Of a stretch of 64,000 nt of DNA, positions 1 through 64,000 are shown piece after piece (within the stretch, counting starts at the first letter, position 1; the number at the start of each line of letters is the position of its first letter). A model generated the notes under the pieces. The model worked only from the letters and a program-made list of their open reading frames with translations. It did not search any database and was not told where the DNA came from. The stretch is taken from contig CM000433.1 in the NCBI GenBank assembly GCA_000165345.1, positions 704,001 through 768,000 of the forward strand. The letters run 5' to 3'. A program made the translations under genes and the position numbers.

Positions 1-3000
1 TAACATTTACCAATTGATTAATTTTCTCATTATTATTAACATTATTATCAATGATTTCAATTTCACAAGTATCATTTCTATGGTTTCCTCTATTTAATAT
101 TGGAATTAATCTTTGTAAAATATCTATAGAAGCTAGATTAATTTCATCCAAAATAAGCCAGTGACCTTCTTTAATAGCTTTTAGTAAAATACCATCTAAA
201 AATTCAAAATAATGTTTTTGTCTCTCATTTTCGCTATTTAATATTCTATTATCTTTCAATTTTACCAAACATTTCTGTTTTAAATCTTTCCAATACATTT
301 TTAAAGTTAAGATATCTTCAATATTAACTGCAGTTCTTTTTTTATCCTTATTTTTTTCACAATTATTCACTTTAGAACCAATTTCCTTATTTGAATCTTC
401 TTCTTCATTAACTTTCTTACTGGTTTGATTCTTTAATATATTATCAAACTCTCCTAATAATTTATCAATAATAATAATCAAATTATTAATAAATTTTAAC
501 CATTTCCTTTCTTTCAAAAGTAATAATAAATAGTTAATAATTGTCATATTCTTCTTCCTACTAATATTACTTCTTTCTAATAATACCAAATAATCATCAT
601 AAAGTAACTTTACTTCATTGTAGATATTAATTGGTCTGTAAGATCCAATAATATCACTACTTTCACTTTGATCATTAAAGTTATATACTAATAACTCACA
701 GAATTTATCTTCTCCTTCTTCTAAATGTTCATTTATGTAATTTTTATTAGTACCATATAACATATAATGTAATTGTTGAATAATAGTAGTTTTACCAGTA
801 CCAGTATCACCAACTAATAAAATATTTTCATTATTATATATAGACATAATGATTTTAAATAATATTCTTGAATGTATACTTGTGAAGGTATAATTAAGAT
901 ATTTATAATCATCCTGATAATTTGTTTTTAGAACTAATCTAGATGAAGAAGGATCCATCGAATTTTTAAGCCCATCTCTAAGTAAATTAATATTAATATC
1001 AATATTGAGTTCTTTGTTAACAATATTAATAGTTGAAGGATTTCTGGATTGTTCTCCATTTTTAATAAAATGTATATCAAATTTTCCATTTTTAAGATAA
1101 TATTCTGATTCACTCGTATTAATTCCAAAAGATTTGGAAATTTCAATTTGACATTTGTTTCTATATTTTTTAAGTGAAATATGATCAAGTAAAACACTTG
1201 CAAAAAGTATTGAAATCTTCATTCTAAGTTTTTCATTTAAAAATGTTGAATTTTTATAATCTTTATCTTGAGAAGAAAAATATTGCTTTGAAATGCTTTC
1301 ACAACCTTTAAAAAAATCATTACATGATGGTGTTCTTATATTTAAAGATTTTGTAATATTTGTTCCAGAAAAACTATTAGGATTATTCATAAAATTTACA
1401 AGATTAGAAAAAGATTCCAATAATTCTTCTTTAATTGGAGATAAATTATTATAATTGATTTCTATTCCTTTTCTTAATTCTTTGTTTGTTGGTGTAGGAA
1501 TAGTACAAATATTCCATTTATCATTGTTTAATAATTTTAAAATATCATTATTAATATATTCACTAGGATTAATGATATTAACTTTTTCATAATTCTCATT
1601 ATTAGAATTATGTTGATGATTATTCCAAAAATTATTTTGTTTTGTATATATACAACTAGAAAATATACGGAAATTTGGATGAATTTTAATTTTTCGATTA
1701 AATTCACTTAATTCAAAATAATGAGTTTCTTGAATTCTTGATTGATTAATATTAAATCCATTAACAAGAGGATAACAAATTTTTTCAGAAATTTCATTCA
1801 ATTTAATAATAACATCTTTTGGTGAATCTTGAATGTTTTCAATAAGTAACCAATCACCATTAATAAGACATAATGATAAAATTCCATATTCCCATTTAAA
1901 TTCTCCAGGTTTATCTCCAACAATCCAATTACCAAGTAAAGATTTACTATCAATAGTATTATCAAGATATAATCTAACAATTTTAAAATGATGTTTGTGT
2001 TGAAAATAGTTTAATTTAATTTGGTTAATTAGATGAAAATAAATTTGCATTCCATTATTAATATTTTCAAGAAATATTAACGAAGTTCTTGTAAAAATAC
2101 TTGAAAGTACCAATTCTTTTAAATTATTAATTATTTCTGGATCATAAATATCCATAACTGTAATTTGATTTGTATCTTTATTTTTATTAAGTTGTTCTCG
2201 ATCATTTAAGTCTGTTTGATTTTGTATTTTTTTAATAATTTGAATATCATTATTTAAACTTTTATTCATCATATCCATTTGAGATTTACTAAAAACCAAG
2301 CTAAAAGCACTTAAATAAGGCCTTTTAAAAATAAAAAATTGTAAATATAAATCAATTTCATCATGAATAGCATATTCCTGATTAATTTGAATTGAAATAA
2401 ATAAATCTTCTACATGATTTTCACGATAAAGTTGAATTTTACCTTCTACCAATTGAACAACATTTGAATAAAGTCTTAAAAATAAATACTTGATAGTTTT
2501 ATTTAATTCTTTATAATATTGAAGATTTAACATAAATTTGTCAATAATTTCATATAGCTTATGATTTGACTTTAAATAATCTCTAATTGGAATAACTCTT
2601 TCCCATAATAAGTTCAATGTAACCAAATCTCTTACTTTATTTAAAACTTCTTCTTTATTAATTTCTTTGATTTCATGTAACTTTGTTAATAATTCAATAA
2701 TATTATCCAATAATAATGATAATTCTTTCTTTCTTTCTTGTTCTTTACACCAAAATAGAGAAAAACTGTCAACAAAATATGGTAAGTCCAATAATGAAAC
2801 AACCAAATATAAATATCTACTTACATATAATGTTTCAAGCATACCATGTTCTTTATATTCAATACCTTCTTTAAAAATATCTTCAATTAAACCAAAAATA
2901 ATTACAGGAAATCTTTCCAAAACAATATCTCCAATTTCTGAGTATAATACCATTCTTCTTAAAAGTATTGGAATTCTTGAAATTAACTCTGAATTTTGTA

Positions 3001-3163
3001 ATTGGTTACTATCCAAAGTAGATAATATTTCTTCTAATTGTTTTATTGCATCTTTTAAATTAGTTCCAAATTGATAATTATTATCTTTAATACACAACCT
3101 AATCTGATCTTCACGGAGAATAACCTCCTGTAATATTATTTTTGACCTTTCTATTAGTGACAT
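1..3163 (-). CDS. AAA+ ATPase, midasin (MDN1/Rea1)-like, N-terminal ~1054 codons; gene runs off the window start
   Basis: Uninterrupted minus-strand frame from ATG (revcomp of cat at 3161-3163; MSLIERSKIILQEVILRED...) to nt 1. It is not in the ORF track because it has no in-window stop. Walker A LLVGDTGTGKTT at nt ~785-829. Midasin-type motif YFEFLDGILLKAIKEGHWLILDEINLASID at nt ~125-200. The two listed small minus ORFs here (934..1203, 1798..1980) are in other frames. Confidence 0.6.
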   Translation of the reverse strand, partial: MSLIERSKIILQEVILREDQIRLCIKDNNYQFGTNLKDAIKQLEEILSTLDSNQLQNSELISRIPILLRRMVLYSEIGDIVLERFPVIIFGLIEDIFKEGIEYKEHGMLETLYVSRYLYLVVSLLDLPYFVDSFSLFWCKEQERKKELSLLLDNIIELLTKLHEIKEINKEEVLNKVRDLVTLNLLWERVIPIRDYLKSNHKLYEIIDKFMLNLQYYKELNKTIKYLFLRLYSNVVQLVEGKIQLYRENHVEDLFISIQINQEYAIHDEIDLYLQFFIFKRPYLSAFSLVFSKSQMDMMNKSLNNDIQIIKKIQNQTDLNDREQLNKNKDTNQITVMDIYDPEIINNLKELVLSSIFTRTSLIFLENINNGMQIYFHLINQIKLNYFQHKHHFKIVRLYLDNTIDSKSLLGNWIVGDKPGEFKWEYGILSLCLINGDWLLIENIQDSPKDVIIKLNEISEKICYPLVNGFNINQSRIQETHYFELSEFNRKIKIHPNFRIFSSCIYTKQNNFWNNHQHNSNNENYEKVNIINPSEYINNDILKLLNNDKWNICTIPTPTNKELRKGIEINYNNLSPIKEELLESFSNLVNFMNNPNSFSGTNITKSLNIRTPSCNDFFKGCESISKQYFSSQDKDYKNSTFLNEKLRMKISILFASVLLDHISLKKYRNKCQIEISKSFGINTSESEYYLKNGKFDIHFIKNGEQSRNPSTINIVNKELNIDININLLRDGLKNSMDPSSSRLVLKTNYQDDYKYLNYTFTSIHSRILFKIIMSIYNNENILLVGDTGTGKTTIIQQLHYMLYGTNKNYINEHLEEGEDKFCELLVYNFNDQSESSDIIGSYRPINIYNEVKLLYDDYLVLLERSNISRKKNMTIINYLLLLLKERKWLKFINNLIIIIDKLLGEFDNILKNQTSKKVNEEEDSNKEIGSKVNNCEKNKDKKRTAVNIEDILTLKMYWKDLKQKCLVKLKDNRILNSENERQKHYFEFLDGILLKAIKEGHWLILDEINLASIDILQRLIPILNRGNHRNDTCEIEIIDNNVNNNEKINQLVNV

Positions 3164-3424
3164 TGTTTAACTTTTTTTTTCTTCTTCTTCTTCCTCTAGC
3201 TATTTTGTTACTTCTCCACGTCTATATAACTTAGTTTACTTGGAATTATTTCGCATTTATCAACTATTTACAAAATTTCAATTATTTCTAGCTTTAAATA
3301 CTAAATAAGTACTTAATTCTTCAACTCCTTTCTTGAATTAAACTTCTTTCTCCTTCCTAAATTATCACTTATCAAACCTTGATTACCTTATTCTTTGTAA
3401 TTTTGTCATTAAATGACATATGAA

Positions 3425-3437
3425 TTGCCCGCCATTT
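3425..3437. promoter_or_regulatory. E2F-like GGCGGG-core motif (ttgcccgccattt), ~260 bp upstream of the midasin-like ATG
   Basis: Sequence ttgcccgccattt. An inverted copy aaatggcgggcaa lies at 4215-4227 upstream of the divergent 4337 gene. Similar CCCGCCAAAA/TGGCGCCA motifs recur upstream of other genes in the window. Confidence 0.35.
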
Positions 3438-3567
3438 ATTTATTATTATTTAAGAATTTTTTTCAAGGGCATGACAAAAATTAAGAATTACAAAAATACC
3501 CGCCCAATTATAACCATCATTAAGACGTGTTAATAAATTATTATTATTTTTTTAATTCAGGCCAAAA

Positions 3568-3688
3568 TTACACCGTACTGATGTGATATCTCGTACCAAT
3601 CTTTCGCCTTTTACTAAAGATTGCCGTGTCACATCAGCTTGGTAGTTATTACCAGGTCATAATATTTGGGGAGTTTCTACACTCCGAC
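3568..3688 (+). ncRNA. U5: U5 spliceosomal snRNA
   Basis: Invariant U5 loop 1 with flanking stem, AATCTTTCGCCTTTTACTAAAGATTGCCGTG, at 3597-3629. A 9-bp stem CTGATGTGA/TCACATCAG encloses it. Sm-like site AATATTTGG at 3661-3669, followed by a 3' hairpin GGAGTttctacACTCC at 3670-3685. Ends approximate by a few nt. Confidence 0.8.
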
Positions 3689-4009
3689 AACAATAAAACC
3701 AATGTATCATTTAAATTATCCCTTGAATTTAGGTTCTCTTTCTCAGCGTTCTTTCGTGTTTCTGCCGCTTGCATGCACTTGGGTACATGTGACGTTGTGC
3801 ATGCCTCCTCTCTTTGCCCACTCACTGCCAGGGATTCCTATACCGGCATTGCAAATCATCCACATGCAGCCGGGTTGTCAGGAGTGTTGACGTGTCAGGG
3901 CGCCAGCCCCCTACCTGTACATTAGCATGTATGGAGGACAAATATAACTAGGACACTAAAGGCAAGACTACTTCAAGGCTAACTACATTAAGTGATACGT
4001 TGGTTTTAT

Positions 4010-4153
4010 TGTAGCCCTAGAGGGCCCCAGAAATTGCCATTAATCTATTAGAGAATAGAATAATAGAAGTTTAAATTGGTGTAGTTTTCAACTAGCAGAA
4101 ATCGCACATCCGCTGAGCGTCATTTGTAACGATATCTCCCCTTGCGTAAGGCT
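4010..4153 (-). ncRNA. U4: U4 spliceosomal snRNA
   Basis: Minus-strand RNA AGCCUUACGCAAGGGGAGAUAUCGUUACAAAUGACGCUCAGCGGAUGUGCGAUUUCUGCUAGUUGAAAACUACACC... aligns with human U4 (AGCUUUGCGCAGUGGCAGUAUCGUAGCCAAUGAGG...GCGAUUAUUGCUAAUUGAAAACU). A 3' Sm site GGCAAUUUCUGG is followed by a terminal hairpin GGCCCucuaGGGCU. Length ~144 nt, close to the canonical 145. Confidence 0.8.
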
Positions 4154-4214
4154 AATTCTCACCTAAATGAATTTTCTCAAACTTAATTTTTAATACTACT
4201 AAATGATGGGTCTC

Positions 4215-4227
4215 AAATGGCGGGCAA
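4215..4227. promoter_or_regulatory. E2F-like motif aaatggcgggcaa, ~110 bp upstream of the 4337 ATG
   Basis: Inverted copy of the 3425-3437 motif. The two flank the divergent intergenic region that holds the snRNA genes. Confidence 0.35.
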
Positions 4228-4336
4228 AGTTACAAATGAGTCAAAATATAACAATCTAAAAAAAATAAAGTCAACAATAGCCAATTTAATATTATATTTG
4301 GTTTTATATTGAATTAAATATTGTTTTTTCCACCAA

Positions 4337-5521
4337 ATGTACAAAGATGAAGAAAAAGAAAGTAAAAATAGTTATCATGGAAATGGTGAAAGCTTGAATT
4401 CTGATTCCTATATTTTAAAAAGTGACGAAATTGAAACAATAAGATCTTTAATAAAAGGAAAAAGAAAAGAATTAATTTTAGAAGAAAATGATAAAAACAA
4501 TAATCAAATAAGACCTTCAAAGATGAAAAGAAAGGAAACTCATAAAAATGATCTTAAAAATGGTTCTATTGAGGAAATAACAAAACCAAAAATACGAGAT
4601 TACTTTACATGTATGTTATTTATTACATTGAAATTTCAAGATATCTTTACAAAGAAAAATTCGGAAATTATAATTGGAGAGTTAAATTTTAATGAACTAT
4701 TTATCAAATTTTCATTAAATATCTTAACTGAGGTATATAAAAAATACTATTACAAAGCAGAAATTTCTTCTGAAAAACCTAAAATATATCCAACTTTTGA
4801 TTTTCAAGAAATTAAAAAAAATCCAAATGGACAAAAGATATATAACAATATTTGCTCTAATTCTAACTTTGATCTTATTGTTAATGATACAAATTATCAA
4901 GTAAATCAAAGAGTTGGATTACATTTAAGCTTAACAAGAAATCATCATATTAGTAAGAAATTATCAATCAAATTTTTGGAAAATATTATCAAAAAATTCA
5001 ATAATTGCCTGGATATTAATAATGAAATTCCAGAAAAAGCCTTTATATCACAAAGAATTGAAATTCAAACTAAATTAAAATCCTTTTGTATTCTTTTAGA
5101 CTATGATTCTGTTATTATTTTGAAAAATACATACCTATATTCCAAAAATACTAATATTAATGGTGGTATCTTTGTAGCAATTCAAATTCATCATTCAAGC
5201 AAAATTAATTACTTGAATCCTATTATTGAAATTATTGATCAAGCTTGTATTGATTTAGGTATACAACCACTTTATTCTGAAAGAGTTTTCCATATTTCAT
5301 TATTTTATATTAAAAAGTCTGATCTATATTTGGGAAATGCTGGCCATAATTCCAAAAGTGTAATTGAAACTTACAACTTTAAAGAATATCTTTCATCTAA
5401 ACTCATTTCTTCTTCTATTAATGATTTCTCAACCCTAACCACAAAAAATAATATCGTTTGGATTAATAAACTTGTATTCAGAGTTGGAATATATGAGTAC
5501 TATTTACTTCTTGATTCTTGA
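4337..5521 (+). CDS. Hypothetical 394-aa protein; candidate 2H phosphoesterase (Usb1/LigT-like, two H-x-S-x motifs)
   Basis: Genuine ATG ORF (MYKDEEKESK...). Two H-h-S-h tetrapeptides, GLHLSLTRN and VFHISLFYIKK, are ~120 aa apart, as in the 2H/HVSL phosphoesterase family. Otherwise no recognisable domain. Confidence 0.5.
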   Translation: MYKDEEKESKNSYHGNGESLNSDSYILKSDEIETIRSLIKGKRKELILEENDKNNNQIRPSKMKRKETHKNDLKNGSIEEITKPKIRDYFTCMLFITLKFQDIFTKKNSEIIIGELNFNELFIKFSLNILTEVYKKYYYKAEISSEKPKIYPTFDFQEIKKNPNGQKIYNNICSNSNFDLIVNDTNYQVNQRVGLHLSLTRNHHISKKLSIKFLENIIKKFNNCLDINNEIPEKAFISQRIEIQTKLKSFCILLDYDSVIILKNTYLYSKNTNINGGIFVAIQIHHSSKINYLNPIIEIIDQACIDLGIQPLYSERVFHISLFYIKKSDLYLGNAGHNSKSVIETYNFKEYLSSKLISSSINDFSTLTTKNNIVWINKLVFRVGIYEYYLLLDS

Positions 5522-5548
5522 TATATTTTATACTACTTCTTATTTAAT

Positions 5549-8500
5549 CTAACTCTTTTGAGTTCTTGTTCTTGGAACAATTTGGAAAGTTACTCTAGTC
5601 TTGAAAACGACTTTCTCATCCAATTCACTTATTATACAATAAATTGTGAAAGTCTTTCTGTTCATCTGAACTAACTGTCCTCCATATGGCATCACCAAAT
5701 CTTCCCTATTATTATTATTCTTTAATAACTCCTTTGCAATCATATCTATTTCAATTCCAGTTCCACCTCCAGCTTTTCCTAAACTTCCCAAGTTATTATC
5801 AGATTCATTTGATAAATTTTTAATATTATTCAATAATTTTTTTTGAGACTTATTCATTCCCGTATTAATATCACTGCTATTACTATTATTCATCGTTTGG
5901 TTTGCTCCTTCATTCATATTAATTATAGAATTCCTAATTAAAGAAGAATGCCTCTCATCATTTTCCAAAGTACTTGAGACTCTCCTAATATATCCAATTT
6001 TGTTCTGAGTATGAGCTGGAATTGTTCCAGAAATTATACCAGTTTCTGTTGAAAATGTTAATCCAGTATATTTTGGTAATGCTGGTTTAATACACCATCT
6101 TTTGCTTACATCATCTTCAATGAATATATTATGTTGCTGATTAATTATTCCTTTAGAGCAATAGAATATTGGCTCTAAATTTACTTGATCTTGACTATAA
6201 AATGTTATACAAGGTCTTGGATCGTTAACATCTGATCTAAATTTACTTGGAAGAGAATATCCAATCTTTAATATTGGACCCTTTTCTGTAATTATTATCA
6301 GTCCATTCGGAGTACCTCCTGTTCCTCCTCCCTTGTTATAATTCTTATTCTTACTAATTATTCTTGAGCTTGATTTCTTCTCCCTTAAAACCAATATATT
6401 CTCAGAATTTGAAGAATATTGAGAATCTTCGCCTAATTCAATCTGTGACATTGATGTTTCAATATCTCCTCCCATAATATCTTCAATCCTTTCTTTCATT
6501 CTTTCTTCAATCTCTTTACTATCCTGTGAAGCTCCTGTTTGTAATCCAACAGCACCAACAATTGCTAATACTGATTGTACTGCAGTACTTAATTCATTTC
6601 TCATACCTTCAAAAGTCTTTATTGCTATACCTACAAAAATACAAAATAATAATAATGAAGCTGATGTTGCCATTATTATTAATCCTTGTCTCTCATAACT
6701 TAGTCCTACATGATCATGAACTAATTGTGGTAAGAATAATCCAAAAAGTACTTCAAATCCATCCAATAATTCCTGTAAATCTAGTGATTTATCTTGATTT
6801 AAATCCATTAAATCAAACATTCTTTTTACTTCTCTTACTGGAAGCTGAATCCTCATATTATTTAATAATTCACAAAGTAAATCAAATGATAATCCTTCTT
6901 TACTTAAAGCTGCTAATATTGAAACCATATCTCCTGGACGTATTAAACCATATCTATTACTATATTCCAAACATTTTGATGTTGCTTCAATTATTGATGA
7001 TTCTGGCTTTTCTAGATGTAAACCAATATTTAATACTACTTTAATTGCTTCTGGCCATAATCCTGTCATTAATTTTTTTGGAAGTAATCTTCTAACTGAA
7101 TCAATGTTTATTACTACTCCTTCCATTGGATCCATTCCTGTTGGATCCATTAATATTCTTAAGTGAACTGATTCTTTTAGATTATTTCTAATCTTACTCT
7201 TTCTAATATAGGATTCCATATTTTCCATGGAGTCTTCAAATTGATTCATTAAATTATTACCAATCTTTTTATCTCTCCTAAATCTTCCTCCTATAGACAT
7301 TCTTTTTGAGAATTTCTTTTTAGATGAAGAACCTAATTCACCTTCTATTTGATATCCTGGTTTAAGCTTATATTTGCTTTCACCTCCTATTTTATCTTTT
7401 TCAGCTATTCCTTCACCAAAAGCCTCATAGTGTTCAAATCCTTTATTATGAATACCAATCAATCCACCTCCTCTATTCATGAGCTGTTGTTCACTATTAT
7501 ATTCATCTCGTTCATAATCCTCATCTTCATACATATAATGTTCCTCACCTTTCCTATTTCCTCTAGCTCTTAAATACTTATTCATTCCATCTTCCAATAC
7601 ACCTCTTGAATTCATCTGTTCATCTTCTTCTGCTTCTCTTTCCATATTTTTCCCATAATCCCTATATGGTACTATAAAAGAAGTAATATTTAAAGGATCT
7701 TTTGGTAAACTTTTCCAAATTGATTCCACTCCAGAATTTGGAATTGTTATCTTAGCCAAAGCTAAAAACCTTCTTAGCATTTCATGAGTAAAATATCCTC
7801 TATAAGAATGAACATCTTGAGCATCAAAATGTTGCTTGTTTTGGTTAGTTACCTCATATAAAGACGATTTGAATGTACCACTAATCAAATTACTTCCAGA
7901 AATTGTCATTCCTACTCCTCTAAATAACCCTGTACCTCCATAAGTTGTATTATTCACACTATTTTCATTACTATTACTACCCTTATTGACATTATTATTA
8001 GTGCTATTATTAGGATTATTACAACCAACATTACTCATTCTTCTTCCACTCAAGTATTCTTCTTCTCCATTATTCTTATAAATTGGTTGAAGATAAACCA
8101 TAATAATGAAATCTCTTGCTAAAGAAGCATTAACAAATGGTCTTACAGTTCCCATATTCAAATTCAAACATAATAACAACCATAATATATAACTTTGGAG
8201 TTTATGACTTGAGAATCCCAAAGTAGTTAAAGTTGTATCAAATATATCAAATGATATGTTAAAATCTACCATCTTGTTACTACTACCTGTCATCTTCTCA
8301 AAGTAGTCATCCTGATTCTTGTTGATCATTTTCTTATTGTTACTCGTTACTCCTTCATCTTCATTTGTATCCTGTATATTATTGTTATTGAGTTGATTAA
8401 AGTTATTACTTTGTGATCTACTAAATAGCAAAAGTTTACCTTGCTCAATTTCACCCTTGTTAGATCCTTTTTGACCACCAGAACTCTTATTTACACTTTC

Positions 8501-11500
8501 TAAATATGACAGATCAGTCGTCTTATGAATATATAATCTCTTGTGATCTTTAATATACTCATGCAATTGAGATCTTCCAATAAATCCACACCTCAAAACT
8601 GCAATTTTATGGAAATCTTTAACTACATCCTCTGGTATACCTTTAACATTACTTAATAAAGTCCAGTCCAATAGCTCACCATAATTTGAAGATCTCTCTG
8701 GAATCATTTTATTCAAAAATCCATCTTCTAAAATTGTCACACCTCCTCCTAAAGTTGTTCCTGAAAATGGCAAATCACCCCTTTCTCCTCCTCCAGCTAA
8801 ACCTTGTAGGCTAAATCCTATATCGTCTAAGTTACCAATTCCAAGATCACCACCTCTACCATGTACCTTATCATTCATTGCTGTACCAAATATATTACTT
8901 TGATTACTCAAAAGAGAACCTTGTCCTCCAATAATTCCTCCATTAATTGAATTTGAAATAATATTATCAAAGTTAGTACTTTTATGTATATGAAAAACAT
9001 TAATATTTGGACCCAATCCAAGCTCACTAAGTCTTTCCAAAGGATTTCCTGATCCCATCAATAACATATTATTACTAATTAAACCCAAGAAATGCATTGA
9101 TACAAGTAAACCCGAAAAATTCAAACATCTTTCTGTCAAAGTTTGTAATGCCAAATCTGATAATTCTACAGGTAAAAATCCACTTCCATTACTCAATTTA
9201 GTGAATACACTCTTTACATGTTGAAGATTCCTTTCCTCTATATAGTTAAGATTAGTTAAACTGACAGAATTATCATAAGTTACACTTGGAAGACGATCAG
9301 TTGATAAATTGATTCCACAGAGTCGAATTAAGAATATAAAAGCGTCCATCCAAAGGTATTTGGAAACAATTACTTGAATTACTTGCTCCAAAGTTGTTTC
9401 AGAAAACTCAATAGTATTATTACTCGATGATGAATTTGTAACTCCACCTGCTCCTCCATCACCTTCTCCATTCCCTGTAGCTCCTCCACCAATCAAAATA
9501 CCATTAATTTCACTCATTTTTGAATCAACTAATGCTGAATGAAATACTTCAACACTAGTTTTTACCTCTCTTTGATGAATTATATTTGCATTATTCTTCT
9601 GGTTCTTACCTACTGAAGATATATTCTGATTACTATTAGAAAAATCTGATACTAAAACTCCTCCAGATCTAGAACTTGTAATAGAATTAGCTCTCCTCAA
9701 GACTGTTTGGATTGCTCCTAAAATAACTTTCATTCCTTGATGATTTCTTGGTAAAATAAGTACTTCTTCAGTAATTAAACTATGAGATCTTTTCCAAGGT
9801 ATATCTACAGTAAGCATATCAACATCGGTATCTTTTAATACACTTAAAGCATACAATGCTTTAGTTATCAAAGATACTTGAAATTGTAATGATGCATTTC
9901 CTTGAGATAATGATATAATTTCAAGTGTATCCTTAACATTACGTTGATTTTCGACTCTATACTCTTTTAAAGCATCAACAACTTGAGCTGCAGTTTTAGG
10001 AGGAGCTGATACAAAGTATTCATGTATAGAAAGTGAAAGCTCATTTAAAGATGGTCCATAGAAGATATTTACAATTCTTGCAGCTTTTCTTCTGATTAAT
10101 TTTGGATAAACAATATCCAAAAAGTGATCAGCTCCTTTTTTAACTCTGCTTTTATCAAATAATCTTCCAATTATATGGTTAAATAAGATCCAGATATCTT
10201 GTCTAATCTCATTGTGAAGAATTCTCATAAGCTGTAAGAACTTGGTTGTATCATTGTCAGAGTTTTTGTTTTGAGATGTCATACTCTTAATGCATGCACT
10301 ATCTCCTCCAATTCCATTATCTTTTAACCCATTTCCATTAATATTAGTTGTTGTACCTCCAATTCCTCCTCCTCCTCCTCCTGCAGGATTAGCTATCATA
10401 CTACTACTGCTTGCAGCATTTATAAAACTTGAACTTGATCCATTATTCAAGTTTGAGTTAGATTGATTTAATAACCAGGTTGAAGATGAAGTTTTGAAGT
10501 TTCTATTTGATGATCCTGTTCTTCCAATAATATTCAAATTATTTCCCTGTTTCTCAAACATACTTAAGCTTCCAGAGAATGAATATTCATCATGAAAAGT
10601 ACTATTTGAAATGATATTTCCATCATTAATAATATCTAAATCATCGTTACTTAAAGAATGAGAATTACCAAAAGTTAATACATTTCTTCTTCCAAATATA
10701 GGAATCAATAAAGCAACCTGAGCATCAAATACCTTATAAGCCAAAGAATGAATATCTCTCAAAGCTGTATCAATATCTGGAGTCCTTAAATTTCTGGTAG
10801 CAAATGTAAATATATATTTTAGCTTTTGTACATTCATCTCACGTAATAATTGAAACTTTGTATGCTTACTAGAGTTACCAACTCCTCCTCTAATATTATT
10901 ACTAATATTATTAGAACTCTTTCCTCTAATTGAAAAACCTCCAAAAGAATCCCCAACTCCTTCAAAAGTACTAGAAGATGATCTTCCATAATGATTTAAT
11001 GAACATAGCTTTAAATTATTTAAATCCCCAGTAATTACACCAATATCTGAATCATTCACAACTTTTCCAAAATGGAAATGATTACCTGTATTCTTTTTAC
11101 TATTTTCAAAACTTGAAGAAAGTAAATCTATCCATAAATAGCCTTTCTGATCTATCATAGGCTTAAATCCTGTTTTTATTGTATGGCAAGAACTAGCATT
11201 GAAAATATCCTCACTAAACTCATCATCATACTCTTCCTCATCTATTCCACCATTTTCTTGTGCTCCTTTATCATCAATAACTCCTCTATCTATTATAAAT
11301 TGATCATGAGCTTGGCTCATAATCATCTCACCTTCATTCTCACTTGTACCTCCTCTAATTGGAATAACCTTCTCATAATCAGAATCCAAATTCCCAGGAT
11401 ACAATGAATACAATATTATAATATCTTCCACAGAAAATCCTTGTTGATCATCTACATTTGTATTACAAATAGAATTAAAATAATCAATAATATCTTGGTA

Positions 11501-14500
11501 TTTGGTATTTAATCCATTAAATAAAAATCTATCATAGTGTAAGTTAATTACCCAGTATAGAAACTCTTCCCTATTCAAAAATCCATCCTCATCCATATCA
11601 AAGAAGTCAAATATGAGCTTTACTTTAGCTTCATCTGATAAAGATTCACTTGGAGGAAAGATTGGAACTTTGACTATAGCACATTTGTACCAAGTTTCAA
11701 GCTGCAAAAAATCTTCAACTTTATATCCAAACCTTGGACCATACTTAACACCATCTTGTAAAAGAGCTACATCAAATCCTTCCAATAAGCCATCAACCTT
11801 ATCATTTTCAGAAATAACATCCTTAACTGTAGCTAATTTCATTCCATAATACATTCTTAAAGTCTCTTGAACTCCAATAATCTCTCCTTTTGAATTAATC
11901 CCAAATAAGCTTTTAGGTGCAACTGGCAATATCTTCAAATATTCCCATTTGGAACAATATAATGAACAATAATCAGATATTGGAAGCTTTGACCCATAAG
12001 ATTTAATTCTTGTACTATGCTTTAACTCCATTGAACCATCCAAAAAGTCTTTGAGAGCTTGTTTATTATTAGAATTCACACCTAATGATCCCTCTATTCC
12101 ACTTTTATCCCTTGAGATTTGTTGTTTTCCTACATTATTTAATATTGCTTTTGCCCATAAGTATTTGTGATTACTAATCTCACAATGTAATTGTTCAGAA
12201 ACTGCAGCTCTAAGATCATTTGGATCAGCAGAATTTGAATTACTAGTAAATGTTTGATTTGTTGCCTCAAACCAATGTCCTAATGCAATTGAAATCAAAG
12301 ACTGGAGATTTTCAGCAATAAATCTATCAACAATTCCTCTTGAAGAACTAAAGTTATTCCATAAGCTTACTATAACAAATCCCAAAGCCAAAAGCATTAC
12401 CACATAAGGAAGTATATTGTCTGAATTAATTAAAGAACCCAATAAGAACCATAAAAGGAACATTGAAATTGCTAATAATGTTAGAAACATTGAAAATAAT
12501 GTTACAAACATTCCAATTTCTTCAAAAAGTACCAACAATTTTATCCAGTAATACCTCAAATTCCTCCTCCATCTCCAAATTAAACCTTTACCTGTTATTT
12601 CTGAATCTTCATTATTCTCCTCTTGTCTTTTATTATAAGATGAAGGTGATGAACTGGAAGCAATGAATGTAGTATGAATAATTATAAGATGTAAAACTGA
12701 TAATATCAATAAGTATGGAATAGGAAATGGTAAAGACATAAAAAAGTCCCAAGTTGGATTATATACAATATCTGAAAAATAATTTGAACTGATATGAGAA
12801 TGTGGATTTGAAATGGAAAGAGTTGATAAGTAATTATAAACCAGAGTTAGTATGATACAAGTTACTGGGAATATTGAAAGTATTGAAATTTGAAAACCAT
12901 AAATCATTATATTTAGTATTACTGGTAAAATTGAAAATTGAAAAGAATACCAAATTTCATGTATTAATTCTTGTCTTTGTTTTATTTTTGCTATATATAT
13001 TGGAACTAATATTCCTCCATAACCAATATTATATCCTGAAATCCTATCAAGTTTTTCATTATTTACCCCATTAATAATATCTGAATCAATTATTTCAGTT
13101 CCTGATTTCTGTCTTAAATTTCCTTCATCATCTAATTGAGTACTACCAAGGTGTTCAGTTTCCCCTACTTTATTCCAATTTGATATTGTTGTTAATTCAG
13201 TATACTCACAATTACTATTTCTCATAGAATGGATTGATCCATCAATAACTTGGTTATTTGAAACACTATTCTTCAAATTTCGAATTAAATTAGTAGATGA
13301 ACGTTTTAATTGAGCAATTTTTAAAGACATTAAAGCTTTAGACCATCGTTGTTTTGATTTGGATATACTTTTTCTCTCTCTATCCTTGAGTTTTTGTTGT
13401 TTGCTGCTTTCTTTTGTTGTATATATTAGACTTAAAATAGCTTTCCAACTTCTGAACTTGCTTGATCTCCAAGTAGATTTTCTTCTGAAAACTGTTGAAT
13501 AATTTGAATGAACTAATAAACCCGAAGAAATATTAATAGTTTTCGCATCTTCATTTTTTTGGATTGAATTATAATCTTCTTTATTAAAGCAAAATAAGCA
13601 TTTCAAATTTGAGGAAAAGCTACATATTGAATTAACCATTTTTGAAATGGATATACTTCTTAAAAATAGCATTATAGAATCAATTTTGAAGTAACTGACA
13701 ACCTTAATTGTTAAAGGTAAGAATATACTAGTATCCAATATAATTCCATTCTTGAGCAAAAATCTATCAGGAGAAGACGACCACCAATAAGTTGAGTAAT
13801 TTAAAGTACAATTTTCAATAATGTCGATTGATTTTCTTTGAGATTTTAAAAATATACAATTATCCAATTCTTTATCTTCACCTCTTAATATATATCTACT
13901 TCCTGTAGTTATAGCCAATGCTTTAGCACTAATCATAAACTGGCCAGGACAGTAAGTTCCTCTTTGATGAGTTTCTGTAGGAATTGGTTTTCTTATATTT
14001 TCACAAACTCTTAAACTGCTAGGTGAAACCAGGAATCCATACTTATTTAAATCATTATAAGTAACAACTTCCATTTCAAGTCCAAATGTTCTGCAAAATG
14101 TTGCGTACAATAACTCAAATTCACTCAAAGTTGTTAATCTTATGACTTTGAATGAATTAGAAACTGCTACTATTATTTGTTTATTGCCTAATGAAGATCT
14201 TCTTCCTGCTCCTGTACCTGTACCTGTTCCTGACCCTGCAAGGAAATATCCAGAATTATCATGAGTAACTGATCCCTTTGGAACAAAGATTTTTCCTTGA
14301 ATAGTTACATTGGATGGAATATCATCTTTACTTACTGCCATAACTAAATAAACATCCCTTGAAGATGATCTTTGTGAAATAAATGGTACATCGACTGACC
14401 ATGCAAAAGTACCTGTATTTGGAATTGATTTGTCTCCATGCAAAGAAGTTAAATGTGTATCTGTATAATGATCAAAAATATGTAAATGCAACTTTTTAGG

Positions 14501-17500
14501 AATGTAGCTTGAACTATCCTTCTTTAACTCCCTCCAAATCCATGTTAATTGAGTATCACTGCCATTAATAATAATCTTACCAGGGATATCATTAGTGAAT
14601 CTTGGTTTGTTTGAGTTCAAGGCTGAGTTTGAAGAATTTGGAGTCTCTTTGTTCTTTTCCAAGTTGACAGGATCATTGTTTAACGCAGCTCCTCCTGTCT
14701 TTTGTCTATTAATGATTGAATTAGCTGAATGATTATATATCAAACGACCACTATTTTCATCACTTTTTTTTTTCACCATTTCAATATCAATACTTTCTAT
14801 ATTATTTAAAGGATTTGAGTCAATAATAATTTCCTCAGAAAGGTCATGCCTTAAATATTGAACCCAAAATGATCTATCTAAAAGCATTGAAAGCTCTCCC
14901 CATTGTCCTCCCTCTACATAATATAGTTTTACTGAAATATCCACAAACTTGTTAATAGAGACAGTATCGTTTGAAATTGTATCATGAACTTGAATGATAT
15001 CATTTTCTTGAAGTTCTGAATGATAACCCATTTTTGAATGAATTCTTCTGCCATGTACAACATCATCACTATCATCGTGCATGGCTACCAAATCCCCCTC
15101 AAAACTATCCTCATTATTGCTGTCATTAACTAACGATTTCCAAGCTATTTCTATCAATTTGGAGCATTTCACATCTCCATTTGCCACGACTTGGCCACTA
15201 TCTGCCTCTTGTAACTCAAACAATATTCGCTTTTGAGATATTAAACTTTGCTCCAAATATAAGCTGCTTGTTACTGCACATGAATTATTAACTTTCTCAT
15301 CCCTTCCAAATCCCCCAATACTCAATCTACGGCTTTCCCCCTTAGAATTGTGATTTATCTTATTACGAAGAATATAAACATTATTTCCTCCTCCTAATTC
15401 TCTCCCATTCACTGTATTCACATTTTCATTATAGTTACCAAATAAGTTAATATTTTCCAAACAGCCCTCAATTCGAACCTTATCTGTATCGAATGACTTA
15501 TTCTTAAATGTATAACTCTTAAGTGAGGAAAAATCATCCTCTTCTTCTGTAATGCTGGATGCATGCAAACTGCCAAACCTTGCCGCCGAACGTCCCTCCC
15601 CAGCTCCACCTTTACTTGTATAATTCTCAGAAATCTTCCCTGCTCCTCCGCTCACTCCACTTGAAATCTCGCTTGTGACAAACTCATCCGGAAAATCTCT
15701 CACTAATCTTGCTATCAACACATACTTTTTATTCCCTCTCACCTCTGAATACCCACATTCAATACCGGAACTATAGTTTGGCGCGCGCGCCTCTCTGTTA
15801 ATGCTTTGGTTAGAGAAGGACCTTTCGAATCTTTGTTCACCATTTATGTCAGTGACTATTCCATCCATTTTGTGAGCTGAGTTGGTCATTTCTTCCCTTC
15901 CAAATACTCCCATATTGTTGCTTTCGTCATTTATTAAATTATTTTTATCGTCATCATCATTATCCTCGAACCCATAATCAAAAATGTTTTCTTGAGAAAT
16001 GCTATTACGTTTCTTCCTCTTCCCACCAAGAACATCAAAAATTATTATCTCAATATCTCTAAAATAGAACGGAATTCCGAAAGGAGAGTAGTGATCTGTG
16101 TTTTTGTTTATGAATAAATTAAGTGAGGATCTTTTCTTAGGCAAAAACCTCCTTAAGAAAAGTAGTGGGAAATCTACAAACTTCATCTTGTTTCCTGGAA
16201 TAATCTCATTACTCCAATTGCTCTGCTCAATAATATGGCCAGAAGATGATATTCTTAGAATTCTTAATCTATACTTTTGATCAGAAATTAGTTCATATGG
16301 CATTGTCACCTCAAAGATGCATTTATCATTATATTTCATTGGAACAAACAACTCTTGTTGATTTCTTCCCAAATGTGTAGTTAATGACGCCTCGTTTGCT
16401 GGAATATAAAGGAAGAATTCAGAAAGCCCTGACTCATTTGTTACTTTCTCTTCATAACTATTGCTATTATTCCCACTATATTGAGATAAGTTCTCTACCT
16501 GTTTAATATATATACAAAGCTTCTCATTATCACGCCTTTTTTGTCTCTGATTCCATCTCAATAATAATCCAAAGCTTGGCCATTGAATTGTAGAAACCAT
16601 TACAATCCATTCTGCAGCCTCTGATGTCCTAAAATCATGATTTAGACGGTGTGAAGCCGTACTTACTAGTTGCATTTCTCTAATACCTGTTAAAAACCAT
16701 GGGAAAACATAGTAATATAGTACCCACATTGCTGCTGCTGCTACCAAAATACCACATAATATATTCAAAGATAGAGAAACTATGTAACCTTGTAAGTCAT
16801 TTGCTGTTACAAGGTCTTTTAATATTGCATCATTTTCAGCTGTAAATATGTATTGTTCGATTGTCTGATATGGATTATCGGATAAGACTTGTGGATTAGA
16901 TTCAAAATCATCATCTGCTAACATAGAACTTTTTAGAATCTTCTTGGATAGTTTGCTCCAGCCTGGAATTAACCATCCTGGGAATATTATACCCTCTAAA
17001 AATGATATCATTGAGGAAAACAATTTAAATACTTTCTTTAGTTGACTTTTTAATTTCTTCATTACCCATTTTGTCGTTAAAAACAAGTTATCAAATATGC
17101 CAACCTTATTTCTTTCTCCTAATCCCAACCCTGAATTATAAGCCTTAATTTCTTCACCATCATTCTGAGTCCATACAATTACGCTTGGTTGTTGAGCTAT
17201 GCCTACGATTGCTGTATTTATTACACTAAAGATGTTTTCAGTTATTGAAGATTCACAAGCTTTAATTCTACTTGATTTCCCCATATAATTGCCTACATCA
17301 CTTATACTTTTGATATTTGCAATATCTTCATGAATATTTGAGTCCTGGTTAATGTAATAATCTTCACTTATATTTTCATCAATGTAAATTGACTCATGTA
17401 AGTTATTTGAAAGTAATCTTGGTCCATTCTTAATTCCAAATATCTTCTTCAAATCGCTTAATTTACTTTCTTGCTTATTTTTCTCACCATTAGAGGATTT

Positions 17501-19891
17501 TGAATCATCTGGACCAATCATCTTTGATATTCTGCTTGTCATATTTGCCAGTATTCCTCCTTTCCCTTGACCTTCTACTTTATCATCAGAATTTTTATGA
17601 ATTATATTATCAGCTATTCCAATATCCTTACTGATACTTTGATTAGTTATATTTGCATAAATTCCACTAATTCCTCCATTAATATTACCTGTATTAGAAG
17701 GATTATCATCAACATTGATTACATCTAGATCTTCCAAATCTGAATGACTCACTGGAACCATACACCTTAATCCAAGAATATGAATAAATAGAGTGTATAT
17801 CCTTGGCATTAAAAGTCCTCCTGATAATAAAACCAAAGCATATGGATCTCGAATAAAAGCTCTTGAAGATACTGCCTTCCAAGTTCCCCTAGGATATTCT
17901 CTATTTCCTAAAACATTAATATAAAGTACCCATGGACTTGCAAGATCCTCTTGAAGCCATTTTGAAAACCCATTAAATCTTGATTTTGAAAACGCAAGTA
18001 AATGTGGATCTTTCCATTGGTGTCTTCCTGCCCAAGTAATAAGTTCATCCGATATGTTATTAAAATCTGAACTTGATTCAAAGTTTGAATAAGCATTTAT
18101 ATATACTGGTGGAATACTTCCTTGAATGTTAATTCTTGTATTAATTGAAGAACCTGAAAGTTTATTATCCAAGAATGATGAATCTGGATTCAGAGTTGCA
18201 ACAACTGATGCAGTTTTATAATACCCATGACCATCTAAATCATTTGATTTGCTTTCAAGCTTGACTTTAACATGCTCAGCTCTAAAAACTGCTAATTCTG
18301 CAATTCTGACTGGCATAGTAACAACAATTGGTGTTCTACTATTAATATATATTGGAGCTCCTCTACTTTCTATAAACACATTCCTACGACCTGAATCTTG
18401 GAGATTTGGGAGATCTATAGAAGCCCAACCATCTGAAATTGTGAGTGAAATATTTGGTGAATATACATCTTTTAAATCAAAAGTCCCATGTAATGCTTCC
18501 AAGTGAAATAGTGATTTAGCCTTGATCGGAATCGATGACGAAACTCTCATATATGTTGAAGATGGCACAAACTTGACAGAAAGTTCGTCAAACTGGAAGT
18601 TATTTGCCAAGAAAAAGTTTATTGAACATTGAAAATAATCACCAGTATTAGTTTGGTGTAATTTTATTGATAAATTTGAATCATTATTAAAATTCCAAGG
18701 TCTAGGACTTGAATCACAGTATTCTTTATAATCCTTCCAAGAAATATTCTTTATATTATAATCACTATAAGTATCCCATGGAAGAATATATCTTTTCAAT
18801 ATCCAGAAGAAAGTTCCGTGAGAGCATATATATTCGAACTTATCTTTCTTCCTAGATGGTATACTGTACCTTCCAGAACTACCATAGTACATATGTGATT
18901 TGGAAAATAATCTCCAAGATCTAACTTTAATATAGCTCAGATCACTAGTTGAATTAAGGAATTGAATATGGCAATGTTTAACATCCAAAGTTACATTTAG
19001 TGGTCTATTTATTGAATTTTCAAAAATATCAGAGTCTTGTTTAATATTGAATAAAGGAAAAAGCTTCTTTAATAAGTTACTTTTACCTATTAATCCCATA
19101 TCATTGTTACCAGTTCTTGATACCACTGTTGGATTCTTTGATCTCAGTAATGAAGGAACTAATCCTTCAGTTTGTTCATTCTTTGACTCAAAAATACTTC
19201 CCAAAGGGTATAATGGAATAATATCATTAACAATATACTCATCTAGAAATATTGAAAAAGTATAAACCATTGAAATTAAAAAGAATATCCAAAGAAATAA
19301 AATTGGACGTACATTCAATTTTTGTAATGTGATTACTGGAATTCCAAAAGATACCGGAAATTCCCTTATTACTAAAAATTCGGAGCTTGGTAAACTTAGT
19401 ATTTCTCTCTTTTGAATACGTCTCGATTTTCCTCTGCTCTTTAATAACATCAATAATTCACGACTATTATCTTCATATATTTCGTCTTCAGAATCCAATT
19501 CTTCAGATTCTGTTTCGTCCTCACATTCTTCAAGGCCATCATCTAACTCATCATCAGAATTCTCTTCTGCTTCATTATAATCTCTTTCTTTCAGATCCCC
19601 TCCTTTTTGGTCAGCAGATAATCCATATTTATTAAATACCCTGCTTTCATAATTCTCACTATTCATTAACTTTCCATTTATCAGCTCCCTTTCCACATCT
19701 AAATAGTCACTATTAATAATTTGGTGAAATTTTGTGATAATACAATCATCATATTCTTCTTGCTCTAGAACATGATACTTTTCTGGTCTTACTGTTGCAC
19801 TTTCTATATATTCATCTGGGTACTTTTCATATTGTTCTAAAGCTCTTTCAGAATGAGGTCTTTGACAAATTCTAGAATCATAATCCACCAT
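5549..19891 (-). CDS. Giant 4780-aa multi-pass membrane protein with EF-hand motifs (function unknown, possibly channel-like)
   Basis: Single ATG-initiated ORF on the minus strand. An acidic N-terminus is followed by a TM helix (ILFLWIFFLISMVYTFSIFL). Dense TM cluster around nt ~12400-13030 (RISGYNIGYGGILVPIY...LLALGFVIVSLWNNF). Canonical EF-hand loop FDFFDMDEDGFLNREEF at nt ~11575-11625. Second EF-hand DLMDLNQDKSLDLQELLDGF plus C-terminal TM helices at nt ~6600-6830. Long Asn/Ser/Gly-rich low-complexity tracts. Confidence 0.85.
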   Translation of the reverse strand: MVDYDSRICQRPHSERALEQYEKYPDEYIESATVRPEKYHVLEQEEYDDCIITKFHQIINSDYLDVERELINGKLMNSENYESRVFNKYGLSADQKGGDLKERDYNEAEENSDDELDDGLEECEDETESEELDSEDEIYEDNSRELLMLLKSRGKSRRIQKREILSLPSSEFLVIREFPVSFGIPVITLQKLNVRPILFLWIFFLISMVYTFSIFLDEYIVNDIIPLYPLGSIFESKNEQTEGLVPSLLRSKNPTVVSRTGNNDMGLIGKSNLLKKLFPLFNIKQDSDIFENSINRPLNVTLDVKHCHIQFLNSTSDLSYIKVRSWRLFSKSHMYYGSSGRYSIPSRKKDKFEYICSHGTFFWILKRYILPWDTYSDYNIKNISWKDYKEYCDSSPRPWNFNNDSNLSIKLHQTNTGDYFQCSINFFLANNFQFDELSVKFVPSSTYMRVSSSIPIKAKSLFHLEALHGTFDLKDVYSPNISLTISDGWASIDLPNLQDSGRRNVFIESRGAPIYINSRTPIVVTMPVRIAELAVFRAEHVKVKLESKSNDLDGHGYYKTASVVATLNPDSSFLDNKLSGSSINTRINIQGSIPPVYINAYSNFESSSDFNNISDELITWAGRHQWKDPHLLAFSKSRFNGFSKWLQEDLASPWVLYINVLGNREYPRGTWKAVSSRAFIRDPYALVLLSGGLLMPRIYTLFIHILGLRCMVPVSHSDLEDLDVINVDDNPSNTGNINGGISGIYANITNQSISKDIGIADNIIHKNSDDKVEGQGKGGILANMTSRISKMIGPDDSKSSNGEKNKQESKLSDLKKIFGIKNGPRLLSNNLHESIYIDENISEDYYINQDSNIHEDIANIKSISDVGNYMGKSSRIKACESSITENIFSVINTAIVGIAQQPSVIVWTQNDGEEIKAYNSGLGLGERNKVGIFDNLFLTTKWVMKKLKSQLKKVFKLFSSMISFLEGIIFPGWLIPGWSKLSKKILKSSMLADDDFESNPQVLSDNPYQTIEQYIFTAENDAILKDLVTANDLQGYIVSLSLNILCGILVAAAAMWVLYYYVFPWFLTGIREMQLVSTASHRLNHDFRTSEAAEWIVMVSTIQWPSFGLLLRWNQRQKRRDNEKLCIYIKQVENLSQYSGNNSNSYEEKVTNESGLSEFFLYIPANEASLTTHLGRNQQELFVPMKYNDKCIFEVTMPYELISDQKYRLRILRISSSGHIIEQSNWSNEIIPGNKMKFVDFPLLFLRRFLPKKRSSLNLFINKNTDHYSPFGIPFYFRDIEIIIFDVLGGKRKKRNSISQENIFDYGFEDNDDDDKNNLINDESNNMGVFGREEMTNSAHKMDGIVTDINGEQRFERSFSNQSINREARAPNYSSGIECGYSEVRGNKKYVLIARLVRDFPDEFVTSEISSGVSGGAGKISENYTSKGGAGEGRSAARFGSLHASSITEEEDDFSSLKSYTFKNKSFDTDKVRIEGCLENINLFGNYNENVNTVNGRELGGGNNVYILRNKINHNSKGESRRLSIGGFGRDEKVNNSCAVTSSLYLEQSLISQKRILFELQEADSGQVVANGDVKCSKLIEIAWKSLVNDSNNEDSFEGDLVAMHDDSDDVVHGRRIHSKMGYHSELQENDIIQVHDTISNDTVSINKFVDISVKLYYVEGGQWGELSMLLDRSFWVQYLRHDLSEEIIIDSNPLNNIESIDIEMVKKKSDENSGRLIYNHSANSIINRQKTGGAALNNDPVNLEKNKETPNSSNSALNSNKPRFTNDIPGKIIINGSDTQLTWIWRELKKDSSSYIPKKLHLHIFDHYTDTHLTSLHGDKSIPNTGTFAWSVDVPFISQRSSSRDVYLVMAVSKDDIPSNVTIQGKIFVPKGSVTHDNSGYFLAGSGTGTGTGAGRRSSLGNKQIIVAVSNSFKVIRLTTLSEFELLYATFCRTFGLEMEVVTYNDLNKYGFLVSPSSLRVCENIRKPIPTETHQRGTYCPGQFMISAKALAITTGSRYILRGEDKELDNCIFLKSQRKSIDIIENCTLNYSTYWWSSSPDRFLLKNGIILDTSIFLPLTIKVVSYFKIDSIMLFLRSISISKMVNSICSFSSNLKCLFCFNKEDYNSIQKNEDAKTINISSGLLVHSNYSTVFRRKSTWRSSKFRSWKAILSLIYTTKESSKQQKLKDRERKSISKSKQRWSKALMSLKIAQLKRSSTNLIRNLKNSVSNNQVIDGSIHSMRNSNCEYTELTTISNWNKVGETEHLGSTQLDDEGNLRQKSGTEIIDSDIINGVNNEKLDRISGYNIGYGGILVPIYIAKIKQRQELIHEIWYSFQFSILPVILNIMIYGFQISILSIFPVTCIILTLVYNYLSTLSISNPHSHISSNYFSDIVYNPTWDFFMSLPFPIPYLLILSVLHLIIIHTTFIASSSSPSSYNKRQEENNEDSEITGKGLIWRWRRNLRYYWIKLLVLFEEIGMFVTLFSMFLTLLAISMFLLWFLLGSLINSDNILPYVVMLLALGFVIVSLWNNFSSSRGIVDRFIAENLQSLISIALGHWFEATNQTFTSNSNSADPNDLRAAVSEQLHCEISNHKYLWAKAILNNVGKQQISRDKSGIEGSLGVNSNNKQALKDFLDGSMELKHSTRIKSYGSKLPISDYCSLYCSKWEYLKILPVAPKSLFGINSKGEIIGVQETLRMYYGMKLATVKDVISENDKVDGLLEGFDVALLQDGVKYGPRFGYKVEDFLQLETWYKCAIVKVPIFPPSESLSDEAKVKLIFDFFDMDEDGFLNREEFLYWVINLHYDRFLFNGLNTKYQDIIDYFNSICNTNVDDQQGFSVEDIIILYSLYPGNLDSDYEKVIPIRGGTSENEGEMIMSQAHDQFIIDRGVIDDKGAQENGGIDEEEYDDEFSEDIFNASSCHTIKTGFKPMIDQKGYLWIDLLSSSFENSKKNTGNHFHFGKVVNDSDIGVITGDLNNLKLCSLNHYGRSSSSTFEGVGDSFGGFSIRGKSSNNISNNIRGGVGNSSKHTKFQLLREMNVQKLKYIFTFATRNLRTPDIDTALRDIHSLAYKVFDAQVALLIPIFGRRNVLTFGNSHSLSNDDLDIINDGNIISNSTFHDEYSFSGSLSMFEKQGNNLNIIGRTGSSNRNFKTSSSTWLLNQSNSNLNNGSSSSFINAASSSSMIANPAGGGGGGIGGTTTNINGNGLKDNGIGGDSACIKSMTSQNKNSDNDTTKFLQLMRILHNEIRQDIWILFNHIIGRLFDKSRVKKGADHFLDIVYPKLIRRKAARIVNIFYGPSLNELSLSIHEYFVSAPPKTAAQVVDALKEYRVENQRNVKDTLEIISLSQGNASLQFQVSLITKALYALSVLKDTDVDMLTVDIPWKRSHSLITEEVLILPRNHQGMKVILGAIQTVLRRANSITSSRSGGVLVSDFSNSNQNISSVGKNQKNNANIIHQREVKTSVEVFHSALVDSKMSEINGILIGGGATGNGEGDGGAGGVTNSSSSNNTIEFSETTLEQVIQVIVSKYLWMDAFIFLIRLCGINLSTDRLPSVTYDNSVSLTNLNYIEERNLQHVKSVFTKLSNGSGFLPVELSDLALQTLTERCLNFSGLLVSMHFLGLISNNMLLMGSGNPLERLSELGLGPNINVFHIHKSTNFDNIISNSINGGIIGGQGSLLSNQSNIFGTAMNDKVHGRGGDLGIGNLDDIGFSLQGLAGGGERGDLPFSGTTLGGGVTILEDGFLNKMIPERSSNYGELLDWTLLSNVKGIPEDVVKDFHKIAVLRCGFIGRSQLHEYIKDHKRLYIHKTTDLSYLESVNKSSGGQKGSNKGEIEQGKLLLFSRSQSNNFNQLNNNNIQDTNEDEGVTSNNKKMINKNQDDYFEKMTGSSNKMVDFNISFDIFDTTLTTLGFSSHKLQSYILWLLLCLNLNMGTVRPFVNASLARDFIIMVYLQPIYKNNGEEEYLSGRRMSNVGCNNPNNSTNNNVNKGSNSNENSVNNTTYGGTGLFRGVGMTISGSNLISGTFKSSLYEVTNQNKQHFDAQDVHSYRGYFTHEMLRRFLALAKITIPNSGVESIWKSLPKDPLNITSFIVPYRDYGKNMEREAEEDEQMNSRGVLEDGMNKYLRARGNRKGEEHYMYEDEDYERDEYNSEQQLMNRGGGLIGIHNKGFEHYEAFGEGIAEKDKIGGESKYKLKPGYQIEGELGSSSKKKFSKRMSIGGRFRRDKKIGNNLMNQFEDSMENMESYIRKSKIRNNLKESVHLRILMDPTGMDPMEGVVINIDSVRRLLPKKLMTGLWPEAIKVVLNIGLHLEKPESSIIEATSKCLEYSNRYGLIRPGDMVSILAALSKEGLSFDLLCELLNNMRIQLPVREVKRMFDLMDLNQDKSLDLQELLDGFEVLFGLFLPQLVHDHVGLSYERQGLIIMATSASLLLFCIFVGIAIKTFEGMRNELSTAVQSVLAIVGAVGLQTGASQDSKEIEERMKERIEDIMGGDIETSMSQIELGEDSQYSSNSENILVLREKKSSSRIISKNKNYNKGGGTGGTPNGLIIITEKGPILKIGYSLPSKFRSDVNDPRPCITFYSQDQVNLEPIFYCSKGIINQQHNIFIEDDVSKRWCIKPALPKYTGLTFSTETGIISGTIPAHTQNKIGYIRRVSSTLENDERHSSLIRNSIINMNEGANQTMNNSNSSDINTGMNKSQKKLLNNIKNLSNESDNNLGSLGKAGGGTGIEIDMIAKELLKNNNNREDLVMPYGGQLVQMNRKTFTIYCIISELDEKVVFKTRVTFQIVPRTRTQKS

Positions 19892-21105
19892 TTCTTCTGT
19901 ATTTTAGTATTTTCTTGCTTTTAATTGTTTTTATACCCAAATCTTAAGTTCCCTATTTCATTTTACTTTGGTATTTAATTATATTCTTAGAGGCTCAGAG
20001 CCATTTCCTTAAAAGTATATTTGACTTTTTGGTCAAAAGATTGAAATACTCAATTTCCACTGTTTTAATCCTTTAAATAAATATTTTTATTTTAAATTGC
20101 ATGTATTCAATTTCTATTTTTAATTTATTGATTTCTCCGCTTTTTTCTCCCCTCTCATCCCCACCCCCTACATGCTTTTTTTTACGTTTGCCAAAAAAAG
20201 CTTTTTCACTAGATAAAATATAACTTTCACTATTTTTCTCCTTAATTAAATTTCACTCACTATTTTGTTTTATACTTCTAAATCCCAACTTATTACAAAA
20301 TATGAAAATAAGAATTAGATTTTTTAAAAAAACAAAAAAATGAATTTCCCCACACATATGGAAATAATTATTAAAAAATCGCAACCAATTATTCTAAATA
20401 AATTGGCAGCTGCTATGCATGCACACATTTCTAATTCAATATATACAAGCGCATGCAAATTCAGACTTACATATTAGGTAATTACAATTGACATTTCTAT
20501 AAGAAAAGATTGTATTATGAGGAAAAAAAGACTTACAATACTATGATTTCACTGCTTTATCTGACAATTTAAAAAAAATTCGAAACACAATCTATATTAT
20601 CACACATTATAATTCACCTTGTAACAATAATTAATACATTCTTTCCTATTCCCTTTTTAATTTCCCTTTCATAAATAATCTTACGTGTCCGCATGCGATA
20701 TTAAAGAGGCGGGTACGGTTTATGACATTGCATGCATCCACAAACATGCAAAATAATTAGAGAAAAAAAATTGGTGGGTTGAGTAAAAAAAAAGGGAAAA
20801 TTTTGATAATAACAAAAACAAGTAAATATTTTCTACAATCCCAAAGAGTTATCTATCGTTTTTTTTCGCACAGAATATGTAATATTAAATGAAATGTCAA
20901 TCTATTAAGATTTTGGAGTTGAATTTCAGGATTAGTATTCTCTCCACAAATCTTGAAGTAGGAGTTTTCCCATAATACAATTTGAGAATACCTGATTTCC
21001 TTTCAAGATATTAATGGAATCTTCGATATGAATACGCCTTATGGTATATAAGTAAACTGGCATCAGATTTTCTCGTTAATGAAATCTCTATTTGAATTCT
21101 ATATA

Positions 21106-24100
21106 TCAACAGAATAGACCAATTGAATCAACAAAACTGTCAATATTTTGGCTAAATAATTTATCTCCAACAGTCTCGCAAGGAAAATCTTGAACAAGAT
21201 TTGAAGGAGCTAGTATATAAGCTGAAAATGGAGACATATTGAGAAAAACTGTTTGCTTGAGAGATTTTGTATTGACAAATCTATATGGAGATTCGTGTTG
21301 GAAATTGTTTGGAAATTTATTATTAACAATAGAATTAATATTTGAAGGCTCTGAGTTAGGGCTAAAAATCTTGAATCCTTGCTCAGATTTGATAGAAGTG
21401 GAACAAAAGCTGCCCGTGATATGATATTTTTTGTCTCCTCCAAATCTCTCATCTTGTGTGTCAATTATTAGACTCTGGGGAAGTTCACTTGAAATCCCAA
21501 ATCCATAATCGTTGTAATACTTTTCGCTGAAATTGAAAACAAAAACACAATTATTTCTCTCAATTACCATAACTTTATCCAATTCGTGGCACAATACTAC
21601 ATTAATATTAGATGATGAATTATACAAACTATCAGTTGTTAAGATCTTTAATGAATCTTTTGAATGCTTACCAAGGCTTTTTGCTCTAGAATAGATGTTT
21701 TGAATAGACTTTGAGCCTTCTTTTCCATTGCTTTGGGGGGTTGAGTCCAAATAAATGACAGATTCATTATCTACTGGGCTTGTATTATCCCCTGAGCTCT
21801 CTTCCAATTTTTTAATAATTGCTTCTTTCTTCGCTAAAACCCTCTTAGAAAATGTTGAAGCTGGGGAAATCTCTGAAGGTATTAATGAAGTAGAGGTTCC
21901 TTTAGTTAAAGGTGAAATTGATTTGGAGTAACAAGCTGAAGTAAGCCCATTCTTACCTAACTCTCCCTCACTACCACATGTTAACGGTGAAAGATAATTA
22001 TAATTGACTCCATAATCCTGAATGTTATTCTTGGCTATCCAGCTTAAAAATTTCTCAAGACGAATCAATAGAGTATTAAAGAATTCTAAATGCTTGAATT
22101 TCAAGTTCTTGTTATCTGCCAAATCCCATTTACAACACATTTTGCTATTATCCATGTTATTATTTGGTCTAGGAAGATCAAAAGAATCAGGATTTCCAAA
22201 TTCGGAGCCCATACTTTGAAAGACACCATTTTTTGCGAAAGCCATGGTTGTTAATATAAGTAGCTTTAACTGTTTAAGAGCAAAAACCGACTTGTCAAAA
22301 CCGTCAAATACCATCATATGATGATGAAGAGCATTTTCTCCAAAGGCTTGAAGAATGATGGGTGAATTTGGCTTAAGTATTAAGCTTGGAGTAACATCCA
22401 AAACATTGCACTGTTCAAAATACAAGAAACTAGTTGCTCGTGCAATTGAGTCCCATGAAAATGAATAAGCTGCTTTTACTCTACCTCTGGACCCCATCCA
22501 TCTAGAATGATCAAAGTTTTTCAATATCTCACAGCAACCCCAAGCAATGCTATCCTTACATGGCTCAACCAAGTACCCATCTACGTTCGGAGTTAAGAAA
22601 TCCCTTGGGCCGCCACTAGTAGTAGCAACAACAGGCTTTCCAGCTGTCCATCCTTCCAATACAACAATTCCAAATGGTTCATTTCTTGATGGTACTACTA
22701 CTGCGTCACAAGCCTTGTAAAGTCTGATTACATCATCTCCTGATTTCTTTCCAACAAATCTGATGGAATTGTAAATACCTAACTGATGAGATCTACGCAC
22801 AATCTCATCTTTTTGGTGTCCATCTCCAACTATGATAAATTTCGTATCATTACGATATTTCAAAATGCCAGGTACTGCTTCAATAAGTAAGTCAACTCCT
22901 TTTTGGAGAGCCATTCTTGCAACGCAAAGAAATGTTGGTTCCAAAGGTCCTATGCCGTATTGCCTTTTAACTTCGCCAGCATCATCCATTGCTACACTAT
23001 CAAAGGTCTTGCAATTAATTCCATTAAAAATTACTTTAATTTTGTTTCTATTTATTCCAAATAGTCTACATACTTCCTCTGCAAACACTCCACTTACACA
23101 AATTAGTCGGTCTGCAGTATGGGAGCCTTCTCTCTCTATATCAGAAATTCTACCGCTCTGTCCTCCATATGACTGATTTCCACATCTGCCGTATTCAGTA
23201 GAATGCAATGTTAGGATAGTAGTCCTATTATTATTTCCAATTCTTCTTAAACTTGTTAATACAGGAGCAGCTAACCAATCATGGCAATGACAAATATTGA
23301 ATCGATACCCATTCTTTACATTATTAAGCATTGGATGATCAGGTACCTTTGTTAGCCCATCTTCCCATCTCTGCATATAATATACAAACGAATTACACAT
23401 ATTTATAATTTCAGTAACAAAATCAGAATTCAACTGGAAAGGGCATTCATGGTATAATACTCCATCGTGAACTTTGATTATATATGCTGATGTAGTTGCC
23501 CTTGTGAATAGATGAACCTCGTGGCCAAGTCTTACAAGGCTTGCAGACAACTGTGAAACATGAGGTGAAACCCCACCAACTGAGTGAGTATAAAGACTTT
23601 CCCAACTGAACATTGCAATTCTGAGAGGATTCTGTGTCACCGTCTTCATCTCCAGAGATTCTATCCCATATAAGTTTCTGGAAACAAACTCAACTGTATG
23701 CAAATCAGATTCTCCCATATCCGAGTAACTATTATTATTGCCATTATCATTATCTCCTCTACTGGATATGTTTTGCTTCTCTCTGTTTTTGTATAAAATC
23801 CGAATCTTCTTATTGGAATTCCTCATTTTATCCTCATGGGGAAGCAACTCGTCAATTATATCTTTTTTAATATTTAAACTGGATGGGCTTTTAAGGATGA
23901 TGTCTTGCAAGGAGCTACAAATTGAAGTATTCCAAATATAGTCAAAGCCCATACCTCCATATTCCAAAGGTACTGCAAGCTCTGAACAAGCCTTGTCTTT
24001 GTTTTCTCTTAAGAGAAGCTCATTTGCTATTGTAATAGCAAATGGCTTAATTGTGTGGATTGTATCATTAATCAAAGCCAACACTGAGGAGATATAGGAG

Positions 24101-27100
24101 TATTTTTCTTGTTCTTCTGATAGATCTGGAACAGTGAATCTGAAGCCATCAATACCAAGATGAGTCAATAAATAGTGGAGAGAAGAGAATATTTGAGCTA
24201 ACATTGGAATGTAACCCAGATTGAGGCGACTGTAACTTTTATTGTAAGCAAATAGAGGTGAAATTACATCTGGAGTATGTTTGAAAAAGCTTGGATTGAA
24301 TGTATTCAAATTAGTAAGCATAAATGACTCATACAGATCAACAACAGAGTCATCCAAAAATAACTCATCAATTCTAACTATATTAGTACCAGAATTACCA
24401 TTTCCAAATATAAATGATCCCTCTCTGCTCATATTTCCGTTGCTTGCTTCGCTTCCTGAGCACATATTTATCTCATCAATGTCTATAATGTCTTGTAGAT
24501 TGCTCAAATTGTTGTTAACCTCCCTATCACATGGCTGAAGCATTGAGTTAGAATTAGTAATATCTGCAAATGTTAAGTTAAAGTCGACTATCACGGCAAT
24601 TCCTCTTGAATGGCAGTCATCCATTAAGTCCTTAAACTCTTCCAAGGTACCGTATTTGCTATAAGGAGTGAAATAATTGAATGGATACTGACTGTTGCTA
24701 AATGACTGATAATGCTCTAGTAAACCAGTCAACAGTAAACAATTATATCCTCCTCGAGATATCCTTGGTAGAACCTTTTCTTTAAAGCTTGCAAAAGTTC
24801 CAAATTCTCCCTTGGAAGAAAATGCAATATTTGCTTCATATATATACAAAGGTGATTGCCTAAAATTTGTCACAAGTCCTTTGACAATACTTGTAACTGG
24901 TATCTGATATTCCTTTCCATTTGAATCAAAGATATTATCTTTATTTTGCTTTAAATTTCCACCTAACCTTGGCTTTAAAACACATCTTGGAAGAGGGTAC
25001 TTGAGATCTCTATTTCTCAGGCCATCGTGCTCTTTTTGGCTTTCCAAGTAAAAATTACAATTCATTAAAGCATTCTCAGTACTATCTTTGATTCCTGAAG
25101 TAGTCAAAGATCTTGAATAAGAAAGTAATCTGTAAGTCTCCAGTTCTTGAGAAGAAACTGCTCCCATACTATTGTTGACTTCTGCCATATGACCTTCTGT
25201 GAATCCATCAGCCTTAGAAGTAACAATCCTAATTTTGAATGAAATAGAATTAGCTTTGGGACTACAACTTAAAAAACTTTCTAGCTTATTTTCATCCAAA
25301 ATTATTGAATACACCCTACTCTTCATAAAATGTGGAATTGAAGGGTAATTTTCATATATCTCTTGGTTCATTGAACAAATATTTTCTGTTTCAAGTTGCA
25401 TTGGGTGAGAAGTCTTATTCCAATCATTAAAATCGCCAACTAAGTAAATATTCATGGTTCTTAAGCCTCCCTTAATACTTCTTCTTCTTCTATTAAGTCC
25501 ATAGCAAAATACCTGGTCTGTAAGTTCATCCCCTATAAACTCCCTAATTAACCAAGCCCTATTGCCATTTCCCAATTCTGACTTCCTTTTCAGCTCTACT
25601 ACGCCCATACTCTTGTAAACTTCACAAAATTTTGTGAACCCTTCCCTACACCAAATCCTCTCATTCTCCATAGTTTTCTCATCCTTATCGGTATTTGTTT
25701 GTGCATGCGCATGTAATAAAGCAAAGCATTGCATGCAATTCCTATCAGAACATGTGGCGCCGCCCCACACTGACTTTGCCAACTTGGCCTTGAGCGTGTG
25801 CGTGTCGAACATCATTTCTCTGCACTCATAAAACTCTTCTTCCTTGACAGATTCCTGAATGACAGGTATTTCTTGGTTGTCTGTCAACTTTTCATTCTGG
25901 TTATTGTTACTATTAATTGTTGAGTTCGAGTACAATAAATTTTTCTTTCTAATATTCGATATTGCAACAGAGTCAGAAGCGCCAACTACCGCAGACTCCC
26001 AAAATCTTAAATTTGACCATTCTGAAACCAAAAGAGGATCTTCTTCAAATCCAATCACTTCTTCATCCTCAAATATCTCGATATCATCGATCACTTCCAA
26101 TTCTTTATTCTCATCTAGTCCCTCAAGAGTTGAACCTTTCTTTGATAGAGTTAAGTTCTCCGTGCTTGAATTAATAGAGGTTGTTACTGAGTCCAGGTCC
26201 GTGGATGAAAACCCATTTGCTGAGTCAACCAATTTGCAAGAGTCTGTTGAATAGTAATTCAATGTTGTAGCTATCGTTGATTTGCCATCCAAGTTTTCCC
26301 CTCCCATCATATTTTCTTTAATCTCTAGGTCTCTCTCAGAGTCTTCTGTTCTGAAAATGTTTAAATCCTCAAAATTCTCTAGTGAATTATAAATCAACTT
26401 CTGTGTCATAAACTCTGTTCTAGCTTCTCCAAGAGCCAAATCTTTTAAGGTTGAAATGTAACTGCTCCAATTATATGTACTCGTTACCATTGCATAATCT
26501 GTTGGATTCGTAAATATGTGAATCATATAAGCATCTTTCTTAGAGTTTGATAATGATAATTTCTTCAATTCATCCTCAAATCTTGCTTGTCCATCCAATC
26601 TATTCTCAATGCTAAAACTAAAAACAGTTAGGAATGATTCTTCCATCTTATTCAACCGAAAATCTTCATATAAAGTCTCAACATTATTTATAAGCTCTGA
26701 AATATTGCTAACTTCACTAAATTTCACCATAAAAGCTAAAGAAGACAAATCAAAACTTCGAATCTTCTCATTACTTTCTTTCAAAAATGTATTGCAAAAT
26801 GCCAATCCCAGGTTATTTCGTGAATTCTCTATATCTCTTCTCCTCTTTAAGGTTGTCATCATCCACTTTTCATTGCTAATTTCGCTCTTATTTCCTCCAT
26901 TCATATTCAAAATCGAGTTTGAGTGAGAAAAGTAATTCTGTAAAATCTCTCTCTCATTCTTGTCCACAATTACTTCAAACATCTTATTTCTAAAAACACC
27001 ATCACTATAATTAAAAAATTCAAGCATACATAGATTTCTTGGATCCTTATTATCTTCCAAAACCATCCAATAACTCCCTTTTACCATTCTTGAAAATTCA

Positions 27101-27315
27101 TTCAGTTGAAATATCAGTCCTAGCTTTTCTTTATCGTTTTCACATCTTATTAGAGTCATACTTAGTGGATAAGAGTCCAGAATGCAACATTCCCCTTCTC
27201 TATTACTACTTATCTCCTCATTTTCGTGGCATGTTAGAATATCTAGAGCCTCCTCTAGTTCCAGTCGCATTCTGTTTACATTTTTATCCAACTCAAGCTC
27301 CTCCCTATCACTCAT
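21106..27315 (-). CDS. 2069-aa alpha-glucan metabolism protein: GH13 branching-enzyme-like domain interrupted by a GT4-type glycosyltransferase domain
   Basis: ATG ORF (MSDREELELD...). GH13/branching-enzyme N-part at aa ~590-1140 (nt ~23898-25548): LVGDFNDWN, IYEANIAFSS...VLPRISRGGYNCLLLTGLLEH, GIAVIVDFNLTF, GIDGFRFTVPD, GGMGFDYIWN. GT4 domain at aa ~1230-1635 (nt ~22413-23628): RIAMFSWESLYTHSVGGVSPHVSQLSASLVRLGHEVHLFTR ... VVVPSRNEPFGIVVLEGWTAGKPVVATTSGGPRDF. Branching-enzyme C-part at aa ~1650-2040 (nt ~21198-22368): HHHMMVFDGFDKS..., FQSMGSEFGNPDSFDLPR..., KVMVIERNNCVFVFNFSEKYYNDYGFG...FGGDKKYH. Confidence 0.85.
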   Translation of the reverse strand: MSDREELELDKNVNRMRLELEEALDILTCHENEEISSNREGECCILDSYPLSMTLIRCENDKEKLGLIFQLNEFSRMVKGSYWMVLEDNKDPRNLCMLEFFNYSDGVFRNKMFEVIVDKNEREILQNYFSHSNSILNMNGGNKSEISNEKWMMTTLKRRRDIENSRNNLGLAFCNTFLKESNEKIRSFDLSSLAFMVKFSEVSNISELINNVETLYEDFRLNKMEESFLTVFSFSIENRLDGQARFEDELKKLSLSNSKKDAYMIHIFTNPTDYAMVTSTYNWSSYISTLKDLALGEARTEFMTQKLIYNSLENFEDLNIFRTEDSERDLEIKENMMGGENLDGKSTIATTLNYYSTDSCKLVDSANGFSSTDLDSVTTSINSSTENLTLSKKGSTLEGLDENKELEVIDDIEIFEDEEVIGFEEDPLLVSEWSNLRFWESAVVGASDSVAISNIRKKNLLYSNSTINSNNNQNEKLTDNQEIPVIQESVKEEEFYECREMMFDTHTLKAKLAKSVWGGATCSDRNCMQCFALLHAHAQTNTDKDEKTMENERIWCREGFTKFCEVYKSMGVVELKRKSELGNGNRAWLIREFIGDELTDQVFCYGLNRRRRSIKGGLRTMNIYLVGDFNDWNKTSHPMQLETENICSMNQEIYENYPSIPHFMKSRVYSIILDENKLESFLSCSPKANSISFKIRIVTSKADGFTEGHMAEVNNSMGAVSSQELETYRLLSYSRSLTTSGIKDSTENALMNCNFYLESQKEHDGLRNRDLKYPLPRCVLKPRLGGNLKQNKDNIFDSNGKEYQIPVTSIVKGLVTNFRQSPLYIYEANIAFSSKGEFGTFASFKEKVLPRISRGGYNCLLLTGLLEHYQSFSNSQYPFNYFTPYSKYGTLEEFKDLMDDCHSRGIAVIVDFNLTFADITNSNSMLQPCDREVNNNLSNLQDIIDIDEINMCSGSEASNGNMSREGSFIFGNGNSGTNIVRIDELFLDDSVVDLYESFMLTNLNTFNPSFFKHTPDVISPLFAYNKSYSRLNLGYIPMLAQIFSSLHYLLTHLGIDGFRFTVPDLSEEQEKYSYISSVLALINDTIHTIKPFAITIANELLLRENKDKACSELAVPLEYGGMGFDYIWNTSICSSLQDIILKSPSSLNIKKDIIDELLPHEDKMRNSNKKIRILYKNREKQNISSRGDNDNGNNNSYSDMGESDLHTVEFVSRNLYGIESLEMKTVTQNPLRIAMFSWESLYTHSVGGVSPHVSQLSASLVRLGHEVHLFTRATTSAYIIKVHDGVLYHECPFQLNSDFVTEIINMCNSFVYYMQRWEDGLTKVPDHPMLNNVKNGYRFNICHCHDWLAAPVLTSLRRIGNNNRTTILTLHSTEYGRCGNQSYGGQSGRISDIEREGSHTADRLICVSGVFAEEVCRLFGINRNKIKVIFNGINCKTFDSVAMDDAGEVKRQYGIGPLEPTFLCVARMALQKGVDLLIEAVPGILKYRNDTKFIIVGDGHQKDEIVRRSHQLGIYNSIRFVGKKSGDDVIRLYKACDAVVVPSRNEPFGIVVLEGWTAGKPVVATTSGGPRDFLTPNVDGYLVEPCKDSIAWGCCEILKNFDHSRWMGSRGRVKAAYSFSWDSIARATSFLYFEQCNVLDVTPSLILKPNSPIILQAFGENALHHHMMVFDGFDKSVFALKQLKLLILTTMAFAKNGVFQSMGSEFGNPDSFDLPRPNNNMDNSKMCCKWDLADNKNLKFKHLEFFNTLLIRLEKFLSWIAKNNIQDYGVNYNYLSPLTCGSEGELGKNGLTSACYSKSISPLTKGTSTSLIPSEISPASTFSKRVLAKKEAIIKKLEESSGDNTSPVDNESVIYLDSTPQSNGKEGSKSIQNIYSRAKSLGKHSKDSLKILTTDSLYNSSSNINVVLCHELDKVMVIERNNCVFVFNFSEKYYNDYGFGISSELPQSLIIDTQDERFGGDKKYHITGSFCSTSIKSEQGFKIFSPNSEPSNINSIVNNKFPNNFQHESPYRFVNTKSLKQTVFLNMSPFSAYILAPSNLVQDFPCETVGDKLFSQNIDSFVDSIGLFC

Positions 27316-28206
27316 CTTACACTCCCCTTTTTGTGAGAGTATTTATTATGTGATATGATCTTTATTCTTTGAGGTTTTAGATTCTTGGATTTAACTTATT
27401 TTTGTCTTTTTTGTTTTCAATTATCTTCTTTTAATATCCAAGTTAATTTATAAGTTTCATAAATACAAAACTTGTTTATTATAATTTCTTTTCCCCTTCT
27501 TATTTGGACTTTCACTTCAAGCTTAATTATCAATTATTTATTTATTTTAAATATTTAACCAACTCGAAAAAATGACAATAATAACTGGAAAACTGCTTTA
27601 TATTTATATACAAAATGCTAATTATTGGATTCCAAATATTGCCAATAATAATGAGATAACTTTCTTGATATCTTCTTTAGTTAAAGTCTTATTTTTACTC
27701 TATATAAATTATTTTGAAAACTCAATACTTAGAACTTACTAATAATCAATTATTAATAAAATAATAAATTATAATTGTAATCAATGAATAAATACGATCC
27801 AAGAGCTGACGACTTTTACCAATTTCTTCTGAATTTGTAAATTAAGATTGAGAAAGTGATCCTAACAATTCTATTTTCTCACTTAATTATATTATATTAC
27901 TATCCTTAATACTGTAGAAAAGTAATACTATGAATTAAAAAGAAACTTTGATCCTTCTTATATCGCTTATGAAATATTTACTTCAATTTATTCCGAAATC
28001 CAAATTGTTGGTGTCCTTCCAAAGCAGAAGTGGTTGTGATAGTTCCAGTTGTATATTTAATAACTGTAAATTTTACTGAATAAAGCTTTTGAAAAAAATA
28101 TATATATTTAAAAAATCCAAATCCACACAAAGCAAAATGCTGATTTCTCTTCAGCTATTTAAAGCACATATATAATGAAAGCCCAGTATAGAATTATATA
28201 TATAAG

Positions 28207-28232
28207 TATATATATATATATATATATATATA
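28207..28232. repeat. (TA)n dinucleotide microsatellite
   Basis: tatatatatatatatatatatatata read directly. Confidence 0.9.
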
Positions 28233-30147
28233 AATCTTTATATGAAAAACTTGAATTGAATTATAAAATGAATTTGAACTGAATTAGTGAGATTCCAAAT
28301 CGTACCCAAAGTAACTCAAAAGCAGAAATGAGAAGAAAAAAAAATTAGAGGGAAATTATTCGCTCTAAACCTTTTTTTCTATTATTCTGCTTATATAGTC
28401 CTTGGTTATTGCCTAAATTGCACCCTTTTTCTAACAGGTCAGGTTTACTTGTTTTATATCTTTTTCTTCGTGTAAATACAATTCCTAAATCTTATAAAAA
28501 TTGGAATAAGCTTAGCTTTGTCAATCTTTACTGAAGAAAAAAAATATACTGGTTACTTTTGTCTTATTTTTTCCTTCTAACCTTTTTCCACGCGAATTCG
28601 AGAGTAGAAAGATTCTGCTTGCAATCAGAAATGTGCAACTCTTTTCTTCTTTCCTATTAGTATATATATATTTTTTTGGAGCCTATTAACTAATTATTTA
28701 AAAAAAATTGTAATCTGTAATTAGATGATTTGAAATATTCGGCTTTTCAGAAATATTATCCAGGTTGAATTTCCCTTGTATCTCTAATCTAGGACTTGTC
28801 TTGATATTTTAACTTTTGAAATAAGAAAAAAAGAGGATTAGGAATTCACACCTTAAAGAATATCTGTTATATTTATTATTAATAAATATATAAAATATTT
28901 ATATTTTAATGCATGTATATACACCAATATATTTTCTATATACACATATACATAAAAAAAATGTATATAGTATATTAACTATATAATAATGGTTCCAGTA
29001 AATTGAGTTGAACCAACCTTGAAAAACTTTGGCTGAATTTTCAGAAATAGATTTTGTGACATATGATGTTAATATTTAGAGTTAATGCATTAATCCCAAT
29101 ATATTCTTTGATTTTCTTTTATATATACAATAGAATGGATAAATTAATGTTTATTTATTGTAATATTCTTTTGCTTCTTTGACTTTTAAGCAATTAATAA
29201 GAATACTATAACTAAGTTCAATTTCTTTTATTTAATTTCCAACTGAAATTTGTGTGTGAATTTTTCGATATATATTACCTTTATGAACTGTTAACTTATT
29301 AGTTAGTTTAAAAAAAAAAATGCTGCACAATACTATAAGAACCTCGAAAACTTTAAACTCGGAAAGTAATTAAATAATTTAATTTTACTCTGACCCTCTT
29401 CCTTCAAGCTCGAGCGAAGATTTACTTAAATAATTTGATTTGCACACTTCTTGTTGCTCGAAAATAATTTTATTTTCACAATCAAATAATAAACACAGAC
29501 TTTTAACACGGATTAATTAAAAAAATGAATGAATTGTCGAAACTACTCAAAATACTAAAATTTAGTATGAAAATACTCCTTCATGTAATTTTTGCTTTTT
29601 TTTCTTTTTTTACCTTTTTTTCTCACATATAATTTTTTCCCCCTTATATTAAGCCCTAACCTAATTATTAATTAAATACTACCCGCTCCCACATTCGACC
29701 GCCTATATAGTATTCATTTTTTTAGTGCAAGTGTGCATTGTAAATTTTGAGAAAGAAAAATAAATAAATATATATTTCATATATATTTACAAATTACAAA
29801 AAATACAAAATATAAAGTTGTTTACAATTAATTAAATTTACGGTAGATTCCCAAATTAATTTTAAATATTTCCCTATTCTCATTCCCTATCCTTTTCCTC
29901 ACATCGAATTTCACTCTACTTGTTTCTTTTCATCACGTTTAATAACAATCTACATACTATCACCCCCCTTATACACTCAAATGCGCCCCCCCGTCGGTCC
30001 GGATATGGGGCTCTATATTATCCCATCCACCTATCTCCCCCATTTTATTCCCACCTTTCTACACTCCCCCCACCTTTTACCCCCTATACAATTTTTTGTT
30101 AAACTACCGCCTTTTTATTTTAAAAAAATTACACGCCCCCTTGCCAC

Positions 30148-30442
30148 NNNNTTNTNANTTNNATNAATNNGCNNNNCTNANNNNNNANANNNNNNNAGNN
30201 NNNANNNNNNNNNNNNNNNANNTNNNNNNNNNNNNTNNCTNNNNTNTTNNNNNNNNNCNNNNNNNNCNNNNNTNNNTNNCNNTNNCTNNNNANNNNNNNT
30301 NNTTTNNNNNTTTTTNNNNNNNNNNNNNNNNTNNTNNTTNNTNNNTTTNNNNNNNNTNTTTNANNNNCANNNNNNNNTTNNCNNNNNNTNCNNNNNNNNN
30401 NNNANNNNTNNNNNTTTTNNCNNNCNNNNNANNNNNNNNNTN
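30148..30442. other. Partly N-masked / low-quality block (assembly gap or masked sequence)
   Basis: About 295 positions, mostly n with scattered called bases. A C-rich tract (29940-30147) lies immediately upstream. Content cannot be interpreted; the listed X-containing ORFs here are artefacts. Confidence 0.9.
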
Positions 30443-31026
30443 TATATAATGTTAAACACTAACTAATATTACTTAGTTGTCCATACTATTTAGCTTTATA
30501 TTTTGCTATACTAATTATATAAGGCTTTAATTATTAGATTAGATTGTACTATATATTTTCGCAGAAAATTTCAACTCGGCTCAAAAGCATTTTATTGGTA
30601 TAATTAGCCTATTTATTTGCCAAGCCCTTCCCTAAGTTCACTTCATAAATTTTGTTGGTTTTGCTTAAACTTTAAAGGGCAAAACATTTTTTTTATTAAA
30701 AACTATCAAACTAAAGAAACTTTGACTAAATAGATAATCTCATTTGTAGAATTAAAATAATACTCCTTGCCACCTCCGTAATATACAAAAAAATTTGTAA
30801 AAAAACAATTAATTGAATTTGTTCTTATTTCGTGTATGAAATTCATTTCAAAAAAATAATACGATAACTTCCGCTCATTTAATTAAATTAATATAGTTTT
30901 TCTATTATTAAAAAAAAAATGTTCTTAAAGAAAATTTAGCGGCCTTTATGCCTGCCTTGTATTTTAGAATACTTTTCTTAATCCATTCTTGATATGATAA
31001 TAACATCTGACTACGTAATCGTCGAG

Positions 31027-31098
31027 TCCGAGTTAGTATAGTGGTTAGTATATCCGCCTGTCACGCGGATGACCCGGGTTCAATTCCCGGACTTGGAG
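31027..31098 (+). tRNA. tRNA-Asp: tRNA-Asp (anticodon GTC)
   Basis: TCCGAGTTAGTATAGTGGTTAGTATATCCGCCTGTCACGCGGATGACCCGGGTTCAATTCCCGGACTTGGAG. The 7-bp acceptor stem, D arm, anticodon stem TCCGC/GCGGA with loop CTGTCAC (anticodon GTC) and T arm CCGGG-TTCAATT-CCCGG all fold canonically. 72 nt. Confidence 0.9.
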
Positions 31099-31099
31099 C

Positions 31100-31107
31100 T
31101 TTTTTTA
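31100..31107 (+). terminator. Pol III oligo-T terminator after tRNA-Asp
   Basis: A T7 run begins 2 nt after the tRNA 3' end. Confidence 0.6.
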
Positions 31108-31607
31108 AAAAATTTGTTTTGCCTAAATTTGGACCGCTCTTTTTTATTGTTAAATGGCAGCTCTATTTTCGGACTTGAACTTTGGTAATAAACATCACCT
31201 GACAAATCAACTTAATTAATTTCTAATACTGTGCTCAGGAAAACAACACGCACATAATTTAAACACTTTCGTTTAAAAAGAAGGAAAAAATCGTATCGAA
31301 CTACACATTACTTAGTAACTATTTTGATTCAAACTAGCCCACCTTCTATCCATAATATTAGTTATCATTGACTAACAATTATAATAGAATTTTCTTGCTA
31401 AATTTAGAGTTTATTAGCATTGATTAGACAATTTATCATCTTTTTTTTTAGCTTTCAAATGAGAATAGAACTGAGATCTGAATAATGTAATAAGAAATTG
31501 TCTACAAGAAGTGATAACTTGTGTAATTCATATTTCTATTTAAGTTGCAATACGTATCTGTGTTCAGGAAATAAGCTGTTAAGAACAACTCCAAGAACAA
31601 TATTGAT

Positions 31608-32738
31608 TTAGAAGCACTTTCTGTGTACAATTGATGGACCAGATTCGTCATACTCTTCCTTAGTGATCCACATTTGTTGGAAAGTAGATAAAGAAGATAA
31701 GATGGAACCACCAATCCATACAGAGTATTTACGCTCAGGAGGTGCAACAACCTTGATCTTCATTGTTGATGGAGCCAAAGAAGTGAGCTCTTTTGTCATT
31801 CTTTCTCCAATACCTGGATACATTGTTGTACCTCCAGATAAAACAATATTGGCATAAAGGTCTTTACGGATATCAAGATCACATTTCATGATAGATTGGA
31901 ATGTAGTTTCACCAATACCGACAGCTTCTTTACCTAAAAAACCTGGTTGGAATAAAGCCTCAGGACATCTGAATCTTTCACTACCTACAGTAATTACATG
32001 GCCATCTGGTAGTTCATATGTCTTCTCTAATTCAGAAGATTCTTGAGATTTCTTCATTTCTTCCTCGTAATCTAAAGCAATGTAGCAGAGCTTTTCCTTA
32101 ATATCTCTTACGATTTCTCTCTCAGCTGTTGTTGTAAAGCTGTAACCACGGTCGTGGAGAATCTTCATCAAGAAATCAGTTAAATCACGTCCAGCTAGAT
32201 CTAATCTCATAATAGCATGTGGAATAGCATAACCTTCATAGATTGGAACAGTATGTGATACACCATCACCACTATCTAAAACAATACCAGTTGTACGACC
32301 AGAGGCATACAATGATAAGACAGCCTGAATATTAACATACATTGCTGGTACATTGAATGTTTCAAACATTATTTGAGTCATTCTTTCACGATTTACCTTT
32401 GGGTTCATTGGTGCTTCAGTCAATAATACTGGGTGTTCCTCAGGAGCAACACGTAATTCATTATAGAAAGTATGATGCCAGATCTTCTCCATATCTTCCC
32501 AGTTTGTAACAATACCATGCTCAATTGGGTATTTCAAAGTCAAAATACCTCTCTTTGATTGAGCTTCATCACCAACATAACAGTCCTTTTGGTCCATACC
32601 TACCATAACACCTGGCATTTTTGGGCGACCAACGATCGATGGGAAAACACATCTTGGAGCGTCATCACCTGCAACACCTGCCTTGACCATACCAGAACCA
32701 TTATCAACAACCAATGCTTGTGTTTCTTCTTCACTCAT
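31608..32738 (-). CDS. Actin (376 aa, intronless)
   Basis: Full-length actin protein [29 protein letters not shown]...IVHRKCF, initiated at a verified ATG. The sequence matches what I recall of Cryptosporidium actin. Confidence 0.97.
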
Positions 32739-34085
32739 CTTTTGTTACTTGTGTAATATGCCCGAAATCTATGAAAAAAAAAAATCTATATTGTAAGTAA
32801 GCTATATATAAAATATAAAAACTGCTCTATTAAACTACTACTTTGCTTGCCGTACAATTCTTATTATCTCTTTATCCAAGTATTTAAAGATATGTATACG
32901 CACGCAGGAAAATAAAAATATACTTTGGATTTTTAATGCGCACTGTACGTATCGTAAAAAGATTCATCTCACTTTTTACATGTTGTCTATTCTAAATTTA
33001 TACTTGATTTTTATTTAATCTCTAAACTTTGTCATGTAATCGTCTATTAATACGTATTGGCGCGCGTCTATGCATGGTGGGCGGCAAGGTGCATGCAATT
33101 TGACATAAATGCATTCAATGCAAGATTTATATTTAATATAAAATTTGGTCTTTTTTTTTTACTAAAATCTAACCTTTTTTTATTTACATAACTAAGATTC
33201 GTTTAAATTAATACGTTTCACGTCGTAATATTTATCAAGTAATGTATGTAGCATTGTATACATGTGATGTACGAATTTGTATAAACCTGTAAAGTTTTTT
33301 TCAATTTAAAGTAGCAAATTAATCTTTATAATAAAAAATAACAAAAAAGTGTTGCTTATTATTGGTATTATTTTAATACTAGATAATAGAATTTCTTTTC
33401 TTTTAATCTTTCATTTATGTGTGCGATGCAATACAATGAATTGGCGGAAATATGTGTAGTTTCCTTTTCACTTAATAGTCCTTATATTAATATCAAAAAA
33501 CTATAAACAAATATTTAAAATGGTATAGCAAATTCATCAAATCTTCTTAGTTCTTTTATACTATAGCTTAGAATTTGTAAGTAAGTCTAATTTTTTATTT
33601 ATTTTGAACTCATTCTGTATCTAATGTATATACTTATGATGCTAAATGACTTATTTGGTCATTTTTATAGCCCTAACGCTTTCTATTATTACTGTTTATA
33701 ACCAACTCATTCTGAAGCCCACTATACCTTCCACTTTAAATCTGGTATTAACTATTGATACTATCCAAACCGAACACGCCGAATAAGGTGCACCTCCTCT
33801 CATAATCAAACCAATGTAAAAAACCAAGTATATACAGAAATAAATGAATTTTCAAACCCTAGTGCGCGTACATATTCATAGCAAATACCAATTCTCAACC
33901 TAATAAAAACAAGTTCTAATTACTCAACACTACTTATGATACAAATATTTATCTGAATATATAAATATAAATGCACTGATACATATATGAATATACCTGA
34001 TTCTACATCTCTTCTCATTACCTGTCAATTTCTTTCTTCTCCACCCTCTTCTCCCTATTAATACTAGAATAAATAAATTTTGCAC

Positions 34086-34098
34086 TTTCCCGCCAAAA
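34086..34098. promoter_or_regulatory. E2F-like motif tttcccgccaaaa, ~190 bp upstream of the histone H2B ATG
   Basis: Direct sequence. Its position in front of a replication-type histone gene is consistent with E2F-type cell-cycle control. Confidence 0.4.
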
Positions 34099-34290
34099 CC
34101 CTCAGTAACTGTGGGGCGCATGTATACGTCTCTTAGAAATAAAAGGAAGAATAAATAGTAAAATAGTAAAGGAGAGTAAGGTGTGGATATTAAGTGGATT
34201 TCTCTACAATTTCAACTTTGTGAAAAAAAAGGACAATCACAGTCCGCGGTTCTACACGAATTAGGAAAATTAAGCACAAATAGTATAAAA

Positions 34291-34638
34291 ATGGCCCCAA
34301 AAATGTCTTCAAAGAACAATAAAGGTGCAGCTCCAAAGAAGATCCACAAGAAGAAGAAGGAGAGTTACTCTACATATATCTACAAGGTATTGAAGCAAGT
34401 TCATCCAGAAACTGGAATCAGTAAAAAGTCTATGATGATTATGAACAGTTATATCTCTGACACCTTCGAGAAAATCGCTCAGCAAGCTGCTCAGCTTTGC
34501 CAAACTACCAAGAAGGATACTATCGCATCCAGAGAAATCCAAACTGCAGTCAGACTTGTTTTACCAGGTGAACTCGCAAAGCATGCAGTTTCTGAGGGTA
34601 CTAAGGCTGTTACCAAGTTCACTGGAGGACAAAAGTAA
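34291..34638 (+). CDS. H2B: Histone H2B (115 aa)
   Basis: [70 protein letters not shown]...[10 protein letters not shown]. The ORF-track start at 34183 is a GTG artefact; the real ATG is at 34291 (aaaATGGcc). Confidence 0.95.
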
Positions 34639-34643
34639 GTCAA

Positions 34644-34659
34644 TGAATCTTTTGATTCA
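34644..34659 (+). other. Perfect 6-bp/4-nt hairpin (TGAATCttttGATTCA) 6 nt after the H2B stop codon
   Basis: Read directly. Same geometry as a histone mRNA 3' stem-loop, but the stem sequence is not the metazoan GGYYYU consensus. Confidence 0.3.
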
Positions 34660-35074
34660 TTTTATTTCCATTTTCTCCATTCAAGAATCGGGGATCTGGA
34701 GAATCTAGCAGATCTCCTTATCTTAAATGGATCTTCTTTCGGAAACTAATGGGGATATCTTTGGTGTACATGAATTGGATTAGGTTTCTTAACAATTACT
34801 TAAGAAATTTATCCTATCAGTGCTGTTATACTAGAAAGTGATTCCAAGGGCTTATATTTCAAAATTCTAATTCAAGTAATAATAGGATTTAAGTATCATC
34901 AAATATGAATCCAATCAAAGGCTACTTATACCAGGCGTCACTAGACNCCACATTTTCTGTCACTTTATCAACTAAAATAGAATAATTAATGAATATGTAT
35001 ACTATATTTATATTGTTTCTTTTTCACTCTCCTGTCATAAATCTAGCCAGTGAATCTTCTGTTGATGTTGTAAC

Positions 35075-36679
35075 CTAGAGGTGGTAATAGTTTGTTAAAG
35101 AAAAATTTAAGGTAGGTGGAATTTTGCTACTGGATGTTACTCCTTTTGAACTTACCATTCTTTCTATTGCTTTTAGCTCTTTCAATATTTGTACAATACT
35201 AATCCTTTTTGGATAGGAATTCTCCCAACTAACTTTATTTACTTGTAATTCTATATTTGTATTATTTTGAACATTAAGTGTGGAAGAGGAGGTTGGATGG
35301 AAAGATGAAGATGAAGATGAAGATAAAGATTGGGAAGATGAAGATGATGAAAGAANANNAANAANAATGANTNTGGAANTNGNNNANAAGNTGTCATNNA
35401 NCNTNNNNTNGCNNTAGTCCAATAATCTCCTTAAAATGAAGAATATGTGATAATTTTGAAAACCCACAACATCTTGAAACAAGACCTTGGATGAGAGATA
35501 TATTGCTAAACAAAAGTGAGTCTTTAACAGGATTAAGATCTAATGTGGCGCCAGAATAACCAACATAAGCTTGAACTTGGAGATTCCCAAGCCCACCAAA
35601 AGGAGGTTGCCCATTAATCATTTCCCAAAGAATTGCTCCTATAGAATAAGAATCGATTGATTGACAGCGTTCAAACTTATTCTCTAGATATAGTCTTGCC
35701 GGCTCTAGTAGAGGAGAATTAGTTTTAAGAACTTCTGGAGGTAAATAGTTCAGGATTCTATCATCTGAAAGTCTAGGGGAGCTGGAAACCTGGTTTAAAA
35801 ATGAAAATTCATTTTCAATAGAAGAACAATTCAGATTTGGAAAATCCAAACTTGAATTAGAGTCAGTGTTAGTTGTAACTTTCTTATTTCCCAGTATATC
35901 CAAGTAAATACTATCGTTTGGATAAAAAGAAGCTTCCAGTAAACAATGTCCAAAGTCTGCAAGCTTAACTGATAAATCTTCCTCAATTAATATATTAGTA
36001 GGTTTTAAATTTAGATGAAATATACCTCTTTGTTTTAAATACAAACATCCTGTAGCTATTCCTTTAGCAATTTTGATAGCACTTTGAGTATGAATTCCAA
36101 AAGATAAATTATATTCTGGAATTTCTGGCCAAAATGATGGATTTTGACTTCTGGAATTTGGACTTAGAATTAGATTTAAACTGGACATGCTTAAATCCGA
36201 GATATTATTTAGCTCTGATCCAGTATTCATTTCAAAATCGGTTTCAAAATTTGGATTAAAATTTAAATTTGGTATATAATAAGTGAATTCAGGATTCATC
36301 TTAATCTCATCATGACTAACTTTTTCTGAATTGTTATTAATTGTATCTTTTAAATTATAATAATATGGTGGGAAATTCATTTTTATGGATTTTGAATCAG
36401 AATCTTTCCATACACAATTATACATGCAAATACAAGATCCTTTATATAGGAGCTTTTGAAGAGAACCATTATGTACATATTCAGTTATAACACAATGTAT
36501 ATCTGAAGAATAATGACAAAATCCCAAAGTTAAAATTAAACAAGGATGTCTTAAAGACCAAATAAGCTTGCATGTATTTTCCCAAAGCTTTAATTGTAAT
36601 ATCTTCCCTCTAAAGACTTTAATAACAACATCCTTTCCAAGCCATTTCCCAAGATAACAGCAGGAACTACTGGAAAAAA
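35075..36679 (-). CDS. Exon 2 of the same gene: TKL-like protein kinase domain with degenerate catalytic motifs (predicted pseudokinase); 3' end disturbed by the N-masked block
   Basis: Acceptor tttacAG at plus 36681-36680; intron 36680..36744 is 65 nt and AT-rich. The splice joins in frame to ...CKCSKG|VFSSSCCYLGKWLGKDVVIKVF...RHPCLILTLGFC...VITEYVHNGSL...HLNLKPTNILI...KLADFG...PPEVL. HLN replaces HRD and PPE replaces APE. The ORF-track start at 36527 is a TTG artefact. The kinase frame enters the masked block at 35356-35414; a Ser-rich tail continues in another frame to the stop at 35075. Confidence 0.55.
35356..35414. other. Partly N-masked block inside the kinase coding region
   Basis: n characters interleaved with called bases. 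Explains the apparent frame change between ORFs 35394..36527 and 35075..35482. Confidence 0.9.
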
Positions 36680-36744
36680 CTGTAAACAGTGTGAATTACT
36701 ATTATTCAAAATCTATATATAATATTTAAATTGAAAGAACTTAC

Positions 36745-37594
36745 CTCCCTTACTACATTTGCATGGAAAATCTGTCCTTTCTAACTTTTGGACGAAGATC
36801 AACTGTTCAAAAGGGATATTAATCCCAGAATAACTATATAGATTTAAAGGTCTTGATATGAATAAAGGCGGAAGAAAACTTTTTTTGGTGATTTCAGATT
36901 CAGTTGGATATTTAATAAATTGTCTAGGTAAGAACAATGGTCCAAAAACTAATCTAAATTGTTTAATACAATTGCTTAGCTTAATTCTATGACCAACTTT
37001 ATTAACTCCAAGTGCTCTAGCAATACCATTAGCTGATAAAAGATTGGAAGAAAGTAGCAAATCATCTAATGTTAATTTCTTATGAATGAGCTCAAAATAA
37101 TCATCCAATTCCCAATTTTTTAATAAATCCTTCAATAAATTATCAAATTTTTCTTGATCATGTAATTGATTGTTTTTGAAATACTCTAATTCTGGGTTTA
37201 TATCGTAATACTTTTCTATTCTTGAATTCCCTAATATCTTTCTCTTTTCATTAAACTTCCTGTCAATATTTATAATAGTTTTTGTTTTAAACAAGTTTTC
37301 ATCTATTTTTGGTATTTCATACCTTCCTAAGAAATACCCCCTACTAAACTCCCCAGCTTTATACTCAGATTCATACATACTTCCATCTAATGCTACCATT
37401 ATCCCTTTTCCTTTACGTCCTACTTTTGATACCTTTCCAACAAATTTGCTTTGATCTTTTTCCCTAAAATAAACTATTCCAACTTCTTCTAATATATTAT
37501 AGTAGCTTTGATGGTCTTTAAGTTCAAATTTTTTTTCTTTTGAGTTTAACTCAGTCTCTATACATATATCCCCATTGGAATATATTAACAACAT
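36745..37594 (-). CDS. Exon 1 of a SAM-domain/pseudokinase gene (SAM-containing N-terminal part)
   Basis: ATG-initiated ORF 36713..37594. SAM-like segment LLKNWELDDYFELIHKKLTLDDLLLSSNLLSANGIARALGVNKVGHRIKL. The exon ends ...AGTAAGGGAG|GTAAGTTC with a perfect donor (plus 36744-36739). The in-frame TAG 30 nt further on is intronic. Confidence 0.6.
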
Positions 37595-37780
37595 TTTTTT
37601 GCTTACCTTTTCTATCCATCCGATAAATAGAAGTGTTTCAAAAGAGTTAATCTACATAACACACAGCATAAATGCACAAAAACTTTCCGTATCGGTACTT
37701 CATCATTTACTAATTATTCTCTTTTATTTTCTCTCTTGACATTAATTTAATTTGTGCAAATCTTTAGTCACTCAAAATAG

Positions 37781-37805
37781 TTCCCGCCATGTGGCGCCAT
37801 GTGGG
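37781..37805. promoter_or_regulatory. Tandem E2F-like motifs ttcccgccatgtggcgccatgtggg in the divergent kinase/ACS promoter
   Basis: CCCGCC and GGCGCC cores ~190 bp upstream of the kinase-gene ATG (minus). A GCATGCA motif follows at ~37835. Confidence 0.4.
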
Positions 37806-38296
37806 ATTTTTTTATTTCATTTTGCATGCAATGGGCCACTAGTATATTTCAAAGAACAAGGAGTCGAAAACAAGAGAATAAAGACAAGATAGTTAAACTG
37901 TATAAAAGAACAGAATAGAGTAAAAAACATGATAAGTTATTTATTGTATTTGAGAGAAAAGGAACGATAGTATAGCAAAAAGGGGGGTACCTCTAGTAAA
38001 GTTGTTATGAATATCGTAATTAACACAATATACTAAAATGTTGTTATATCTTTGTTGAGAATAAATCACTAACATGAAAAAATAAAATTAGAAAAACTTA
38101 TAAAGAAAAGAAAAACAAATTTTTTTATTCTGTTAAACGGGCTTGTGACAACTACATTGCTTTAATTTGTTTATGTATCAAATCATGAAATTTGTGTTTT
38201 TTTGATAATAGTTAATTAGTGATAAAATAATTTATATATCCTTTCTTGAATAAATGAATAATATATTAGTTTATTGAAATTTCTACTAACCACACA

Positions 38297-38310
38297 TTTC
38301 CCGCCAAAAC
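38297..38310. promoter_or_regulatory. E2F-like motif tttcccgccaaaac, ~500 bp upstream of the acyl-CoA synthetase ATG
   Basis: Direct sequence; same motif family as at 34086. Confidence 0.35.
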
Positions 38311-38812
38311 AATGCATTATAAATAAATACTAAGATAATAAGTTAAAGATTAATAAATTAACATTATGAACAAATGTAGTGAGGTACCAAAAAAATATAA
38401 ATTTTTTCAAATTATAATTTCTTATGGTTGAGTATTAAAGTGTTTTTAACATTGGATTTATAGGATTTAACAATTATTAATTTTTTTAATTTCTTAATAC
38501 GAAATTTAAACAATTATAATAATTATATTTCAAGTTTAATCTCTTTTTGAAGACTAAATTTCAATTAGTAAATATAATAGACTTAATTTTGAATAATAGT
38601 ACTAAGCCAAGTTTATAATCTGATTTGAACTTCGAAATTAATGTATTTTAAATCATAAAAATTTCAAGGTTTAGTTCAACAAATATATAAATATATATAT
38701 ATTTATTTATATGTTAAATATATAAATTTATTAATTCAATTAAGAAAATCCAGGAATCCGATAAAATTTGAGGACAAAAAAAAAGAGATAAGTGAATATT
38801 ATTGGAACTAAC

Positions 38813-40864
38813 ATGGGGAACATTACTTCAAACGTTTTTTATCAACATGATGATTTTATTTACTCCTGTCCAATAGAAGGAACAGGAGATTCAAATTCAA
38901 CTGAAATAAGACGCTGTAAAGAAACGATTAACTCTGAACTCACTTCAAATTTTCATGAAAAGTTGGAAAATTGCTGGGGAATCCTTCTTCACGGAAAAGA
39001 AGCTAGCAATAATGGTGACTATATGGGTGTTAGGGTGCCATTAAAAAATGGAGAATTGAGTGACTATAAGTTTGTAAAATATTCGTACGTAATAAGAAAA
39101 GCAAAAGAAGTGGGAAGTGGCTTACTTCATATTGGAGCAGTCCAGGAAAGAAGTTTTGAAGATTGTAATATAAAATTGAAATGTGTTGCGTTATTTGCGA
39201 AGAACTCTCTTAACTGGTCAATTACTGAGCAGGCTTGTAATGCATATGGAATTTCAACAATTCCTCTTTATGATGTGCTTGGAAATAGTGGATTGACTTA
39301 TATTTTGAATTCAACATTACCAAAGACAGTTTTCTGCTCGGTTAGTTGTTGTAAGAAGCTAATTCCATTACTTGAATCAATGAAGAGTGTTAAGTTTTTA
39401 ATTATGTTGGATAATGAGTCAAAGTTAATACAAGAAAGTGCTACTGATTATATAAAAGAAAATGTTACAATTATGGATTTTGATGATCTTATAAAAATCG
39501 GCAAGAGTAACTTGAGAGAGGTTTCACCTGGTAATTTGGAATCAATCCACTCAATCCATTACACATCAGGCACAACTGGTAATCCAAAAGGAGCAGTTTT
39601 AACTAATAGAGCTTGGGTTTCTTGTACTGCTGCTTTTGTATATGGACAATTGGGGCGTGAAGGTACAAAACTTGGCTCTAATGATAGACATATTAGTTAT
39701 CTTCCTCTTGCACATATTTTTGAAAGAATTGTTCATATGGTTATAACTTATTTGGGTGGTAAGATAGGTTTTTATAGTGGTGATGTCCAGAAAATTGTTG
39801 ATGATATCCAACTATTTAAACCAACGATTTTTATTACAGTTCCTAGAGTTTTGAATAGAATCCACGATGAAGTTATGATGAGTATTGAAGAAAAGCCAAA
39901 ACCATTACAGATGCTTTTCCACTTTGCTCTTAAACAGAAAGAAAGAAGTAATTCTCCTTTCCATTTTATTTGGGATTCAATTATCTTCAATAAGACCAAG
40001 AAAATCCTTGGAGGTAATGTTAAAGCAATTTTGAGTGGAGCTGCTCCATTAGATGAGACAGTTTTGACCAGAATAAGGTGTTTTTCTTGTTCTTATTGTT
40101 TTGAAGGATATGGTATGACCGAACTTCTCGCTGCTTGTATGTCTGAAATCAACGATAACTCCAAAAATATTATTGGTGGCCCCCCTGGATGTTATGAATT
40201 TAAACTTGTTTCAATCCCTGAGATGGATTACAGTGTGAAAAATGATCCTCCTACTGGAGAATTACTTATGAGAGGTCCCTCTTCCTTCAGTGGGTATTTT
40301 AGAAATGAAGAAGAAACCAAGGCTGTAAAGTGTGAGAAGGAAGGTTGGATAAGGACTGGGGATATTTGTCAGCTTCTCCCTAATGGCTCTATTAGAATAG
40401 TCGATAGAAGAAAGAATATATTCAAGCTTTCTCAAGGAGAGTATGTAGCTCCTGAAAAACTTGAGAACATATTTGTGATTTGTTGTGAACTAATATCCCA
40501 GGCACTTGTTATTGGCAGATCAACTGAAAGTTTCTTGGTTGCAATTTTTGTTCTTGATGAAGAATTTACCATGAAATATGTAAGAACCAATCAATTAGGA
40601 GATGATTTGAAATTCAAAGACGCTGTTACCCACCCTAAAATTATTGAGAAAATCAAATTAGACATTGAAAAGGCTGAATTGCAACACAAAATTCTCGGTT
40701 ATGAAAAAATTAGAGCATTCAAATGTATATCTACACCATTTTCTGTCGAAAACGAACTTCTTACCCCAACTTTCAAAGTTGTTAGGCACAAAGCCATCAA
40801 GTTCTATGAGGAATCAATTAATGAAATGTACAAGGATGGCTACTCAAAACCTAAGAATGAATGA
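38813..40864 (+). CDS. Long-chain fatty-acid-CoA ligase (acyl-CoA synthetase, AMP-binding family), 683 aa from the first ATG
   Basis: AMP-binding signatures YTSGTTGNPKGAVLTNRA, GYGMTE, GWIRTGDI...DRRKNIFKLSQGEYVAPEKLENIF. The ORF-track start 38792 is GTG. The first ATG at 38813 gives MGNITSNVFY..., which fits the N-myristoylation consensus MGxxxS. Confidence 0.9.
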   Translation: MGNITSNVFYQHDDFIYSCPIEGTGDSNSTEIRRCKETINSELTSNFHEKLENCWGILLHGKEASNNGDYMGVRVPLKNGELSDYKFVKYSYVIRKAKEVGSGLLHIGAVQERSFEDCNIKLKCVALFAKNSLNWSITEQACNAYGISTIPLYDVLGNSGLTYILNSTLPKTVFCSVSCCKKLIPLLESMKSVKFLIMLDNESKLIQESATDYIKENVTIMDFDDLIKIGKSNLREVSPGNLESIHSIHYTSGTTGNPKGAVLTNRAWVSCTAAFVYGQLGREGTKLGSNDRHISYLPLAHIFERIVHMVITYLGGKIGFYSGDVQKIVDDIQLFKPTIFITVPRVLNRIHDEVMMSIEEKPKPLQMLFHFALKQKERSNSPFHFIWDSIIFNKTKKILGGNVKAILSGAAPLDETVLTRIRCFSCSYCFEGYGMTELLAACMSEINDNSKNIIGGPPGCYEFKLVSIPEMDYSVKNDPPTGELLMRGPSSFSGYFRNEEETKAVKCEKEGWIRTGDICQLLPNGSIRIVDRRKNIFKLSQGEYVAPEKLENIFVICCELISQALVIGRSTESFLVAIFVLDEEFTMKYVRTNQLGDDLKFKDAVTHPKIIEKIKLDIEKAELQHKILGYEKIRAFKCISTPFSVENELLTPTFKVVRHKAIKFYEESINEMYKDGYSKPKNE

Positions 40865-41104
40865 ACTCTAATGAACTTTAATTGTTTCTGCTCAAAAATT
40901 TACTCAACCTTCCTTCCATAATGTTCTAATTTTTTTTTTCTCCATTTAATCTAGAATTAATTTTAAGTATTTTTTTTTCTAATTGTCCACATGAAATATT
41001 AAATTATTTCATTGAAATATTTTATTACGTGTTTACCTAAGTGACGACTATTGCTATATGATAAAATTTATATACCGGTGATTTGCAAGAATCCACTTGC
41101 AAAT

Positions 41105-41118
41105 TTGCATGCATGCAA
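41105..41118. promoter_or_regulatory. Perfect 14-nt palindrome TTGCATGCATGCAA (double GCATGCA motif) ~400 bp upstream of the 41520 gene
   Basis: Read directly. GCATGC(A) copies also occur at 20416, 20447, 20690, 20731, 33088, 37834, 51750 and 53930-53970, all intergenic. Confidence 0.4.
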
Positions 41119-41519
41119 GTTTGCATTTTGTAAACATTTTTAAGCAAAAATGAATTTTTTGTTTCAGCGGGGCGGATTATAGTAGAGATCTTTGGAGCAT
41201 ATAAAGAAAATTACAGATCCCAGACAATAGTTAAATATAAAATATTATTATTAATTTTATTAAAGAATAACCAAATTAACCTCAAAAAGAGTAACAAGAG
41301 CTAATCTCTTGTGGTGTATAATTTGAGAAAATTTTATTATAAGATAAATAACTGCTAAAATTGTGGGGAAAGCCAAATATAGGTATAATAAATTTCCTAG
41401 TTCTTTCTCTTTCCCCCTTAAGTTTTATTTCTTCTAGTATTCAAAACTAATATTATTCTTAATGAAATGAATGGAAACTCTAATATAAAGTTCTAAAGAT
41501 AAGTTATAAAAGATTAAAA

Positions 41520-44500
41520 ATGTTCAGTTTGGTGTTAAAACTTTTTGTGTTGCTTTTAATGCACACACTAGTATCTTGTGAAAAATTTGAAGAACTTATA
41601 AAACCATTGAAGAAACAAGTTTTTGAACAAGTTGAGTTTCCAAATACTATTTGGGAATCTTTAACAATAGAAGAGGAAAAAGAATATAAAGAGATTTACG
41701 ATAATATAATTCTAGAGAAGCAAGTAGAATATAATATAATAATACGAGAATTTGAAGAATCTTTGGCAAATTATAAGGTAGAACAAGGAGAATTAGACAC
41801 AATATTAAGAAGTTTATCTAATTCAATTGATAAATTGGGGGGTTTAAACAAAGAAAATCAAATTCAGGAAATATTAGGAGGAAAAGGTATTGTTGAATTT
41901 TCTAAGTTGAATAGAAACCTTGAATTTGGCAAGGACTTGTTAGAAAAAGAATTGTTAATAAACAAAAATTCTATTGAAAATTCAGGCAATGAGATATTTA
42001 CTAATCTAAGGCAACCTGTGGATAATTTAGTACAAAAAGTTACAAATATAAGTAGTAATACAGAAAAATATCTTAAAGCCTTACAACTATTGAATGTATA
42101 TAGAGAAAGAAGTCACGAAATTTATAATTTAGAACAACTCATTTCAAAAAATACAGTTTCAATAGGTTTATTGGTAAGTGGTTGGACATATATATTAAGT
42201 GAAATTGAAACACTTATTAAAGATCAACTACAACCTCTTATTGATGTAAAGAATGAGAAGTTAACTTCAGGTCATGACATGTTGAAAAAGCTGGAACTTA
42301 TTAATTCCATAATAGATAGTACAATTTTGATAAAATATGGAAAGTTAGAAAATGAGAAAATTGATGAAAAAGGTGGAAATGAAAGTTTAATCAAGGAAAT
42401 TAAAATTAAGAATTTAGATATGGAAAAAATTTCAATTACTGATCAATTAATTAAGTGGAGACTTGAATTGATTCCATCTATTTTAAACATATTTCAAAGT
42501 CCACTATCTAAATTATTGATAGAAATCAATAAGTATATGATGGATGCCAACTTGTTAGATGGATTTGATCAAATCAACGAAAGGATTCAAGAAACAAATG
42601 AAGCTCATAATGAATTAAATCAAATTAAATCAAAAATTGACTCAATTTGGTTTAGTTTAAAGTATTTAAGCAAAGATGATGTTTTGGTTAAGAAAAATGA
42701 AAAAATAAAAAGTGTTACAGATTACGATGATGTCTATGATGAAAATAACCAAAAAATTTCACTATTGTTCAATCACTTAATTGAAGAGAAAAATCAAATT
42801 GAATCATTGTCTAGAAATTCAACATTTAGTGAAAATCATCAGATTTTTTTGGCCTTAAATACTTTAAAATGTTTGTCAGAATATTATCAAATATCAAAAG
42901 AAAATGATTTAAATGTTTTATTTACTTATTCAAAAATTAACCAAGAATGTGTGGGATTCTTTTTGAACAAGATCAATTCATATAATATAGAGGAAAATAA
43001 GGAGTTTATTAGCATTGGACAAATAAAGGATCCTGCCACAAGATTTGAAAATATAATTTTTCATTATATTTCCATAATATTCCCAAATTCAGAAGAAAAA
43101 GATGAAAATTCCTTTAATAATTATCCAATATCTGAATTAATGCAAGAACTTGAGTTAAGTTATAGTCATATAGATGTTAATGAAACAGAAAGTTTTGATT
43201 TGAGAAAAAATAATCGATTAAACAATATTAATGAAAAAATGGTTAAATATAATGATTATATTTTTGATTTTAAGAAAAATCTTGAGGGGATTAAGAAAAC
43301 AACATCATTGGAGAGTTTTGAAATCTTGAGACATTATTTATCTGATTTAACTAAAATATTTGAAGATCATGTAAAAGAATCCATAGGAAATAAGGATGAT
43401 GCATCTATTCTATTTGATCAATTATTAAAAGAATTTACAGTAATGTTGGAGGAATTATCAGAAAAAGAACTTAATAATGATCACTTAAAAGTCTCAATAA
43501 GTAAAAGATTTGAAGATATCCAATTCTTATTCAATGATTTTATTGCTAGAATCAACTTAGAATTTCAAAGATCAAATCGACTAAATTCTAAAGAGTTTGT
43601 TGATAATACTCAAACAAGTTTGGAAGAAATCGATGTTGAAATTAGAATATTTAATGAAGAACTAGCTCAAGTGAACGAATTTATGTACAAGAAACATTTA
43701 AATAATATTTTATCTCTTTCAACTTATGTATATACGTCAAAGTTATTATTAAATCCTGTAACTAATTTAAAGGATGAAAATAAACTAACTGGAGAATATT
43801 TCCCCGATCAATTTACTGATTTATTTAGAGAAAAGTATAGATATATCTTAAATTATTTAGGATACTATTATAAAATTTATCAAGATTTTAAAGAAAAGAA
43901 GAAAATCATTTTGGATAGAGAAAATCAAATCAATAATAAACTTTCGAATATAGAGTCTGAATTAATGAAAAGATCCAATATAACTACAATTAATTCATCT
44001 ATAATGCATAAAATTCAAAGACAACGTAAAATTGCAGAAAAAATACTTGCTGGTTATTTAATGCTAACAATTACATTATATCATTCAAGATCTGAGGATA
44101 TTAAAAATACAATAACTGCTTTAAATCATTCTATTTCTAATTTTGATCATCAAATTTCAGTCTTTCAAAAACAAAATAAACTTGATGGTAAAATTGGATT
44201 TAAAAGTGTAATCAAGAATATCTTAAGGTCAAGAAAATACTTAAAACTTCGAAAGTATTATAAAAGAATGAAAAAGTTTCAAAGCTATTTGTCTCATAAA
44301 AAGCAACAAATTTCTGAATTTTTAAAATTCTCAGAAAGTACATTAAATAGTTTAAATCAAGAATTAATAAAGATTGTCGATCAATATTTATGTAGAAAAA
44401 AAGGGGTGGAAAATGATTTAGAGTATTTTTATAATGAAAGAAATGATAATAATGAAAATATTGAACCAATACAAATTATTATGGGAGATTTGTACAATAT

Positions 44501-45296
44501 TTTCTCCAGAATAGGGAGGTTGGAATATTATCATTCTCCAAAATATTTGATGTCAAATTCTAAGCTTCTTGGTGAGGTATTGAAACAATATCGACAAATT
44601 AGTCATGAAATTAATCTATATCAAAAAAAATCGCAAAAAATATTTATTACTCAAGAAAAGACTTTAAATAATGCTTACAAATTAATCAGAATTGCAATTC
44701 CTGCATCATATATGATTAGTAAATATAACAAATTCCCTAAAGAATATCAAAGATTTACATTTAAAACAGGAAAATTAGATATTATTGGAGATGAACCAAA
44801 GCATATTAATATAAGAGGATGGGATTTAAAAAAAGGAAAAAAAAGTTTAGCTTTGGAAAATGAGTTAATAATTGAAAGAAAATATATAAAAAATGATCAA
44901 GAATTTTATGAAATAAAGAAACAAGTTGAAAAACAATTAAAAGAATACTCACTGCTTCCTGATCAAAAGATTAAAGATAAAATTGATACAAAAACTTTAA
45001 TTTTTTTTATTCCAGATGATTTAGTTGACCAAATGATATTTGAAATTGAAAGAAATCAAATAGCTTTAAGACAAGGTTATAATTCAAAACTTGATAAAGC
45101 TTCTATACAAACTTTAATGAATAACTATGTACATGAATTATTAAAGAGAAGAAAATCTCTATATAGTCAGCTTTCTTCAAAACCATTTATTACAAAACAA
45201 GCACAATGTTCAATTAAAGATGATAAAGAGATGGAAAATATTATTTCTTCTATTGAAGAAAAGAAAGAAAGAGAAAAATCCAACTCAATTCTCTAG
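41520..45296 (+). CDS. Secreted 1258-aa Lys/Glu/Asn-rich coiled-coil protein (hypothetical)
   Basis: ATG ORF with a classic signal peptide, MFSLVLKLFVLLLMHTLVSC|EKFEE. The rest is heptad-like charged low-complexity sequence with no enzymatic motif. Confidence 0.8.
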   Translation: MFSLVLKLFVLLLMHTLVSCEKFEELIKPLKKQVFEQVEFPNTIWESLTIEEEKEYKEIYDNIILEKQVEYNIIIREFEESLANYKVEQGELDTILRSLSNSIDKLGGLNKENQIQEILGGKGIVEFSKLNRNLEFGKDLLEKELLINKNSIENSGNEIFTNLRQPVDNLVQKVTNISSNTEKYLKALQLLNVYRERSHEIYNLEQLISKNTVSIGLLVSGWTYILSEIETLIKDQLQPLIDVKNEKLTSGHDMLKKLELINSIIDSTILIKYGKLENEKIDEKGGNESLIKEIKIKNLDMEKISITDQLIKWRLELIPSILNIFQSPLSKLLIEINKYMMDANLLDGFDQINERIQETNEAHNELNQIKSKIDSIWFSLKYLSKDDVLVKKNEKIKSVTDYDDVYDENNQKISLLFNHLIEEKNQIESLSRNSTFSENHQIFLALNTLKCLSEYYQISKENDLNVLFTYSKINQECVGFFLNKINSYNIEENKEFISIGQIKDPATRFENIIFHYISIIFPNSEEKDENSFNNYPISELMQELELSYSHIDVNETESFDLRKNNRLNNINEKMVKYNDYIFDFKKNLEGIKKTTSLESFEILRHYLSDLTKIFEDHVKESIGNKDDASILFDQLLKEFTVMLEELSEKELNNDHLKVSISKRFEDIQFLFNDFIARINLEFQRSNRLNSKEFVDNTQTSLEEIDVEIRIFNEELAQVNEFMYKKHLNNILSLSTYVYTSKLLLNPVTNLKDENKLTGEYFPDQFTDLFREKYRYILNYLGYYYKIYQDFKEKKKIILDRENQINNKLSNIESELMKRSNITTINSSIMHKIQRQRKIAEKILAGYLMLTITLYHSRSEDIKNTITALNHSISNFDHQISVFQKQNKLDGKIGFKSVIKNILRSRKYLKLRKYYKRMKKFQSYLSHKKQQISEFLKFSESTLNSLNQELIKIVDQYLCRKKGVENDLEYFYNERNDNNENIEPIQIIMGDLYNIFSRIGRLEYYHSPKYLMSNSKLLGEVLKQYRQISHEINLYQKKSQKIFITQEKTLNNAYKLIRIAIPASYMISKYNKFPKEYQRFTFKTGKLDIIGDEPKHINIRGWDLKKGKKSLALENELIIERKYIKNDQEFYEIKKQVEKQLKEYSLLPDQKIKDKIDTKTLIFFIPDDLVDQMIFEIERNQIALRQGYNSKLDKASIQTLMNNYVHELLKRRKSLYSQLSSKPFITKQAQCSIKDDKEMENIISSIEEKKEREKSNSIL

Positions 45297-46125
45297 TTTA
45301 ATGGTCTAACTTTTTTTCAAATAAAAATTATATATTTATATAAAGTGTTACGATAATTAACAGTAATAGTACAGTACTTGAATAAATAGTGGATATGAAA
45401 GAAGTTTAATCAAAAACTAATTTGAATTTTTATAATATTAAAATACAAGTCAATTCTATCAATAAAAATTCATCAAAAATAGTATTTAAGATAAATCTAT
45501 TGCACACACACAAACACACGCAAAAAAGTGGGATTTAAAAGAAGTTTTTGAGACAAAAAGTCCAGTGTAATCTCTAAGATCAATAATATAAGTAATATAT
45601 TTATATATTTTGTAAGTATTGGGAAAAATAATAAGATATAAAAAGTTATTTATTCTATTACTTCAACTAAGATAATAATCATAATAATAACAGTAATATC
45701 AATACTTAATTTCCGTTTATATTAAGAAAAATTTACTCAATTAAGCCATAAATAATGAGTTTCTAATGGAGAGAGAGGGGGGGCATAAATTAATGTAATA
45801 TCAGAAGTGGCGCGCAAGTTGTGATCTAATAGAAAATAAATTCCCCTCTGAAACATTTATTTTGTTATTGGGTAAAATAAAAGTAATAATTGTACAGGGT
45901 TTGATAAATTAGCAGAGGAAAGAGTTGGATTTATTTTTCAAAAAAATACAAGTAGTTTTTTTTTGGTATAAACGATTATAGTGTAGTTAAAAACGACACT
46001 ATAGAAATTAATTACAAAGATAAAGTTGCCCCCAACCAATTACACTAACTGTAAAAAGAAAATTGAATTAATTCCAAAAAAAAATTTAGGAAATAAGAAA
46101 TAATAAGTGGGGAAGGGAAAAAAAA

Positions 46126-47058
46126 ATGTTAAAGGTTTCTCAGCTAAGAAATAATAAAGGTGGAGTTATGAGTTTGGGAGGAGAGACAGAACAACAGAGA
46201 TTTGATTCAACAAATATTATGGAAGAAAGTAAAAAGAATTCTTCTAGAGTCATAGTAAACTCTGGTTCAGCTGTAGGAATCAAGTATAAAGATGGCATTA
46301 TGCTAATTTCAAGCCCTTTATTATGTTATGGATCAATGAAGATGAATTCTGATATTTCAAGGTTCCATGTAATTGGATCAGGAATGATTGATTTATATGA
46401 TGAAAGACAAAAACTTAAAAGCAAAGATGAGGATATGAGTTCCGTTAATACTGATAAAAGACCATTGGTCAGAAAATTGACAGAAGTAGATGAAGATGCA
46501 AAAGTAAGATTTTATGAAGGAAAGCTTTCAGTAATAGTATCAACTGGGGAATTTAGTGATTTTCAAAACATTATTGAAAGAGTTGAAGAAAAAGCAGCTG
46601 AGGACTTTTTTGAAGGAAATTTCAAATCTGCCAAGGAGTATAGTGGATATATTTCAGCAGTTCATTATCAAAGAAGAAATAAGATGGATCCTTTATTGAA
46701 TGATATAATAGTTGCAGGACTGCGAAAAGATGGAAGTAAAGAAATTTATTCAGTGGATCCATTAGGTACTAGATTTGATGAAGACTTTATTGCTAGTGGA
46801 ATGGCTGAGTATCTTGCAATTACATTACTTAGAGATAAATATAAGCCAGATATGAGCTTTGATGAAGCAAAATTGATCTTGGAAGATTGCATGAAAAACT
46901 CATTTTATATTGAATGCAAAGGAGCTAGAATGGTTCAGATTGCCACAATTAATCAAGATGGTACCAGAATTTACCCAAAGTATCCTCTTGATGTTACTTG
47001 GAGGCATGATCTTTTTGTCAAATCTAACTTGGATAGAAAAGACTATGTTGGATTTTAA
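46126..47058 (+). CDS. Proteasome beta-type subunit (beta4/PSMB2-like, non-catalytic) with an N-terminal extension and an internal insertion
   Basis: GSAVGIKYKDGIMLISS (beta-subunit N-terminal strand) ... KLSVIVSTGEFSDFQNIIERVEE ... PLLNDIIVAGLRKDGSKEIYSVDPLGTRFDEDFIASGMAEYLAITLLRDKYKPDMSFDEAKLILEDCMKNSFYIE aligns with PSMB2. The true start may be an internal Met (M15 or M32). Confidence 0.7.
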   Translation: MLKVSQLRNNKGGVMSLGGETEQQRFDSTNIMEESKKNSSRVIVNSGSAVGIKYKDGIMLISSPLLCYGSMKMNSDISRFHVIGSGMIDLYDERQKLKSKDEDMSSVNTDKRPLVRKLTEVDEDAKVRFYEGKLSVIVSTGEFSDFQNIIERVEEKAAEDFFEGNFKSAKEYSGYISAVHYQRRNKMDPLLNDIIVAGLRKDGSKEIYSVDPLGTRFDEDFIASGMAEYLAITLLRDKYKPDMSFDEAKLILEDCMKNSFYIECKGARMVQIATINQDGTRIYPKYPLDVTWRHDLFVKSNLDRKDYVGF

Positions 47059-47511
47059 GATGTAAGCCAAAGATCAAATGAATACTTCAAGTTAATGTGA
47101 ATGCCATGTTTCCTTATTTTCTATAATATAAATGTATGTATACATATTACATATTCAGTCATTATTTTACAGAAAAGAGAATATATCATGTACCACTAAT
47201 TGGCAGATAGAGGTTTTCTAGCTGTCGCCAATTCTACTACTTTGAATTTTAAAGATGATAATTCATTCTCTCATCCTAGTAAACACAGACAACTATATAT
47301 ATAGTCATTGGAAATGGGAGAGAGTATGGATGGATTAGATGGATAGATAAGAGAAAAAAGAAAGGTGGAAGAGAGAGATTCCTTTGATACTTTAGATTAA
47401 ATAGCATAGGATTAAACTTTTACTTTACACTAGGAAAGTATTCCTTTTACAAAATTAAAATGCTTGAAAGTTTGTACATTTTCTTTCTACTTGTTTCTAC
47501 TTCGTATGAAA

Positions 47512-48177
47512 TCAACTTAAATTTGATTCCACAAAGTCCCAGTTGATAATACTGAAGAATTGATCGACATAAGAACCTCTGTTGTTCCTATAATCTATGT
47601 AATAAGCATGTTCCCATACATCACAGGTTAGAACTGGTTTTCCAAGTCCGAGCTTCTCAGGATTGTCACCATCATGAGTTTGGACAATTTTAAGTTTTTG
47701 ATTGTTAATTGGGTCAATAACTACCCAAATCCAACCTGATCCAAAATGACCAGTTGCATTAGCGGTAAATGACTCCTTGAATGACTCAAAACTTCCAAAG
47801 GACTCTTCAATTAACTTTGAAACCTTTGAAGTTGGCTTATTAGTTTCTGATGGAGACCTTAAACAGCTCCAGTAGAATGTATGATTCCAAATCTGGGATG
47901 CATTGTTGTAGATTGGGCCAGAACTCTTCATTATTACTTTCATTAAGTCTGTTTCATTTTCAAATTCTGTAGATTTTATTAATGAATTCAACTTTGTAAC
48001 ATATCCTGCATGATGCTTGCCATAATGATAGTCTAATGTCTCAGGTGAAATAACAGGCTCTAGAGCCTTCTTGTCATATGGAAGAGGTGGCAATTCAAAC
48101 GGCATCCCTGAGAATAATCTACAAAATTTGTTAACTAACTTTTTAGAGTTATTATTAAATATAAATCTGATTGACAT
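47512..48177 (-). CDS. Iron superoxide dismutase (Fe-SOD), 221 aa
   Basis: [39 protein letters not shown] (Fe-type), [13 protein letters not shown]. Verified ATG. A 24-aa N-terminal extension [24 protein letters not shown] precedes the conserved MPFELP start. Confidence 0.9.
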
Positions 48178-48981
48178 CTACGCCATGTGCGTTCGAAACT
48201 TGTTGGGGGGCGCACATTCTCGAAACAGAGGGGGCTTATGAATAGTCTCACCATTGAATTTTTTTTTTCTTTCAGATGTCTCCGAGAATTCCCGGCTAAT
48301 TCTAATTCAATTAAGTTAAGTTCAAATAAATTTGAGAACTTTAACTTCAATTATCACTGAATTTGAAAGCTTTTTTTTCACTCTAATCAAGAACACAACT
48401 ACCGATATAATTTATTACCGCTGGGGCTGATTTTCTCCTATTTTTAAAAACAGAAATACAAATTAAATTTGGGATTTCCGACGCTGAAAGTTCTATTTAT
48501 TTATTGAAATCTTAATTTTCTACATGAAAAAGACTACACACTTTACTGGGGAGAATATTATTATCCTAAATCTTGAAAATTTTGCTACTTTGTTATTTTT
48601 TTCAACTTCATTTTTCCTTTTGATTCCATTATTTGAATACTTATTTCTTTACTTTAATCACTAATTTCCAAATAAACTCTGACAATTACATTACACTTCA
48701 CTTTATTGTTGGCTGCTTTGCCTCAAATAATAAGATTCATCCATTATTTGATTTAATATCCATTTCTAGAAATATCTCATATTCTCAATACAACTCTGAT
48801 AACACCATTTTTTTTTTTTTTTACTTCTTTTCATTTTCTCATTCCTTCCCTCAGTAATATCATATTCTTTCTCTTAATTCAAACAAACTTATTTGTTTTT
48901 TAGAACAAATGTTATTTTTTCACACTTGATCATAATTTTCTTTCTTATTTACTATTCACATGTATGGTGCTAGTATCGACA

Positions 48982-49054
48982 GCCCCCTTAGCTTAGTTGG
49001 TAGAGCATTCGCTTAGTAAGCGAAAGGTCCCGGGTTCGATTCCCGTAGGTGGCT
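48982..49054 (+). tRNA. tRNA-Thr: tRNA-Thr (anticodon AGT)
   Basis: GCCCCCTTAGCTTAGTTGGTAGAGCATTCGCTTAGTAAGCGAAAGGTCCCGGGTTCGATTCCCGTAGGTGGCT. D arm GCTTAGTTGGTAGAGC; anticodon stem TTCGC/GCGAA with loop TTAGTAA (AGT); T loop TTCGATT. One mismatch in the acceptor stem and one in the T stem by my fold. T5 run 3 nt downstream. Confidence 0.8.
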
Positions 49055-49108
49055 CTCTTTTTACTGCGCACAAAAAAACATTTTTATTTCATGTTATTGA
49101 ATATGAAG

Positions 49109-50137
49109 TTAGAAATACAATTTATTTTGAATATGAATGTTACCATTTACATGATCATTATGATTGATTTCATTATTAAAACTATCTTCATCATCAAGTT
49201 CTGCGTGATCAGTATTATTATCTACATCTGTTTCTGCATCAGTTTCCATTTCTACTCCTTCAGCTTGTTCATTGAATATTGGAGGAATTTTATAGCATTC
49301 AGAATTGAAAATTTCCTGGGAACTAATATTATCGTTCTTAACACTTTTTTCAATACGTTTCTTTTCCATTCTCAAAAGGTCTAAATTTAAATAATAGAAT
49401 TGATGTAATATTTCAATGCACCATAAAAATTTATTCCTTGTATGAATCCCTGATATCGGGTCAAAAAAGTTATTATTTGTGACAATTCTACCATTAATCT
49501 GATTATTTTCTGAATCAAAAGTATCAGTACTTGAATATGTTGTACTAGTACTAGTAGTTGTCATACCACTAGTTTTTATTTGTTGATTAAATGAATTATT
49601 AATGTCAAAACCATTATTTAGTCCAAAATCTATTCCTAAATCCATTCCAAAAATATTATTATTATTGTAATTATATGATTCTCCAGTATTATATGTCTTA
49701 AATGATTTTTCTTCTGTTTTACATAAATAATGACTATTCGGAATTTTGTTGATTGCCAAGAAAGTTTTATCTACATATTCATGAAATATTTGTGGAGTTT
49801 TAAATAATGCATATTGGCTCATTAATTCTTCTGGATCTTTAAATTTATCGCTTGAATCATTTAAGAAATTATAATTAATCCAAAAATCATCTTTAATATA
49901 GCTTTTTATTTGTTTTTCAAATTGTTCTTTATGCTTTCCTTTATAATTAATAGCAAGTATATGTATCATAAATCTACATTTTTTACTTTTGAGTATTATT
50001 TCTGGTATTAATGAAGTTTCATTATCCAAATTATTGTTGTTATGTTTGTATTTGAGTAGGAAAATATATTTGGGTTTAATTGGAGGTATCATTTTTTCAC
50101 CTCGAGGATAGCTTAAGTAATATTTATACCATAACAA
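49109..50137 (-). CDS. GT8 glycosyltransferase gene, exon 3 (Asn-rich C-terminal extension, stop at 49109-49111)
   Basis: Acceptor acaaAG at plus 50139-50138; intron 50138..50210 (73 nt). Exon starts TTGTTATGG in frame (LLWYKYYLSYPRGEK...). The listed ORF 49109..50137 begins at this TTG. Confidence 0.55.
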   Translation of the reverse strand: MLWYKYYLSYPRGEKMIPPIKPKYIFLLKYKHNNNNLDNETSLIPEIILKSKKCRFMIHILAINYKGKHKEQFEKQIKSYIKDDFWINYNFLNDSSDKFKDPEELMSQYALFKTPQIFHEYVDKTFLAINKIPNSHYLCKTEEKSFKTYNTGESYNYNNNNIFGMDLGIDFGLNNGFDINNSFNQQIKTSGMTTTSTSTTYSSTDTFDSENNQINGRIVTNNNFFDPISGIHTRNKFLWCIEILHQFYYLNLDLLRMEKKRIEKSVKNDNISSQEIFNSECYKIPPIFNEQAEGVEMETDAETDVDNNTDHAELDDEDSFNNEINHNDHVNGNIHIQNKLYF

Positions 50138-50210
50138 CTTTGTAAAAAAAAGGAAATGTAATTTATATTAATTATATTTAAAAAAAAATATTAAAGAATT
50201 TAAAACTTAC

Positions 50211-50610
50211 CTGTTCCTCATATGGTTGATAATTAATTTTCCAGGGTTTATCAGGACCAGCAAAATGTACAATTTTGTGTCTCATAGTATCTTTCCAATC
50301 ATCTCTTCCTGCCCAAAAATTATAGTCCATTGGCAATTCATCATAAGTACCATTACAATAAATATTTAAAGCGATCTGATCATTAATTCCCCATTTCTGA
50401 ACCAATGATAATGTATTATTCACAAAATTATTTTCTCTCAACTTTTTTAAACTCAATAACAGTACTCCAGCATTAAATGATCTACTTGCTTTGTATTGAA
50501 GGTGATCTATTAGCTCATCTTTTTTTAACCAGTCATTAATAATGTTTGAATTAGTCGAAGATCTTGCTACTATACCACACTCACTCTTTATTTCTGTCTT
50601 GAATAGTTGC
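50211..50610 (-). CDS. GT8 glycosyltransferase gene, exon 2
   Basis: Acceptor ttttAG at plus 50612-50611; intron 50611..50754 (144 nt). Joins in frame: ...NHSLR|QLFKTEIKSECG...SFNAGVLLLSLKKLRE...INDQIALNIY...WAGRDDW...IVHFAGPDKPW...YEEQ. The exon ends GAACAG|GTAAGTTTT. The listed ORF 50178..50456 is this exon with a TTG artefact start. Confidence 0.6.
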
Positions 50611-50754
50611 CTAAAATATTTTGATTTATTAAAAAAAACAAAAATATATATTAGTTAATTCAATTTTGTTAATATAATTTTTTTAAAATTAATCCTCTCA
50701 AGTTATACATTTAAGTATAGAGAAAACCACATTCTATTTTTATTAGAAACTTAC

Positions 50755-51266
50755 CTTAATGAATGGTTTACGATTGCATCAGTATCCACATATAAAATCT
50801 TATCAATTCTTTTGTCTATCATTTCTGGTAATAAAAGTCTGCACATTGTTGCCTCAGAAACATGCTTTAAAGTCTGTTTGTACTTGATTTTATATGTAAA
50901 AGGATAAAATATTAAAGTTAATTTTTCAGAAAACCCAAGTTCATCATTCAACTTTGACAGCATAGAATAATCACTTGGTGTTACATCCGGCATTGCTATT
51001 ATATGTACATTTGCATATTCTCCCAGACCTAAATTACTATAGATTGAATTGAGCAATGTTGGAAATAATGGAAAAACTTGTTTATCTGATGAAAAAGTTA
51101 TTTCATATTTTACTCTCAAAGAGTCATTCATTGACTTGAATATTGAACTATTTTTTCTGTGAAATATTTTAACACTCGAAATTCCCATTATAAAAGGTAC
51201 TGTAATACATATTATTGCTGAAAATATCACTATTACCAGTGATATTTTCTGCTTCAATGTTGCCAT
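50755..51266 (-). CDS. GT8 glycosyltransferase gene, exon 1 (signal-anchor plus DxD region)
   Basis: ATG at 51264-51266. MATLKQKISLVIVIFSAIICITVPFIMGISS (type II anchor) ... ILYVDTDAIVNHSL. The exon ends TTAAG|GTAAGTTTC with a perfect donor. Confidence 0.6.
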
Positions 51267-51916
51267 TTTTTATTTATTCTTCTTTTTCTTCTTCTAATTC
51301 TTCTGTTATAAAAGCTTGTTGTTCTCTTAGGCTACTACTAATACTACTACTAACTCTAATATCACTACTAAAACTACTAATTTTTGACCTTTAAATTATT
51401 TTTGTCCACATTACTATTATTAATCAAATATTACTTGATAAATAAGCTTGATTTTTTTTTAAATTGGAAGTTGAAATTATTATCCTTCAAATTTCAATAA
51501 TTTTTTTCTTCTTAGATTTAAACTTCTTTTTTATTAAAATATCTCAATTTAATTTATTCTCAAGTCTTGTGTGGATATCAAATAATTAAAGTTTAATACT
51601 TGGATTGCTCAGTTCTTCAATTATCTCTTGACTATTTAATTTTAAAGTTACTTATTGTATTATTTTTAAAAATATTATTATTTTTAAAAATAATAATATT
51701 TTTAAAATTCTTAGTAATTTTTTTTTTGCTGTCAAACAAAAACAGCTTTTGCATGCACCTGCCCTCATGCAAACATTTTTTTTAATTACACTTACGTGTC
51801 TTTTTTAATGGACACCGGTATTATGCATTGTGGCAGGAAAAAAAATAAAATAAAAATTAATAATAAAACTAATATATGAATATTTTGTAAATATTTTTTT
51901 TTATTTAAGAAAAAAT

Positions 51917-52000
51917 ATGGAAAAATCAGAAAAAGAAGATTCTACCATTAAAGAAGTTCAAACTATTTTGAAGACAGCAGTGACGCAAATAATGAATAAT
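51917..52000 (+). CDS. Small TIM (Tim9/Tim10-family) gene, exon 1 (28 codons)
   Basis: ATG at 51917: MEKSEKEDSTIKEVQTILKTAVTQIMNN, followed immediately by GTAAGTCT (perfect donor, 52001). Not in the ORF track. Confidence 0.5.
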
Positions 52001-52420
52001 GTAAGTCTTAACATAATTAATAACAACAATTACAGCGTAATGCGCAAATATATACATTATAATATTAAATTGATTTAAAATGAAATCTTCTCAAAATTTT
52101 AATTAGTCATCTAATGTTAAATAATGCAATATATTGGTAAATATTGAATAAGAAAGCATAAAAATAAAGAAAAAAAATCTCTTGAATATTTTTTTTTTCT
52201 TGATATATCTCTCTTTTTCAATAACAGTGATCACATGTAAAATATATTCACATATATATATATATCAAGTGATTTAAATTCCAAATATTTGAAATAAATG
52301 AACGTATTTTTAATAAAACTAACCAAAAAAATTTATTTGTTAGCAAGAAACACTGCATTGTTGTTATTTACCAATTTGTATTTACATCAAATGTTCACTT
52401 TTTATTTGAATTACTCTTAG

Positions 52421-52609
52421 GAAGTAAGAAAAGTCTGTTTTGAACAATGCTTTCAAAGCAAGAAATCGCACTCCCCTTTAAATATATTTGACCATCAATG
52501 TCTTTCTAGATGTATGGATAAGATGTTTCATGCACATTCAATTGTGGAGCAAGCTACTACTGAAAAAGTTAAAGATTTAGGTAGTTCTGAACATATTCAG
52601 AATATTTGA
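52421..52609 (+). CDS. Small TIM gene, exon 2 (twin CX3C core, stop TGA 52607-52609)
   Basis: Acceptor ttactcttAG|GAAG at 52419-52420, with an in-frame TAG right at the acceptor. EVRKVCFEQCFQSKKSHSPLNIFDHQCLSRCMDKMFHAHSIVEQATTEKVKDLGSSEHIQNI. C-x3-C ... C-x3-C spacing as in Tim9/Tim10. The joined protein is 90 aa. The implied intron of 420 nt is long for this genome. Confidence 0.5.
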   Translation, partial: EVRKVCFEQCFQSKKSHSPLNIFDHQCLSRCMDKMFHAHSIVEQATTEKVKDLGSSEHIQNI

Positions 52610-52873
52610 AAAACTTTATAGGTTTTGAAATTATTTATATATTATTTTCTTTCACAATTCTCTTTGTCAATGCAACACACTGACATTTTCTTCGCTTAGT
52701 CATTTAATCCCAACATTTATTATTATTGGTAATGCCAATGCAAAACTGACAGATTTTAAGTTTTATTTTAAGAATCACTGCTTGATATAATACAACCAGA
52801 TGGTATTCATCCCAGCTAATTGCATTATAAAAATGAATATTACGATTAAATATATTCATTTGAAGCTTTAAAC

Positions 52874-53482
52874 TTATATCCCATCTCTAGGTAAGGCCCT
52901 CTTACACTCAACCCACTTCCCTTTAAGATAGTGATTACTATAAAATTTGGTAACGTTGTTTACTGCATCAACACTCTCAAATGTTACAAATCCGAAACCT
53001 CTAGGACGTCCATTATTTTTGTCAGTAATGAGTACTGCATCCTTAATATTTCCAAATCTTTGAAAATATATTTTAAATTCTTCTAAAGTGAGATCAGGAA
53101 GCCCACCAACAAAAATTTTACTAACATTCTTAATTCCCTTTGTAACAGCATTGTTATAATTTTCTGGTGTATTTTCATTTTTTGTTATGTCTTCAAAATA
53201 CTCTTTGATCATCAAATTGGTATTTCTAGGTGAAGCTCTTTTGCAGTCCACAACTTTGCCCATTATTATATGTGGGGTAATATTCTGAACAATCTCAACA
53301 GTTTTTGGATCCTTAAAAGTCACGAATCCAAAACCCCTGCTTCTCCCACTTACATTGTCATACATTACTACAGCGTCCAATATTACACCAAATTGCAAAA
53401 AGTATTCCATCAAAATTGATGAAGTTACTTGCTGAGAAAGTCCACCAACAAATATTTTTCCCGACTCTAAATTCATTGTCAT
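52874..53482 (-). CDS. RNA-binding protein with two RRM domains (hnRNP A/B / Musashi-like), 202 aa
   Basis: Verified ATG. KIFVGGLSQQVTSSILMEYFLQFGVILDAVVMYDNVSGRSRGFGFVTF and KIFVGGLPDLTLEEFKIYFQRFGNIKDAVLITDKNNGRPRGFGFVTF (RNP2/RNP1 twice). Confidence 0.85.
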   Translation of the reverse strand: MTMNLESGKIFVGGLSQQVTSSILMEYFLQFGVILDAVVMYDNVSGRSRGFGFVTFKDPKTVEIVQNITPHIIMGKVVDCKRASPRNTNLMIKEYFEDITKNENTPENYNNAVTKGIKNVSKIFVGGLPDLTLEEFKIYFQRFGNIKDAVLITDKNNGRPRGFGFVTFESVDAVNNVTKFYSNHYLKGKWVECKRALPRDGI

Positions 53483-54590
53483 TTATTTATAGCTTTTCCA
53501 AAATTGAACTTATTCATGTATTTTGTATTTATATATGTTTAGAATAAAAAAAAAGAATTCAAAAAGAATTTACACAAATTTATTGTAAATCTTGTATTTT
53601 TATTCTATTTTTGTGTACATTAATTTCAGCACCCGGAAGTGAATATATAATCTGCTTAATGTTGTTGAGTTGTTGAAAGTTTGATTAAATCTCTATTACT
53701 AAATTCATTATAAATAAGAAATAATAGTAATTTCTCTTACTGTATTCTTATTCTTTTCTGATATTAATTTTTTAGATTATTTTACTATTATAAAGCTATA
53801 GAGTCCATAAATTTATTTCTAATATTAATAATATATTCTTCTTTCTTATCAATCTAGAAAGTTTCAAAAGAAAAAAAAAGAAAATAAAAGGTGTTTGAGA
53901 AAATAAAATAAGCAAAATTACTTGTTTGCATGTTGCCGCCTCTTCTCAATGGCCATATTGCATGCAATAGAATTTATAAATTTATAATTAATTTTTTTAT
54001 ATCCTCGGAATTTAGTAGAAAACGTGCATAAAACAAAAGTCAATTCAAAATTCTTTTTCCATGCCTCTTATTTCCTTAGAAATTTATTTATTATGAATAT
54101 TAATCAATTTGACTATTTTGATCTTTTTATTAGAGACTTTTATTATATACTTTATTATTTAGTAATTTACGTGGCGGATAATCTATTTATATAATTCAAC
54201 TATATTAATTAAATAAATACTTTAGTTGTTCAATTAGATTAATATTATTGCAATAGGAATAACCGGATAAAATTCATTCATGAAATTTTAGAAATTATAA
54301 GTTGAATATAACGAGTTATAATGCATACAAATATAATAAAATGAATAATAGCTCTTTAAATACAAATGTCAAAGAAACTATTTTAAATTAACTGACATAT
54401 TTCTCATATCTGTATAATTAATATATTGATTTTAGTTACTTTCTCTTTATTTAACTGTTAATATTATGTAAACAAAAATAGTTAATTAGCGCTAAGCATA
54501 ATATTAAGCGGAATTTTTACTAATTTAATTATTGAAATATTTGACATTAAAGCTAAATTTCAGTTTTAAAAATGCTTAAATAACAATACA

Positions 54591-55001
54591 ATGAATTCAA
54601 AGATAGAGAGTTTGAACAATTTAGATACTGAAGTTGTTCTATTATCTACTGGAAAGAAGGTTGAAGTTCAAAAAACAAAAGTGAAAAATGAACAAGAAGA
54701 GGATTCTTTTGATGATAAAGAAACTTTTGAGAGAATCCGTAATGTTGGAAGCTGTAGTTCAGCAGCAGGGAGTAATTTTTTTCACTCTTATAGAAAAATA
54801 AAACAAATAGAAGAAGAACGGCTAAACAAAATGGAAGAGGAATATTTAGAGGAGAAGGAAAAAAGGGAATTTAGCATGCAAAGAGAATCAAGAATAATGA
54901 GGTATATTGAATCCACAAGTAAGAAATCTGAAAAGAGAAAGAAAAAAAAGATGCAAAAGGTTTTAAAAAAGCAAAAAAATCTAAATAATAAAAATGAATA
55001 A
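54591..55001 (+). CDS. PRKRIP1-like (DUF1168) small basic protein, 136 aa
   Basis: Verified ATG. GSCSSAAGSNFFHSYRKIKQIEEERL matches the PRKRIP1 signature GSSAGAGSGEFHVYR. Lys/Glu-rich C-terminus. Confidence 0.55.
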   Translation: MNSKIESLNNLDTEVVLLSTGKKVEVQKTKVKNEQEEDSFDDKETFERIRNVGSCSSAAGSNFFHSYRKIKQIEEERLNKMEEEYLEEKEKREFSMQRESRIMRYIESTSKKSEKRKKKKMQKVLKKQKNLNNKNE

Positions 55002-55059
55002 AGTATATTTATGTTTATTTTTCCTTATAATTTTAAGATCATTATAATTTAATTATATA

Positions 55060-55761
55060 TTAGGTTGTTGTTACAATTCTAAGTTTTGCTTGTTTTATAA
55101 GTTCATTTTGAATATTCACATCTTTAATCATTTCTTTGTATTTGTCAATATATTTGTTTAAGTTATATCTTGGAGTAATGTGAGAAAGATCAGGAGGGAC
55201 TGCCAAAGAAATAGGTAAATCAGGAAATATTTCAAGAATATTTTTGTCATTCTTAAATCTTTTGCTTTTTTTAGCCATTAATGTGTCATTTTCTGATTCT
55301 TCTGTTAAATCCTTGGCCGTTTCAATATTATATTCTGTCATTTCATCATTTATACCATCAAAACTGTTATTTCTCTTCTTTTCATTTATTTCACTTGAGT
55401 CTCTATCATTCATCATTAAAATACATTCCTCCTTAAAGTATCTCTTCTGCTCCTCTAATCTTTGTTGTTTTACAGAATCTGGAGCCAATTCACTTACAGG
55501 ACATGTTACAAATTCTCTAACAGACATTTCTCCTGCTAATATTCTTCGTCTCAAATCTAAGTTGTTAGGACGTTTTAAATTACTCATCAATTCAAACCTC
55601 CTCTGGCGAATTATTCTACTATCTTTACCTGCCATTACTTTTAGAAAGTCTTCTTCTATACTTTTGCTCAATGAGTATATATCCACATTCTTAAATGTCT
55701 TATTTTCCACCAAGCCTTGCTCAAGAGCATTCCTTAATTCCGTCTGCATAGAACCTTCCAT
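55060..55761 (-). CDS. TFIIS central-domain (TFS2M) containing protein, 233 aa
   Basis: Verified ATG. RRRILAGEMSVREFVTCPVSELAPDSVKQQRLEEQ resembles the TFIIS domain-II consensus. No C-terminal zinc ribbon. Confidence 0.5.
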   Translation of the reverse strand: MEGSMQTELRNALEQGLVENKTFKNVDIYSLSKSIEEDFLKVMAGKDSRIIRQRRFELMSNLKRPNNLDLRRRILAGEMSVREFVTCPVSELAPDSVKQQRLEEQKRYFKEECILMMNDRDSSEINEKKRNNSFDGINDEMTEYNIETAKDLTEESENDTLMAKKSKRFKNDKNILEIFPDLPISLAVPPDLSHITPRYNLNKYIDKYKEMIKDVNIQNELIKQAKLRIVTTT

Positions 55762-56017
55762 GTTTTCTTGTTTTTACCCTTGCCTTTTATTCAACCAGTT
55801 TAGTTTACCCTAGCTCAATTTACCATACACAATTCAGAACAAACACCCCTCTTAAAGCAATTATTAACAAGAATTAACTATAAAATCAGGATTCAAAAGA
55901 TTCTTCTAAATTTCTAACAACAATTTAATTTATCTAAAATTACAAAATGAAAACAACATTTCGTCAATTTTATTTGAAATTTTTTCTAGAAAAAATTGAA
56001 ATATTCAAAAAATCGAT

Positions 56018-56030
56018 ATGGCGCCAAAAT
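56018..56030. promoter_or_regulatory. E2F-like TGGCGCCA motif (atggcgccaaaat), ~260 bp upstream of the TFIIS-like gene
   Basis: Direct sequence. Confidence 0.4.
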
Positions 56031-56596
56031 ACTCGTGAACTTGTAGTTTAGCTCTATTGGAACTTCTTGTTAATTCTATTGATAAAAAAAAAATCACTGA
56101 AAAAAGAACCTGCTCGGTCAATTAATTCAGTTTTCATATAGAAAAGGTTTAGACCACAAAAAAAAAGCAAAAAAAAAAGTTATTTAATGCTATAATTAGT
56201 ATTTTTCTAAAATTTTAAACATCTATACAATATTCGAAATCCTGTTAGTTTAGTCGAGTGCTAATAATTAAAATGGGAATTTTAGTATTTCGTATATTTC
56301 AGAAATCCCTAATCTAATTCAATCGAAAAATCCGGTTTTTTTGCCAAAGATGAATCGTTTTCCCTTCCACCATTCAAAATAAAAATAAACGCTATACAGA
56401 GCATTGGGGAAACTGCAAAAATAAGCTTTAACACGGTAAAAAGTATCCAGATCATCCTCTCACTCACACATAAAAAAGTATTAAATAGTTGTCTTCTTTT
56501 TTTCACCACAAATTTCCTCACTATAAGTAAAATCTTATTTAATATATTCACTGATTTCTTATTCCCTTACGTAAATTAGCCAAAGTAAAATGTCAT

Positions 56597-56628
56597 TTTG
56601 GCGCCATATCAAAGTTGGGCGCCAACCT
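56597..56628. promoter_or_regulatory. Two adjacent E2F-like motifs (ttttggcgccatat ... ttgggcgccaacc)
   Basis: Direct sequence, between the PHD-gene 3' end and the TFIIS-like gene. Confidence 0.35.
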
Positions 56629-56831
56629 CAATTTTGTATAAATAAGTGGAAGAACAATCAGAAAATAACGACTGCAAAGAAACAAAGTCGAGCAGTGATC
56701 ATTTTTAAATAATTAATTAAAAATATTCTAATAAAAGTCTAAAATGGTCAAAAAGAAACCATTTCATGAAAATTAAGTGATACAAATGCCAAAAATAAAG
56801 GCATTATATGAATTGTAGACTGGTTTAAATA

Positions 56832-59800
56832 CTAAAAGTATAAATTGTGTTCAGACTGTGGATTTACAGTATGTGATAGCTTTTCTTGATCATGAACTTG
56901 TTCAGTAGCGTTTGCATTGGCTGGAATAAATGCATTATTCATATTATTGTTATTGTAGCTAATAGTAGAGGAAGGAGTAGCAACCAATGTTTGAGCTGCC
57001 AAATCTGAACTGTTATGATCAATGCTGGAATTAAAAGTAATGGATGACATGTTATTTGTATTCATTTTAGTAATAGTAGTAGTAGTCGTAGTTGTTGTTG
57101 TGTTAACTGGGACTCCGAAATTTTCTACTGAAGAATTAATATTGGAGTGACTAGGAACAGGTTCTATAACTCCTTGATTAAAATGATGTTGGGATGGTGG
57201 TTTTGACTTGATTAAAGGAAGAGGAGTATCACTTGCCATCAGTTCTTCAGCTGTGACTCCATATTGTTTAAGTTGACGAGTAAGACTTCTTAAAGCTTTT
57301 CTTCTGTGGTCCATTACTGGTGGAGGATAAATAATGAATTCCGCAAGCCTCCTTCTAAAGCAATCATGCCTATGCTGCTTAATGCAAAAAGATCTAATCG
57401 TTGGAACACCAGTAGTTAATGTGGAAGCTTGAGATGGATCTCCATTTGATTGGAATTGAGAACCGTTTTCTGTTATGTTCATTTGCCCGTTATTAGATTC
57501 AGAGTTATTGTTATATCCTGTAGTCATAAGGCTCATAGCTAATCTTGACGAACTACCTATAGCTCTTAAACAGTTCAAAGCACTTTCCTTAAGTTCAGCA
57601 TCTGTTAGTCTAGAGAAAGGGATTGCTGGACTTCTATTTGGAGGTGGTCTCTTCTTTACAACTATTCCTGAAGCCACTAATTCTTTCTTATAAATTTCTC
57701 TCTGTTTTCTAGCCTCTTTAATTGCATCTTCTAGAGAAGGAACCTCTGTAGCTTCTCCCGATGATCTTGTTCTTTTAAGGTTTGTAGCTTTAATAGAAGC
57801 ACCAGAAGATGAACAAGGAGTTGTTTGATTGTATTGTAAGACAGAATTGGATTGTTGTTGAACCTTTTTTGGTGACTTATAATTACCTGAAATAAATGAT
57901 TCACCTTGAGAAATTAAAGGCTTTATTAGAATTCCATTCTTAGGGTTATCCTTGAATTTGTTTATTGTCCCATTTCTTATCTTAACAGACTCTTGTAGAA
58001 TCCCTCTTGAATAGTAATCCCAATAAATCCTTAAAGCATTGATATTTCTTATCATTAGAGGTGAGAAAATCGGATTTTCTTTATTCATTATATCCAATTG
58101 TGTTGTGAAAAGCTGTCTTTTAAGTCTCTCAGAATGACCAAGATCTCCTAAGATTTTACTTACAATCTTCAAAGATGATAAAGTTGAATGTAATAACTTT
58201 CCACCAGGATTTAACTTTCCCATTTGTTTCCCATGTTCTGGGCAAAAAACTTTCTGAGAAAAATAGTTCTCTCTTATTTCTGACCCTCTTATTGTACTAT
58301 TATCCAAATTTGGAGGTTGACAATTTGGAGAAACATACAATACATTAGAAGTTCCTCCATTAGATTGATTCCTATATAATCCTTGGCTTCCTGAAATTGA
58401 ACTATCTAAAAGCATATCATTCATTTGTATAGGTTCATCTATTTCAGCAATTGTTTCCATATAACATCCATATAACTTCAAACAAAGAGGATGAGCTGTT
58501 CTTGTACAACCAGGATGATTACAGGCCAAATTTACTCCATAACTGCTTTTACATATACAACAATATACGCTTGGAATCTCTAAAGTGTCTTGATCTGAAA
58601 ATTGCTCCAAGATGAACTGTTCCTCGTTTCTTATATCTCTAAAAGGAAATTGTTGTACAGATCCTTCAATACCTCCAAATCTTCTCACAAATGTTCCCTT
58701 ATTTTTACTTATAGTTCCATCCTTTTGTAATTTAACCAAAGATGTCATTCCTAAGTAATTTGCTGCTCCATAGACTTGTCCACATGCAAGCCTATAGATT
58801 CCTGGAGTATACAAGGAGCAGATAATATGTACAAATTGAGTTCTTTCTCCTGGTCTTCCAATGTGGTTTTGAGGTATTCCCTGAGCCTCAATAAGTGCAC
58901 CTCCTCGTCTTGGACATAGAATACAGGATGTGTTTTCGGGTCTAACTCCTTTAATACAAGCCTGACATACAAAGTCATTAATGCTTTCCATTTTCTCTCC
59001 TAAACCATAGCAACTCCAATGTACAGTTAATCCACAGCATTTACAGCTCACTAATATATTAGAAGCAAGTATTTCTTCTTCTTCTTCCCCTTCATTATCA
59101 GATATAGTTCTCTCTGGTAAAATAATGCTAAAGTTAGAATCATGACATTCCTCTCCAGAGCTTGATATCCGTACTATACCATTATTAGTATCCAAAGGAA
59201 CTTTTCTTTTCGAAGGAAAATCTGTTGAGTCATATTTAAGACAGACACTACAAATATCTCTATCATATTTATCAGGGTTCAGAGCATTGCAATAATATAC
59301 TTGGTTTTGTTTAAAGATCTCGCATGAACTCTTTTTGGTCATGTTTGGACTTGTAACATCCCAAGACTTGGATCTAGAAATAGATCTAGTTCTAGATCGT
59401 TGAATAACTCCAATTTGTGAGCTTCTACTAGATTTTTGATTATACTTGCTACTAAATAAATCAGGGAACATATCTCTATTAATGTATCTTTTCTTACGTA
59501 GATTCACCTCTTCATCAAGATTTCTGGTGATATTGCCATTGTTCCTGATATGAGACAAACAAAAGCAACGTATATTAACAAGTTGTAGAGCCTCATCCTG
59601 AACATTTCTCCATCCTTGAATGTATCCAACCAAAGTTTCTCCTCTGGAATAACATGGATCACAGTCAACCTCAATTTGTACTCCGTTAAGCCATGCACAA
59701 ATTGGATGGAAAAGTTGTATACAATTCTCATGATCACATTTAACAAGTCCAAAAGTATTGTCATTTCTACAAAAGACGCATCTTGGAGAACTATTGTTAA

Positions 59801-62800
59801 GAGTTTCATGATCCATATCTAAGATGGGTTGAGGTCCAGTAGAGCTATTTTCAAAGGATTCTTCCTGAGGTAGAGATAGATTCTGATTTTGATTCTGAAT
59901 TGGAGTCAAATTTCTTCCCTCATCTTCAATAGTGCCAGAATCTGAGTTAATTGACTCGAGTTTTAATAGTTTGCCTGAATCTGTATGATTCGAAAATACC
60001 GAAGAAGTGGATCTTTGTCCAAAGTCAGGAACTCCTGAAGCTCCAGTCCCTGCTCCTGCTCCTGTTCCTATTCCTGCTCCTATTCCTGTTCCTGTTCCCA
60101 TCCCAGTTCCTATTCCTGTCCCTGAAATATCAATACTAGAGCTAGATGTACCATTTTTACCGAGACTAAGTGCATGAGATGAATTGTTTTCCTTTCCTAT
60201 TCTTTTGTTTGTCCAACTCCTTTTAACTCTATCGACATTCCAGTTACTCAGATTCTTCCAATCTTCGCATGTAACCAATGGTAAGTGCCAAATAGCACAT
60301 ACAAGATGGACCCAAATTCCATCCTTATTGGTTCTTTTCATTGCTCCTCCTGAATGAGAACATAAGACACAAGAAATACTTCCTGGATTGAAAGCTATAA
60401 GATACTGGGTACCTAGAAATTTCTTCTCAAATTCACATCGATCACAAAGCCAACCATAAAAGTCAAGAAGTTCATTTAGTGGAATATTGACTCCATAACA
60501 GGCTACATGAGAAACTACTCCACATCTTACACATTCAACAAATGGTTTTAAAGTATCAGTTTCCCAGTTAAAACAGATGGAACAGACATTTGTTAAGTGC
60601 ATATTCTTTTCTTTAGACTCTAATAAAGCATCAAATTTGGATAATTTGGTCTTCTTTTCATCCTTAGGTTTTATCTCAAGATCTTTATTTTGATCTTGAT
60701 CTGATTCCATCTTTTTAGATGCATCAGCTTGTCTAAGAAATGCTGGATATAAGTCCTTATAACCATTAACCAGGAAAAACTTTAATTTGTTCCAAGAATT
60801 AACAATTTGGTATCTTTGTACCACATTCATCCAAATGAAAGGGATATCAGTAATTCTAACATTATTTTCGTTTTCATATATAATTCTGTTCTGGATCTTC
60901 AATCTAAGATTAGCAATAGAGTCAATAATTTCATTATATATTGGGAGAAATCTTTCCAGATTTGCTTCAACAAAATTAAAATCTTTATGATCAACAAAAT
61001 CATTCATCATATATGGATGAATAAAAAGTGTATCAGATTCTTGTTTAAGGTCTTCTTGATGGACAGAATCAGTATCTTCCATATTTTTCTTTTCTTCTTC
61101 TAAACTTTGTGCATTAATGTTGAATCTGTCCTTATCTTTAACTTCCCTAGTAAGTTTTATTGGCTTATAAGGATCTAACCAATATAACCCTCCTAATTCA
61201 ACACAACTGGGAGCATCTATATAACTCAAACCATTCTTATGAAGGTAAACCTTTTGGTCAGAATATGTTGAAATATAAGGATTTACTGATGGTAGGACAA
61301 AATCAACCCACCAGTAAATAGGATCATAACTTCTGTAAGTTCCCCATACATCTTCCCTATATAAGGGAGTCTCTAATGTATTCTGATTCTGTAATGAAGG
61401 ACTTGATCCTATAATTGTTCCTATTACTGGAGTTAAAGAGTTGTTAATATTATTGGTATTAATATTTGTGTTAGTTGTTTCAGATAAATTTGTTTCACAA
61501 GGATTATTCATAATATTGAACTCATCAATAAGATTTTCAAGATCAATTTGGCCATTATTAGTTGGTTGTTGAATTAAAAACATATTATTGTCGATTTCTT
61601 CTTGAACGGTATTTTGAGATTTTATTTGATTAGATACATTTAAGTTAACTAATGAATTAAGTTCATTCAAGTTACTCTTTATCTTCTCAAATATGTTAAC
61701 TGTATACAAATCTTGTTTATTGTTGATTTTAGCAGGAGTAAAGAATACCTTCTTGTGGCTTTGATCATAGTTAAAGAACACATCATGAAGATATCTCTCG
61801 ATATACTTGAATTGATAATAAGACAGATCAAGAGTTTGGAGAATATCCCATTTAACATTAAAATGATCCAGAATATCAGGAACTTGAAGTTTTTGATTCT
61901 GAATATCGGTTTTAGAAATATGAGAAAATGTGTGTGGTTCTTGACTTTGCTGAATATGAAGATTCGTATTTGCTGAATTTATTTCTGGGAAAGCATTTTT
62001 AGGAAATATGTGATGATCATGGGTAACGGAATCTGTTTCAAGATAATCATCTTCTGAAATACCAAGTTCTAATGGCGATTTTGGCTCCAAAGCAACTAAA
62101 GAAAGAGTTCTAGGGAGCTTAAATAAAAGAAAATAAGGTTTCTGAATTTCTAGAGGCATCTTTGATAGATTACCACCTCTACTCTTGAGAATTGATTTGG
62201 AAACAAGGTCAACAATAGCATCCAAACTACAACTTTTCATATATATTGGTGGTAATGAAAGGCTTGCCTTGTTAACATAGGGGCTAGCTCTCCCTATCTT
62301 TCCCCATGGGGGATCTGTAAAAAGAGTCTGTTCAAGAGTAGTCAACTCTTGGATGATTGGTTTTCTTTGTACTGGATTCGATGGAATAGTTTTTAAAATA
62401 ATATCCTTTTTAGCTCCCATTGGAATCTTTCTAAAAAAGGAGTCAAACCTGCTCCAACCAATTTTAGCCATTCTTGAAGATCCACCTGTAGAAGTTGGAG
62501 TATTTGTAGAGTTTTCGTTAATTAATGTTACAGAGGTTATATCCATATCCAGTTCACTCACAGAATACGTGTCCTTTCCTATTCTATTATCTAAGTTTCG
62601 TGCTTGTGAGCCAATTTTATCACCATCCTTGTCAAGAGAGGTTGATTCAATCTTGTATTTTGACTTATTCTTATGTCGGCCTCTCTTCGATTTACGTAAA
62701 ACTTTCTTATTTTTTCGTTTCACAGAAGAATTGGATGTAACCTGAGCAGAATTATTGAGACTATTCTTTGAATCATTAATAGTAGTAACAGCAACAGTAG

Positions 62801-63086
62801 TAGCTGTTTCATGTTCCTGAATATGAGTAGAATTTCCATCCGTCTGAATGTGAGACTGTTTGACCCCTGTGTCAGCAGTGACATACTTATTCCCTGTATC
62901 CTGATTAGCATCAGAATCCAAAAAAACCACCTTTTCTCCACTCTTTCTCATAGATCTAGTCACTCTCCGCTCTTCTGAGTCATTTTCTTTGTGATTAATT
63001 TCCAAGCCAGCTGCTTCCTTCTCCAAGTTTAAAGCTTGGATTCCAGATTTACTGTTTCTGCTAGGCTTTTGGTCCCTGGTTTTCAT
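56832..63086 (-). CDS. Large chromatin protein with two PHD-Zn knuckle-ePHD (PZP) modules, ~2084 aa from the first ATG
   Basis: The ORF-track M1 at 63113 is a TTG; the first ATG is at 63084-63086 (MKTRDQKPSRNS...). PZP module 1: CSICFNWETDTLKPFVECVRCGVVSHVACYG...WLCDRCEF; CVLCSHSGGAMKRTNKDGIWVHLVCAIW; CVFCRNDNTFGLVKCDHENCIQLFHPICAW. PZP module 2: CKCCGLTVHWSCYG, CQACIKG...CILCPRRGGALIEA, FVHIICSLYTPG, CCICKSSYGVNLACNHPGCTRTAHPLC. Also contains a Gly-Thr/Gly-Ile/Gly-Ala repeat and a poly-Thr run. Confidence 0.85.
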   Translation of the reverse strand: MKTRDQKPSRNSKSGIQALNLEKEAAGLEINHKENDSEERRVTRSMRKSGEKVVFLDSDANQDTGNKYVTADTGVKQSHIQTDGNSTHIQEHETATTVAVTTINDSKNSLNNSAQVTSNSSVKRKNKKVLRKSKRGRHKNKSKYKIESTSLDKDGDKIGSQARNLDNRIGKDTYSVSELDMDITSVTLINENSTNTPTSTGGSSRMAKIGWSRFDSFFRKIPMGAKKDIILKTIPSNPVQRKPIIQELTTLEQTLFTDPPWGKIGRASPYVNKASLSLPPIYMKSCSLDAIVDLVSKSILKSRGGNLSKMPLEIQKPYFLLFKLPRTLSLVALEPKSPLELGISEDDYLETDSVTHDHHIFPKNAFPEINSANTNLHIQQSQEPHTFSHISKTDIQNQKLQVPDILDHFNVKWDILQTLDLSYYQFKYIERYLHDVFFNYDQSHKKVFFTPAKINNKQDLYTVNIFEKIKSNLNELNSLVNLNVSNQIKSQNTVQEEIDNNMFLIQQPTNNGQIDLENLIDEFNIMNNPCETNLSETTNTNINTNNINNSLTPVIGTIIGSSPSLQNQNTLETPLYREDVWGTYRSYDPIYWWVDFVLPSVNPYISTYSDQKVYLHKNGLSYIDAPSCVELGGLYWLDPYKPIKLTREVKDKDRFNINAQSLEEEKKNMEDTDSVHQEDLKQESDTLFIHPYMMNDFVDHKDFNFVEANLERFLPIYNEIIDSIANLRLKIQNRIIYENENNVRITDIPFIWMNVVQRYQIVNSWNKLKFFLVNGYKDLYPAFLRQADASKKMESDQDQNKDLEIKPKDEKKTKLSKFDALLESKEKNMHLTNVCSICFNWETDTLKPFVECVRCGVVSHVACYGVNIPLNELLDFYGWLCDRCEFEKKFLGTQYLIAFNPGSISCVLCSHSGGAMKRTNKDGIWVHLVCAIWHLPLVTCEDWKNLSNWNVDRVKRSWTNKRIGKENNSSHALSLGKNGTSSSSIDISGTGIGTGMGTGTGIGAGIGTGAGAGTGASGVPDFGQRSTSSVFSNHTDSGKLLKLESINSDSGTIEDEGRNLTPIQNQNQNLSLPQEESFENSSTGPQPILDMDHETLNNSSPRCVFCRNDNTFGLVKCDHENCIQLFHPICAWLNGVQIEVDCDPCYSRGETLVGYIQGWRNVQDEALQLVNIRCFCLSHIRNNGNITRNLDEEVNLRKKRYINRDMFPDLFSSKYNQKSSRSSQIGVIQRSRTRSISRSKSWDVTSPNMTKKSSCEIFKQNQVYYCNALNPDKYDRDICSVCLKYDSTDFPSKRKVPLDTNNGIVRISSSGEECHDSNFSIILPERTISDNEGEEEEEILASNILVSCKCCGLTVHWSCYGLGEKMESINDFVCQACIKGVRPENTSCILCPRRGGALIEAQGIPQNHIGRPGERTQFVHIICSLYTPGIYRLACGQVYGAANYLGMTSLVKLQKDGTISKNKGTFVRRFGGIEGSVQQFPFRDIRNEEQFILEQFSDQDTLEIPSVYCCICKSSYGVNLACNHPGCTRTAHPLCLKLYGCYMETIAEIDEPIQMNDMLLDSSISGSQGLYRNQSNGGTSNVLYVSPNCQPPNLDNSTIRGSEIRENYFSQKVFCPEHGKQMGKLNPGGKLLHSTLSSLKIVSKILGDLGHSERLKRQLFTTQLDIMNKENPIFSPLMIRNINALRIYWDYYSRGILQESVKIRNGTINKFKDNPKNGILIKPLISQGESFISGNYKSPKKVQQQSNSVLQYNQTTPCSSSGASIKATNLKRTRSSGEATEVPSLEDAIKEARKQREIYKKELVASGIVVKKRPPPNRSPAIPFSRLTDAELKESALNCLRAIGSSSRLAMSLMTTGYNNNSESNNGQMNITENGSQFQSNGDPSQASTLTTGVPTIRSFCIKQHRHDCFRRRLAEFIIYPPPVMDHRRKALRSLTRQLKQYGVTAEELMASDTPLPLIKSKPPSQHHFNQGVIEPVPSHSNINSSVENFGVPVNTTTTTTTTTITKMNTNNMSSITFNSSIDHNSSDLAAQTLVATPSSTISYNNNNMNNAFIPANANATEQVHDQEKLSHTVNPQSEHNLYF
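60031..60124. repeat. Imperfect hexanucleotide microsatellite (CCTGYT-like) encoding a GTGIGTGMGTGTGIGAGIGTGAGAGTG repeat in the PHD protein
   Basis: ctccagtccctgctcctgctcctgttcctattcctgctcctattcctgttcctgttcccatcccagttcctattcctgtccctg. Confidence 0.8.
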
Positions 63087-63458
63087 TTTGAAACCTTTTT
63101 CAAGTCGTCTCAAACTAAACCTTTAGTTGTTATTTTTCTAATCCAACATCAATTTAAAGTAACTTTTTCATATTATCTGTTAATTTATTTATATATATTA
63201 ACCAAGTTTCTTTCAAAATATAAAGCTTTAAGTTTTCTTATAGTATTTCTTCCAAAACCTTTAGGCTATACCAATAATTCCGTCTATTGTACTAAAAGAA
63301 AGCTAAATTCCACAAAATCTGTAAATTTTCTACGTAAAATTCCGATTTTTATCAAATTTCTTTTTTCTGGATTATTTTTTCAATTTTTCCTGCCCTGACT
63401 TAATATATACCCGGTTACCGGTATTTAATTATTTAAATAAATATATCATGTCATAAAA

Positions 63459-63473
63459 TTTTGGCGGCAAAAT
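63459..63473. promoter_or_regulatory. E2F-like motif ttttggcggcaaaat, ~135 bp upstream of the 63605 ATG
   Basis: Direct sequence. Confidence 0.35.
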
Positions 63474-63604
63474 CACGGGAATAATAAAAAAAAAAAAAAA
63501 TCTAAAAAGCATAGCAAAAATTGTTCAAGGTTTGAAATTTAGAAAATTTGTATAGAAATTCTCTCCATAAAAAGAACCTTGAATTTTTCTGAAGATATAT
63601 TAAT

Positions 63605-63674
63605 ATGACAGAGAGTTTAGTGGGAATTTCTGGATCTTCCATGAGCTCACAGGAGGAAATTCTTGTGGTTGGAG
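63605..63674 (+). CDS. Exon 1 of a multi-intron gene running off the window end (hypothetical protein)
   Basis: ATG at 63605: MTESLVGISGSSMSSQEEILVVG, then G|GTAAGTCG donor at 63675. Confidence 0.45.
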
Positions 63675-63738
63675 GTAAGTCGTTTTTGACGTGTATTTAG
63701 ATTTAGGCTAACTTGACACCAATATTTTAATATTTAAG

Positions 63739-63929
63739 GGACTTATGATGGTGGAATAATTGGTTTAAGTTTGAGGCCTTATTCGAGTAAAAATAAGAAG
63801 TTTGAAAGTAAAAAGGTAGAACGTATAGAGGAGGATGCAAAGGATGATATGGATGAGGAACTTAATAAAGAAAAGAATAGTGGTGTTAACGGGATATTTG
63901 ATATGGTTTTTGCATTCAAGGCCCACATT
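63739..63929 (+). CDS. Exon 2 of the same gene
   Basis: Acceptor tatttaAG|GG at 63737-63738; intron 63675..63738 (64 nt). In frame: G TYDGGIIGLSLRPYSSKNKKFESKKVERIEEDAKDDMDEELNKEKNSGVNGIFDMVFAFKAHI, then ATT|GTAAGTTAG, a second perfect donor at 63930. A possible acceptor ttttaccAG lies at 63966-63967. Confidence 0.4.
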
Positions 63930-64000
63930 GTAAGTTAGATTTTCATAATATTTTTCATTTTTACCAGAATTTTCTCTTCATTTCATTAACTTATAGGCTA

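Follow-up and report, generated by a model that had tools for sequence, protein, structure and literature searches.

Convergent U5 and U4 snRNA genes of Cryptosporidium parvum and the candidate expression signals around them

The short interval between a midasin gene and a USB1-like gene carries genuine U5 and U4 spliceosomal snRNA genes, each of them present once in the genome of Cryptosporidium parvum. Very likely, each of the two genes has an external promoter and a 3' box, and the two share a termination spacer between them. The identification of U4 and U5 in C. parvum was already known. Using Rfam, Li et al. (2022, PMC9465071) found exactly one copy each of U1, U2, U4, U5, and U6 in this species, and sRNA-seq of sporozoites recovered all 55 Rfam benchmark genes, U4 and U5 included (Li, Baptista, Mei, and Kissinger 2022, PMC9465071). 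The same paper makes no mention of promoters, 3' flanks, or gene arrangement. What appears to be undescribed is the flanking architecture, made up of the bipartite promoter common to both genes, the 3' box, the convergent pairing beside USB1 throughout the genus, and the fast-evolving GC-rich spacer; we infer the functions of these elements.

The snRNA genes themselves are routine annotation. What is added is modest and comes from the DNA around them: a definition of an apicomplexan snRNA promoter that is compact and holds across the genus, and a candidate 3'-end signal. The promoter and the 3' box could be used in searches for further Pol II small RNA genes, and in Cryptosporidium genetics they could serve in cassettes that express small RNAs or guide RNAs.

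Identity and conservation of the U5 and U4 genes

Rfam covariance models were run with their curated gathering thresholds on the whole 64-kb window, that is, all 64,000 nucleotides of the stretch analyzed, and four matches reached the threshold: U4, U5, and two tRNAs. RF00020 and RF00015, the models that the original prediction had named as a check for its U5 and U4 genes, both matched at full length and far over threshold (Table 1), so that both claims were borne out. The E-values of the two snRNA matches over the window were 2e-20 and 1e-9. Since both genes were also recovered in 10/10 orthologous loci, a chance match is excluded. U5 is on the plus strand and U4 on the minus strand, and they face each other as had been proposed. 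The interval had been given as 3568-4153; its end is exact, but its start is 2 nt upstream of the start of the U5 model match. The spacer of 1.2 kb that had been described between the flanking genes measures 1173 bp, from the start of the minus-strand gene at 3163 to the start of the plus-strand gene at 4337.

The landmarks of both RNAs can be read directly from the sequence. U5 has its loop 1, an Sm-type site, and a 3' hairpin, and U4 has its Sm site, a 3' terminal hairpin, and the motifs GCGAUU, CUGCUA, and UUGAAAACU. The U4 core had been predicted as GCGAUU-UUGCUA-UUGAAAACU, of which the first and the last elements are present, while CUGCUA has one mismatch to UUGCUA. In the model alignment, the 5' stem-loop (kink-turn) of U4, the central UUGAAAACU region, the Sm site, and the 3' hairpin were all placed with high posterior probability. 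A weak Rfam U6 match was found antisense to the 5' end of U4; it arises from the reverse complement of U4 nt 1-16 (CCCCUUGCGUAAGGCU), which aligned to the universal U6 stem-II consensus segment CCCCUGCGCAAGGAU. U6 itself is outside the window, and the alignment bears on U4/U6 pairing only indirectly. The two genes do not differ in any essential way from known U5 (RF00020) and U4 (RF00015): they match the models at full length, have the invariant loop 1, the Sm sites, the 5' stem-loop, and putative segments for pairing with U6, and are single-copy and expressed (PMC9465071).

Table 1. Features in and around the U5-U4 interval. Positions are those of the 64-kb window; negative numbers are relative to the predicted start of the snRNA.
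Feature	Position	Strand	Remarks
Midasin (MDN1/Rea1-like) gene, 5' part	1-3163	-	start codon at 3163, open translation; divergent neighbor of U5
Palindrome TGTCATTAAATGACA	3404-3418	+	distal to U5; kept in most species
E2F-like box TTGCCCGCCATTT	3425-3437	+	13/13 identical to the box upstream of U4; kept in most species
U5 proximal promoter	3497-3531	+	GC box ACCCGCCCAA at about -73 to -64
U5 promoter box AACCATCAT	about -58 to -50	+	within 3497-3531
U5 promoter element GACGTGTT	about -46 to -39	+	within 3497-3531
U5 snRNA gene	3570-3686	+	RF00020, 69.5 bits (gathering score 40), model positions 1-117/117
U5 loop 1 GCCUUUUAC	3606-3614	+	caps stem-loop I
U5 Sm-type site AAUAUUUGG	3661-3669	+
U5 3' hairpin	3670-3685	+	right after the Sm site
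U5 3' box	3690-3714	+	core AAACCAATGTATC at 3696-3708; AATAAA-like hexamer before the core
GC-rich hypervariable spacer core	3718-3931	.	214 nt; probably a shared termination zone
Conserved words in spacer core	3771, 3799		GCATGC
Conserved word in spacer core	3842		ACCGG
Conserved word in spacer core	3858-3866		TCCACATGC
Conserved word in spacer core	about 3889		GACGTGTCA
Conserved word in spacer core	3899		GGCGCC
U4 3' trailer	3932-3987	-	conserved among C. parvum, C. hominis, and C. meleagridis
U4 3' box	3988-4012	-	core AAACCAACGTATC at 3994-4006; 10/10 species
U4 3' terminal hairpin	4014-4025	-
U4 Sm site AAUUUCUGG	4027-4035	-	invariant in the genus comparison
U4 snRNA gene	4014-4153	-	RF00015, 95.9 bits (gathering score 46), model positions 1-138/138
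U4 proximal promoter	4202-4227	-	TTGCCCGCCATTT at -74 to -62; GACCCATCAT at about -59 to -50
USB1-like gene (U6 snRNA 3' phosphodiesterase, HVSL family)	4337-5521	+	PF09749; divergent neighbor of U4

The orthologous loci compared were those of C. meleagridis, chipmunk genotype I, C. ubiquitum, C. ryanae, and C. hominis, three C. canis assemblies representing two lineages, and two species from Logan assemblies. The loci of C. hominis and C. ryanae were reached by a midasin search, and a USB1 profile search for more distant species gave no additional loci. The order midasin, U5 (forward), U4 (reverse), USB1 was kept in ten Cryptosporidium species or isolates, with a gap of 244-400 nt between the 3' ends of U5 and U4. 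In ten orthologous loci the Rfam scores were 62.5-69.5 bits for U5 and 84-96 bits for U4. Identity to C. parvum was 84-99% for U5 and 86-100% for U4, and outside C. hominis that of the spacer between them fell to about 50-68%. The loop 1 of U5 was identical in all ten sequences and the U4 core was invariant. C. ryanae carries compensatory AU-to-GC changes in stem I of U5, by which pairing is kept, and one compensatory AU-to-GC pair in the 3' stem-loop of U4. Its U4 also has the changes AGCCCUACGCAAGGAG, in the part expected to pair with U6. Since the functional elements are invariant, the stems have compensatory substitutions, and the flanks diverge, the pattern of sequence change indicates that U5 and U4 are functional genes under structural constraint.

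Nothing specific suggests that one or both sequences are snRNA pseudogenes or decayed copies, apart from the Sm site of U5 (AAUAUUUGG), in which an A interrupts the U run. This odd site is itself conserved in the genus (AUUGUUUGG in C. ryanae). Moreover, the full-length matches far over threshold and the 84-100% conservation with compensatory changes beside diverging flanks argue against decay, and each gene is the sole genomic copy and is expressed (PMC9465071). The probability of a pseudogene is thus negligible.

Promoters and the 3' box

Upstream of U5, the proximal promoter sequence ACCCGCCCAATTATAACCATCATTAAGACGTGTT (about -73 to -39) carries its boxes at equal distance in all ten species, the GC-rich ones included. 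In the promoter sequence of U4, TTGCCCGCCATTTGAGACCCATCATTTAGTAGTATT (about -74 to -40), the boxes are kept in sequence and position in 9/10 species, and in C. ryanae the GC box is degenerate. Common to the two genes are an E2F-like CCCGCC box near -72 and an A(C/A)CCATCA box near -55. The combination CCGCC...CCATC was found only upstream of these snRNA genes in 139 kb of Cryptosporidium DNA. Because the boxes persist in species whose locus has a GC content of 51-54%, they are not a by-product of base composition. GGCGGG, the complement of CCCGCC, is an E2F-like motif that is over-represented in C. parvum promoters (PMC3734150). The palindrome and the second E2F-like box further upstream of U5 (3404-3437) may belong to the U5 promoter as a distal element, to the midasin promoter, or to both.

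Each snRNA gene would thus be transcribed from an external snRNA-type promoter made up of CCCGCC near -72, A(C/A)CCATCA near -55, and an A/T-rich stretch near -30, and both are presumably Pol II snRNA genes. The USE of plant snRNA genes is TCCCACATCG, and the DUSE of Dictyostelium is (A/T)CCCA(C/T)AA. In both systems a CCCA-containing box lies about 55-70 nt upstream of the snRNA start and is followed by an A/T-rich stretch near -30. The A(C/A)CCATCA box is reminiscent of both elements. Unlike these elements, the Cryptosporidium box at about -55 is joined with the E2F-like CCCGCC at about -72.

Downstream of both genes we found a second shared element. At its two ends the spacer carries an inverted repeat with arms of 25 nt that are 92% complementary, and each arm, read in the orientation of its own gene, has the consensus (A/T)ATAAAAC(C/T)AA(T/C)GTATC..TTAA, which begins 6-10 nt past the terminal hairpin. 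Its core, AAAC(C/T)AA(T/C)GTATC, was present in 20/20 U4 and U5 flanks of the ten species (10/10 downstream of U5). The core is preceded by an AAUAAA-like hexamer (AATAAA, AGTAAA, TATAAA, AATGAA, and similar). In 139 kb, 22/22 matches to the pattern were at the 3' flanks of U4 or U5 and none elsewhere, two gene types having been examined. As a general motif of the 64-kb window the box was rejected, since it gave only the two snRNA-flank matches and one match at chance level. Nrd1/Nab3-like motifs (GUAG, UCUUG) also follow the boxes in C. parvum; judged by eye, they are not kept in the GC-rich species.

The consensus of the 3' box is GTTTN0-3AAARNNAGA in metazoans, where it is Integrator-dependent, and CAN4-9AGTNNAA in plants. 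Neither was found in sense orientation in the snRNA flanks. A metagenome collection without Cryptosporidium was scanned for U2 followed by the new box and gave 0 matches, and a control scan with an invariant U5 32-mer returned 48 marine-protist contigs and no Cryptosporidium. Since these 48 marine-protist U5 genes do not have the box, it is not a general eukaryotic feature, and we infer from its sequence and distribution that it is a lineage-specific snRNA 3'-end signal. The polymerase would read past the mature 3' end into the conserved box, and the box would direct cleavage or processing of the 3' end, in the manner of its metazoan and plant counterparts. Like these 3' boxes, the candidate element is short and conserved, follows the mature 3' end at a distance of a few nucleotides, and is common to different (here presumably) Pol II snRNA genes. 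It differs from them in its unrelated sequence, AAAC(C/T)AA(T/C)GTATC with an AAUAAA-like hexamer.

The GC-rich spacer between the two genes

The most unusual part of the interval is one that the original prediction did not mention, the GC-rich and fast-evolving spacer with a conserved box at each end. Its core is richer in GC than any other part of the 64-kb window and is the only 200-nt stretch there with a GC content of at least 0.48. Over 100 nt its GC content peaks at 0.60, compared with 50-52% for the tRNA genes and at most 47% for the other non-coding segments of the window. The spacer has 42-56% GC in all species, with the GC content of the locus ranging from 27% to 54%. The sense strand after each 3' box is pyrimidine-rich in 19/20 cases. 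Short words persist in the core in variable order, number, and orientation: GCATGC, GGCGCC/GCGCGC (E2F-like), ACCGG, TCCACATGC, and GACGTGTCA. In most species TCCACATGC is located roughly midway from one transcription start to the other. An open reading frame at 3626-3925 was rejected as a protein-coding gene; it starts inside U5 and has no Pfam match, and the region is full of interspecies indels.

Between C. parvum and C. hominis, 44/327 spacer positions differ, and 43 of the 44 are within the 214-nt core (20%). At four-fold degenerate sites of the flanking genes, a yardstick that may not be strictly neutral, only 6/272 differ (2.2%). The spacer (13-20% divergence) thus differs significantly from the four-fold sites (Fisher P = 2e-7), and the core evolves about 6-9 times faster. 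The adjacent promoter DNA is 3-4% different between the two species, and there is one difference over the last 82 nt of the spacer. The same was seen in other pairs. The two C. canis lineages differ by 22.2% in the spacer and by 9.4% at four-fold sites (P = 4e-6), and C. ubiquitum and the related SRR18693150 by 42.7% and 28.9%, respectively (P = 0.009). Spacer substitutions are rich in transitions (36 transitions to 8 transversions), and among the polarized changes 21 are S-to-W and 12 are W-to-S.

The spacer core is probably a shared termination zone that is subject to transcription-associated mutagenesis. Transcription from both genes would terminate in the shared spacer of about 270 nt, which would often be transcribed and, being largely free of sequence constraint, would accumulate transition-rich substitutions, while its GC-rich composition and a few transcription-factor-like words would nevertheless be retained. 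There is a precedent in the transcribed flanks of active tRNA genes, which are 7-10-fold hypermutated with an excess of transitions (Thornlow et al. 2018, PMC6130373). Both cases have conserved small RNA genes beside transcribed, unconstrained flanks that evolve several-fold faster with a transition excess. However, the snRNA genes here are presumably transcribed by Pol II, only the downstream (convergent) side is accelerated, and the fast-evolving stretch, some 200 nt in length, is GC-rich. Transcription-associated mutagenesis usually favors C-to-T changes. Because of this bias, mutagenesis alone leaves the 42-56% GC of the spacer in genomes of 27-31% GC unexplained. Termination-zone mutagenesis is therefore the best fit to the rate and the spectrum of substitutions, but not to the maintained GC-richness, which may be due to selection on composition (polymerase pausing or nucleosome positioning), a cluster of GC-rich factor sites, or biased gene conversion.

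Other roles can be considered for the boxes and for the core. The two 25-nt boxes might act as an RNA stem and not as a sequence signal. In read-through RNA of either gene they would pair over 14-25 bp and so close the whole spacer as a hairpin, and a double-strand-specific nuclease (RNase III/Rnt1-like) would cut it, form both 3' ends, and stop the polymerase before it reaches the opposite gene. Such a stem would account for the retention of the convergent arrangement, which is kept in all ten species. In yeast, Rnt1 (RNase III) stem-loops lie downstream of U1, U2, U4, and U5, and in both cases the 3' extension of the snRNA precursor could become double-stranded; here, in contrast, the stem would come from the 3' flanks of two convergent genes. 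The complementarity of the arms is in keeping with a stem, and so are the folding scores of the full spacer (z = -4.7 on the plus strand and -3.7 on the minus strand), which are wholly due to the arms, since significance vanishes once the 30-nt ends are removed. The chipmunk genotype has the same A-to-G change (AATGAAA) in both arms. Yet the core of the box is near invariant in the genus and shows no covariation, while a pure stem would tolerate far more change. Compensatory evolution between the two arms was sought by within-species comparison and none was found: among 48 differences between box copies, pairing is lost on both strands in 21, kept on the plus strand only in 16, and kept on the minus strand only in 11, with no strand preference among the latter two classes. 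Moreover, the complementarity is automatic when convergent genes carry the same downstream signal. Since the core is near invariant and there is no compensation between the arms, the evolution of the boxes fits a sequence signal better, and we regard the stem as improbable.

For the core, one could think of a third, unannotated non-coding RNA, such as the Cryptosporidium telomerase RNA or RNase MRP RNA. Such RNAs evolve fast and are missed by Rfam. No other non-coding stretch of the window, the tRNA genes included, is as GC-rich as the core, which holds its 42-56% GC whatever the genomic GC. Furthermore, neither RNA is in the list of Rfam-detected RNAs of Li et al. (PMC9465071). However, once the arms were removed, the core had no excess folding stability on either strand in the ten species (z from -1.3 to +2.9), and Rfam gave no match over the core at E up to 10. 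Matches resembling a (CCTAAA)n telomerase template were only 6-9 nt long and were not conserved in sequence, position, or strand, and no snRNA-type promoter was found inside the spacer. The core also changes faster than silent sites and its alignment is full of indels, and a third RNA is therefore very unlikely. The GC-rich core might instead be a cis-regulatory module with transcription-factor sites (ApiAP2 GCATGC, E2F-like GGCGCC/GCGCGC, ACGTGT, and CCACATGC), acting as a downstream enhancer common to both snRNA genes, and perhaps to midasin and USB1, or as a roadblock that terminates the converging polymerases. Short words that recur with changes in order, number, and orientation, as they do here, are typically seen where binding sites cluster. 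GCATGC, which is five-fold over-represented in the window, is the site of the ApiAP2 protein cgd2_3490, and GGCGGG/GGCGCC are E2F-like (PMC3734150). A further ACGTGT is found in the U5 promoter, at -45, and in most species CCACAT is roughly halfway from one transcription start to the other. On the other hand, ordinary promoter regions of the window with more copies of GCATGC reach at most 41% GC over 100 nt, and turnover of binding sites does not predict evolution faster than silent sites. A cis-regulatory module, whose sites are predicted, is compatible with our explanation of the genes and differs only on the role of the spacer; we consider it possible but doubtful.

Tentatively, the 3' box and the spacer might together represent a lineage-specific mode of Pol II termination, in which a new 3' box is combined with a composition-constrained, GC- and pyrimidine-rich zone that is shared head-to-head and is a mutational hotspot driven by transcription, changing 6-9 times faster than silent sites; the convergence of the two genes would then have been retained for the shared terminator. 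The spacer would also be a clean case, in a protist, of a mutational hotspot beside highly transcribed RNA genes. C. parvum and C. hominis, about 2% apart at silent sites, are about 20% different over the non-coding 214-nt core, and U5 and U4 offer invariant sites for primers on either side of it; the core is thus a possible high-resolution typing marker.

Flanking genes

The neighbor of U5 had been described as midasin-like, and its orthologues agree with this, with lengths of some 6100-6500 aa (6122-6507 aa) and the domains AAA_5, AAA_lid_5, and AAA_lid_7. The protein encoded next to U4 (4337-5521) is 100% identical to a protein of C. parvum Iowa II and matched Pfam PF09749 with 29 bits (cut-off 26.8). 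Its catalytic HxS/T motifs, H196-L-S-L-T and H319-I-S-L, are invariant in eight orthologues, and the orthologue of C. meleagridis carries the NCBI name U6 snRNA phosphodiesterase Usb1. The U4 gene and this USB1-like gene, which encodes a U6 3'-end processing enzyme, have a divergent promoter region of 183 bp in common.

Gene order and upstream elements of the snRNA locus

The order midasin, U5, U4, USB1 was conserved in all 10 of the Cryptosporidium species or isolates that we compared. The last of these genes encodes a USB1/HVSL-family protein and shares with U4 a divergent promoter region of 183 bp. The USB1 enzyme trims U6 at its 3' end, and U6 is the pairing partner of U4. The Rfam U6 model gives a weak match of 16.6 bits, which is below threshold, on the strand opposite the 5' end of U4. 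This match arises from the complementarity of U4 nt 1-16 to the stem-II segment of U6 and does not mark a gene.

Upstream of U5, the palindrome TGTCATTAAATGACA is followed by the E2F-like box TTGCCCGCCATTT, which is the second exact copy of this box in the locus. The two elements precede U5 by ~135-165 nt and are separated by ~240-275 nt from the midasin start; most species keep them, and they may serve either gene.

Coordinates of features in the window
Feature	Position	Strand
Palindrome and E2F-like box	3404-3437	+
Core of the U5-U4 spacer, non-coding	3718-3931	
U4 snRNA gene	4014-4153	-
Match to the U6 model	4104-4186	+
USB1/HVSL-family gene	4337-5521	+
4780-aa ORF	5549-19891	-
GCATGC cluster with CCCGCC box	19904-21108	
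tRNA-Asp (GTC)	31027-31099	+
Canonical E2F site TTTCCCGCCAAAA	34086-34098 (~34086)	
CCCGCCATGTGGCGCCATG	37783-37800	
Canonical E2F site TTTCCCGCCAAAA	38297-38309 (~38297)	
tRNA-Thr (AGT)	48982-49055	+

Sequence divergence within and beyond the genus

Four of the fetched Cryptosporidium loci (L004, L006, L007, and L008) were compared in GC content with the window and four others (L001-L003 and L005). GC at the snRNA locus varies sharply within the genus: the group of C. parvum, C. meleagridis, and C. ubiquitum has 27-31%, and C. canis and the species in SRR31860986 have 51-54%. The snRNAs are 40-44% GC in every species compared. C. parvum and C. hominis are ~20% divergent in the spacer core, which stays GC-rich, and 2.2% divergent at four-fold sites. 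The U5 and U4 sequences on either side of the core are invariant. Because the divergent core has such flanks, it could be used as a typing marker.

The 32-nt sequence of the Cryptosporidium U5 stem-loop I is identical in 48 marine metagenome contigs (L011-L058), whose sources are unrelated marine protists. In many of them U5 is preceded at ~60-70 nt by a CCCGC or CCCGT box, one (L052) has the plant-type USE TCCCACATCG, and in each of L016 and L030 U5 is present as two tandem copies. The Cryptosporidium 3' box was absent from all 48.

Other features of the window

GCATGC, an ApiAP2 site, occurs 18 times in the 64-kb window against 3.7 expected, a five-fold excess. The motif forms a cluster with a CCCGCC box upstream of a giant ORF. 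This ORF, of 4780 aa, is uninterrupted; its position is conserved throughout the genus, and its orthologues gave only EF-hand matches, which were faint. Besides the snRNA locus, the only non-coding GC peaks in the window are the two tRNA genes.

Follow-up and report, generated by a model that had tools for sequence, protein, structure and literature searches.

A giant single-exon gene of Cryptosporidium parvum for a predicted multi-pass membrane protein with EF-hands

The open reading frame cgd5_3130 of C. parvum, found in a window of 64,000 nucleotides (contig CM000433.1 of assembly GCA_000165345.1, positions 704,001 to 768,000 of the forward strand), codes for what the evidence supports as a giant, single-exon, multi-pass membrane protein with about eight predicted passes. 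On sequence comparison it belongs to an uncharacterised apicomplexan family, and its membrane core and several of its soluble domains match nothing characterised. Rather than standing alone, the gene represents Cryptosporidium in a conserved family that gregarines, Eimeria and Cardiosporidium also have. The reading preferred here, to which we give about even chances, is that the product serves the female gamete (macrogamete) as a membrane receptor or scaffold switched by Ca2+.

Identity of the gene and distribution of the family

The reading frame runs from an ATG to a TAG through 4780 codons without an internal stop, and its translation has no mismatches to the C. parvum Iowa II sequence XP_626243.1/EAK88017.1. 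The sequence QOY41839.1/WRK32552.1 (CPATCC_002440), and also that from Cryptosporidium sp. 43IA8, both of C. parvum type, is one residue apart from it, and the orthologues in C. hominis, C. meleagridis and C. tyzzeri have 4740-4781 amino acids. With near-identical or full-length orthologues in other sequences, the ORF is neither split nor made by sequencing error, and the 14.3-kb intronless gene for 4780 amino acids noted in a preliminary description of this DNA was borne out as an intact single exon, the same across assemblies and species. So extremely long a frame with low-complexity spacers raises the suspicion of an artefact, that is a chance ORF, a pseudogene or a mis-assembly fusing several genes. 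However, the probability of 4780 stop-free codons arising by chance is ~1e-193 for the strand's own base composition, the same ORF is found in independent assemblies and species, orthologues are colinear phylum-wide, conservation comes in blocks and the gene is transcribed; the artefact reading is effectively refuted and we attach practically no probability to it.

The gene identifier and the neighbour order cgd5_3130 / cgd5_3140 / cgd5_3160 are given in the supplements of Tandel 2019 (PMC6877471), and the GT1 and actin ORFs of the window agree with the neighbours cgd5_3140 and cgd5_3160 (the actin gene). cgd5_3130 is a previously annotated C. parvum gene which has been public for years under domain-based names only, such as 'EF-hand domain containing protein' (UniProt Q5CRE3; OrthoMCL group OG5_165466). 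Searches of the searchable literature by accession, E. tenella identifier and SRA run found no functional study of it, and identifiers in the range cgd5_312x-316x were absent from the supplements of one further study.

An exhaustive HMMER search gave 48 profile matches, the named ones coming from C. ryanae, Cardiosporidium, Gregarina, Blabericola, Selenidium, Porospora and Ancora; Eimeria fragments were obtained by word-index searching. Colinear homologues of ~2600-3900 amino acids are thus present in further Cryptosporidium, in many gregarines, in Eimeria and in Cardiosporidium, the family as a whole spanning ~3000-4800 amino acids, and gregarines have several paralogues; no named Plasmodium or Toxoplasma member was among the HMMER matches. 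The homology is colinear along the whole length of cgd5_3130, with helices and blocks conserved, in agreement with the orthogroup OG5_165466. The family was visible only in the exhaustive HMMER search, word-index searches being nearly blind to it: a full-length query returned Cryptosporidium only, and C-block profiles returned only C. canis, Eimeria fragments and one Logan fragment, despite 21 family members in the query.

Predicted topology and domain architecture

The coordinates of the features are collected in Table 1. Kyte-Doolittle hydropathy peaks were found at seven positions (aa 197-215, 1037-1066, 2320-2351, 2387-2405, 2462-2480, 2493-2511 and 4404-4422), all of which are also hydrophobic in the homologues, in line with the earlier suggestion of a multi-pass membrane protein with clusters of transmembrane helices. 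Family-averaged K/R counts alternate as expected for eight passes with the N- and the C-terminus inside, and no signal peptide was evident in aa 1-196. This predicted topology, with both ends cytosolic, could be wrong, since a He_PIG-type motif, family-conserved Cys pairs (1933/1963 and 4561/4752) and a fold of the C-type-lectin-like kind would rather be expected in extracytoplasmic domains. Conserved Cys residues are absent from aa 2515-4403 in the family alignment, and four (307, 422, 710 and 879) lie in the predicted ectodomain.

Table 1 Features of cgd5_3130 (aa, residues of the product; window, positions in the 64,000-nucleotide window)
Feature	aa	Window	Strand	Basis
Complete CDS, one exon, with TAG stop	1-4780	5549..19891	-	ORF list, translation, XP_626243.1 identity
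Acidic N-terminal region, predicted cytosolic	1-196	19304..19891	-	Sequence; K/R richer on N-side than on C-side of TM1 family-wide
TM1	197-215	19247..19303	-	Kyte-Doolittle peak 2.37; same position hydrophobic in homologues
Sole large predicted extracytoplasmic domain, conserved core aa ~300-725	216-1036	16784..19246	-	Family alignment, conserved Cys, charge bias
TM2	1037-1066	16694..16783	-	Hydropathy, homologue hydrophobicity, charge bias
Conserved beta-rich domain, weakly FN3-like	1075-1295	16007..16669	-	Weak profile matches
Ig-like beta-sandwich	1764-1869	14285..14602	-	AlphaFold model
GSGTGTGTGAG run, Cryptosporidium-specific loop between Ig-like and alpha/beta domains	1886-1896	14204..14236	-	Sequence
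Alpha/beta domain, among the family's most conserved stretches	1904-2026	13814..14182	-	Alignment, conservation count, AF2 pLDDT 80-90
GYGG in basic linker ahead of helix cluster, not conserved	2290-2293	13013..13024	-	C. muris comparison
Membrane helix cluster	2313-2514	12350..12955	-	Hydropathy, family conservation, AF2 helices, charge bias
Alpha/beta domain, C-type-lectin / Link / aerolysin-APT-like fold	2648-2745	11657..11950	-	AlphaFold model
EF-hand pair, first loop canonical (EF1, DMDEDGFLNREEF, aa 2765-2777, window 11561-11599), second degenerate	2753-2842	11366..11635	-	
Predicted cytosolic arm, some blocks weakly EF-hand-like	2870-4240	7172..11284	-	Conservation profile, colinear homologue matches
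Most conserved block of the family (MTGLWPEA ... KRMFDLMDxNxDKSL), ending in canonical loop EF2 (DLNQDKSLDLQEL, aa 4363-4375, window 6767-6805)	4245-4400	6692..7159	-	PS00018, Pfam, alignment
TM8 (aa 4404-4425) and conserved Gly/Ala-rich segment STAVQSVLAIVGAVGLQTGA (aa 4435-4454), predicted terminal helical hairpin	4404-4454	6530..6682	-	Kyte-Doolittle peak 2.54, alignment, charge bias
C-terminal domain with He_PIG-type motif PALPKYTGLTFSTETGIISGTIP (aa 4603-4625), low-complexity insertion and family-conserved Cys 4561 and 4752	4540-4780	5552..6274	-	Pfam, conserved Cys

The helix cluster consists in the AlphaFold (AF2) model of a long helix (2313-2358) followed by helices at 2387-2411, 2452-2487 and 2494-2514; it carries the family motif LWFLLGxLINSDxxLPYAVM, and the charge bias favours four passes. 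Modelling of the helix region delivered these membrane helices at moderate quality only (mean pLDDT 68.8, pTM 0.38, helices ~55-84, 18 sequences) and no match to any solved membrane-protein fold. What had been taken for a C-terminal helical bundle is rather one hydrophobic helix, TM8, and the conserved Gly/Ala-rich segment after it. Few stretches of the family are as well conserved as TM6-loop-TM7 and TM8 with this ninth segment, and this speaks for a role of the helices beyond anchoring.

Several of the soluble domains have no counterpart among characterised proteins. Pfam searches with the whole protein, nine sub-segments and six full-length homologues gave EF-hand only. Against PDB sequences, the only matches of the whole protein were two to myosin light chains, both below threshold (E 0.099 and 0.41), while three family profiles yielded EF-hand proteins, no match at all, or FN3 at a marginal level. 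The marginal matches came from the profile of aa 1075-1295 (Ihog FN3, E 0.14-0.24, and IL-27 beta), for which Pfam fn3 was matched in 1 of 12 members (E 0.014); per-member Pfam scans of this block and of 1755-2160 returned single-member noise only. As read from the alignment, the extracytoplasmic domain appears to be beta-rich. The alpha/beta domain at aa 1904-2026 has ~25 conserved positions per 100 amino acids (motifs SNxF, LSEFExAYAxFCRT, LEME, RVC, PFE and PGQ), with no PDB sequence match, no consistent Pfam match and no assigned fold. The conserved blocks of aa 2870-4240 (3000-3075, 3225-3400, 3500-3640, 3735-3795, 3880-3950 and 4015-4080) are separated by S/G/N-rich spacers. He_PIG (PF05345) scored 18.2 bits, under the cut-off of 24; the motif recurs in the homologue P0058, and He_PIG had no match at E <= 0.01 in six homologues. 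The Asn/Ser-rich spacers described earlier are present as nine S/G/N-rich insertions, 676 amino acids in total, and so is the GSGTGTGTGAG repeat, which is not conserved: it reads GSGGAGVGAG in chipmunk genotype I and C. muris is without such a run. Tandem Repeats Finder reported nothing notable in the CDS.

EF-hands and the question of a channel

PROSITE PS00018 matched the protein twice, in the loops EF1 and EF2 (Table 1). Shuffled versions of the protein gave a mean of 0.03 matches, and none of 2000 shuffles had two or more, so that the canonical loops as such hold; a third, claimed in the preliminary description, was not found even with a relaxed pattern. PF00036 scored 26.7 bits (cut-off 25.4), every PS00018 position is retained in both loops in C. 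muris and chipmunk genotype I, and Pfam EF-hand matches recur across the six full-length homologues. AlphaFold modelling gave a paired helix-loop-helix EF-hand fold at aa 2753-2842, each canonical loop is partnered by a degenerate one, and by hhalign the block 4015-4080 aligned with the EF2 block with a probability of 56 %. The block aa 4245-4400 has ~45-52 % identity between C. parvum and the closest gregarine, Eimeria and other homologues. The EF-hands may bind Ca2+. EF1 is ~250 amino acids downstream of the helix cluster and EF2 28 amino acids ahead of the last hydrophobic helix, which upholds the earlier remark that Ca-binding-type loops lie near membrane helices; both are close to the most conserved ones.

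The same description had reported a GYGG-containing transmembrane segment. The four residues are present, but they lie outside the predicted helices and are not conserved, the C. muris counterpart being GKSSG, and for these two reasons a K+-channel filter is ruled out; nor was there a conserved T-x-G-Y-G filter or, in Pfam, an Ion_trans_2 match. A six-transmembrane Ion_trans or PKD_channel domain, of the voltage-gated-like, TRP or polycystin type, was found neither by profile nor by fold. Pfam gave no RIH, MIR or SPRY-type match that would indicate an IP3R or RyR, and no LETM1 match. PMC3194816, which lists channel homologues of parasites, does not include the product. Membership in a channel or transporter family, as suggested earlier, was therefore not sustained, the Pfam and PDB profile searches giving EF-hand only and GYGG failing conservation.

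It is nevertheless possible, though we consider it rather improbable, that the protein is a Ca2+-gated ion channel or transporter, in which TM6-LINSD-TM7 and TM8 with the Gly/Ala-rich segment would form a pore or translocation path, probably as an oligomer, gated by the adjacent EF-hands. The helices, with their short loop on the extracytoplasmic side, belong to the best conserved parts and contain conserved polar or small residues, EF2 is placed just before TM8 and EF1 after the helix bundle, and C. parvum is without recognisable IP3R, RyR and Cav homologues, so that unidentified Ca2+ pathways must exist (PMC3194816). Against this, no Pfam ion-transport, PKD/TRP, LETM1 or transporter match was obtained at E <= 1 with the whole protein, E <= 10 with the helix block or E <= 0.01 with six homologues, GYGG is unconserved and outside the helices, the predicted passes are few and scattered across 4200 residues, and no named Plasmodium or Toxoplasma member was among the HMMER matches. 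If a channel, cgd5_3130 would define a new channel family. A more far-reaching version, which we regard as very unlikely, would be a new Apicomplexa-restricted class of giant Ca2+-regulated channels or receptor-channels, with the pore formed by the TM6-LINSD-TM7 and TM8/Gly-Ala-rich hairpins, acting at macrogamete fertilisation or egg activation as one of the missing Ca2+ pathways of Cryptosporidium.

Expression and possible role in the female gamete

In RNA-seq data, cgd5_3130 had a log2 CPM of 4.88 in asexual stages and of 8.35 and 7.78 in females (logFC 3.47, ~11-fold up; PMC6877471). For E. tenella, the orthologues ETH_00013725 and ETH_00025555 are given as upregulated in gametocytes and appear in the sheet of genes without a P. 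berghei partner, and oocyst-wall and adhesive proteins are co-listed with cgd5_3130 among the genes common to C. parvum females and Eimeria gametocytes (PMC6877471). A female-enriched mRNA is no proof of action of the protein in females.

On the predicted layout, the protein would have a cytosolic N-terminus, an extracytoplasmic domain of ~820 amino acids between TM1 and TM2, and a cytosolic arm of ~1250 amino acids with the FN3-like domain, the Ig-like sandwich and the highly conserved alpha/beta domain, followed by the four-pass helix bundle. A second cytosolic arm, of ~1900 amino acids, would start with the C-type-lectin-like domain and the EF-hand pair and close with the canonical EF-hand 28 residues before the terminal helical hairpin, the Ig-like C-terminal tail being last. 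Ca2+ would occupy the two EF-hands flanking the conserved membrane core, and the loading could alter the conformation or the partnerships of the core and the ectodomain, which in turn may control a Ca2+-dependent step in macrogamete maturation, fertilisation or oocyst formation. The results establish that the gene is intact, which family it belongs to and where that family occurs, its EF-hand motifs, conserved hydrophobic helices and domain folds, and the female bias of its mRNA; the topology, Ca2+ binding by the EF-hands, its coupling to the membrane core and the cellular process are what we infer. Helices conserved beyond anchoring needs, the alternating K/R counts, the placing of the conserved Cys residues, female-biased mRNA and the Eimeria gametocyte orthologues speak for this receptor or scaffold; however, the conserved polar and small helix residues (LINSD, AVQS and GAVGLQ) would equally fit a pore, each canonical loop has a degenerate partner and there is no third canonical loop, the model of the helix region is only moderate, the topology may be wrong given the extracytoplasmic-type features, and the mRNA enrichment carries the limit stated above.

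As an alternative, the product would be a membrane protein with a chiefly structural or adhesive function in the gamete, zygote or oocyst, with an ectodomain tethered to cytosolic beta-sandwich modules and EF-hands that are structural or vestigial. The large conserved ectodomain with its four conserved Cys, the several Ig/FN3-like sandwiches, the mostly degenerate EF-like modules, the several gregarine paralogues and the co-listing with oocyst-wall and adhesive proteins (PMC6877471) point in that direction. We hold it to be unlikely, as both canonical loops still fit PS00018 at every position in C. muris and chipmunk genotype I, EF-hand matches occur in six homologues, and a pure tether would have no need for such conserved membrane helices.

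Ca2+ signalling in the sexual development of Cryptosporidium and in oocyst formation, which sustains transmission, is poorly understood. As a large parasite-specific membrane protein with EF-hands and a predicted surface-exposed domain, the product of cgd5_3130 therefore makes a reasonable target for genetic work.

Among known systems, polycystin/TRPP, TRP and K+ channels are likewise large proteins of the membrane; cytosolic EF-hands occur in some of them, and the ectodomain of polycystin-1 is big. Unlike these, cgd5_3130 has no PKD_channel or Ion_trans match, no conserved pore signature and no fold match. C. parvum has its TRP-like genes elsewhere, at XP_627518 and XP_627866 (PMC3194816). 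Domains of the C-type-lectin-like, Link and APT types have no sequence-level match to aa 2648-2745, which is moreover predicted to be cytosolic. C-type-lectin-like domains usually carry disulfides; these have no counterpart here, since there is no family-conserved Cys in this region. CRMPs (cysteine repeat modular proteins) are likewise giant, lineage-specific, multi-pass apicomplexan proteins with large ectodomains and are receptor-like parts of a complex. Their modules are of the EGF and Kringle types, their function is in the rhoptry discharge of invasive stages and they are not known to have EF-hands; no homology of cgd5_3130 to them was detected. Miro is a tail-anchored GTPase, and the likeness is confined to the EF-hand fold, cgd5_3130 being without GTPase domains. 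RON11 is alike in being a polytopic membrane protein of Apicomplexa whose EF-hands are cytosolic and which is considered to connect Ca2+ to a membrane process; RON11, a rhoptry-neck protein of invasive stages, has seven transmembrane domains followed by a C-terminal EF-hand pair (PMC11441699). By comparison of architecture only, cgd5_3130 differs from it in that its EF-hands precede helices or stand between them, its ecto- and cytosolic domains are large and its mRNA is female-biased. RON11 is also several-fold smaller than the cgd5_3130 product.

The cgd5_3130 gene and its relatives

The open reading frame of cgd5_3130, lying in an AT-rich region (G+C ~22-37% across the window), is far longer than expected by chance, with p ~1e-193 for a stop-free stretch of 4780 codons from that strand's base composition. 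Its translation is identical to that of Cryptosporidium parvum Iowa II (XP_626243.1/EAK88017.1/Q5CRE3), confirming the giant single ORF of the preliminary description, and differs by one residue from QOY41839.1/WRK32552.1 (CPATCC_002440) and from Cryptosporidium sp. 43IA8, both C. parvum-type. Orthologues of 4740-4781 aa are found in C. hominis, C. meleagridis and C. tyzzeri. Because of these matching sequences and orthologues the ORF is real and intact; no splitting by sequencing errors, which would have counted against the preliminary description, was found, and an artefact can be dismissed in practice. The gene already carries a database annotation, and no study of its function was found in the literature searched.

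Features of cgd5_3130 and neighbouring ORFs (orientations predicted from K/R bias; model, AlphaFold2 model of aa 2300-2870)
Feature	Position	Strand	Description
cgd5_3130 ORF	19891 down to 5549	minus	ATG to TAG, 4780 codons, 0 internal stops
TM1; TM2	aa 197-215; aa 1037-1066		outward; inward
Bundle, first pass	aa 2313-2358		single long pass, outward
Bundle, other passes	aa 2387-2411; 2452-2487; 2494-2514		inward; outward; inward
TM8; Gly/Ala-rich segment	aa 4404-4425; aa 4435-4454		outward; back inward
Long membrane-region helices	first of the modelled elements		pLDDT ~55-84
Amphipathic helix, then disordered linker	after membrane helices		model
Alpha/beta domain	aa 2648-2745 (11657-11950)		model, pLDDT 80-90, confident
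EF-hand pair	aa 2753-2842		model
BLASTP blocks, first part	aa ~300-710, 1000-1290, 1750-2060, 2320-2550		colinear
BLASTP blocks, remainder	aa ~2650-2860, 3000-3070, 3200-3400, 3500-3640, 3740-3790, 4025-4075, 4240-4650		colinear
USB1/HVSL-like gene	4337-5521	plus	convergent with cgd5_3130
cgd5_3140	21106-27315	minus	2069 aa; GT1/GT4/GT5 starch-synthase-type domains only at aa 1232-1612, C-terminal third
Adjacent same-strand ORF pair	35394-36527, 36713-37594	minus	
Large ORF	41520-45296	plus	1258 aa; no Pfam match at E <= 0.001
PHD-finger ORF	56832-63113	minus	2093 aa; multiple PHD and PHD-like zinc fingers

Word-index searches matched Cryptosporidium proteins and, outside that genus, no more than a few Eimeria fragments. 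With a profile built from three species over aa 2290-3400, an exhaustive HMMER search gave 48 proteins at E <= 0.001, and 13 of these reached E <= 1e-30. The 20 of these 48 for which source organisms were looked up included proteins of C. ryanae, Cardiosporidium cionae (2930 aa, labelled 'EF hand domain-containing protein') and the gregarines Gregarina niphandrodes, Gregarina sp. Poly1, Blabericola, Selenidium, Ancora and Porospora, and none from Toxoplasma or Plasmodium. Compared with these sequences by BLASTP, the C. parvum protein showed colinear homology over nearly the full length, and 2898 aa (~61% of cgd5_3130) could be aligned to non-Cryptosporidium homologues. In gregarines the family has two, three or more divergent paralogues, including two in G. 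niphandrodes (P0035 and P0050, labelled 'putative transmembrane protein') and at least three in Porospora (profile-search homologues P0026/P0066, P0029/P0082/P0083 and P0063/P0093); only one orthologue was recovered per Cryptosporidium species. A colinear, intron-containing orthologue is also present at ~640-11100 of a Logan contig (SRR9850963, 48% G+C, coccidian-like genome), where it spans ~10.5 kb and corresponds to aa 1095-4621, with fragments matching MACPF and HSP70 lying downstream of it.

Calcium-binding motifs, membrane helices and predicted topology

Exactly two PROSITE PS00018 matches are present, DMDEDGFLNREEF (aa 2765-2777, EF1) and DLNQDKSLDLQEL (aa 4363-4375, EF2), compared with a mean of 0.03 in residue shuffles (two or more in 0 of 2000). 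The preliminary description was thus right that EF-hands occur, but its 'at least three canonical loops' was an over-count, since even a relaxed pattern gave no third. EF-hand_1 scored 26.7 bits against the curated Pfam cut-off of 25.4, and both loops are nearly identical in C. muris despite 45% overall identity. That the protein is mainly structural or adhesive, with vestigial EF-hands, appears possible, if unlikely.

No other Pfam domain was found in the whole protein, nine sub-segments or six full-length homologues, and family profiles against PDB sequences gave only EF-hand proteins, no match or marginal FN3. Weak FN3 resemblance was seen at aa 1075-1295, a sub-threshold He_PIG motif in the C-terminal tail and, with hhalign, weakly EF-hand-like conserved blocks in the long second arm. 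AlphaFold2 modelling of aa 2300-2870 used 18 sequences (mean pLDDT 68.8, pTM 0.38).

The weight formerly put on a GYGG-containing segment was misplaced: GYGG (aa 2290-2293) precedes the cluster's first helix and is GKSSG in C. muris, and was rejected as a K+-channel filter. The GSGTGTGTGAG repeat described earlier is present (aa 1886-1896) as a Cryptosporidium-specific loop differing among species. Nine S/G/N-rich insertions comprise 676 aa altogether.

Strong hydropathy peaks occur at aa 197-215, 1037-1066, 2320-2351, 2387-2405, 2462-2480, 2493-2511 and 4404-4422, and all seven hydrophobic positions are kept in homologues. K/R counts in the 20 residues either side of each helix, averaged over the family, alternate as expected with a cytosolic N-terminus. 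We infer eight passes and a single large ectodomain (aa 216-1036), which has four cysteines conserved across the family. The two long arms, and with them EF1 and EF2, would be cytosolic, in agreement with the absence of conserved cysteines from aa 2515-4403. Harder to reconcile with this model are the conserved Cys pairs 1933/1963 and 4561/4752, the fold resembling a lectin and the He_PIG-type motif; either the model or the usual habitat of the Cys pair and lectin-like fold does not apply in cgd5_3130. Family-invariant Cys 1933/1963 (aa 1904-2026, window 13814-14182) and the modelled C-type-lectin-like fold (aa 2648-2745) both fall in regions predicted to lie in the cytosol.

Expression in females and possible function

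In sorted-cell RNA-seq (Tandel et al. 2019, PMC6877471), mean cgd5_3130 expression was 4.88 log2 CPM in asexual stages, 8.35 in females in vitro and 7.78 in vivo (female up-regulation logFC 3.47, ~11-fold). The gene is on the sheet common to C. parvum females and E. tenella gametocytes (OG5_165466; ETH_00013725, ETH_00025555), from which a P. berghei partner is absent (PMC6877471). Its value lies in phylum-wide conservation, domains without assignment and female-gamete expression.

EF1 comes after the four-pass bundle, and EF2 is 28 residues ahead of the terminal hairpin. Conservation is among the highest of the protein in the helices and the short LINSD loop. Because the EF-hands bracket the conserved membrane core and the helices and LINSD are so conserved, a Ca2+-switched membrane receptor or scaffold of the macrogamete is favoured, at about even chances. 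Ca2+ occupancy of the EF-hands would be passed on to the ectodomain and membrane core or, alternatively, to partners of the protein. The main rival, a Ca2+-gated channel or transporter, is considerably less probable; it is compatible with the conserved polar helices and with the lack of IP3R, RyR and Cav homologues in Cryptosporidium (PMC3194816), but has no profile, motif or fold support. Of the earlier Ca-regulated channel or transporter, a membrane protein with Ca2+ motifs is retained and a recognisable channel or transporter is not. Membership of the K+ channels, TRP/polycystins, IP3R/RyR and LETM1 was rejected on the defining tests of each. RON11, also apicomplexan, resembles the predicted architecture of cgd5_3130 in its several membrane passes and cytosolic EF-hands, but differs in domain order and expression stage. 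RON11 also differs in size.

Neighbouring genes

Neighbouring ORFs encode USB1/HVSL-like, GT1/GT5 glucan synthase, actin, acyl-CoA-synthetase-like and PHD-finger proteins. The adjacent glucan-synthase gene cgd5_3140 is also female-upregulated (logFC 3.85, PMC6877471), so that two same-strand neighbours have female-biased expression in common. Its long N-terminal extension is mostly without domain match, apart from a faint alpha-amylase match (aa 880-912). Only 27 bp (5521-5549) separate the stops of cgd5_3130 and the USB1/HVSL-like gene, leaving hardly any 3' intergenic space. In the ORF pair at 35394-37594 the downstream ORF has a partial protein-kinase profile match (positions 95-145) and the upstream ORF no Pfam match; the pair could be one intron-bearing gene or a divergent kinase. 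The mechanical call of the PHD-finger ORF begins at TTG, and translation probably starts at an ATG further downstream.

Follow-up and report, generated by a model that had tools for sequence, protein, structure and literature searches.

The locus examined here raises the question of how signatures of two enzymes, a glycosyltransferase (GT) and a GH13 branching enzyme (BE), come to be interleaved in one polypeptide, and of what such a protein might do. The gene lies in a window of 64,000 nucleotides (GCA_000165345.1, contig CM000433.1, positions 704,001 to 768,000), whose numbering is used throughout, and in C. parvum consists of one uninterrupted open reading frame on the minus strand (table below). 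Its database entry, EAK88018.1, is annotated as "LPS glycosyltransferase of possible cyanobacterial origin", and a second deposit carries the name "putative glycan synthetase".

Layout of the C. parvum protein and positions of its features within the window
Feature	Residues	Window position	Strand	Remarks
Whole open reading frame	2069 plus stop	21106..27315	-	Identical to C. parvum Iowa II EAK88018.1
N-terminal extension	1-560	25636..27315	-	Genus-specific
CBM48-like module, YLVGDFNDWNKTSH	~600-720	25156..25518	-	Aligned to branching enzyme 7p43 residues 85-145
GH13 (beta/alpha)8 barrel part 1, beta1 to beta7	816-1227	23635..24870	-	BE alignment and models
GH13 region I, DFNLTF	911-916	24568..24585	-	Canonical DVVHSH; His to Leu
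GH13 region II, GFRFT	1057-1061	24133..24147	-	Canonical GFRFD; nucleophile Asp to Thr, genus-invariant
GH13 region III, IANEL	1096-1100	24016..24030	-	Canonical IAEDV; acid/base Glu to Asn
GH13 region IV, IESLEM	1218-1223	23647..23664	-	Canonical AESHDQ; His-Asp to Leu-Glu
Inserted GT-B glycosyltransferase, complete, GT4-like	1228-1640	22396..23634	-	Pfam, alignment and models
GT motif HCHDW	1343-1347	23275..23289	-	HxHDW pattern invariant across the whole GT family
GT EX7E motif EPFGIVVLE	1546-1554	22654..22680	-	Inside family-invariant PSRNEPFGI
GH13 barrel part 2, alpha7/beta8/alpha8, ENALHHHM..., MGSEFGNPDSFDLPR	1641-1760	22036..22395	-	BE alignment and models
Low-complexity loop, poorly conserved	1761-1899	21619..22035	-	Predicted disordered; missing in compact orthologues
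BE C-terminal beta-sandwich (Alpha-amylase_C-like) and tail, DKVMVIERNNCVFVFNF...DERFGG	1900-2069	21109..21618	-	BE alignment and models

A glycosyltransferase nested within a branching enzyme fold

An earlier note, made from the sequence alone, had proposed that the GT is nested within the BE-like part rather than appended to it, and sequence alignments and models bear this out, with BE matches on both flanks. All of the motifs on which the proposal drew are present (VGDFNDW at residue 626, LPRI at 849, DFNLTF at 911, GFRF at 1057, GGMGFDY at 1120, EPFGIVVLEGW at 1546, MVFDG at 1668, MGSEFGNPD at 1702, VFVFNF at 1924 and RFGG at 1957). The whole sequence matches the C. glabrata glycogen branching enzyme (GBE, 7p43) with an E-value of 1.1e-29 (1.2e-35 for a genus profile), and the flanks are colinear with it: residues 621-679 correspond to GBE 85-145 (CBM48), 817-918 to 190-292 and, weakly, ~1077-1127 to 397-441 ahead of the GT, followed by ~1680-1756 to 528-604 and ~1901-1972 to 610-682 beyond it. 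Excising the GT and building a profile from seven orthologues gives hits to canonical GBEs with E~1e-166 and a coverage of 97-100%, far above chance, and an identity of 40-46% to eukaryote-type branching enzymes. A compact orthologue was also modelled, and its structure superposes on that of an experimentally determined branching enzyme at 613 of 687 residues. That two genes or exons have been wrongly joined, or that the motifs match by accident, is hardly conceivable: no observation speaks for it, the reading frame stays open over 6.2 kb of genomic DNA, E-values go down to 1e-166, and the same colinear layout recurs in over 25 proteins of widely separated taxa, known from genomes as well as transcriptomes.

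Alignment with six canonical enzymes places the insertion point between ESHDQA[LI] (region IV, beta7) and VGDKT, such that the GT is hosted by the beta7-alpha7 loop, on the side of the barrel where the active site used to lie; region IV is the final barrel element ahead of the insertion. The HH..MVFDG segment downstream of the GT does belong to the branching enzyme, as had been supposed; more precisely, it is the segment ~18 residues after region IV, which itself lies upstream of the GT. The CBM48, the (beta/alpha)8 A-domain and the C-terminal beta-sandwich are all present in the order and fold of eukaryote-type enzymes (GH13 subfamily 8, GH13_8; GBE 7p43, rice BEI 3amk, human GBE1 5clt). In those enzymes the A-domain is contiguous apart from domain B, which separates beta3 from alpha3, whereas in the chimera a ~410-residue GT-B domain intervenes after region IV and the catalytic residues are gone (see below). 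The Cryptosporidium proteins further differ in their additional low-complexity loops (two of them, residues 919-984 and 1166-1212, within barrel part 1) and in the 560-residue N-terminal extension, whose conservation is moderate, at 34-46% identity among distant members of the genus, and in which Pfam and genus comparisons revealed no recognisable domain. For distant species, identity is 55-81% in the barrel segments but 9-35% in the loops, indicating that the branching enzyme scaffold is still constrained. The chimera is predicted to be soluble, since a hydrophobicity scan of the 2069 residues revealed neither a signal peptide-like segment nor a transmembrane helix of sufficient length (no 19-residue window above a Kyte-Doolittle value of 1.43).

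Loss of the GH13 catalytic residues

The same note had suspected a degenerate hydrolase/transferase from the missing His of region I and missing Asp of region II; both readings are correct against the six canonical enzymes, and the loss extends to all four conserved regions (DFNL/GFRFT/IANEL/ESLE in place of DVVH/GFRFD/AEDV/ESHD). The replacements are constant throughout Cryptosporidium, and a full GH13 catalytic set occurs in none of the 25 nested orthologues. Thus neither the catalytic Asp/Glu/Asp of GH13_8 enzymes nor the conserved His of regions I and IV is retained, a pattern which supports the view that the branching enzyme part is catalytically dead.

A working branching enzyme carrying the GT as an add-on might nonetheless be considered, given that the complete fold and CBM48 are kept, that the Toxoplasma orthologue goes under the name of a branching enzyme in UniProt, and that TGME49_209960 is listed as SBE2 (PMC9241709). 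Against this, Cryptosporidium has other residues in place of the nucleophile, the acid/base, the region IV His-Asp and the region I His, and a 400-residue domain occupies the loop bearing the third catalytic residue. The Toxoplasma orthologue retains the region I His and region IV Asp, but its nucleophile Asp has become Glu, its acid/base Glu Asn and its region IV His Ala. We therefore regard a working branching enzyme as very improbable, and branching of glucan is likewise unlikely for SBE2, as the probable orthologue in Toxoplasma is cited.

The inserted glycosyltransferase retains its motifs

Two Rossmann-like domains score above Pfam thresholds in the insert, Glyco_transf_4 at residues 1246-1435 (2.3e-20) and Glycos_transf_1 at residues 1449-1612 (2.5e-38), as in GT4-type retaining GT-B enzymes, and the EX7E glutamates (E1546 and E1554) and the basic residues R1467 and K1472 are invariant. 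The HxHDW, RxxxQKG and PSRNEPFGI...E motifs persist throughout the GT family, and at 89-92% identity within Cryptosporidium the domain is the best-conserved part of the protein. The GT is hence intact in its motifs and is predicted to be active.

The initial designation as GT4 holds for the fold and the best profiles, with the addition that the domain carries HxHDW and also passes Pfam Glyco_transf_5 (55.8 against a threshold of 22.7, below its Glyco_transf_4 score). The scores with curated glycogen-synthase models stay below their cut-offs (65 bits for TIGR02095 glgA, which demands 328, and 131 bits for TIGR02149, which demands 302). GT5 glycogen and starch synthases bear an N-terminal KxGGL motif; the chimera instead reads THSVGGVSPHV, without the Lys. 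The GT4 enzymes aligned with the domain have HSHYW, HTNYW, HSHTW or HVHYA where this family has HxHDW.

GT4-like enzymes are functionally diverse, and the nearest solved structures (MshA 3c48, sucrose-phosphate synthase (SPS) 6kih, GlgM 6tvp, BshA 6n1x and the archaeal glycogen synthase of Pyrococcus abyssi, 2bis) differ in substrate; identity to these GT4/GT5 enzymes is only 20-26%, and we therefore assign no substrate from them. A literature search found no biochemically characterised member of this GT family.

Most of the closest prokaryotic relatives lie near glucan genes

Across residues 4-407 of the GT domain, identity to the 80 closest prokaryotic relatives is 43-51%; this full-length similarity, along with the common invariant motifs, places the insert in a GT4-like family found in prokaryotic glycogen clusters. 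In raw counts, without a random-locus baseline, 54 of the 80 loci have an alpha-glucan gene within 10 kb and 34 have one within 500 bp; a GH57 branching enzyme, present in 38, accounts for the majority of these neighbours. The operons include GT-GlgX-GlgB-MalQ-GlgP and GT-CBM48-BE-GH57, and in the glycogen-storing Methylacidiphilum fumariolicum SolV a GT-GH57-GH13 cluster coexists with a canonical glgA. Gene context thus suggests that this widespread family is linked to glycogen metabolism. The relatives share with the chimera the HxHDW, RxxxQKG and PSRNEPFGI motifs and the pairing with a branching enzyme-type protein, but are stand-alone enzymes of ~390-450 residues beside active branching enzymes, whereas in the chimera the partner is fused around the GT and inactive. 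Archaeal GT4 genes have been reported within glycogen clusters (PMC11046441), and in M. tuberculosis the alpha-1,4-glucosyltransferase Rv3032 adjoins a putative branching gene, Rv3031 (PMC2674218), a putative analogue from the literature.

Conceivably the GT does not make alpha-1,4-glucan but, for instance, a glycolipid, a small glycoside (compatible solute) or an oocyst-wall glycan, with the dead branching enzyme as only a structural or targeting module. The "LPS glycosyltransferase" annotation, the presence of MshA, BshA, SPS and PimB among the nearest solved folds, stand-alone homologues in red algae (makers of many glycosides), and an Eimeria "glycan synthetase" enriched in an oocyst-wall proteome fraction (orthologous by name only) all lean this way, as do the 26 of 80 relatives, the four closest (Bdellovibrionota) among them, that have no glucan gene nearby. 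Set against these are the fusion of the GT to three glucan-binding or glucan-handling modules kept under constraint, the repeated independent linkage or fusion of its family with GH57 and GH13 glucan enzymes, and the apparent solubility of the protein; we consider a different product rather unlikely.

Spread and origin of the chimera

The earlier hint that the protein is apicomplexan stands, but the architecture is not specific to Cryptosporidium and spans Myzozoa: the nested layout is common to Cryptosporidium, Toxoplasma, gregarines, chromerids and dinoflagellates. In a neighbor-joining tree the nested GT domains cluster together as a single group (87/100 bootstrap), and conservation from Cryptosporidium to dinoflagellates points to a single origin in an early myzozoan or before. 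Adjoining the nested clade are red-algal and glaucophyte homologues, 46-50% identical to the GT domain (a "putative glycosyltransferase" of Porphyridium purpureum, with others from Cyanidium, Madagascaria and Gloeochaete), which stand alone without branching enzyme flanks. Independent events have joined the same GT family to GH57 (P0269) and an intact BE module to the upstream side of a nested unit (P0025).

A putative accessory role in amylopectin synthesis

Oocysts of Cryptosporidium and Eimeria, like Toxoplasma bradyzoites, store their energy as amylopectin, which affects infectivity and reactivation; schemes of its synthesis usually show a single starch synthase and two branching enzymes. 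UDP-glucose is the donor in apicomplexan and red-algal starch synthesis. The most likely function of the chimera, judged from its domains, would be that of a glucan-directed alpha-glucosyltransferase on a non-catalytic branching enzyme scaffold, in an accessory or priming capacity. The dead branching enzyme (CBM48, barrel groove and C-domain), which would neither cut nor transfer chains, is predicted to bind alpha-1,4/1,6-glucan and so to keep the GT on the polymer; the GT, probably using UDP-glucose, would add alpha-linked glucose to a glucan chain or nascent primer. That the GH13 part could serve as a glucan-binding scaffold for the synthase had been raised earlier, and is plausible; it is now better motivated, because the scaffold is constrained and relatives of the GT occur in glycogen-gene context. 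For the proposal as a whole, a soluble two-enzyme chimera with an active GT in a dead branching enzyme and an accessory role in amylopectin synthesis, we see an even chance.

Deletion of the GT5 starch synthase (SS) in Toxoplasma (delta-SS) abolishes all PAS-detectable amylopectin, and the chimera would hence most likely not be the bulk synthase but an accessory enzyme for priming, initiation or specialised elongation. The converse, that it is the main or sole elongating synthase in Cryptosporidium, should this genus lack or rely little on a GT5 enzyme, draws on the strong conservation of the GT, its passing of the Pfam starch-synthase N-domain threshold, its relatives in glycogen operons and the separation of a "Cryptosporidium SS" from other apicomplexan SS (PMC8205521). 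Yet Toxoplasma requires its GT5 enzyme despite possessing an orthologue of the chimera, and M. fumariolicum carries this GT type beside canonical glgA, such that we think a main synthase distinctly unlikely.

The glycogenin-like Gat1 of Toxoplasma is dispensable for amylopectin, and the chimera is a candidate for the priming step. In a stronger form of the idea, alveolates would have no working glycogenin for the purpose, and the chimera would be the initiator so far missing from their cytosolic (floridean-type) starch synthesis, a self-contained priming machine: with the dead branching enzyme gripping the growing chain, the GT would synthesise the first malto-oligosaccharide or lengthen it, and the GT5 starch synthase and the true branching enzyme would then receive the product. 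Such a sequence would also explain why SS deletion alone abolishes visible amylopectin; we nevertheless hold the stronger form to be quite doubtful. From the present analysis, the "second branching enzyme" appears unable to branch and carries a highly conserved GT instead, which changes the choice of genes for knock-out or targeting; the chimera is an enzyme specific to parasites and algae, and one that animals lack. Our literature search found no functional study of a nested GT/branching enzyme chimera.

Comparison with other composite GH13 proteins

Fungal Ags1/Mok1 alpha-1,3-glucan synthases combine a GH13-like part, a GT5 synthase and a multi-pass membrane domain. The chimera resembles them in uniting a GH13 module with a GT-B glucan synthase in one polypeptide, but theirs is a tandem, membrane-bound arrangement, whereas here the GT is nested, no transmembrane segment is predicted and the GH13 part is a dead branching enzyme; it is thus not of the Ags1 type. 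For protein evolution, the case is one of a whole enzyme inserted in the active-site loop of another, the host then becoming a pseudoenzyme. Amylosucrase (GH13_4) has its B' domain, an extension of ~60 residues, in the same beta7-alpha7 loop of an active enzyme, in contrast to the 410-residue enzyme hosted here by an inactive barrel; the B' insertion shows that extra structure can be accommodated in this loop, close to the active site.

A glycosyltransferase nested within a branching-enzyme fold

The AT-rich window (~30% GC) carries very long intron-free ORFs, one of which encodes a protein identical in sequence to C. parvum Iowa II EAK88018.1, annotated as "LPS glycosyltransferase of possible cyanobacterial origin" (a near-identical protein from an earlier deposit is named "putative glycan synthetase"). 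Orthologues are present in all Cryptosporidium species sampled by database search, at 49–98% identity. The full 2069-aa query retrieved Cryptosporidium orthologues only (low-complexity words filled the candidates), and shorter conserved-region queries were used instead.

The motifs quoted in the earlier note were all found, in the order it gave, and its claim that a GT-B glycosyltransferase (GT) is nested in a branching enzyme (BE), rather than appended to it, is upheld by colinear BE matches on both flanks, by alignment with canonical BEs and by an AlphaFold2 model. The GT-B domain is complete, with Pfam matches to Glyco_transf_4 (aa 1246–1435), Glycos_transf_1 (aa 1449–1612) and Glyco_transf_5 (aa 1232–1419); on the GH13 part, Pfam returns only a sub-threshold Alpha-amylase fragment (aa 880–912). 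Once the GT is excised, the protein is colinear with eukaryote-type BEs of solved structure (E 1.1e-29; 1.2e-35 with a genus profile), the matched pieces being CBM48, β1–β3, the GGxGFDY region (weak), the MGNEFGHPEW...PR block and the C-domain. A profile of seven orthologues (GT and variable loops removed) matches canonical ~680–720-aa BEs, themselves carrying CBM48, Alpha-amylase and Alpha-amylase_C, at E ~1e-166 and 97–100% coverage; at the level of sequence, then, a single ordinary branching enzyme is split between the two flanks.

An alignment of 25 nested orthologues, to which six canonical BEs were then added, places the insertion point between "ESHDQA[LI]" and "VGDKT" of the canonical enzymes, the former being conserved region IV of GH13, where strand β7 ends. 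The C. parvum equivalent in this multi-species alignment is IESLEM (aa 1218–1223); two other candidates for region IV, KKIRILYKN before the GT and NVLDVTPS after it, were ruled out by alignment with canonical BEs. The HH..MVFDG motif of the earlier note is a BE segment normally found ~18 residues after region IV. The AlphaFold2 model of aa 800–1995 (pTM 0.66; low-complexity loops disordered) runs β1–β7, GT, α7-β8-α8 and C-domain, the element order expected for a nested barrel. In a GT-B fold the N- and C-termini lie near each other, which makes it suited to insertion in a loop.

A constrained scaffold without catalytic residues

The suspicion that the GH13 part is catalytically dead is borne out by alignment with canonical enzymes, a full catalytic set being found in none of the 25 nested orthologues.

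Conserved GH13 regions in canonical branching enzymes and the C. parvum chimera
Region	Canonical	C. parvum	Loss
I	DVVH	DFNL	His
II	GFRFD	GFRFT	nucleophile Asp
III	AEDV	ANEL	acid/base Glu
IV	ESHD	ESLE	His and Asp

The C. parvum replacements are invariant throughout Cryptosporidium and differ in other lineages (GFRFV and ESKE in Vitrella; GFRFE, IANE and EDAD in Toxoplasma). The nucleophile Asp survives in four dinoflagellate-like sequences, all of which lack the acid/base Glu and region IV His; two of the four lack the region IV Asp as well. The GH13 part is thus a predicted pseudoenzyme. Its barrel segments are 55–81% identical between distant Cryptosporidium species, far above the loops (9–35%), which argues that the scaffold is under constraint despite catalytic loss; the N-terminal extension is 34–46% identical. 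Because the test of its catalytic residues came out negative, the chimera, which on alignment resembles a branching enzyme in fold only, should not be classed as one.

The invariant residues of the N-terminal extension include a Cys-rich stretch (C522, C527, C530, C556, C564) directly before CBM48. No TM-like segment was found in the chimera protein, in agreement with cytosolic amylopectin.

The glycosyltransferase domain and its prokaryotic relatives

The GT is the most conserved part of the protein (89–92% identity among Cryptosporidium) and, with the family-invariant motifs HxHDW, THSTEYGRCGN, RxxxQKG and PSRNEPFGIxxLE all present, is intact. Its earlier labeling as GT4 holds in that it is GT4-like by fold, profile and Pfam: profile E-values are 1e-45 for MshA, 5e-42 for SPS, 8e-42 for GlgM and 2.5e-36 for archaeal GlgA, and TM-scores to GlgM and BshA are 0.84–0.87. 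The domain reaches no cut-off among the curated NCBIfam models, and hence does not qualify as a curated GT5 glycogen synthase. Identity to solved structures is only 20–26%, so that no substrate can be read from the GT.

The 80 closest prokaryotic relatives share 43–51% identity across the entire domain and come from Planctomycetota, Nitrospirota, Verrucomicrobiota, Acidobacteriota, Omnitrophota, Bdellovibrionota and other phyla. The annotated cyanobacterial origin is unsupported, with no cyanobacterial sequence among these 80 loci (a count that is not a dedicated phylogenetic test).

The loci were screened for context using glycogen-gene proteins taken from initial look-ups. An α-glucan gene, mostly on the same strand, lies within 10 kb of the GT in 54 of the 80, within 1.5 kb in 44 and within 500 bp in 34. 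By a rough guess, a glycogen gene might be expected in no more than a few percent of 20-kb windows chosen at random. A GH57 branching enzyme is a neighbor in 38/80 loci, and further GH57 genes, GlgX, GlgP, GlgB, MalQ and small CBM48 proteins also occur, in operons such as GT-GlgX-GlgB-MalQ-GlgP, CBM48-GT-CBM48-BE-GH57 and GT-DUF4912-GH57 BE. Glycogen-accumulating Methylacidiphilum fumariolicum SolV has a GT-GH57-GH13 cluster and also a canonical glgA. No glucan genes were found at the four closest Bdellovibrionota loci, nor, by context look-up, at one Omnitrophica locus.

Small stand-alone CBM48/AMPK1_CBM proteins (92–130 aa) flank the GT gene at locus L005 and also occur at L017, L026, L038, L049, L066, L080 and L086, all bacterial glycogen clusters. 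DUF4912 genes are a recurring unannotated partner: at L004, L035 and L070 one separates the GT from the GH57 branching enzyme. In an Alkanophagales archaeon (L002), an NTP_transferase gene with DUF5752 overlaps the start of the GT gene, with a GH15 gene 6 kb upstream; the arrangement may be likened to a sugar-nucleotide synthase paired with its GT. A metagenome protein from ENA (P0269, 878 aa) has, by precomputed Pfam only, a prokaryotic GT of the same family joined to GH57, a putative independent fusion of this family to a glucan enzyme.

A recent review describes archaeal glycogen clusters with GT4 genes whose role "requires clarification" (PMC11046441). The M. tuberculosis α-1,4-glucosyltransferase Rv3032 adjoins the putative branching gene Rv3031 (PMC2674218), a possible analogue, from the literature, of the GT–BE pairing.

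Distribution of the nested layout

The colinear nested layout is also found in Vitrella brassicaformis, the gregarines Selenidium, Digyalum and Porospora, the dinoflagellate Effrenium and Toxoplasma (P0022, XP_002369745.1), as well as in many marine transcriptome/metagenome proteins (~1100–1200 aa) with CBM_48, GT, Alpha-amylase_C as their precomputed Pfam string. The nested GT domains form one group in a neighbor-joining tree (bootstrap 87/100; the tree is only indicative), as would follow if the insertion took place only once. Adjoining this group are the stand-alone homologues of red algae and glaucophytes (46–50% identity).

One environmental protein from a public read assembly (P0025, 1938 aa) places a further BE module upstream of a nested dead-BE::GT unit in one putative polypeptide. 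All four GH13 motifs of that module are intact (DLVHAH, GFRFDGITS, GEDVSG, CESHDQ), and it is apparently active.

A possible role in amylopectin synthesis

Fungal Ags1 has GH13 and GT in tandem in a membrane protein, whereas the C. parvum chimera is nested and predicted to be soluble. In the literature searched, no description of the nested architecture or of the catalytic-residue loss was found; TGME49_209960, which is probably the Toxoplasma orthologue, figures there solely under the name "SBE2"/"TgSBE2", with no study of its own (PMC9241709). The chimera is a conserved, uncharacterised myzozoan pseudo-branching-enzyme::glycosyltransferase, and its reading as a pseudo-branching enzyme changes the set of genes accepted as making amylopectin in apicomplexans.

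It is plausible that the dead BE serves as a glucan-binding scaffold, in which CBM48, barrel groove and C-domain would bind α-glucan. Since the insertion loop is on the barrel's catalytic face, the GT would sit above the former active-site groove and could add α-glucose to the bound chain or primer. The donor is probably UDP-glucose, the sugar nucleotide from which Toxoplasma makes amylopectin. Deletion of the Toxoplasma GT5 starch synthase alone leaves no PAS-detectable amylopectin, and the same holds in the Δcdpk2 background, which otherwise over-accumulates it; this excludes the Toxoplasma orthologue as a redundant bulk synthase. An accessory role (priming, initiation or specialised elongation) fits best. 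Glycogenin-like Gat1 is dispensable for Toxoplasma amylopectin, and the chimera is a testable candidate for the priming step.

Features of the window and of the prokaryotic loci
Sequence	Feature	Position	Strand	Length	Observation
Window	Chimera ORF	21106–27315	−	2069 aa	Single ORF
Window	N-terminal extension of chimera	25636–27315	−	aa 1–560	Genus-specific, domain-free by search, many invariant residues
Window	ORF directly downstream of chimera gene	5549–19891	−	4780 aa	Uninterrupted, same strand as chimera; sole Pfam match one EF-hand pair (aa ~2755–2814)
Window	AMP-binding enzyme	38792–40864	+	690 aa	Acyl-CoA-synthetase-like, Pfam 1.7e-57
Window	ORF after AMP-binding gene	41520–45296	+	1258 aa	No Pfam match
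Window	Zinc-finger ORF	56832–63113	−	2093 aa	Probable chromatin reader, with multiple PHD and zf-HC5HC2H zinc fingers
L002	NTP_transferase gene and GT	6554–9212		494 aa (NTP_transferase)	
L004	DUF4912 gene	9901–11067			
L005	CBM48/AMPK1_CBM proteins	6744–7022 and 9227–9619

What the first reader, a model, noticed from the sequence alone, without database searches (positions are those of the whole stretch)
35075..37594. ORF track splits one spliced gene: SAM domain plus TKL-like pseudokinase joined by a 65-nt intron
The 293-aa SAM-containing ORF ends at a TAG that lies inside an intron. A perfect donor G|GTAAGT at 36745/36744 and acceptor ACAG at 36680 fuse it in frame to the kinase ORF; that ORF's listed start is a TTG, with the reading frame continuing upstream of it. 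The kinase has a degenerate Gly loop, HLN in place of HRD (catalytic Asp to Asn) and PPE in place of APE, while retaining the VAIK-type Lys and DFG. This predicts a pseudokinase. The 3' end passes through the N-masked block 35356-35414, which explains the frame jump into the Ser-rich tail ORF.
Basis: partly seen in the sequence, partly recalled or inferred. Interest (0 to 1): 0.6.

Follow-up and report, generated by a model that had tools for sequence, protein, structure and literature searches.

The report
Split Cryptosporidium pseudokinase gene, already re-annotated
The two reading frames are one three-exon Cryptosporidium parvum gene for a catalytically dead, kinase-like scaffold protein; newer public annotations already show it this way, so it is correct but ordinary.

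Summary
On the minus strand, a 65-nt GTAAGT...ACAG intron (36744..36680) joins the 293-aa ORF in frame to the kinase ORF. The frame jump at 35356-35414 is a sequence-quality artefact: the window has 4 surplus bases and 26 Ns there, and clean genomes read straight through.

Both are conserved in six Cryptosporidium species.

The window is C. parvum chromosome 5 (old models cgd5_3190 + cgd5_3180). My three-exon protein (806 aa) is identical to GenBank QOY41843.1 (CPATCC_002445), from an annotation whose authors state all introns have RNA-seq support. C. hominis carries the same model, so the gene structure is already known.

The protein has MORN-like repeats, a divergent SAM domain and a TKL-type kinase-like domain. 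The glycine loop is lost and HRD is HLN. The Asp-to-Asn change is invariant across the genus; Lys, Glu, Asn and DFG-Asp are kept.

It shares a derived signature and the C-terminal tail with Plasmodium pTKL, which binds ATP but was inactive in vitro. It is probably the Cryptosporidium pTKL counterpart, though a tree did not resolve this. Low interest.

The parts
35024..37594 (-). Whole coding region of one three-exon gene (C. parvum cgd5_3190 + cgd5_3180, equal to CPATCC_002445). It encodes 806 aa in the clean sequence.
   Evidence: Spliced model built. The exact 806-aa sequence is in GenBank as QOY41843.1 / WRK32556.1.
36745..37594 (-). Exon 1 (850 nt): start codon, MORN-like repeats, SAM domain, and the start of the kinase N-lobe (IPFEQL...CSKG).
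37319..37486 (-). MORN-like beta-hairpin repeats (about residues 37-92).
   Evidence: The orthologue profile matches MORN1 (6t4r, E=5e-4) and MORN4. The AF2 model shows beta-hairpins, and the top fold match is TgMORN1 at prob 0.95, which is not significant.
36947..37156 (-). Divergent SAM domain (about residues 147-216).
   Evidence: Pfam SAM_1/SAM_2 score above cutoff in the C. canis (26.4 bits), C. andersoni (28.5 bits) and L004 (20.8 bits) orthologues. This protein scores 19.4 bits, just below cutoff. The model shows five helices at pLDDT 57-81.
36680..36744 (-). Intron 1: 65 nt, GTAAGT...ACAG, phase 1, 20% GC. It contains the TAG that ends the 293-aa ORF and lies in the degenerate glycine-loop region of the kinase-like domain.
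   Evidence: Donor position conserved in C. canis (69 nt) and the L004 species (60 nt).
35156..36679 (-). Exon 2: the rest of the kinase-like domain, with large inserts and a Ser-rich insert. It contains the low-quality block.
36618..36620 (-). Beta-3 Lys (K304, VVIKV), invariant in six species.
36009..36017 (-). H-L-N in place of HRD (N507 replaces the catalytic Asp). HLNLKPxN is invariant in six species.
   Evidence: Aligned to VHR[D/N]LKSPN of CTR1.
35949..35957 (-). DFG (D525 invariant; DVG or DIG in other species).
35733..35741 (-). PPE in place of APE.
35351..35416 (-). Low-quality block: 26 Ns (35356-35414), 4 surplus bases and 1 mismatch relative to otherwise identical clean genomes. 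It produces an artefactual +1 frame jump.
   Evidence: Clean reading ...EIIGHSKKRLMTSSIQFPQSCSSSS... from P0002.
35075..35155 (-). Intron 2: 81 nt, GTAAGT...CTCTAG, phase 0. The listed ORF reads through it to the TAG of the acceptor.
   Evidence: Conserved in all six species (50-91 nt).
35024..35074 (-). Exon 3: 16 codons plus TGA, VTTSTEDSLARFMTGE*. This is the conserved C-terminal tail motif ED.L..FM.G.
   Evidence: The same tail ends Selenidium, Vitrella and Plasmodium pTKL proteins.

Best explanation
**Gene structure (shown).** Window 37594..35024 (minus strand) is one three-exon gene of Cryptosporidium parvum chromosome 5. A prokaryote-style ORF list, and the 2004-2015 annotations, split it into a 'SAM' ORF (cgd5_3190) and a truncated 'Ser/Thr kinase' (cgd5_3180). 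The mature mRNA loses a 65-nt intron inside the kinase N-lobe and an 81-nt intron just after the kinase domain. The apparent frameshift near the 3' end is a low-quality stretch of this assembly.

**Protein (shown).** The 806-aa product has MORN-like repeats, a divergent SAM domain and a TKL-group kinase-like domain with three large inserts. A 16-residue tail (...EDSLARFMTGE) is encoded by its own micro-exon.

**Function (inferred).** The domain has lost the glycine-rich loop and the catalytic base (HRD to HLN). It keeps the beta-3 Lys, alphaC Glu, catalytic-loop Asn and DFG Asp. It is therefore most likely a non-catalytic pseudokinase that may still bind nucleotide. It would act as a scaffold or allosteric partner, with SAM for protein contacts and MORN for membrane or cytoskeleton contacts. 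It is probably the Cryptosporidium counterpart of Plasmodium pTKL.
For: **Splicing**
- Frame-restoring intron 1.
- The donor is conserved at the same codon in two further species, with intron lengths 65, 69 and 60 nt. Stops occur in two of the three.
- Three more distant species have a continuous ORF.
- Intron 2 and exon 3 are conserved in all six species. Within EDSL..FMTG the nucleotide changes are mostly synonymous third-position changes.
- The exact 806-aa product is QOY41843.1 (CPATCC_002445), and the C. hominis 802-aa models use the same junctions.
- That annotation reports its introns as 100% RNA-seq supported (PMC8744675).

**Artefact**
- The window matches two clean genomes at every called base across 4.6 kb outside the block, which carries 4 extra bases.
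- The C. parvum reference is reported to have a stretch of ambiguous bases in this part of chromosome 5 (PMC4637869).

**Kinase class and degeneracy**
- Pfam Pkinase 7.5e-19.
- Best PDB hits are CTR1 and RAF. HLN aligns to HRD and the Gly loop aligns to Ser residues.
- K304, E317, N507, N512 and D525 are invariant.
- The gene was not found in the text or held supplements of a kinome census restricted to 73 kinases with intact catalytic triads.

**pTKL link**
- In an exhaustive profile search, the best hits outside the genus are Selenidium and Vitrella proteins. Both have MORN and SAM-like N-terminal sequence by eye, plus GHLNLKPSN and the same tail.
- A Plasmodium pTKL profile also picks those two first.
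- The signature GC.YL...xNLKP[ST]N plus the tail occurs in exactly 15 of 163 sequences: these proteins, Plasmodium pTKL, and six environmental proteins carrying HKN instead of HLN.
- PfpTKL has the same Asp-to-Asn change, binds ATP and was inactive in vitro (PMC6544628).
Against: - I saw no junction reads myself. The RNA-seq support is taken from the annotators' general statement, not from data for this gene.
- Orthology with Plasmodium pTKL is not shown by phylogeny. A neighbour-joining tree of 219 kinase-core columns gave no bootstrap support for any grouping beyond the genus.
- Score rankings are asymmetric. Seen from Selenidium, Vitrella or Plasmodium, the Cryptosporidium proteins rank below many canonical TKLs.
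- I defined the shared signature after seeing the sequences.
- The C-terminal tail also occurs in TKLs with an intact HCD, so it is not specific to the pseudokinases.
- The conserved Lys, Glu, Asn and Asp would equally fit weak or unconventional catalysis. No activity data exist for the Cryptosporidium protein.
- The N-myristoylation signal (MG...) of pTKL-like proteins is absent from the C. parvum start.
Confidence: 0.8

Rival explanations
1. Two separate genes, as in the older annotations: a 293-aa SAM protein, and a 446-448-aa kinase starting at an internal Met (MYNCVWK).
For: Several deposited annotations keep them apart: C. parvum Iowa II, C. hominis TU502/UdeA01, C. sp. 43IA8 and C. tyzzeri.
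Against: - The 448-aa model lacks the whole N-lobe (beta-3 Lys, alphaC), which is nevertheless conserved and in frame upstream.
- Three species have one uninterrupted ORF.
- The evidence-based annotation fuses them.
- Homologues in Selenidium (a transcriptome ORF), Vitrella and Plasmodium carry MORN, SAM and kinase on one chain.
Confidence: 0.03
2. The frame jump is real, and this strain carries a frameshifted or truncated gene (a pseudogene).
For: As written, the window sequence has a TGA in the kinase frame inside the block.
Against: - The block is peppered with Ns.
- Every called base outside it matches clean genomes across 4.6 kb.
- The intact 448-aa reading is indexed in 38 blocks of the public collection; 24 contigs carrying it were read.
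- The reference is documented to have ambiguous bases in this region.
Confidence: 0.03
3. An active kinase with an unconventional mechanism. Asn or another residue would substitute for the catalytic base, as proposed for some kinases once called 'dead'.
For: The beta-3 Lys, alphaC Glu, catalytic-loop Asn and DFG Asp are invariant in proteins only 37-66% identical to C. parvum's. This points to selection on the nucleotide pocket.
Against: - The glycine-rich loop is absent and the catalytic Asp is replaced in every species.
- The closest characterised relative, PfpTKL, bound ATP but had no activity, even after Asn-to-Asp reversion.
Confidence: 0.12
4. A Cryptosporidium-specific degenerate paralogue of the active MORN-SAM TKLs (CpTKL1/CpTKL3). 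It would have lost its catalytic Asp independently and would not be an orthologue of Plasmodium pTKL.
For: - The tree is unresolved and reciprocal ranks are asymmetric.
- The C-terminal tail is shared with HCD-bearing TKLs.
- CpTKL1 and CpTKL3 have MORN and SAM too.
- The published pTKL phylogeny lists no Cryptosporidium member.
Against: - The best hits outside the genus are HLN-bearing Selenidium and Vitrella proteins, which are also the best outside hits of Plasmodium pTKL.
- The derived signature GC.YL...LNLKP is shared.
- The split models available in 2019 would have hidden the gene from a reciprocal PSI-BLAST screen.
Confidence: 0.25

Closest known systems
Plasmodium pseudo-tyrosine-kinase-like protein pTKL (PF3D7_1106800 / PBANKA_094010; Gnangnon et al. 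2019, PMC6544628)
   Same: - N-terminal MORN motifs, then SAM, with the kinase-like domain at the extreme C-terminus.
- Subdomain VIB Asp replaced by Asn within xxNLKP[ST]; canonical glycine triad lost; DFG retained.
- Large inserts, including one in the activation segment.
- Beta-3 motif GKDVAIKV, the GC.YL motif before the catalytic loop, and the C-terminal ...EDAL.SFMDG tail.
   Different: - No conserved RVxF (PP1-binding) motif seen by eye.
- No N-terminal MG myristoylation signal in C. parvum, although C. andersoni has MG.
- Much shorter: 806 aa, against a PfpTKL kinase domain mapped to residues 1080-1483.
- His of HRD kept (HLN, against P/W-x-N in Plasmodium).
- Orthology is not resolved by the tree, and Cryptosporidium is not in the published pTKL phylogeny.
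- No export to a host erythrocyte is possible in this parasite.
Active apicomplexan MORN-SAM TKLs (PfTKL1/PfTKL3; CpTKL1 cgd8_2430; Artz et al. 2011 also describe SAM and MORN in the C. parvum TKL-3 orthologue)
   Same: Same domain order and the same kinase group. Some TKLs with an intact catalytic loop end in the same ED.L..F..G tail.
   Different: Those enzymes keep GxGxxG and the catalytic Asp (HCD or HRD) and autophosphorylate. This protein has neither feature.
CTR1 / RAF kinase domains (TKL group; PDB 3p86, 3ppz, 3omv)
   Same: Best solved-structure sequence matches across the N-lobe, catalytic loop and alphaF. The top-scoring hit, 3p86, is the D676N form of CTR1; that this mutant is kinase-dead is from my own recollection.
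   Different: No CRD/RBD or EDR1-type regulatory regions. Three large inserts. Natural rather than engineered loss of the catalytic Asp.
Asn-for-Asp pseudokinases such as HER3 (HRN) and JAK JH2 (HGN). This comparison comes from general knowledge and was not tested here.
   Same: The same single substitution of the catalytic base, with the nucleotide-binding residues retained.
   Different: Unrelated families and partners. Only an analogy for the mechanism.

Membership tests
Eukaryotic protein kinase fold, TKL group | Significant match to protein-kinase profiles, with nearest relatives among TKL kinases | tested here: met
   Pkinase 7.5e-19 and PK_Tyr_Ser-Thr 3.1e-18. Top PDB hits are CTR1 (2e-20) and RAF.
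Catalytically competent protein kinase | GxGxxG loop, VAIK Lys, alphaC Glu, HRD Asp, catalytic-loop Asn and DFG Asp all present | tested here: not met
   The Gly loop is replaced by a Ser/Cys run, and HRD Asp is Asn (HLN) in all six species. Lys, Glu, Asn and DFG Asp are present.
Pseudokinase (functional definition) | No phosphotransfer activity in an assay | not testable with these tools
   Only inferred from the motifs and from PfpTKL, which was inactive in vitro.
pTKL (pseudo-TKL) family | Domain order MORN, SAM, kinase-like domain at the C-terminal end | tested here: met
   MORN. SAM: (above cutoff in three orthologues, 19.4 bits against 20.5 for this protein). Kinase-like domain.
pTKL (pseudo-TKL) family | Subdomain VIB Asp replaced by Asn, with no glycine triad | tested here: met
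   PfpTKL description.
pTKL (pseudo-TKL) family | Shared sequence signature (GKDVAIKV, GC.YL...xNLKP[ST]N, C-terminal ED.L..FM.G) | tested here: met
   15 of 163 sequences carry it: Cryptosporidium, Selenidium, Vitrella, Plasmodium pTKL and the environmental HKN group. PfpTKL, PVX and Py tails. The pattern was defined post hoc.
pTKL (pseudo-TKL) family | Phylogenetic grouping or reciprocal best hits with Plasmodium pTKL | tested here: inconclusive
   The NJ bootstrap gives no support beyond the genus. Both genera have Selenidium and Vitrella as their best outside hits, but not the reverse. The word-index search with the pTKL-like profile returned no Cryptosporidium protein.
pTKL (pseudo-TKL) family | RVxF PP1-binding motif in the kinase domain (Plasmodium clade feature) | not tested
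   I inspected the sequences only by eye and noticed no conserved [RK][VI]x[FW]. No systematic scan was run. The paper describes the motif as specific to the Plasmodium clade.
pTKL (pseudo-TKL) family | N-terminal myristoylation signal (MG...) | tested here: not met
   C. parvum starts MLLIYSNGD. MG is present in C. andersoni, Selenidium, Plasmodium and the HKN group.
SAM domain (Pfam SAM_1 / SAM_2) | Score above the Pfam gathering threshold | tested here: inconclusive
   This protein scores 19.4 and 18.5 bits against cutoffs of 20.5 and 23, covering half the profile. Orthologues score 26.4-28.5 bits over the full profile. The AF2 model has five helices, but the fold search found no significant SAM match.

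The most novel reading that the evidence does not exclude
The Cryptosporidium gene, Plasmodium pTKL, the Selenidium and Vitrella HLN proteins and a set of environmental HKN proteins may form one ancient family. The family would be defined by a dead catalytic loop, the order MORN then SAM then pseudokinase, and a ...ED.L..F(M/I).G C-terminal tail that Cryptosporidium keeps on its own micro-exon.

If so, pTKL arose before parasitism, since a free-living chromerid has it. Its role in the exported erythrocyte compartment in Plasmodium would then be a late addition. The tail, which some active TKLs share, would be an unrecognised docking or autoregulatory element.
Probability: 0.5. Interest if true: 0.35.

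Novelty: new member of a known kind. Interest (0 to 1): 0.2.

Why it matters
**For genome scanning.** This is a clean example of a prokaryote-style ORF track and a low-quality sequence block breaking up an intron-containing eukaryotic gene. The fix was already made in the IOWA-ATCC annotation.

**For Cryptosporidium biology.** The value is modest.
- The kinome census I read (73 kinases with intact catalytic triads) does not list this gene in its text or held supplements. It appears to be the parasite's counterpart of Plasmodium pTKL, the one TKL-family pseudokinase that has been studied experimentally.
- The deposited models for C. canis, C. andersoni, C. bovis and C. ryanae all read through the last intron and lack the conserved terminal exon. 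The C. canis model also translates intron 1. These are correctable annotation errors, and they would distort any dN/dS or orthology analysis of this gene.

Tried and rejected
1. **AF2 model of the N-terminal 283 aa** (5-sequence alignment). Mean pLDDT was 48. The Foldseek search against PDB gave nothing at E<=0.001; the top match was TgMORN1 at E=0.19. It could not confirm the SAM fold.

2. **Neighbour-joining tree** with 200 bootstraps on 219 kinase-core columns of 77 sequences. Only the genus itself was recovered (200/200). Every deeper grouping scored 0-4/200, so orthology to pTKL is not demonstrated this way. An earlier Biopython version timed out.

3. **Word-index homologue searches.** Searches with the spliced protein and with the genus alignment found only Cryptosporidium orthologues plus weak generic hits, mostly plant kinases. 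A search with a pTKL-like profile returned Plasmodium and generic kinases but no Cryptosporidium protein, so it gave no reciprocal test.

4. **Artz 2011 kinome paper and its supplements.** The gene is not listed. I read this as exclusion for a non-intact catalytic triad, but that is my inference.

5. **Isaza 2015 supplement.** cgd5_3180 and cgd5_3190 are still listed as separate genes, so the fusion post-dates that reannotation.

6. **Upstream 5' exon.** I considered one beginning at the out-of-frame ATG just upstream of the start (ATGGATAGAAAAG|GTAAGC). I rejected it because splicing there would delete the conserved SNGDICIE motif, and the evidence-based model starts at MLLIYSNGD.

7. **Alternative explanation of the 3' frame jump.** I considered an intron running from the LIQG region to VSWENSYPKR. 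I rejected it because clean genomes read straight through in one frame.

8. **Rfam scan of the intergenic region.** Nothing reached threshold. The C/D-box snoRNA idea was rejected because the boxes are not conserved in C. canis.

9. **Submitting my corrected models** to the exhaustive search.
Full report
**What the window is.** The sequence is about 30% GC and carries very long uninterrupted ORFs. The gene's neighbours are histone H2B, actin and an acyl-CoA synthetase-like AMP-binding gene. All homologues of the target are from Cryptosporidium. The 293-aa ORF is identical to C. parvum Iowa II XP_626247.1. A C. hominis member of the same cluster is tagged CHM_5g3190, which fixes the old gene names as cgd5_3190 (N-terminal ORF) and cgd5_3180 (kinase). 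Over 38600..34001 the window matches two clean genomes (Cryptosporidium sp. 43IA8 CP029784.1 and a Logan assembly) at every called base, apart from one short block.

**Check of the observation.**
- The 293-aa ORF (37594..36713, minus strand) stops at a TAG inside a 65-nt segment, 36744..36680. The segment begins GTAAGT and ends ACAG.
- Removing it joins the two ORFs in frame through a split codon (G|TT = Val). The junction reads ...FPCKCSKG-V-FSSSSCCYLGKWLGKDVVIKVF....
- The kinase ORF's listed start is TTG, and its frame is open upstream to a TAA within the intron.
- Intron 1 is 20% GC against 29-31% for the flanking exons.
- A GTAAGT hexamer alone is weak evidence. The window has 36 against about 24 expected.

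**Comparative evidence for intron 1.** I fetched the orthologous loci of five other species through their deposited proteins. All sit in the same gene neighbourhood.
- In C. canis and in an unnamed species about 65% identical (locus L004), GTAAGT lies at exactly the same codon position. The intervening segments are 69 and 60 nt, diverge freely, and in L004 contain stops.
- After removal, the junction peptides are CSHR-A-LSGSSCYLGKW and CSSR-A-SSSSSCYLGKW.
- In C. canis the segment happens to be open and in frame, and the deposited model translates it.
- C. andersoni, C. bovis and C. ryanae have no intron there. One continuous ORF runs from the N-terminal domains through the kinase domain.

So the two window ORFs are one gene.

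**The 3' end.** The N block (first N at 35356, last at 35414) lies in a stretch where the window has 26 Ns, one mismatch and four surplus bases (2+1+1) relative to the clean genomes. That is a net +1 shift. Clean sequences read ...HFKEIIGHSKKRLMTSSIQFPQSCSSSSSSSSSSQSL... in one frame. A published reannotation notes a stretch of ambiguous bases in this part of the chromosome 5 reference (PMC4637869).

- In all six species the residues after the last kinase helix are 'VS' (ERM-VS, EVM-VS*, QQT-VS, EKR-VS, ERK-VS). The DNA there is GTAAGT in every case.
- Downstream, each species has an AG acceptor, 50-91 nt from the donor (81 nt here, 35155..35075, ending CTCTAG).
- A 16-17 codon exon follows: VTTSTEDSLARFMTGE* here (35074..35024), TISSAEDVLTGFMTGH* in C. 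andersoni, and MTSKEEDSLTEFMTGSY* in C. bovis.
- Within EDSL..FMTG the nucleotide differences are mostly synonymous third-position changes.
- The stop that ends the listed 'tail ORF' at 35075 is the TAG of this acceptor.

**Is this already known?** Yes.
- The three-exon protein assembled from the clean sequence (806 aa) is present, residue for residue, as QOY41843.1 (CPATCC_002445, C. parvum IOWA-ATCC) and WRK32556.1.
- C. hominis OLQ18469.1 and PPA63165.1 (802 aa) use the same two junctions.
- The paper describing the IOWA-ATCC annotation reports manual, evidence-based curation and says its introns are 100% supported by RNA-seq (PMC8744675). This is indirect support. I did not see reads for this gene.
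- Older or automated annotations still split the gene: Iowa II, TU502, UdeA01, 43IA8 and C. tyzzeri.
- The deposited single-exon models of C. canis, C. andersoni, C. bovis and C. ryanae all lack the terminal exon.

**The protein.**
- Pfam finds a protein-kinase domain: Pkinase 7.5e-19, PK_Tyr_Ser-Thr 3.1e-18.
- A profile of the six corrected orthologues hits CTR1 and RAF kinase domains best among solved structures, which places it in the TKL group.
- In that alignment fHLNLKPsN lies on VHR[D/N]LKSPN and vkLaDvG on VKVCDFG.
- GkWLGkdVviKv lies on AEWHGSDVAVKI, and the CTR1 glycine loop IGAGSFGTV lies opposite a Ser run.
- The top-scoring hit is the D676N form of CTR1.
- In proteins only 37-66% identical to C. 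parvum's, these residues are invariant: K304, E317, H505-L506-N507, N512, D525/G527, P598-E599, D626 and R774.
- So the catalytic base and the glycine loop are lost throughout the genus, while the nucleotide- and metal-binding residues are kept.
- The gene does not appear in the text or held supplements of the 2011 C. parvum kinome paper, which counted 73 kinases with intact catalytic triads.

**N-terminal region.**
- The orthologue profile matches MORN repeat proteins (MORN1 at E=5e-4, MORN4).
- SAM_1/SAM_2 score above Pfam's cutoffs over the whole profile in the C. canis, C. andersoni and L004 orthologues. This protein scores only 19.4 bits, on the C-terminal half.
- An AlphaFold model was poor overall (pLDDT 48). 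It showed beta-hairpins at residues 37-92 and five helices at 147-216 with pLDDT 57-81. The fold search gave no significant match.

I accept SAM by orthology and rate it inconclusive for this sequence alone.

**Relatives outside the genus.** An exhaustive profile search of 1.8 billion representative proteins found 11 proteins at E<=1e-30.
- After the Cryptosporidium entries, the best hits are a Selenidium pygospionis transcriptome ORF (703 aa, 6.9e-45) and Vitrella brassicaformis CEM16412.1 (900 aa, 2.6e-39).
- Both have MORN- and SAM-like N-terminal sequence by eye, LGK[DE]VA[IV]KV and GC.YL...GHLNLKPSN. They end ...AETELLRFMDGV and ...AEDALITFMDGP.
- A group of short environmental proteins has HKNLKPSN and ends ...AEDALITFISGR.
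- Further down the list is a Plasmodium vinckei protein (1210 aa). It has an MGN start, MORN, SAM, MGKDVAIKV, GCSYLEKQKVQWLNLKPTN, DFG, and the ending ...EEDALMSFMDG.
- Its N-lobe sequence is nearly identical to PBANKA_094010 as printed in the supplement of Gnangnon et al. 2019. PfpTKL there ends ...VEDALISFMDGT. This protein is therefore the P. vinckei pTKL.

That paper describes pTKL as follows (PMC6544628):
- MORN, SAM and a pseudokinase domain.
- Subdomain VIB Asp mutated to Asn, and no glycine triad.
- An insertion of about 50 residues in the activation loop.
- ATP binding without catalysis, even after Asn-to-Asp reversion.
- SAM and RVxF interactions with SERA5 and PP1.
- Homologues in Plasmodium, coccidia and Gregarina. 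Cryptosporidium is not listed.

**Testing membership of the pTKL family.**
- A neighbour-joining tree of the kinase core was unresolved beyond the genus. Distances are saturated at 1.1 or more.
- In profile rankings, the Cryptosporidium profile and the Plasmodium pTKL profile each choose Selenidium and Vitrella as their best outside hits, and those two are each other's closest single-domain relatives (a multi-domain protein, P0086, outscores Selenidium from the Vitrella side). From their side, however, the long-branched Cryptosporidium and Plasmodium proteins rank below many canonical TKLs.
- The composite signature GC.YL...xN[LIV]KP[ST]N occurs in exactly 15 of 163 sequences. These are the six Cryptosporidium proteins, Selenidium, Vitrella, Plasmodium pTKL and six HKN proteins, and all of them also carry the tail. 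I chose this pattern after seeing the data.
- The tail alone is not diagnostic. Several TKLs with an intact HCDLKSSN also end ...VEDSLWEFMAG or similar.

I put membership at roughly two in three.

**How it most likely works.**
- Shown: one gene, two introns, and the domain order MORN, SAM, TKL-like domain, tail. Also shown: loss of the catalytic Asp and the Gly loop, and retention of Lys, Glu, Asn and Asp under long-term conservation.
- A published C. parvum versus C. hominis table lists 0.02 for cgd5_3180 in what I take to be its dN/dS column. A C. parvum versus C. bovis comparison listed the gene among those under positive selection. That comparison rests on models that include intronic or low-complexity sequence.
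- Inferred: the domain may bind nucleotide but does not transfer phosphate, as measured for PfpTKL. The protein would then act as a scaffold or allosteric partner. SAM would mediate protein contacts and MORN membrane or cytoskeleton contacts. The conserved tail would be a docking or intramolecular element.
- Nothing here tests these steps.

**Verdict.** The gene structure is already in public evidence-based annotation, and the protein belongs to a known kind of pseudokinase. The small new points are the probable pTKL assignment for Cryptosporidium, the wide conservation of the C-terminal tail and its micro-exon, and correctable model errors in four other species.

Noticed in passing
window 34932-34952 (intergenic, between the 3' ends of the kinase-like gene and H2B): A 21-nt block, TGTGGCGTCTAGTGACGCCTG on the minus strand, forms a perfect 6-bp stem with a 4-nt loop. 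It is invariant in all six Cryptosporidium species compared and unique in the window (0 expected). It lies 56-101 nt after the kinase-gene stop and 156-359 nt after the H2B stop. Rfam gives only a sub-threshold Histone3 stem-loop match on the H2B strand (11.5 bits against 34). Its function is unknown.
   Followed up: partly
window 34825-34930 (minus strand): Sequence downstream of the hairpin is conserved among the three intestinal species (GATACTTAAATCCTATTA, ACTTGAATTAGAA, AAGCCCTTGGAATCACTT). Rfam gives a weak SNORD98-like match (E=0.82), but the C and D boxes are not conserved in C. canis. It may be an unannotated non-coding RNA or UTR element.
   Followed up: partly
L001 (C. canis), L005 (C. 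andersoni), L006 (C. bovis), L007 (C. ryanae): the 3' end of each deposited gene model: All four deposited single-exon models read through the conserved GTAAGT donor after the kinase domain. They end in unrelated intron-encoded residues and lack the conserved terminal exon (...ED.L..FMTG.). The C. canis model also translates the 69-nt intron 1 as 23 extra residues.
   Followed up: yes
window 34183-34638 (+): This is histone H2B. The listed 151-aa ORF starts at an upstream GTG. The real protein is most likely the 115-aa MAPKMSS... form annotated in the other species.
   Followed up: partly
window 30148-30442: A second, larger block of interspersed Ns lies inside a listed 161-aa ORF (29981..30466, +). 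It is probably another low-quality stretch that could break a gene model.
   Followed up: no
window 37606-37621 (minus strand, just upstream of the start codon): An out-of-frame upstream ATG (ATGGATAGAAAAGGTAAGC...) sits 25 nt before the annotated start. C. andersoni and relatives outside the genus start with MG (a possible myristoylation signal), whereas C. parvum starts MLLIYSNGD.
   Followed up: partly
window 5549-19891, 21106-27315 and 56832-63113 (all minus strand): Three very long uninterrupted ORFs of 4780, 2069 and 2093 aa. GTAAGT sites at 20465-20536 (minus strand) lie between the first two, so these could also be exons of one gene. Not examined.
   Followed up: no
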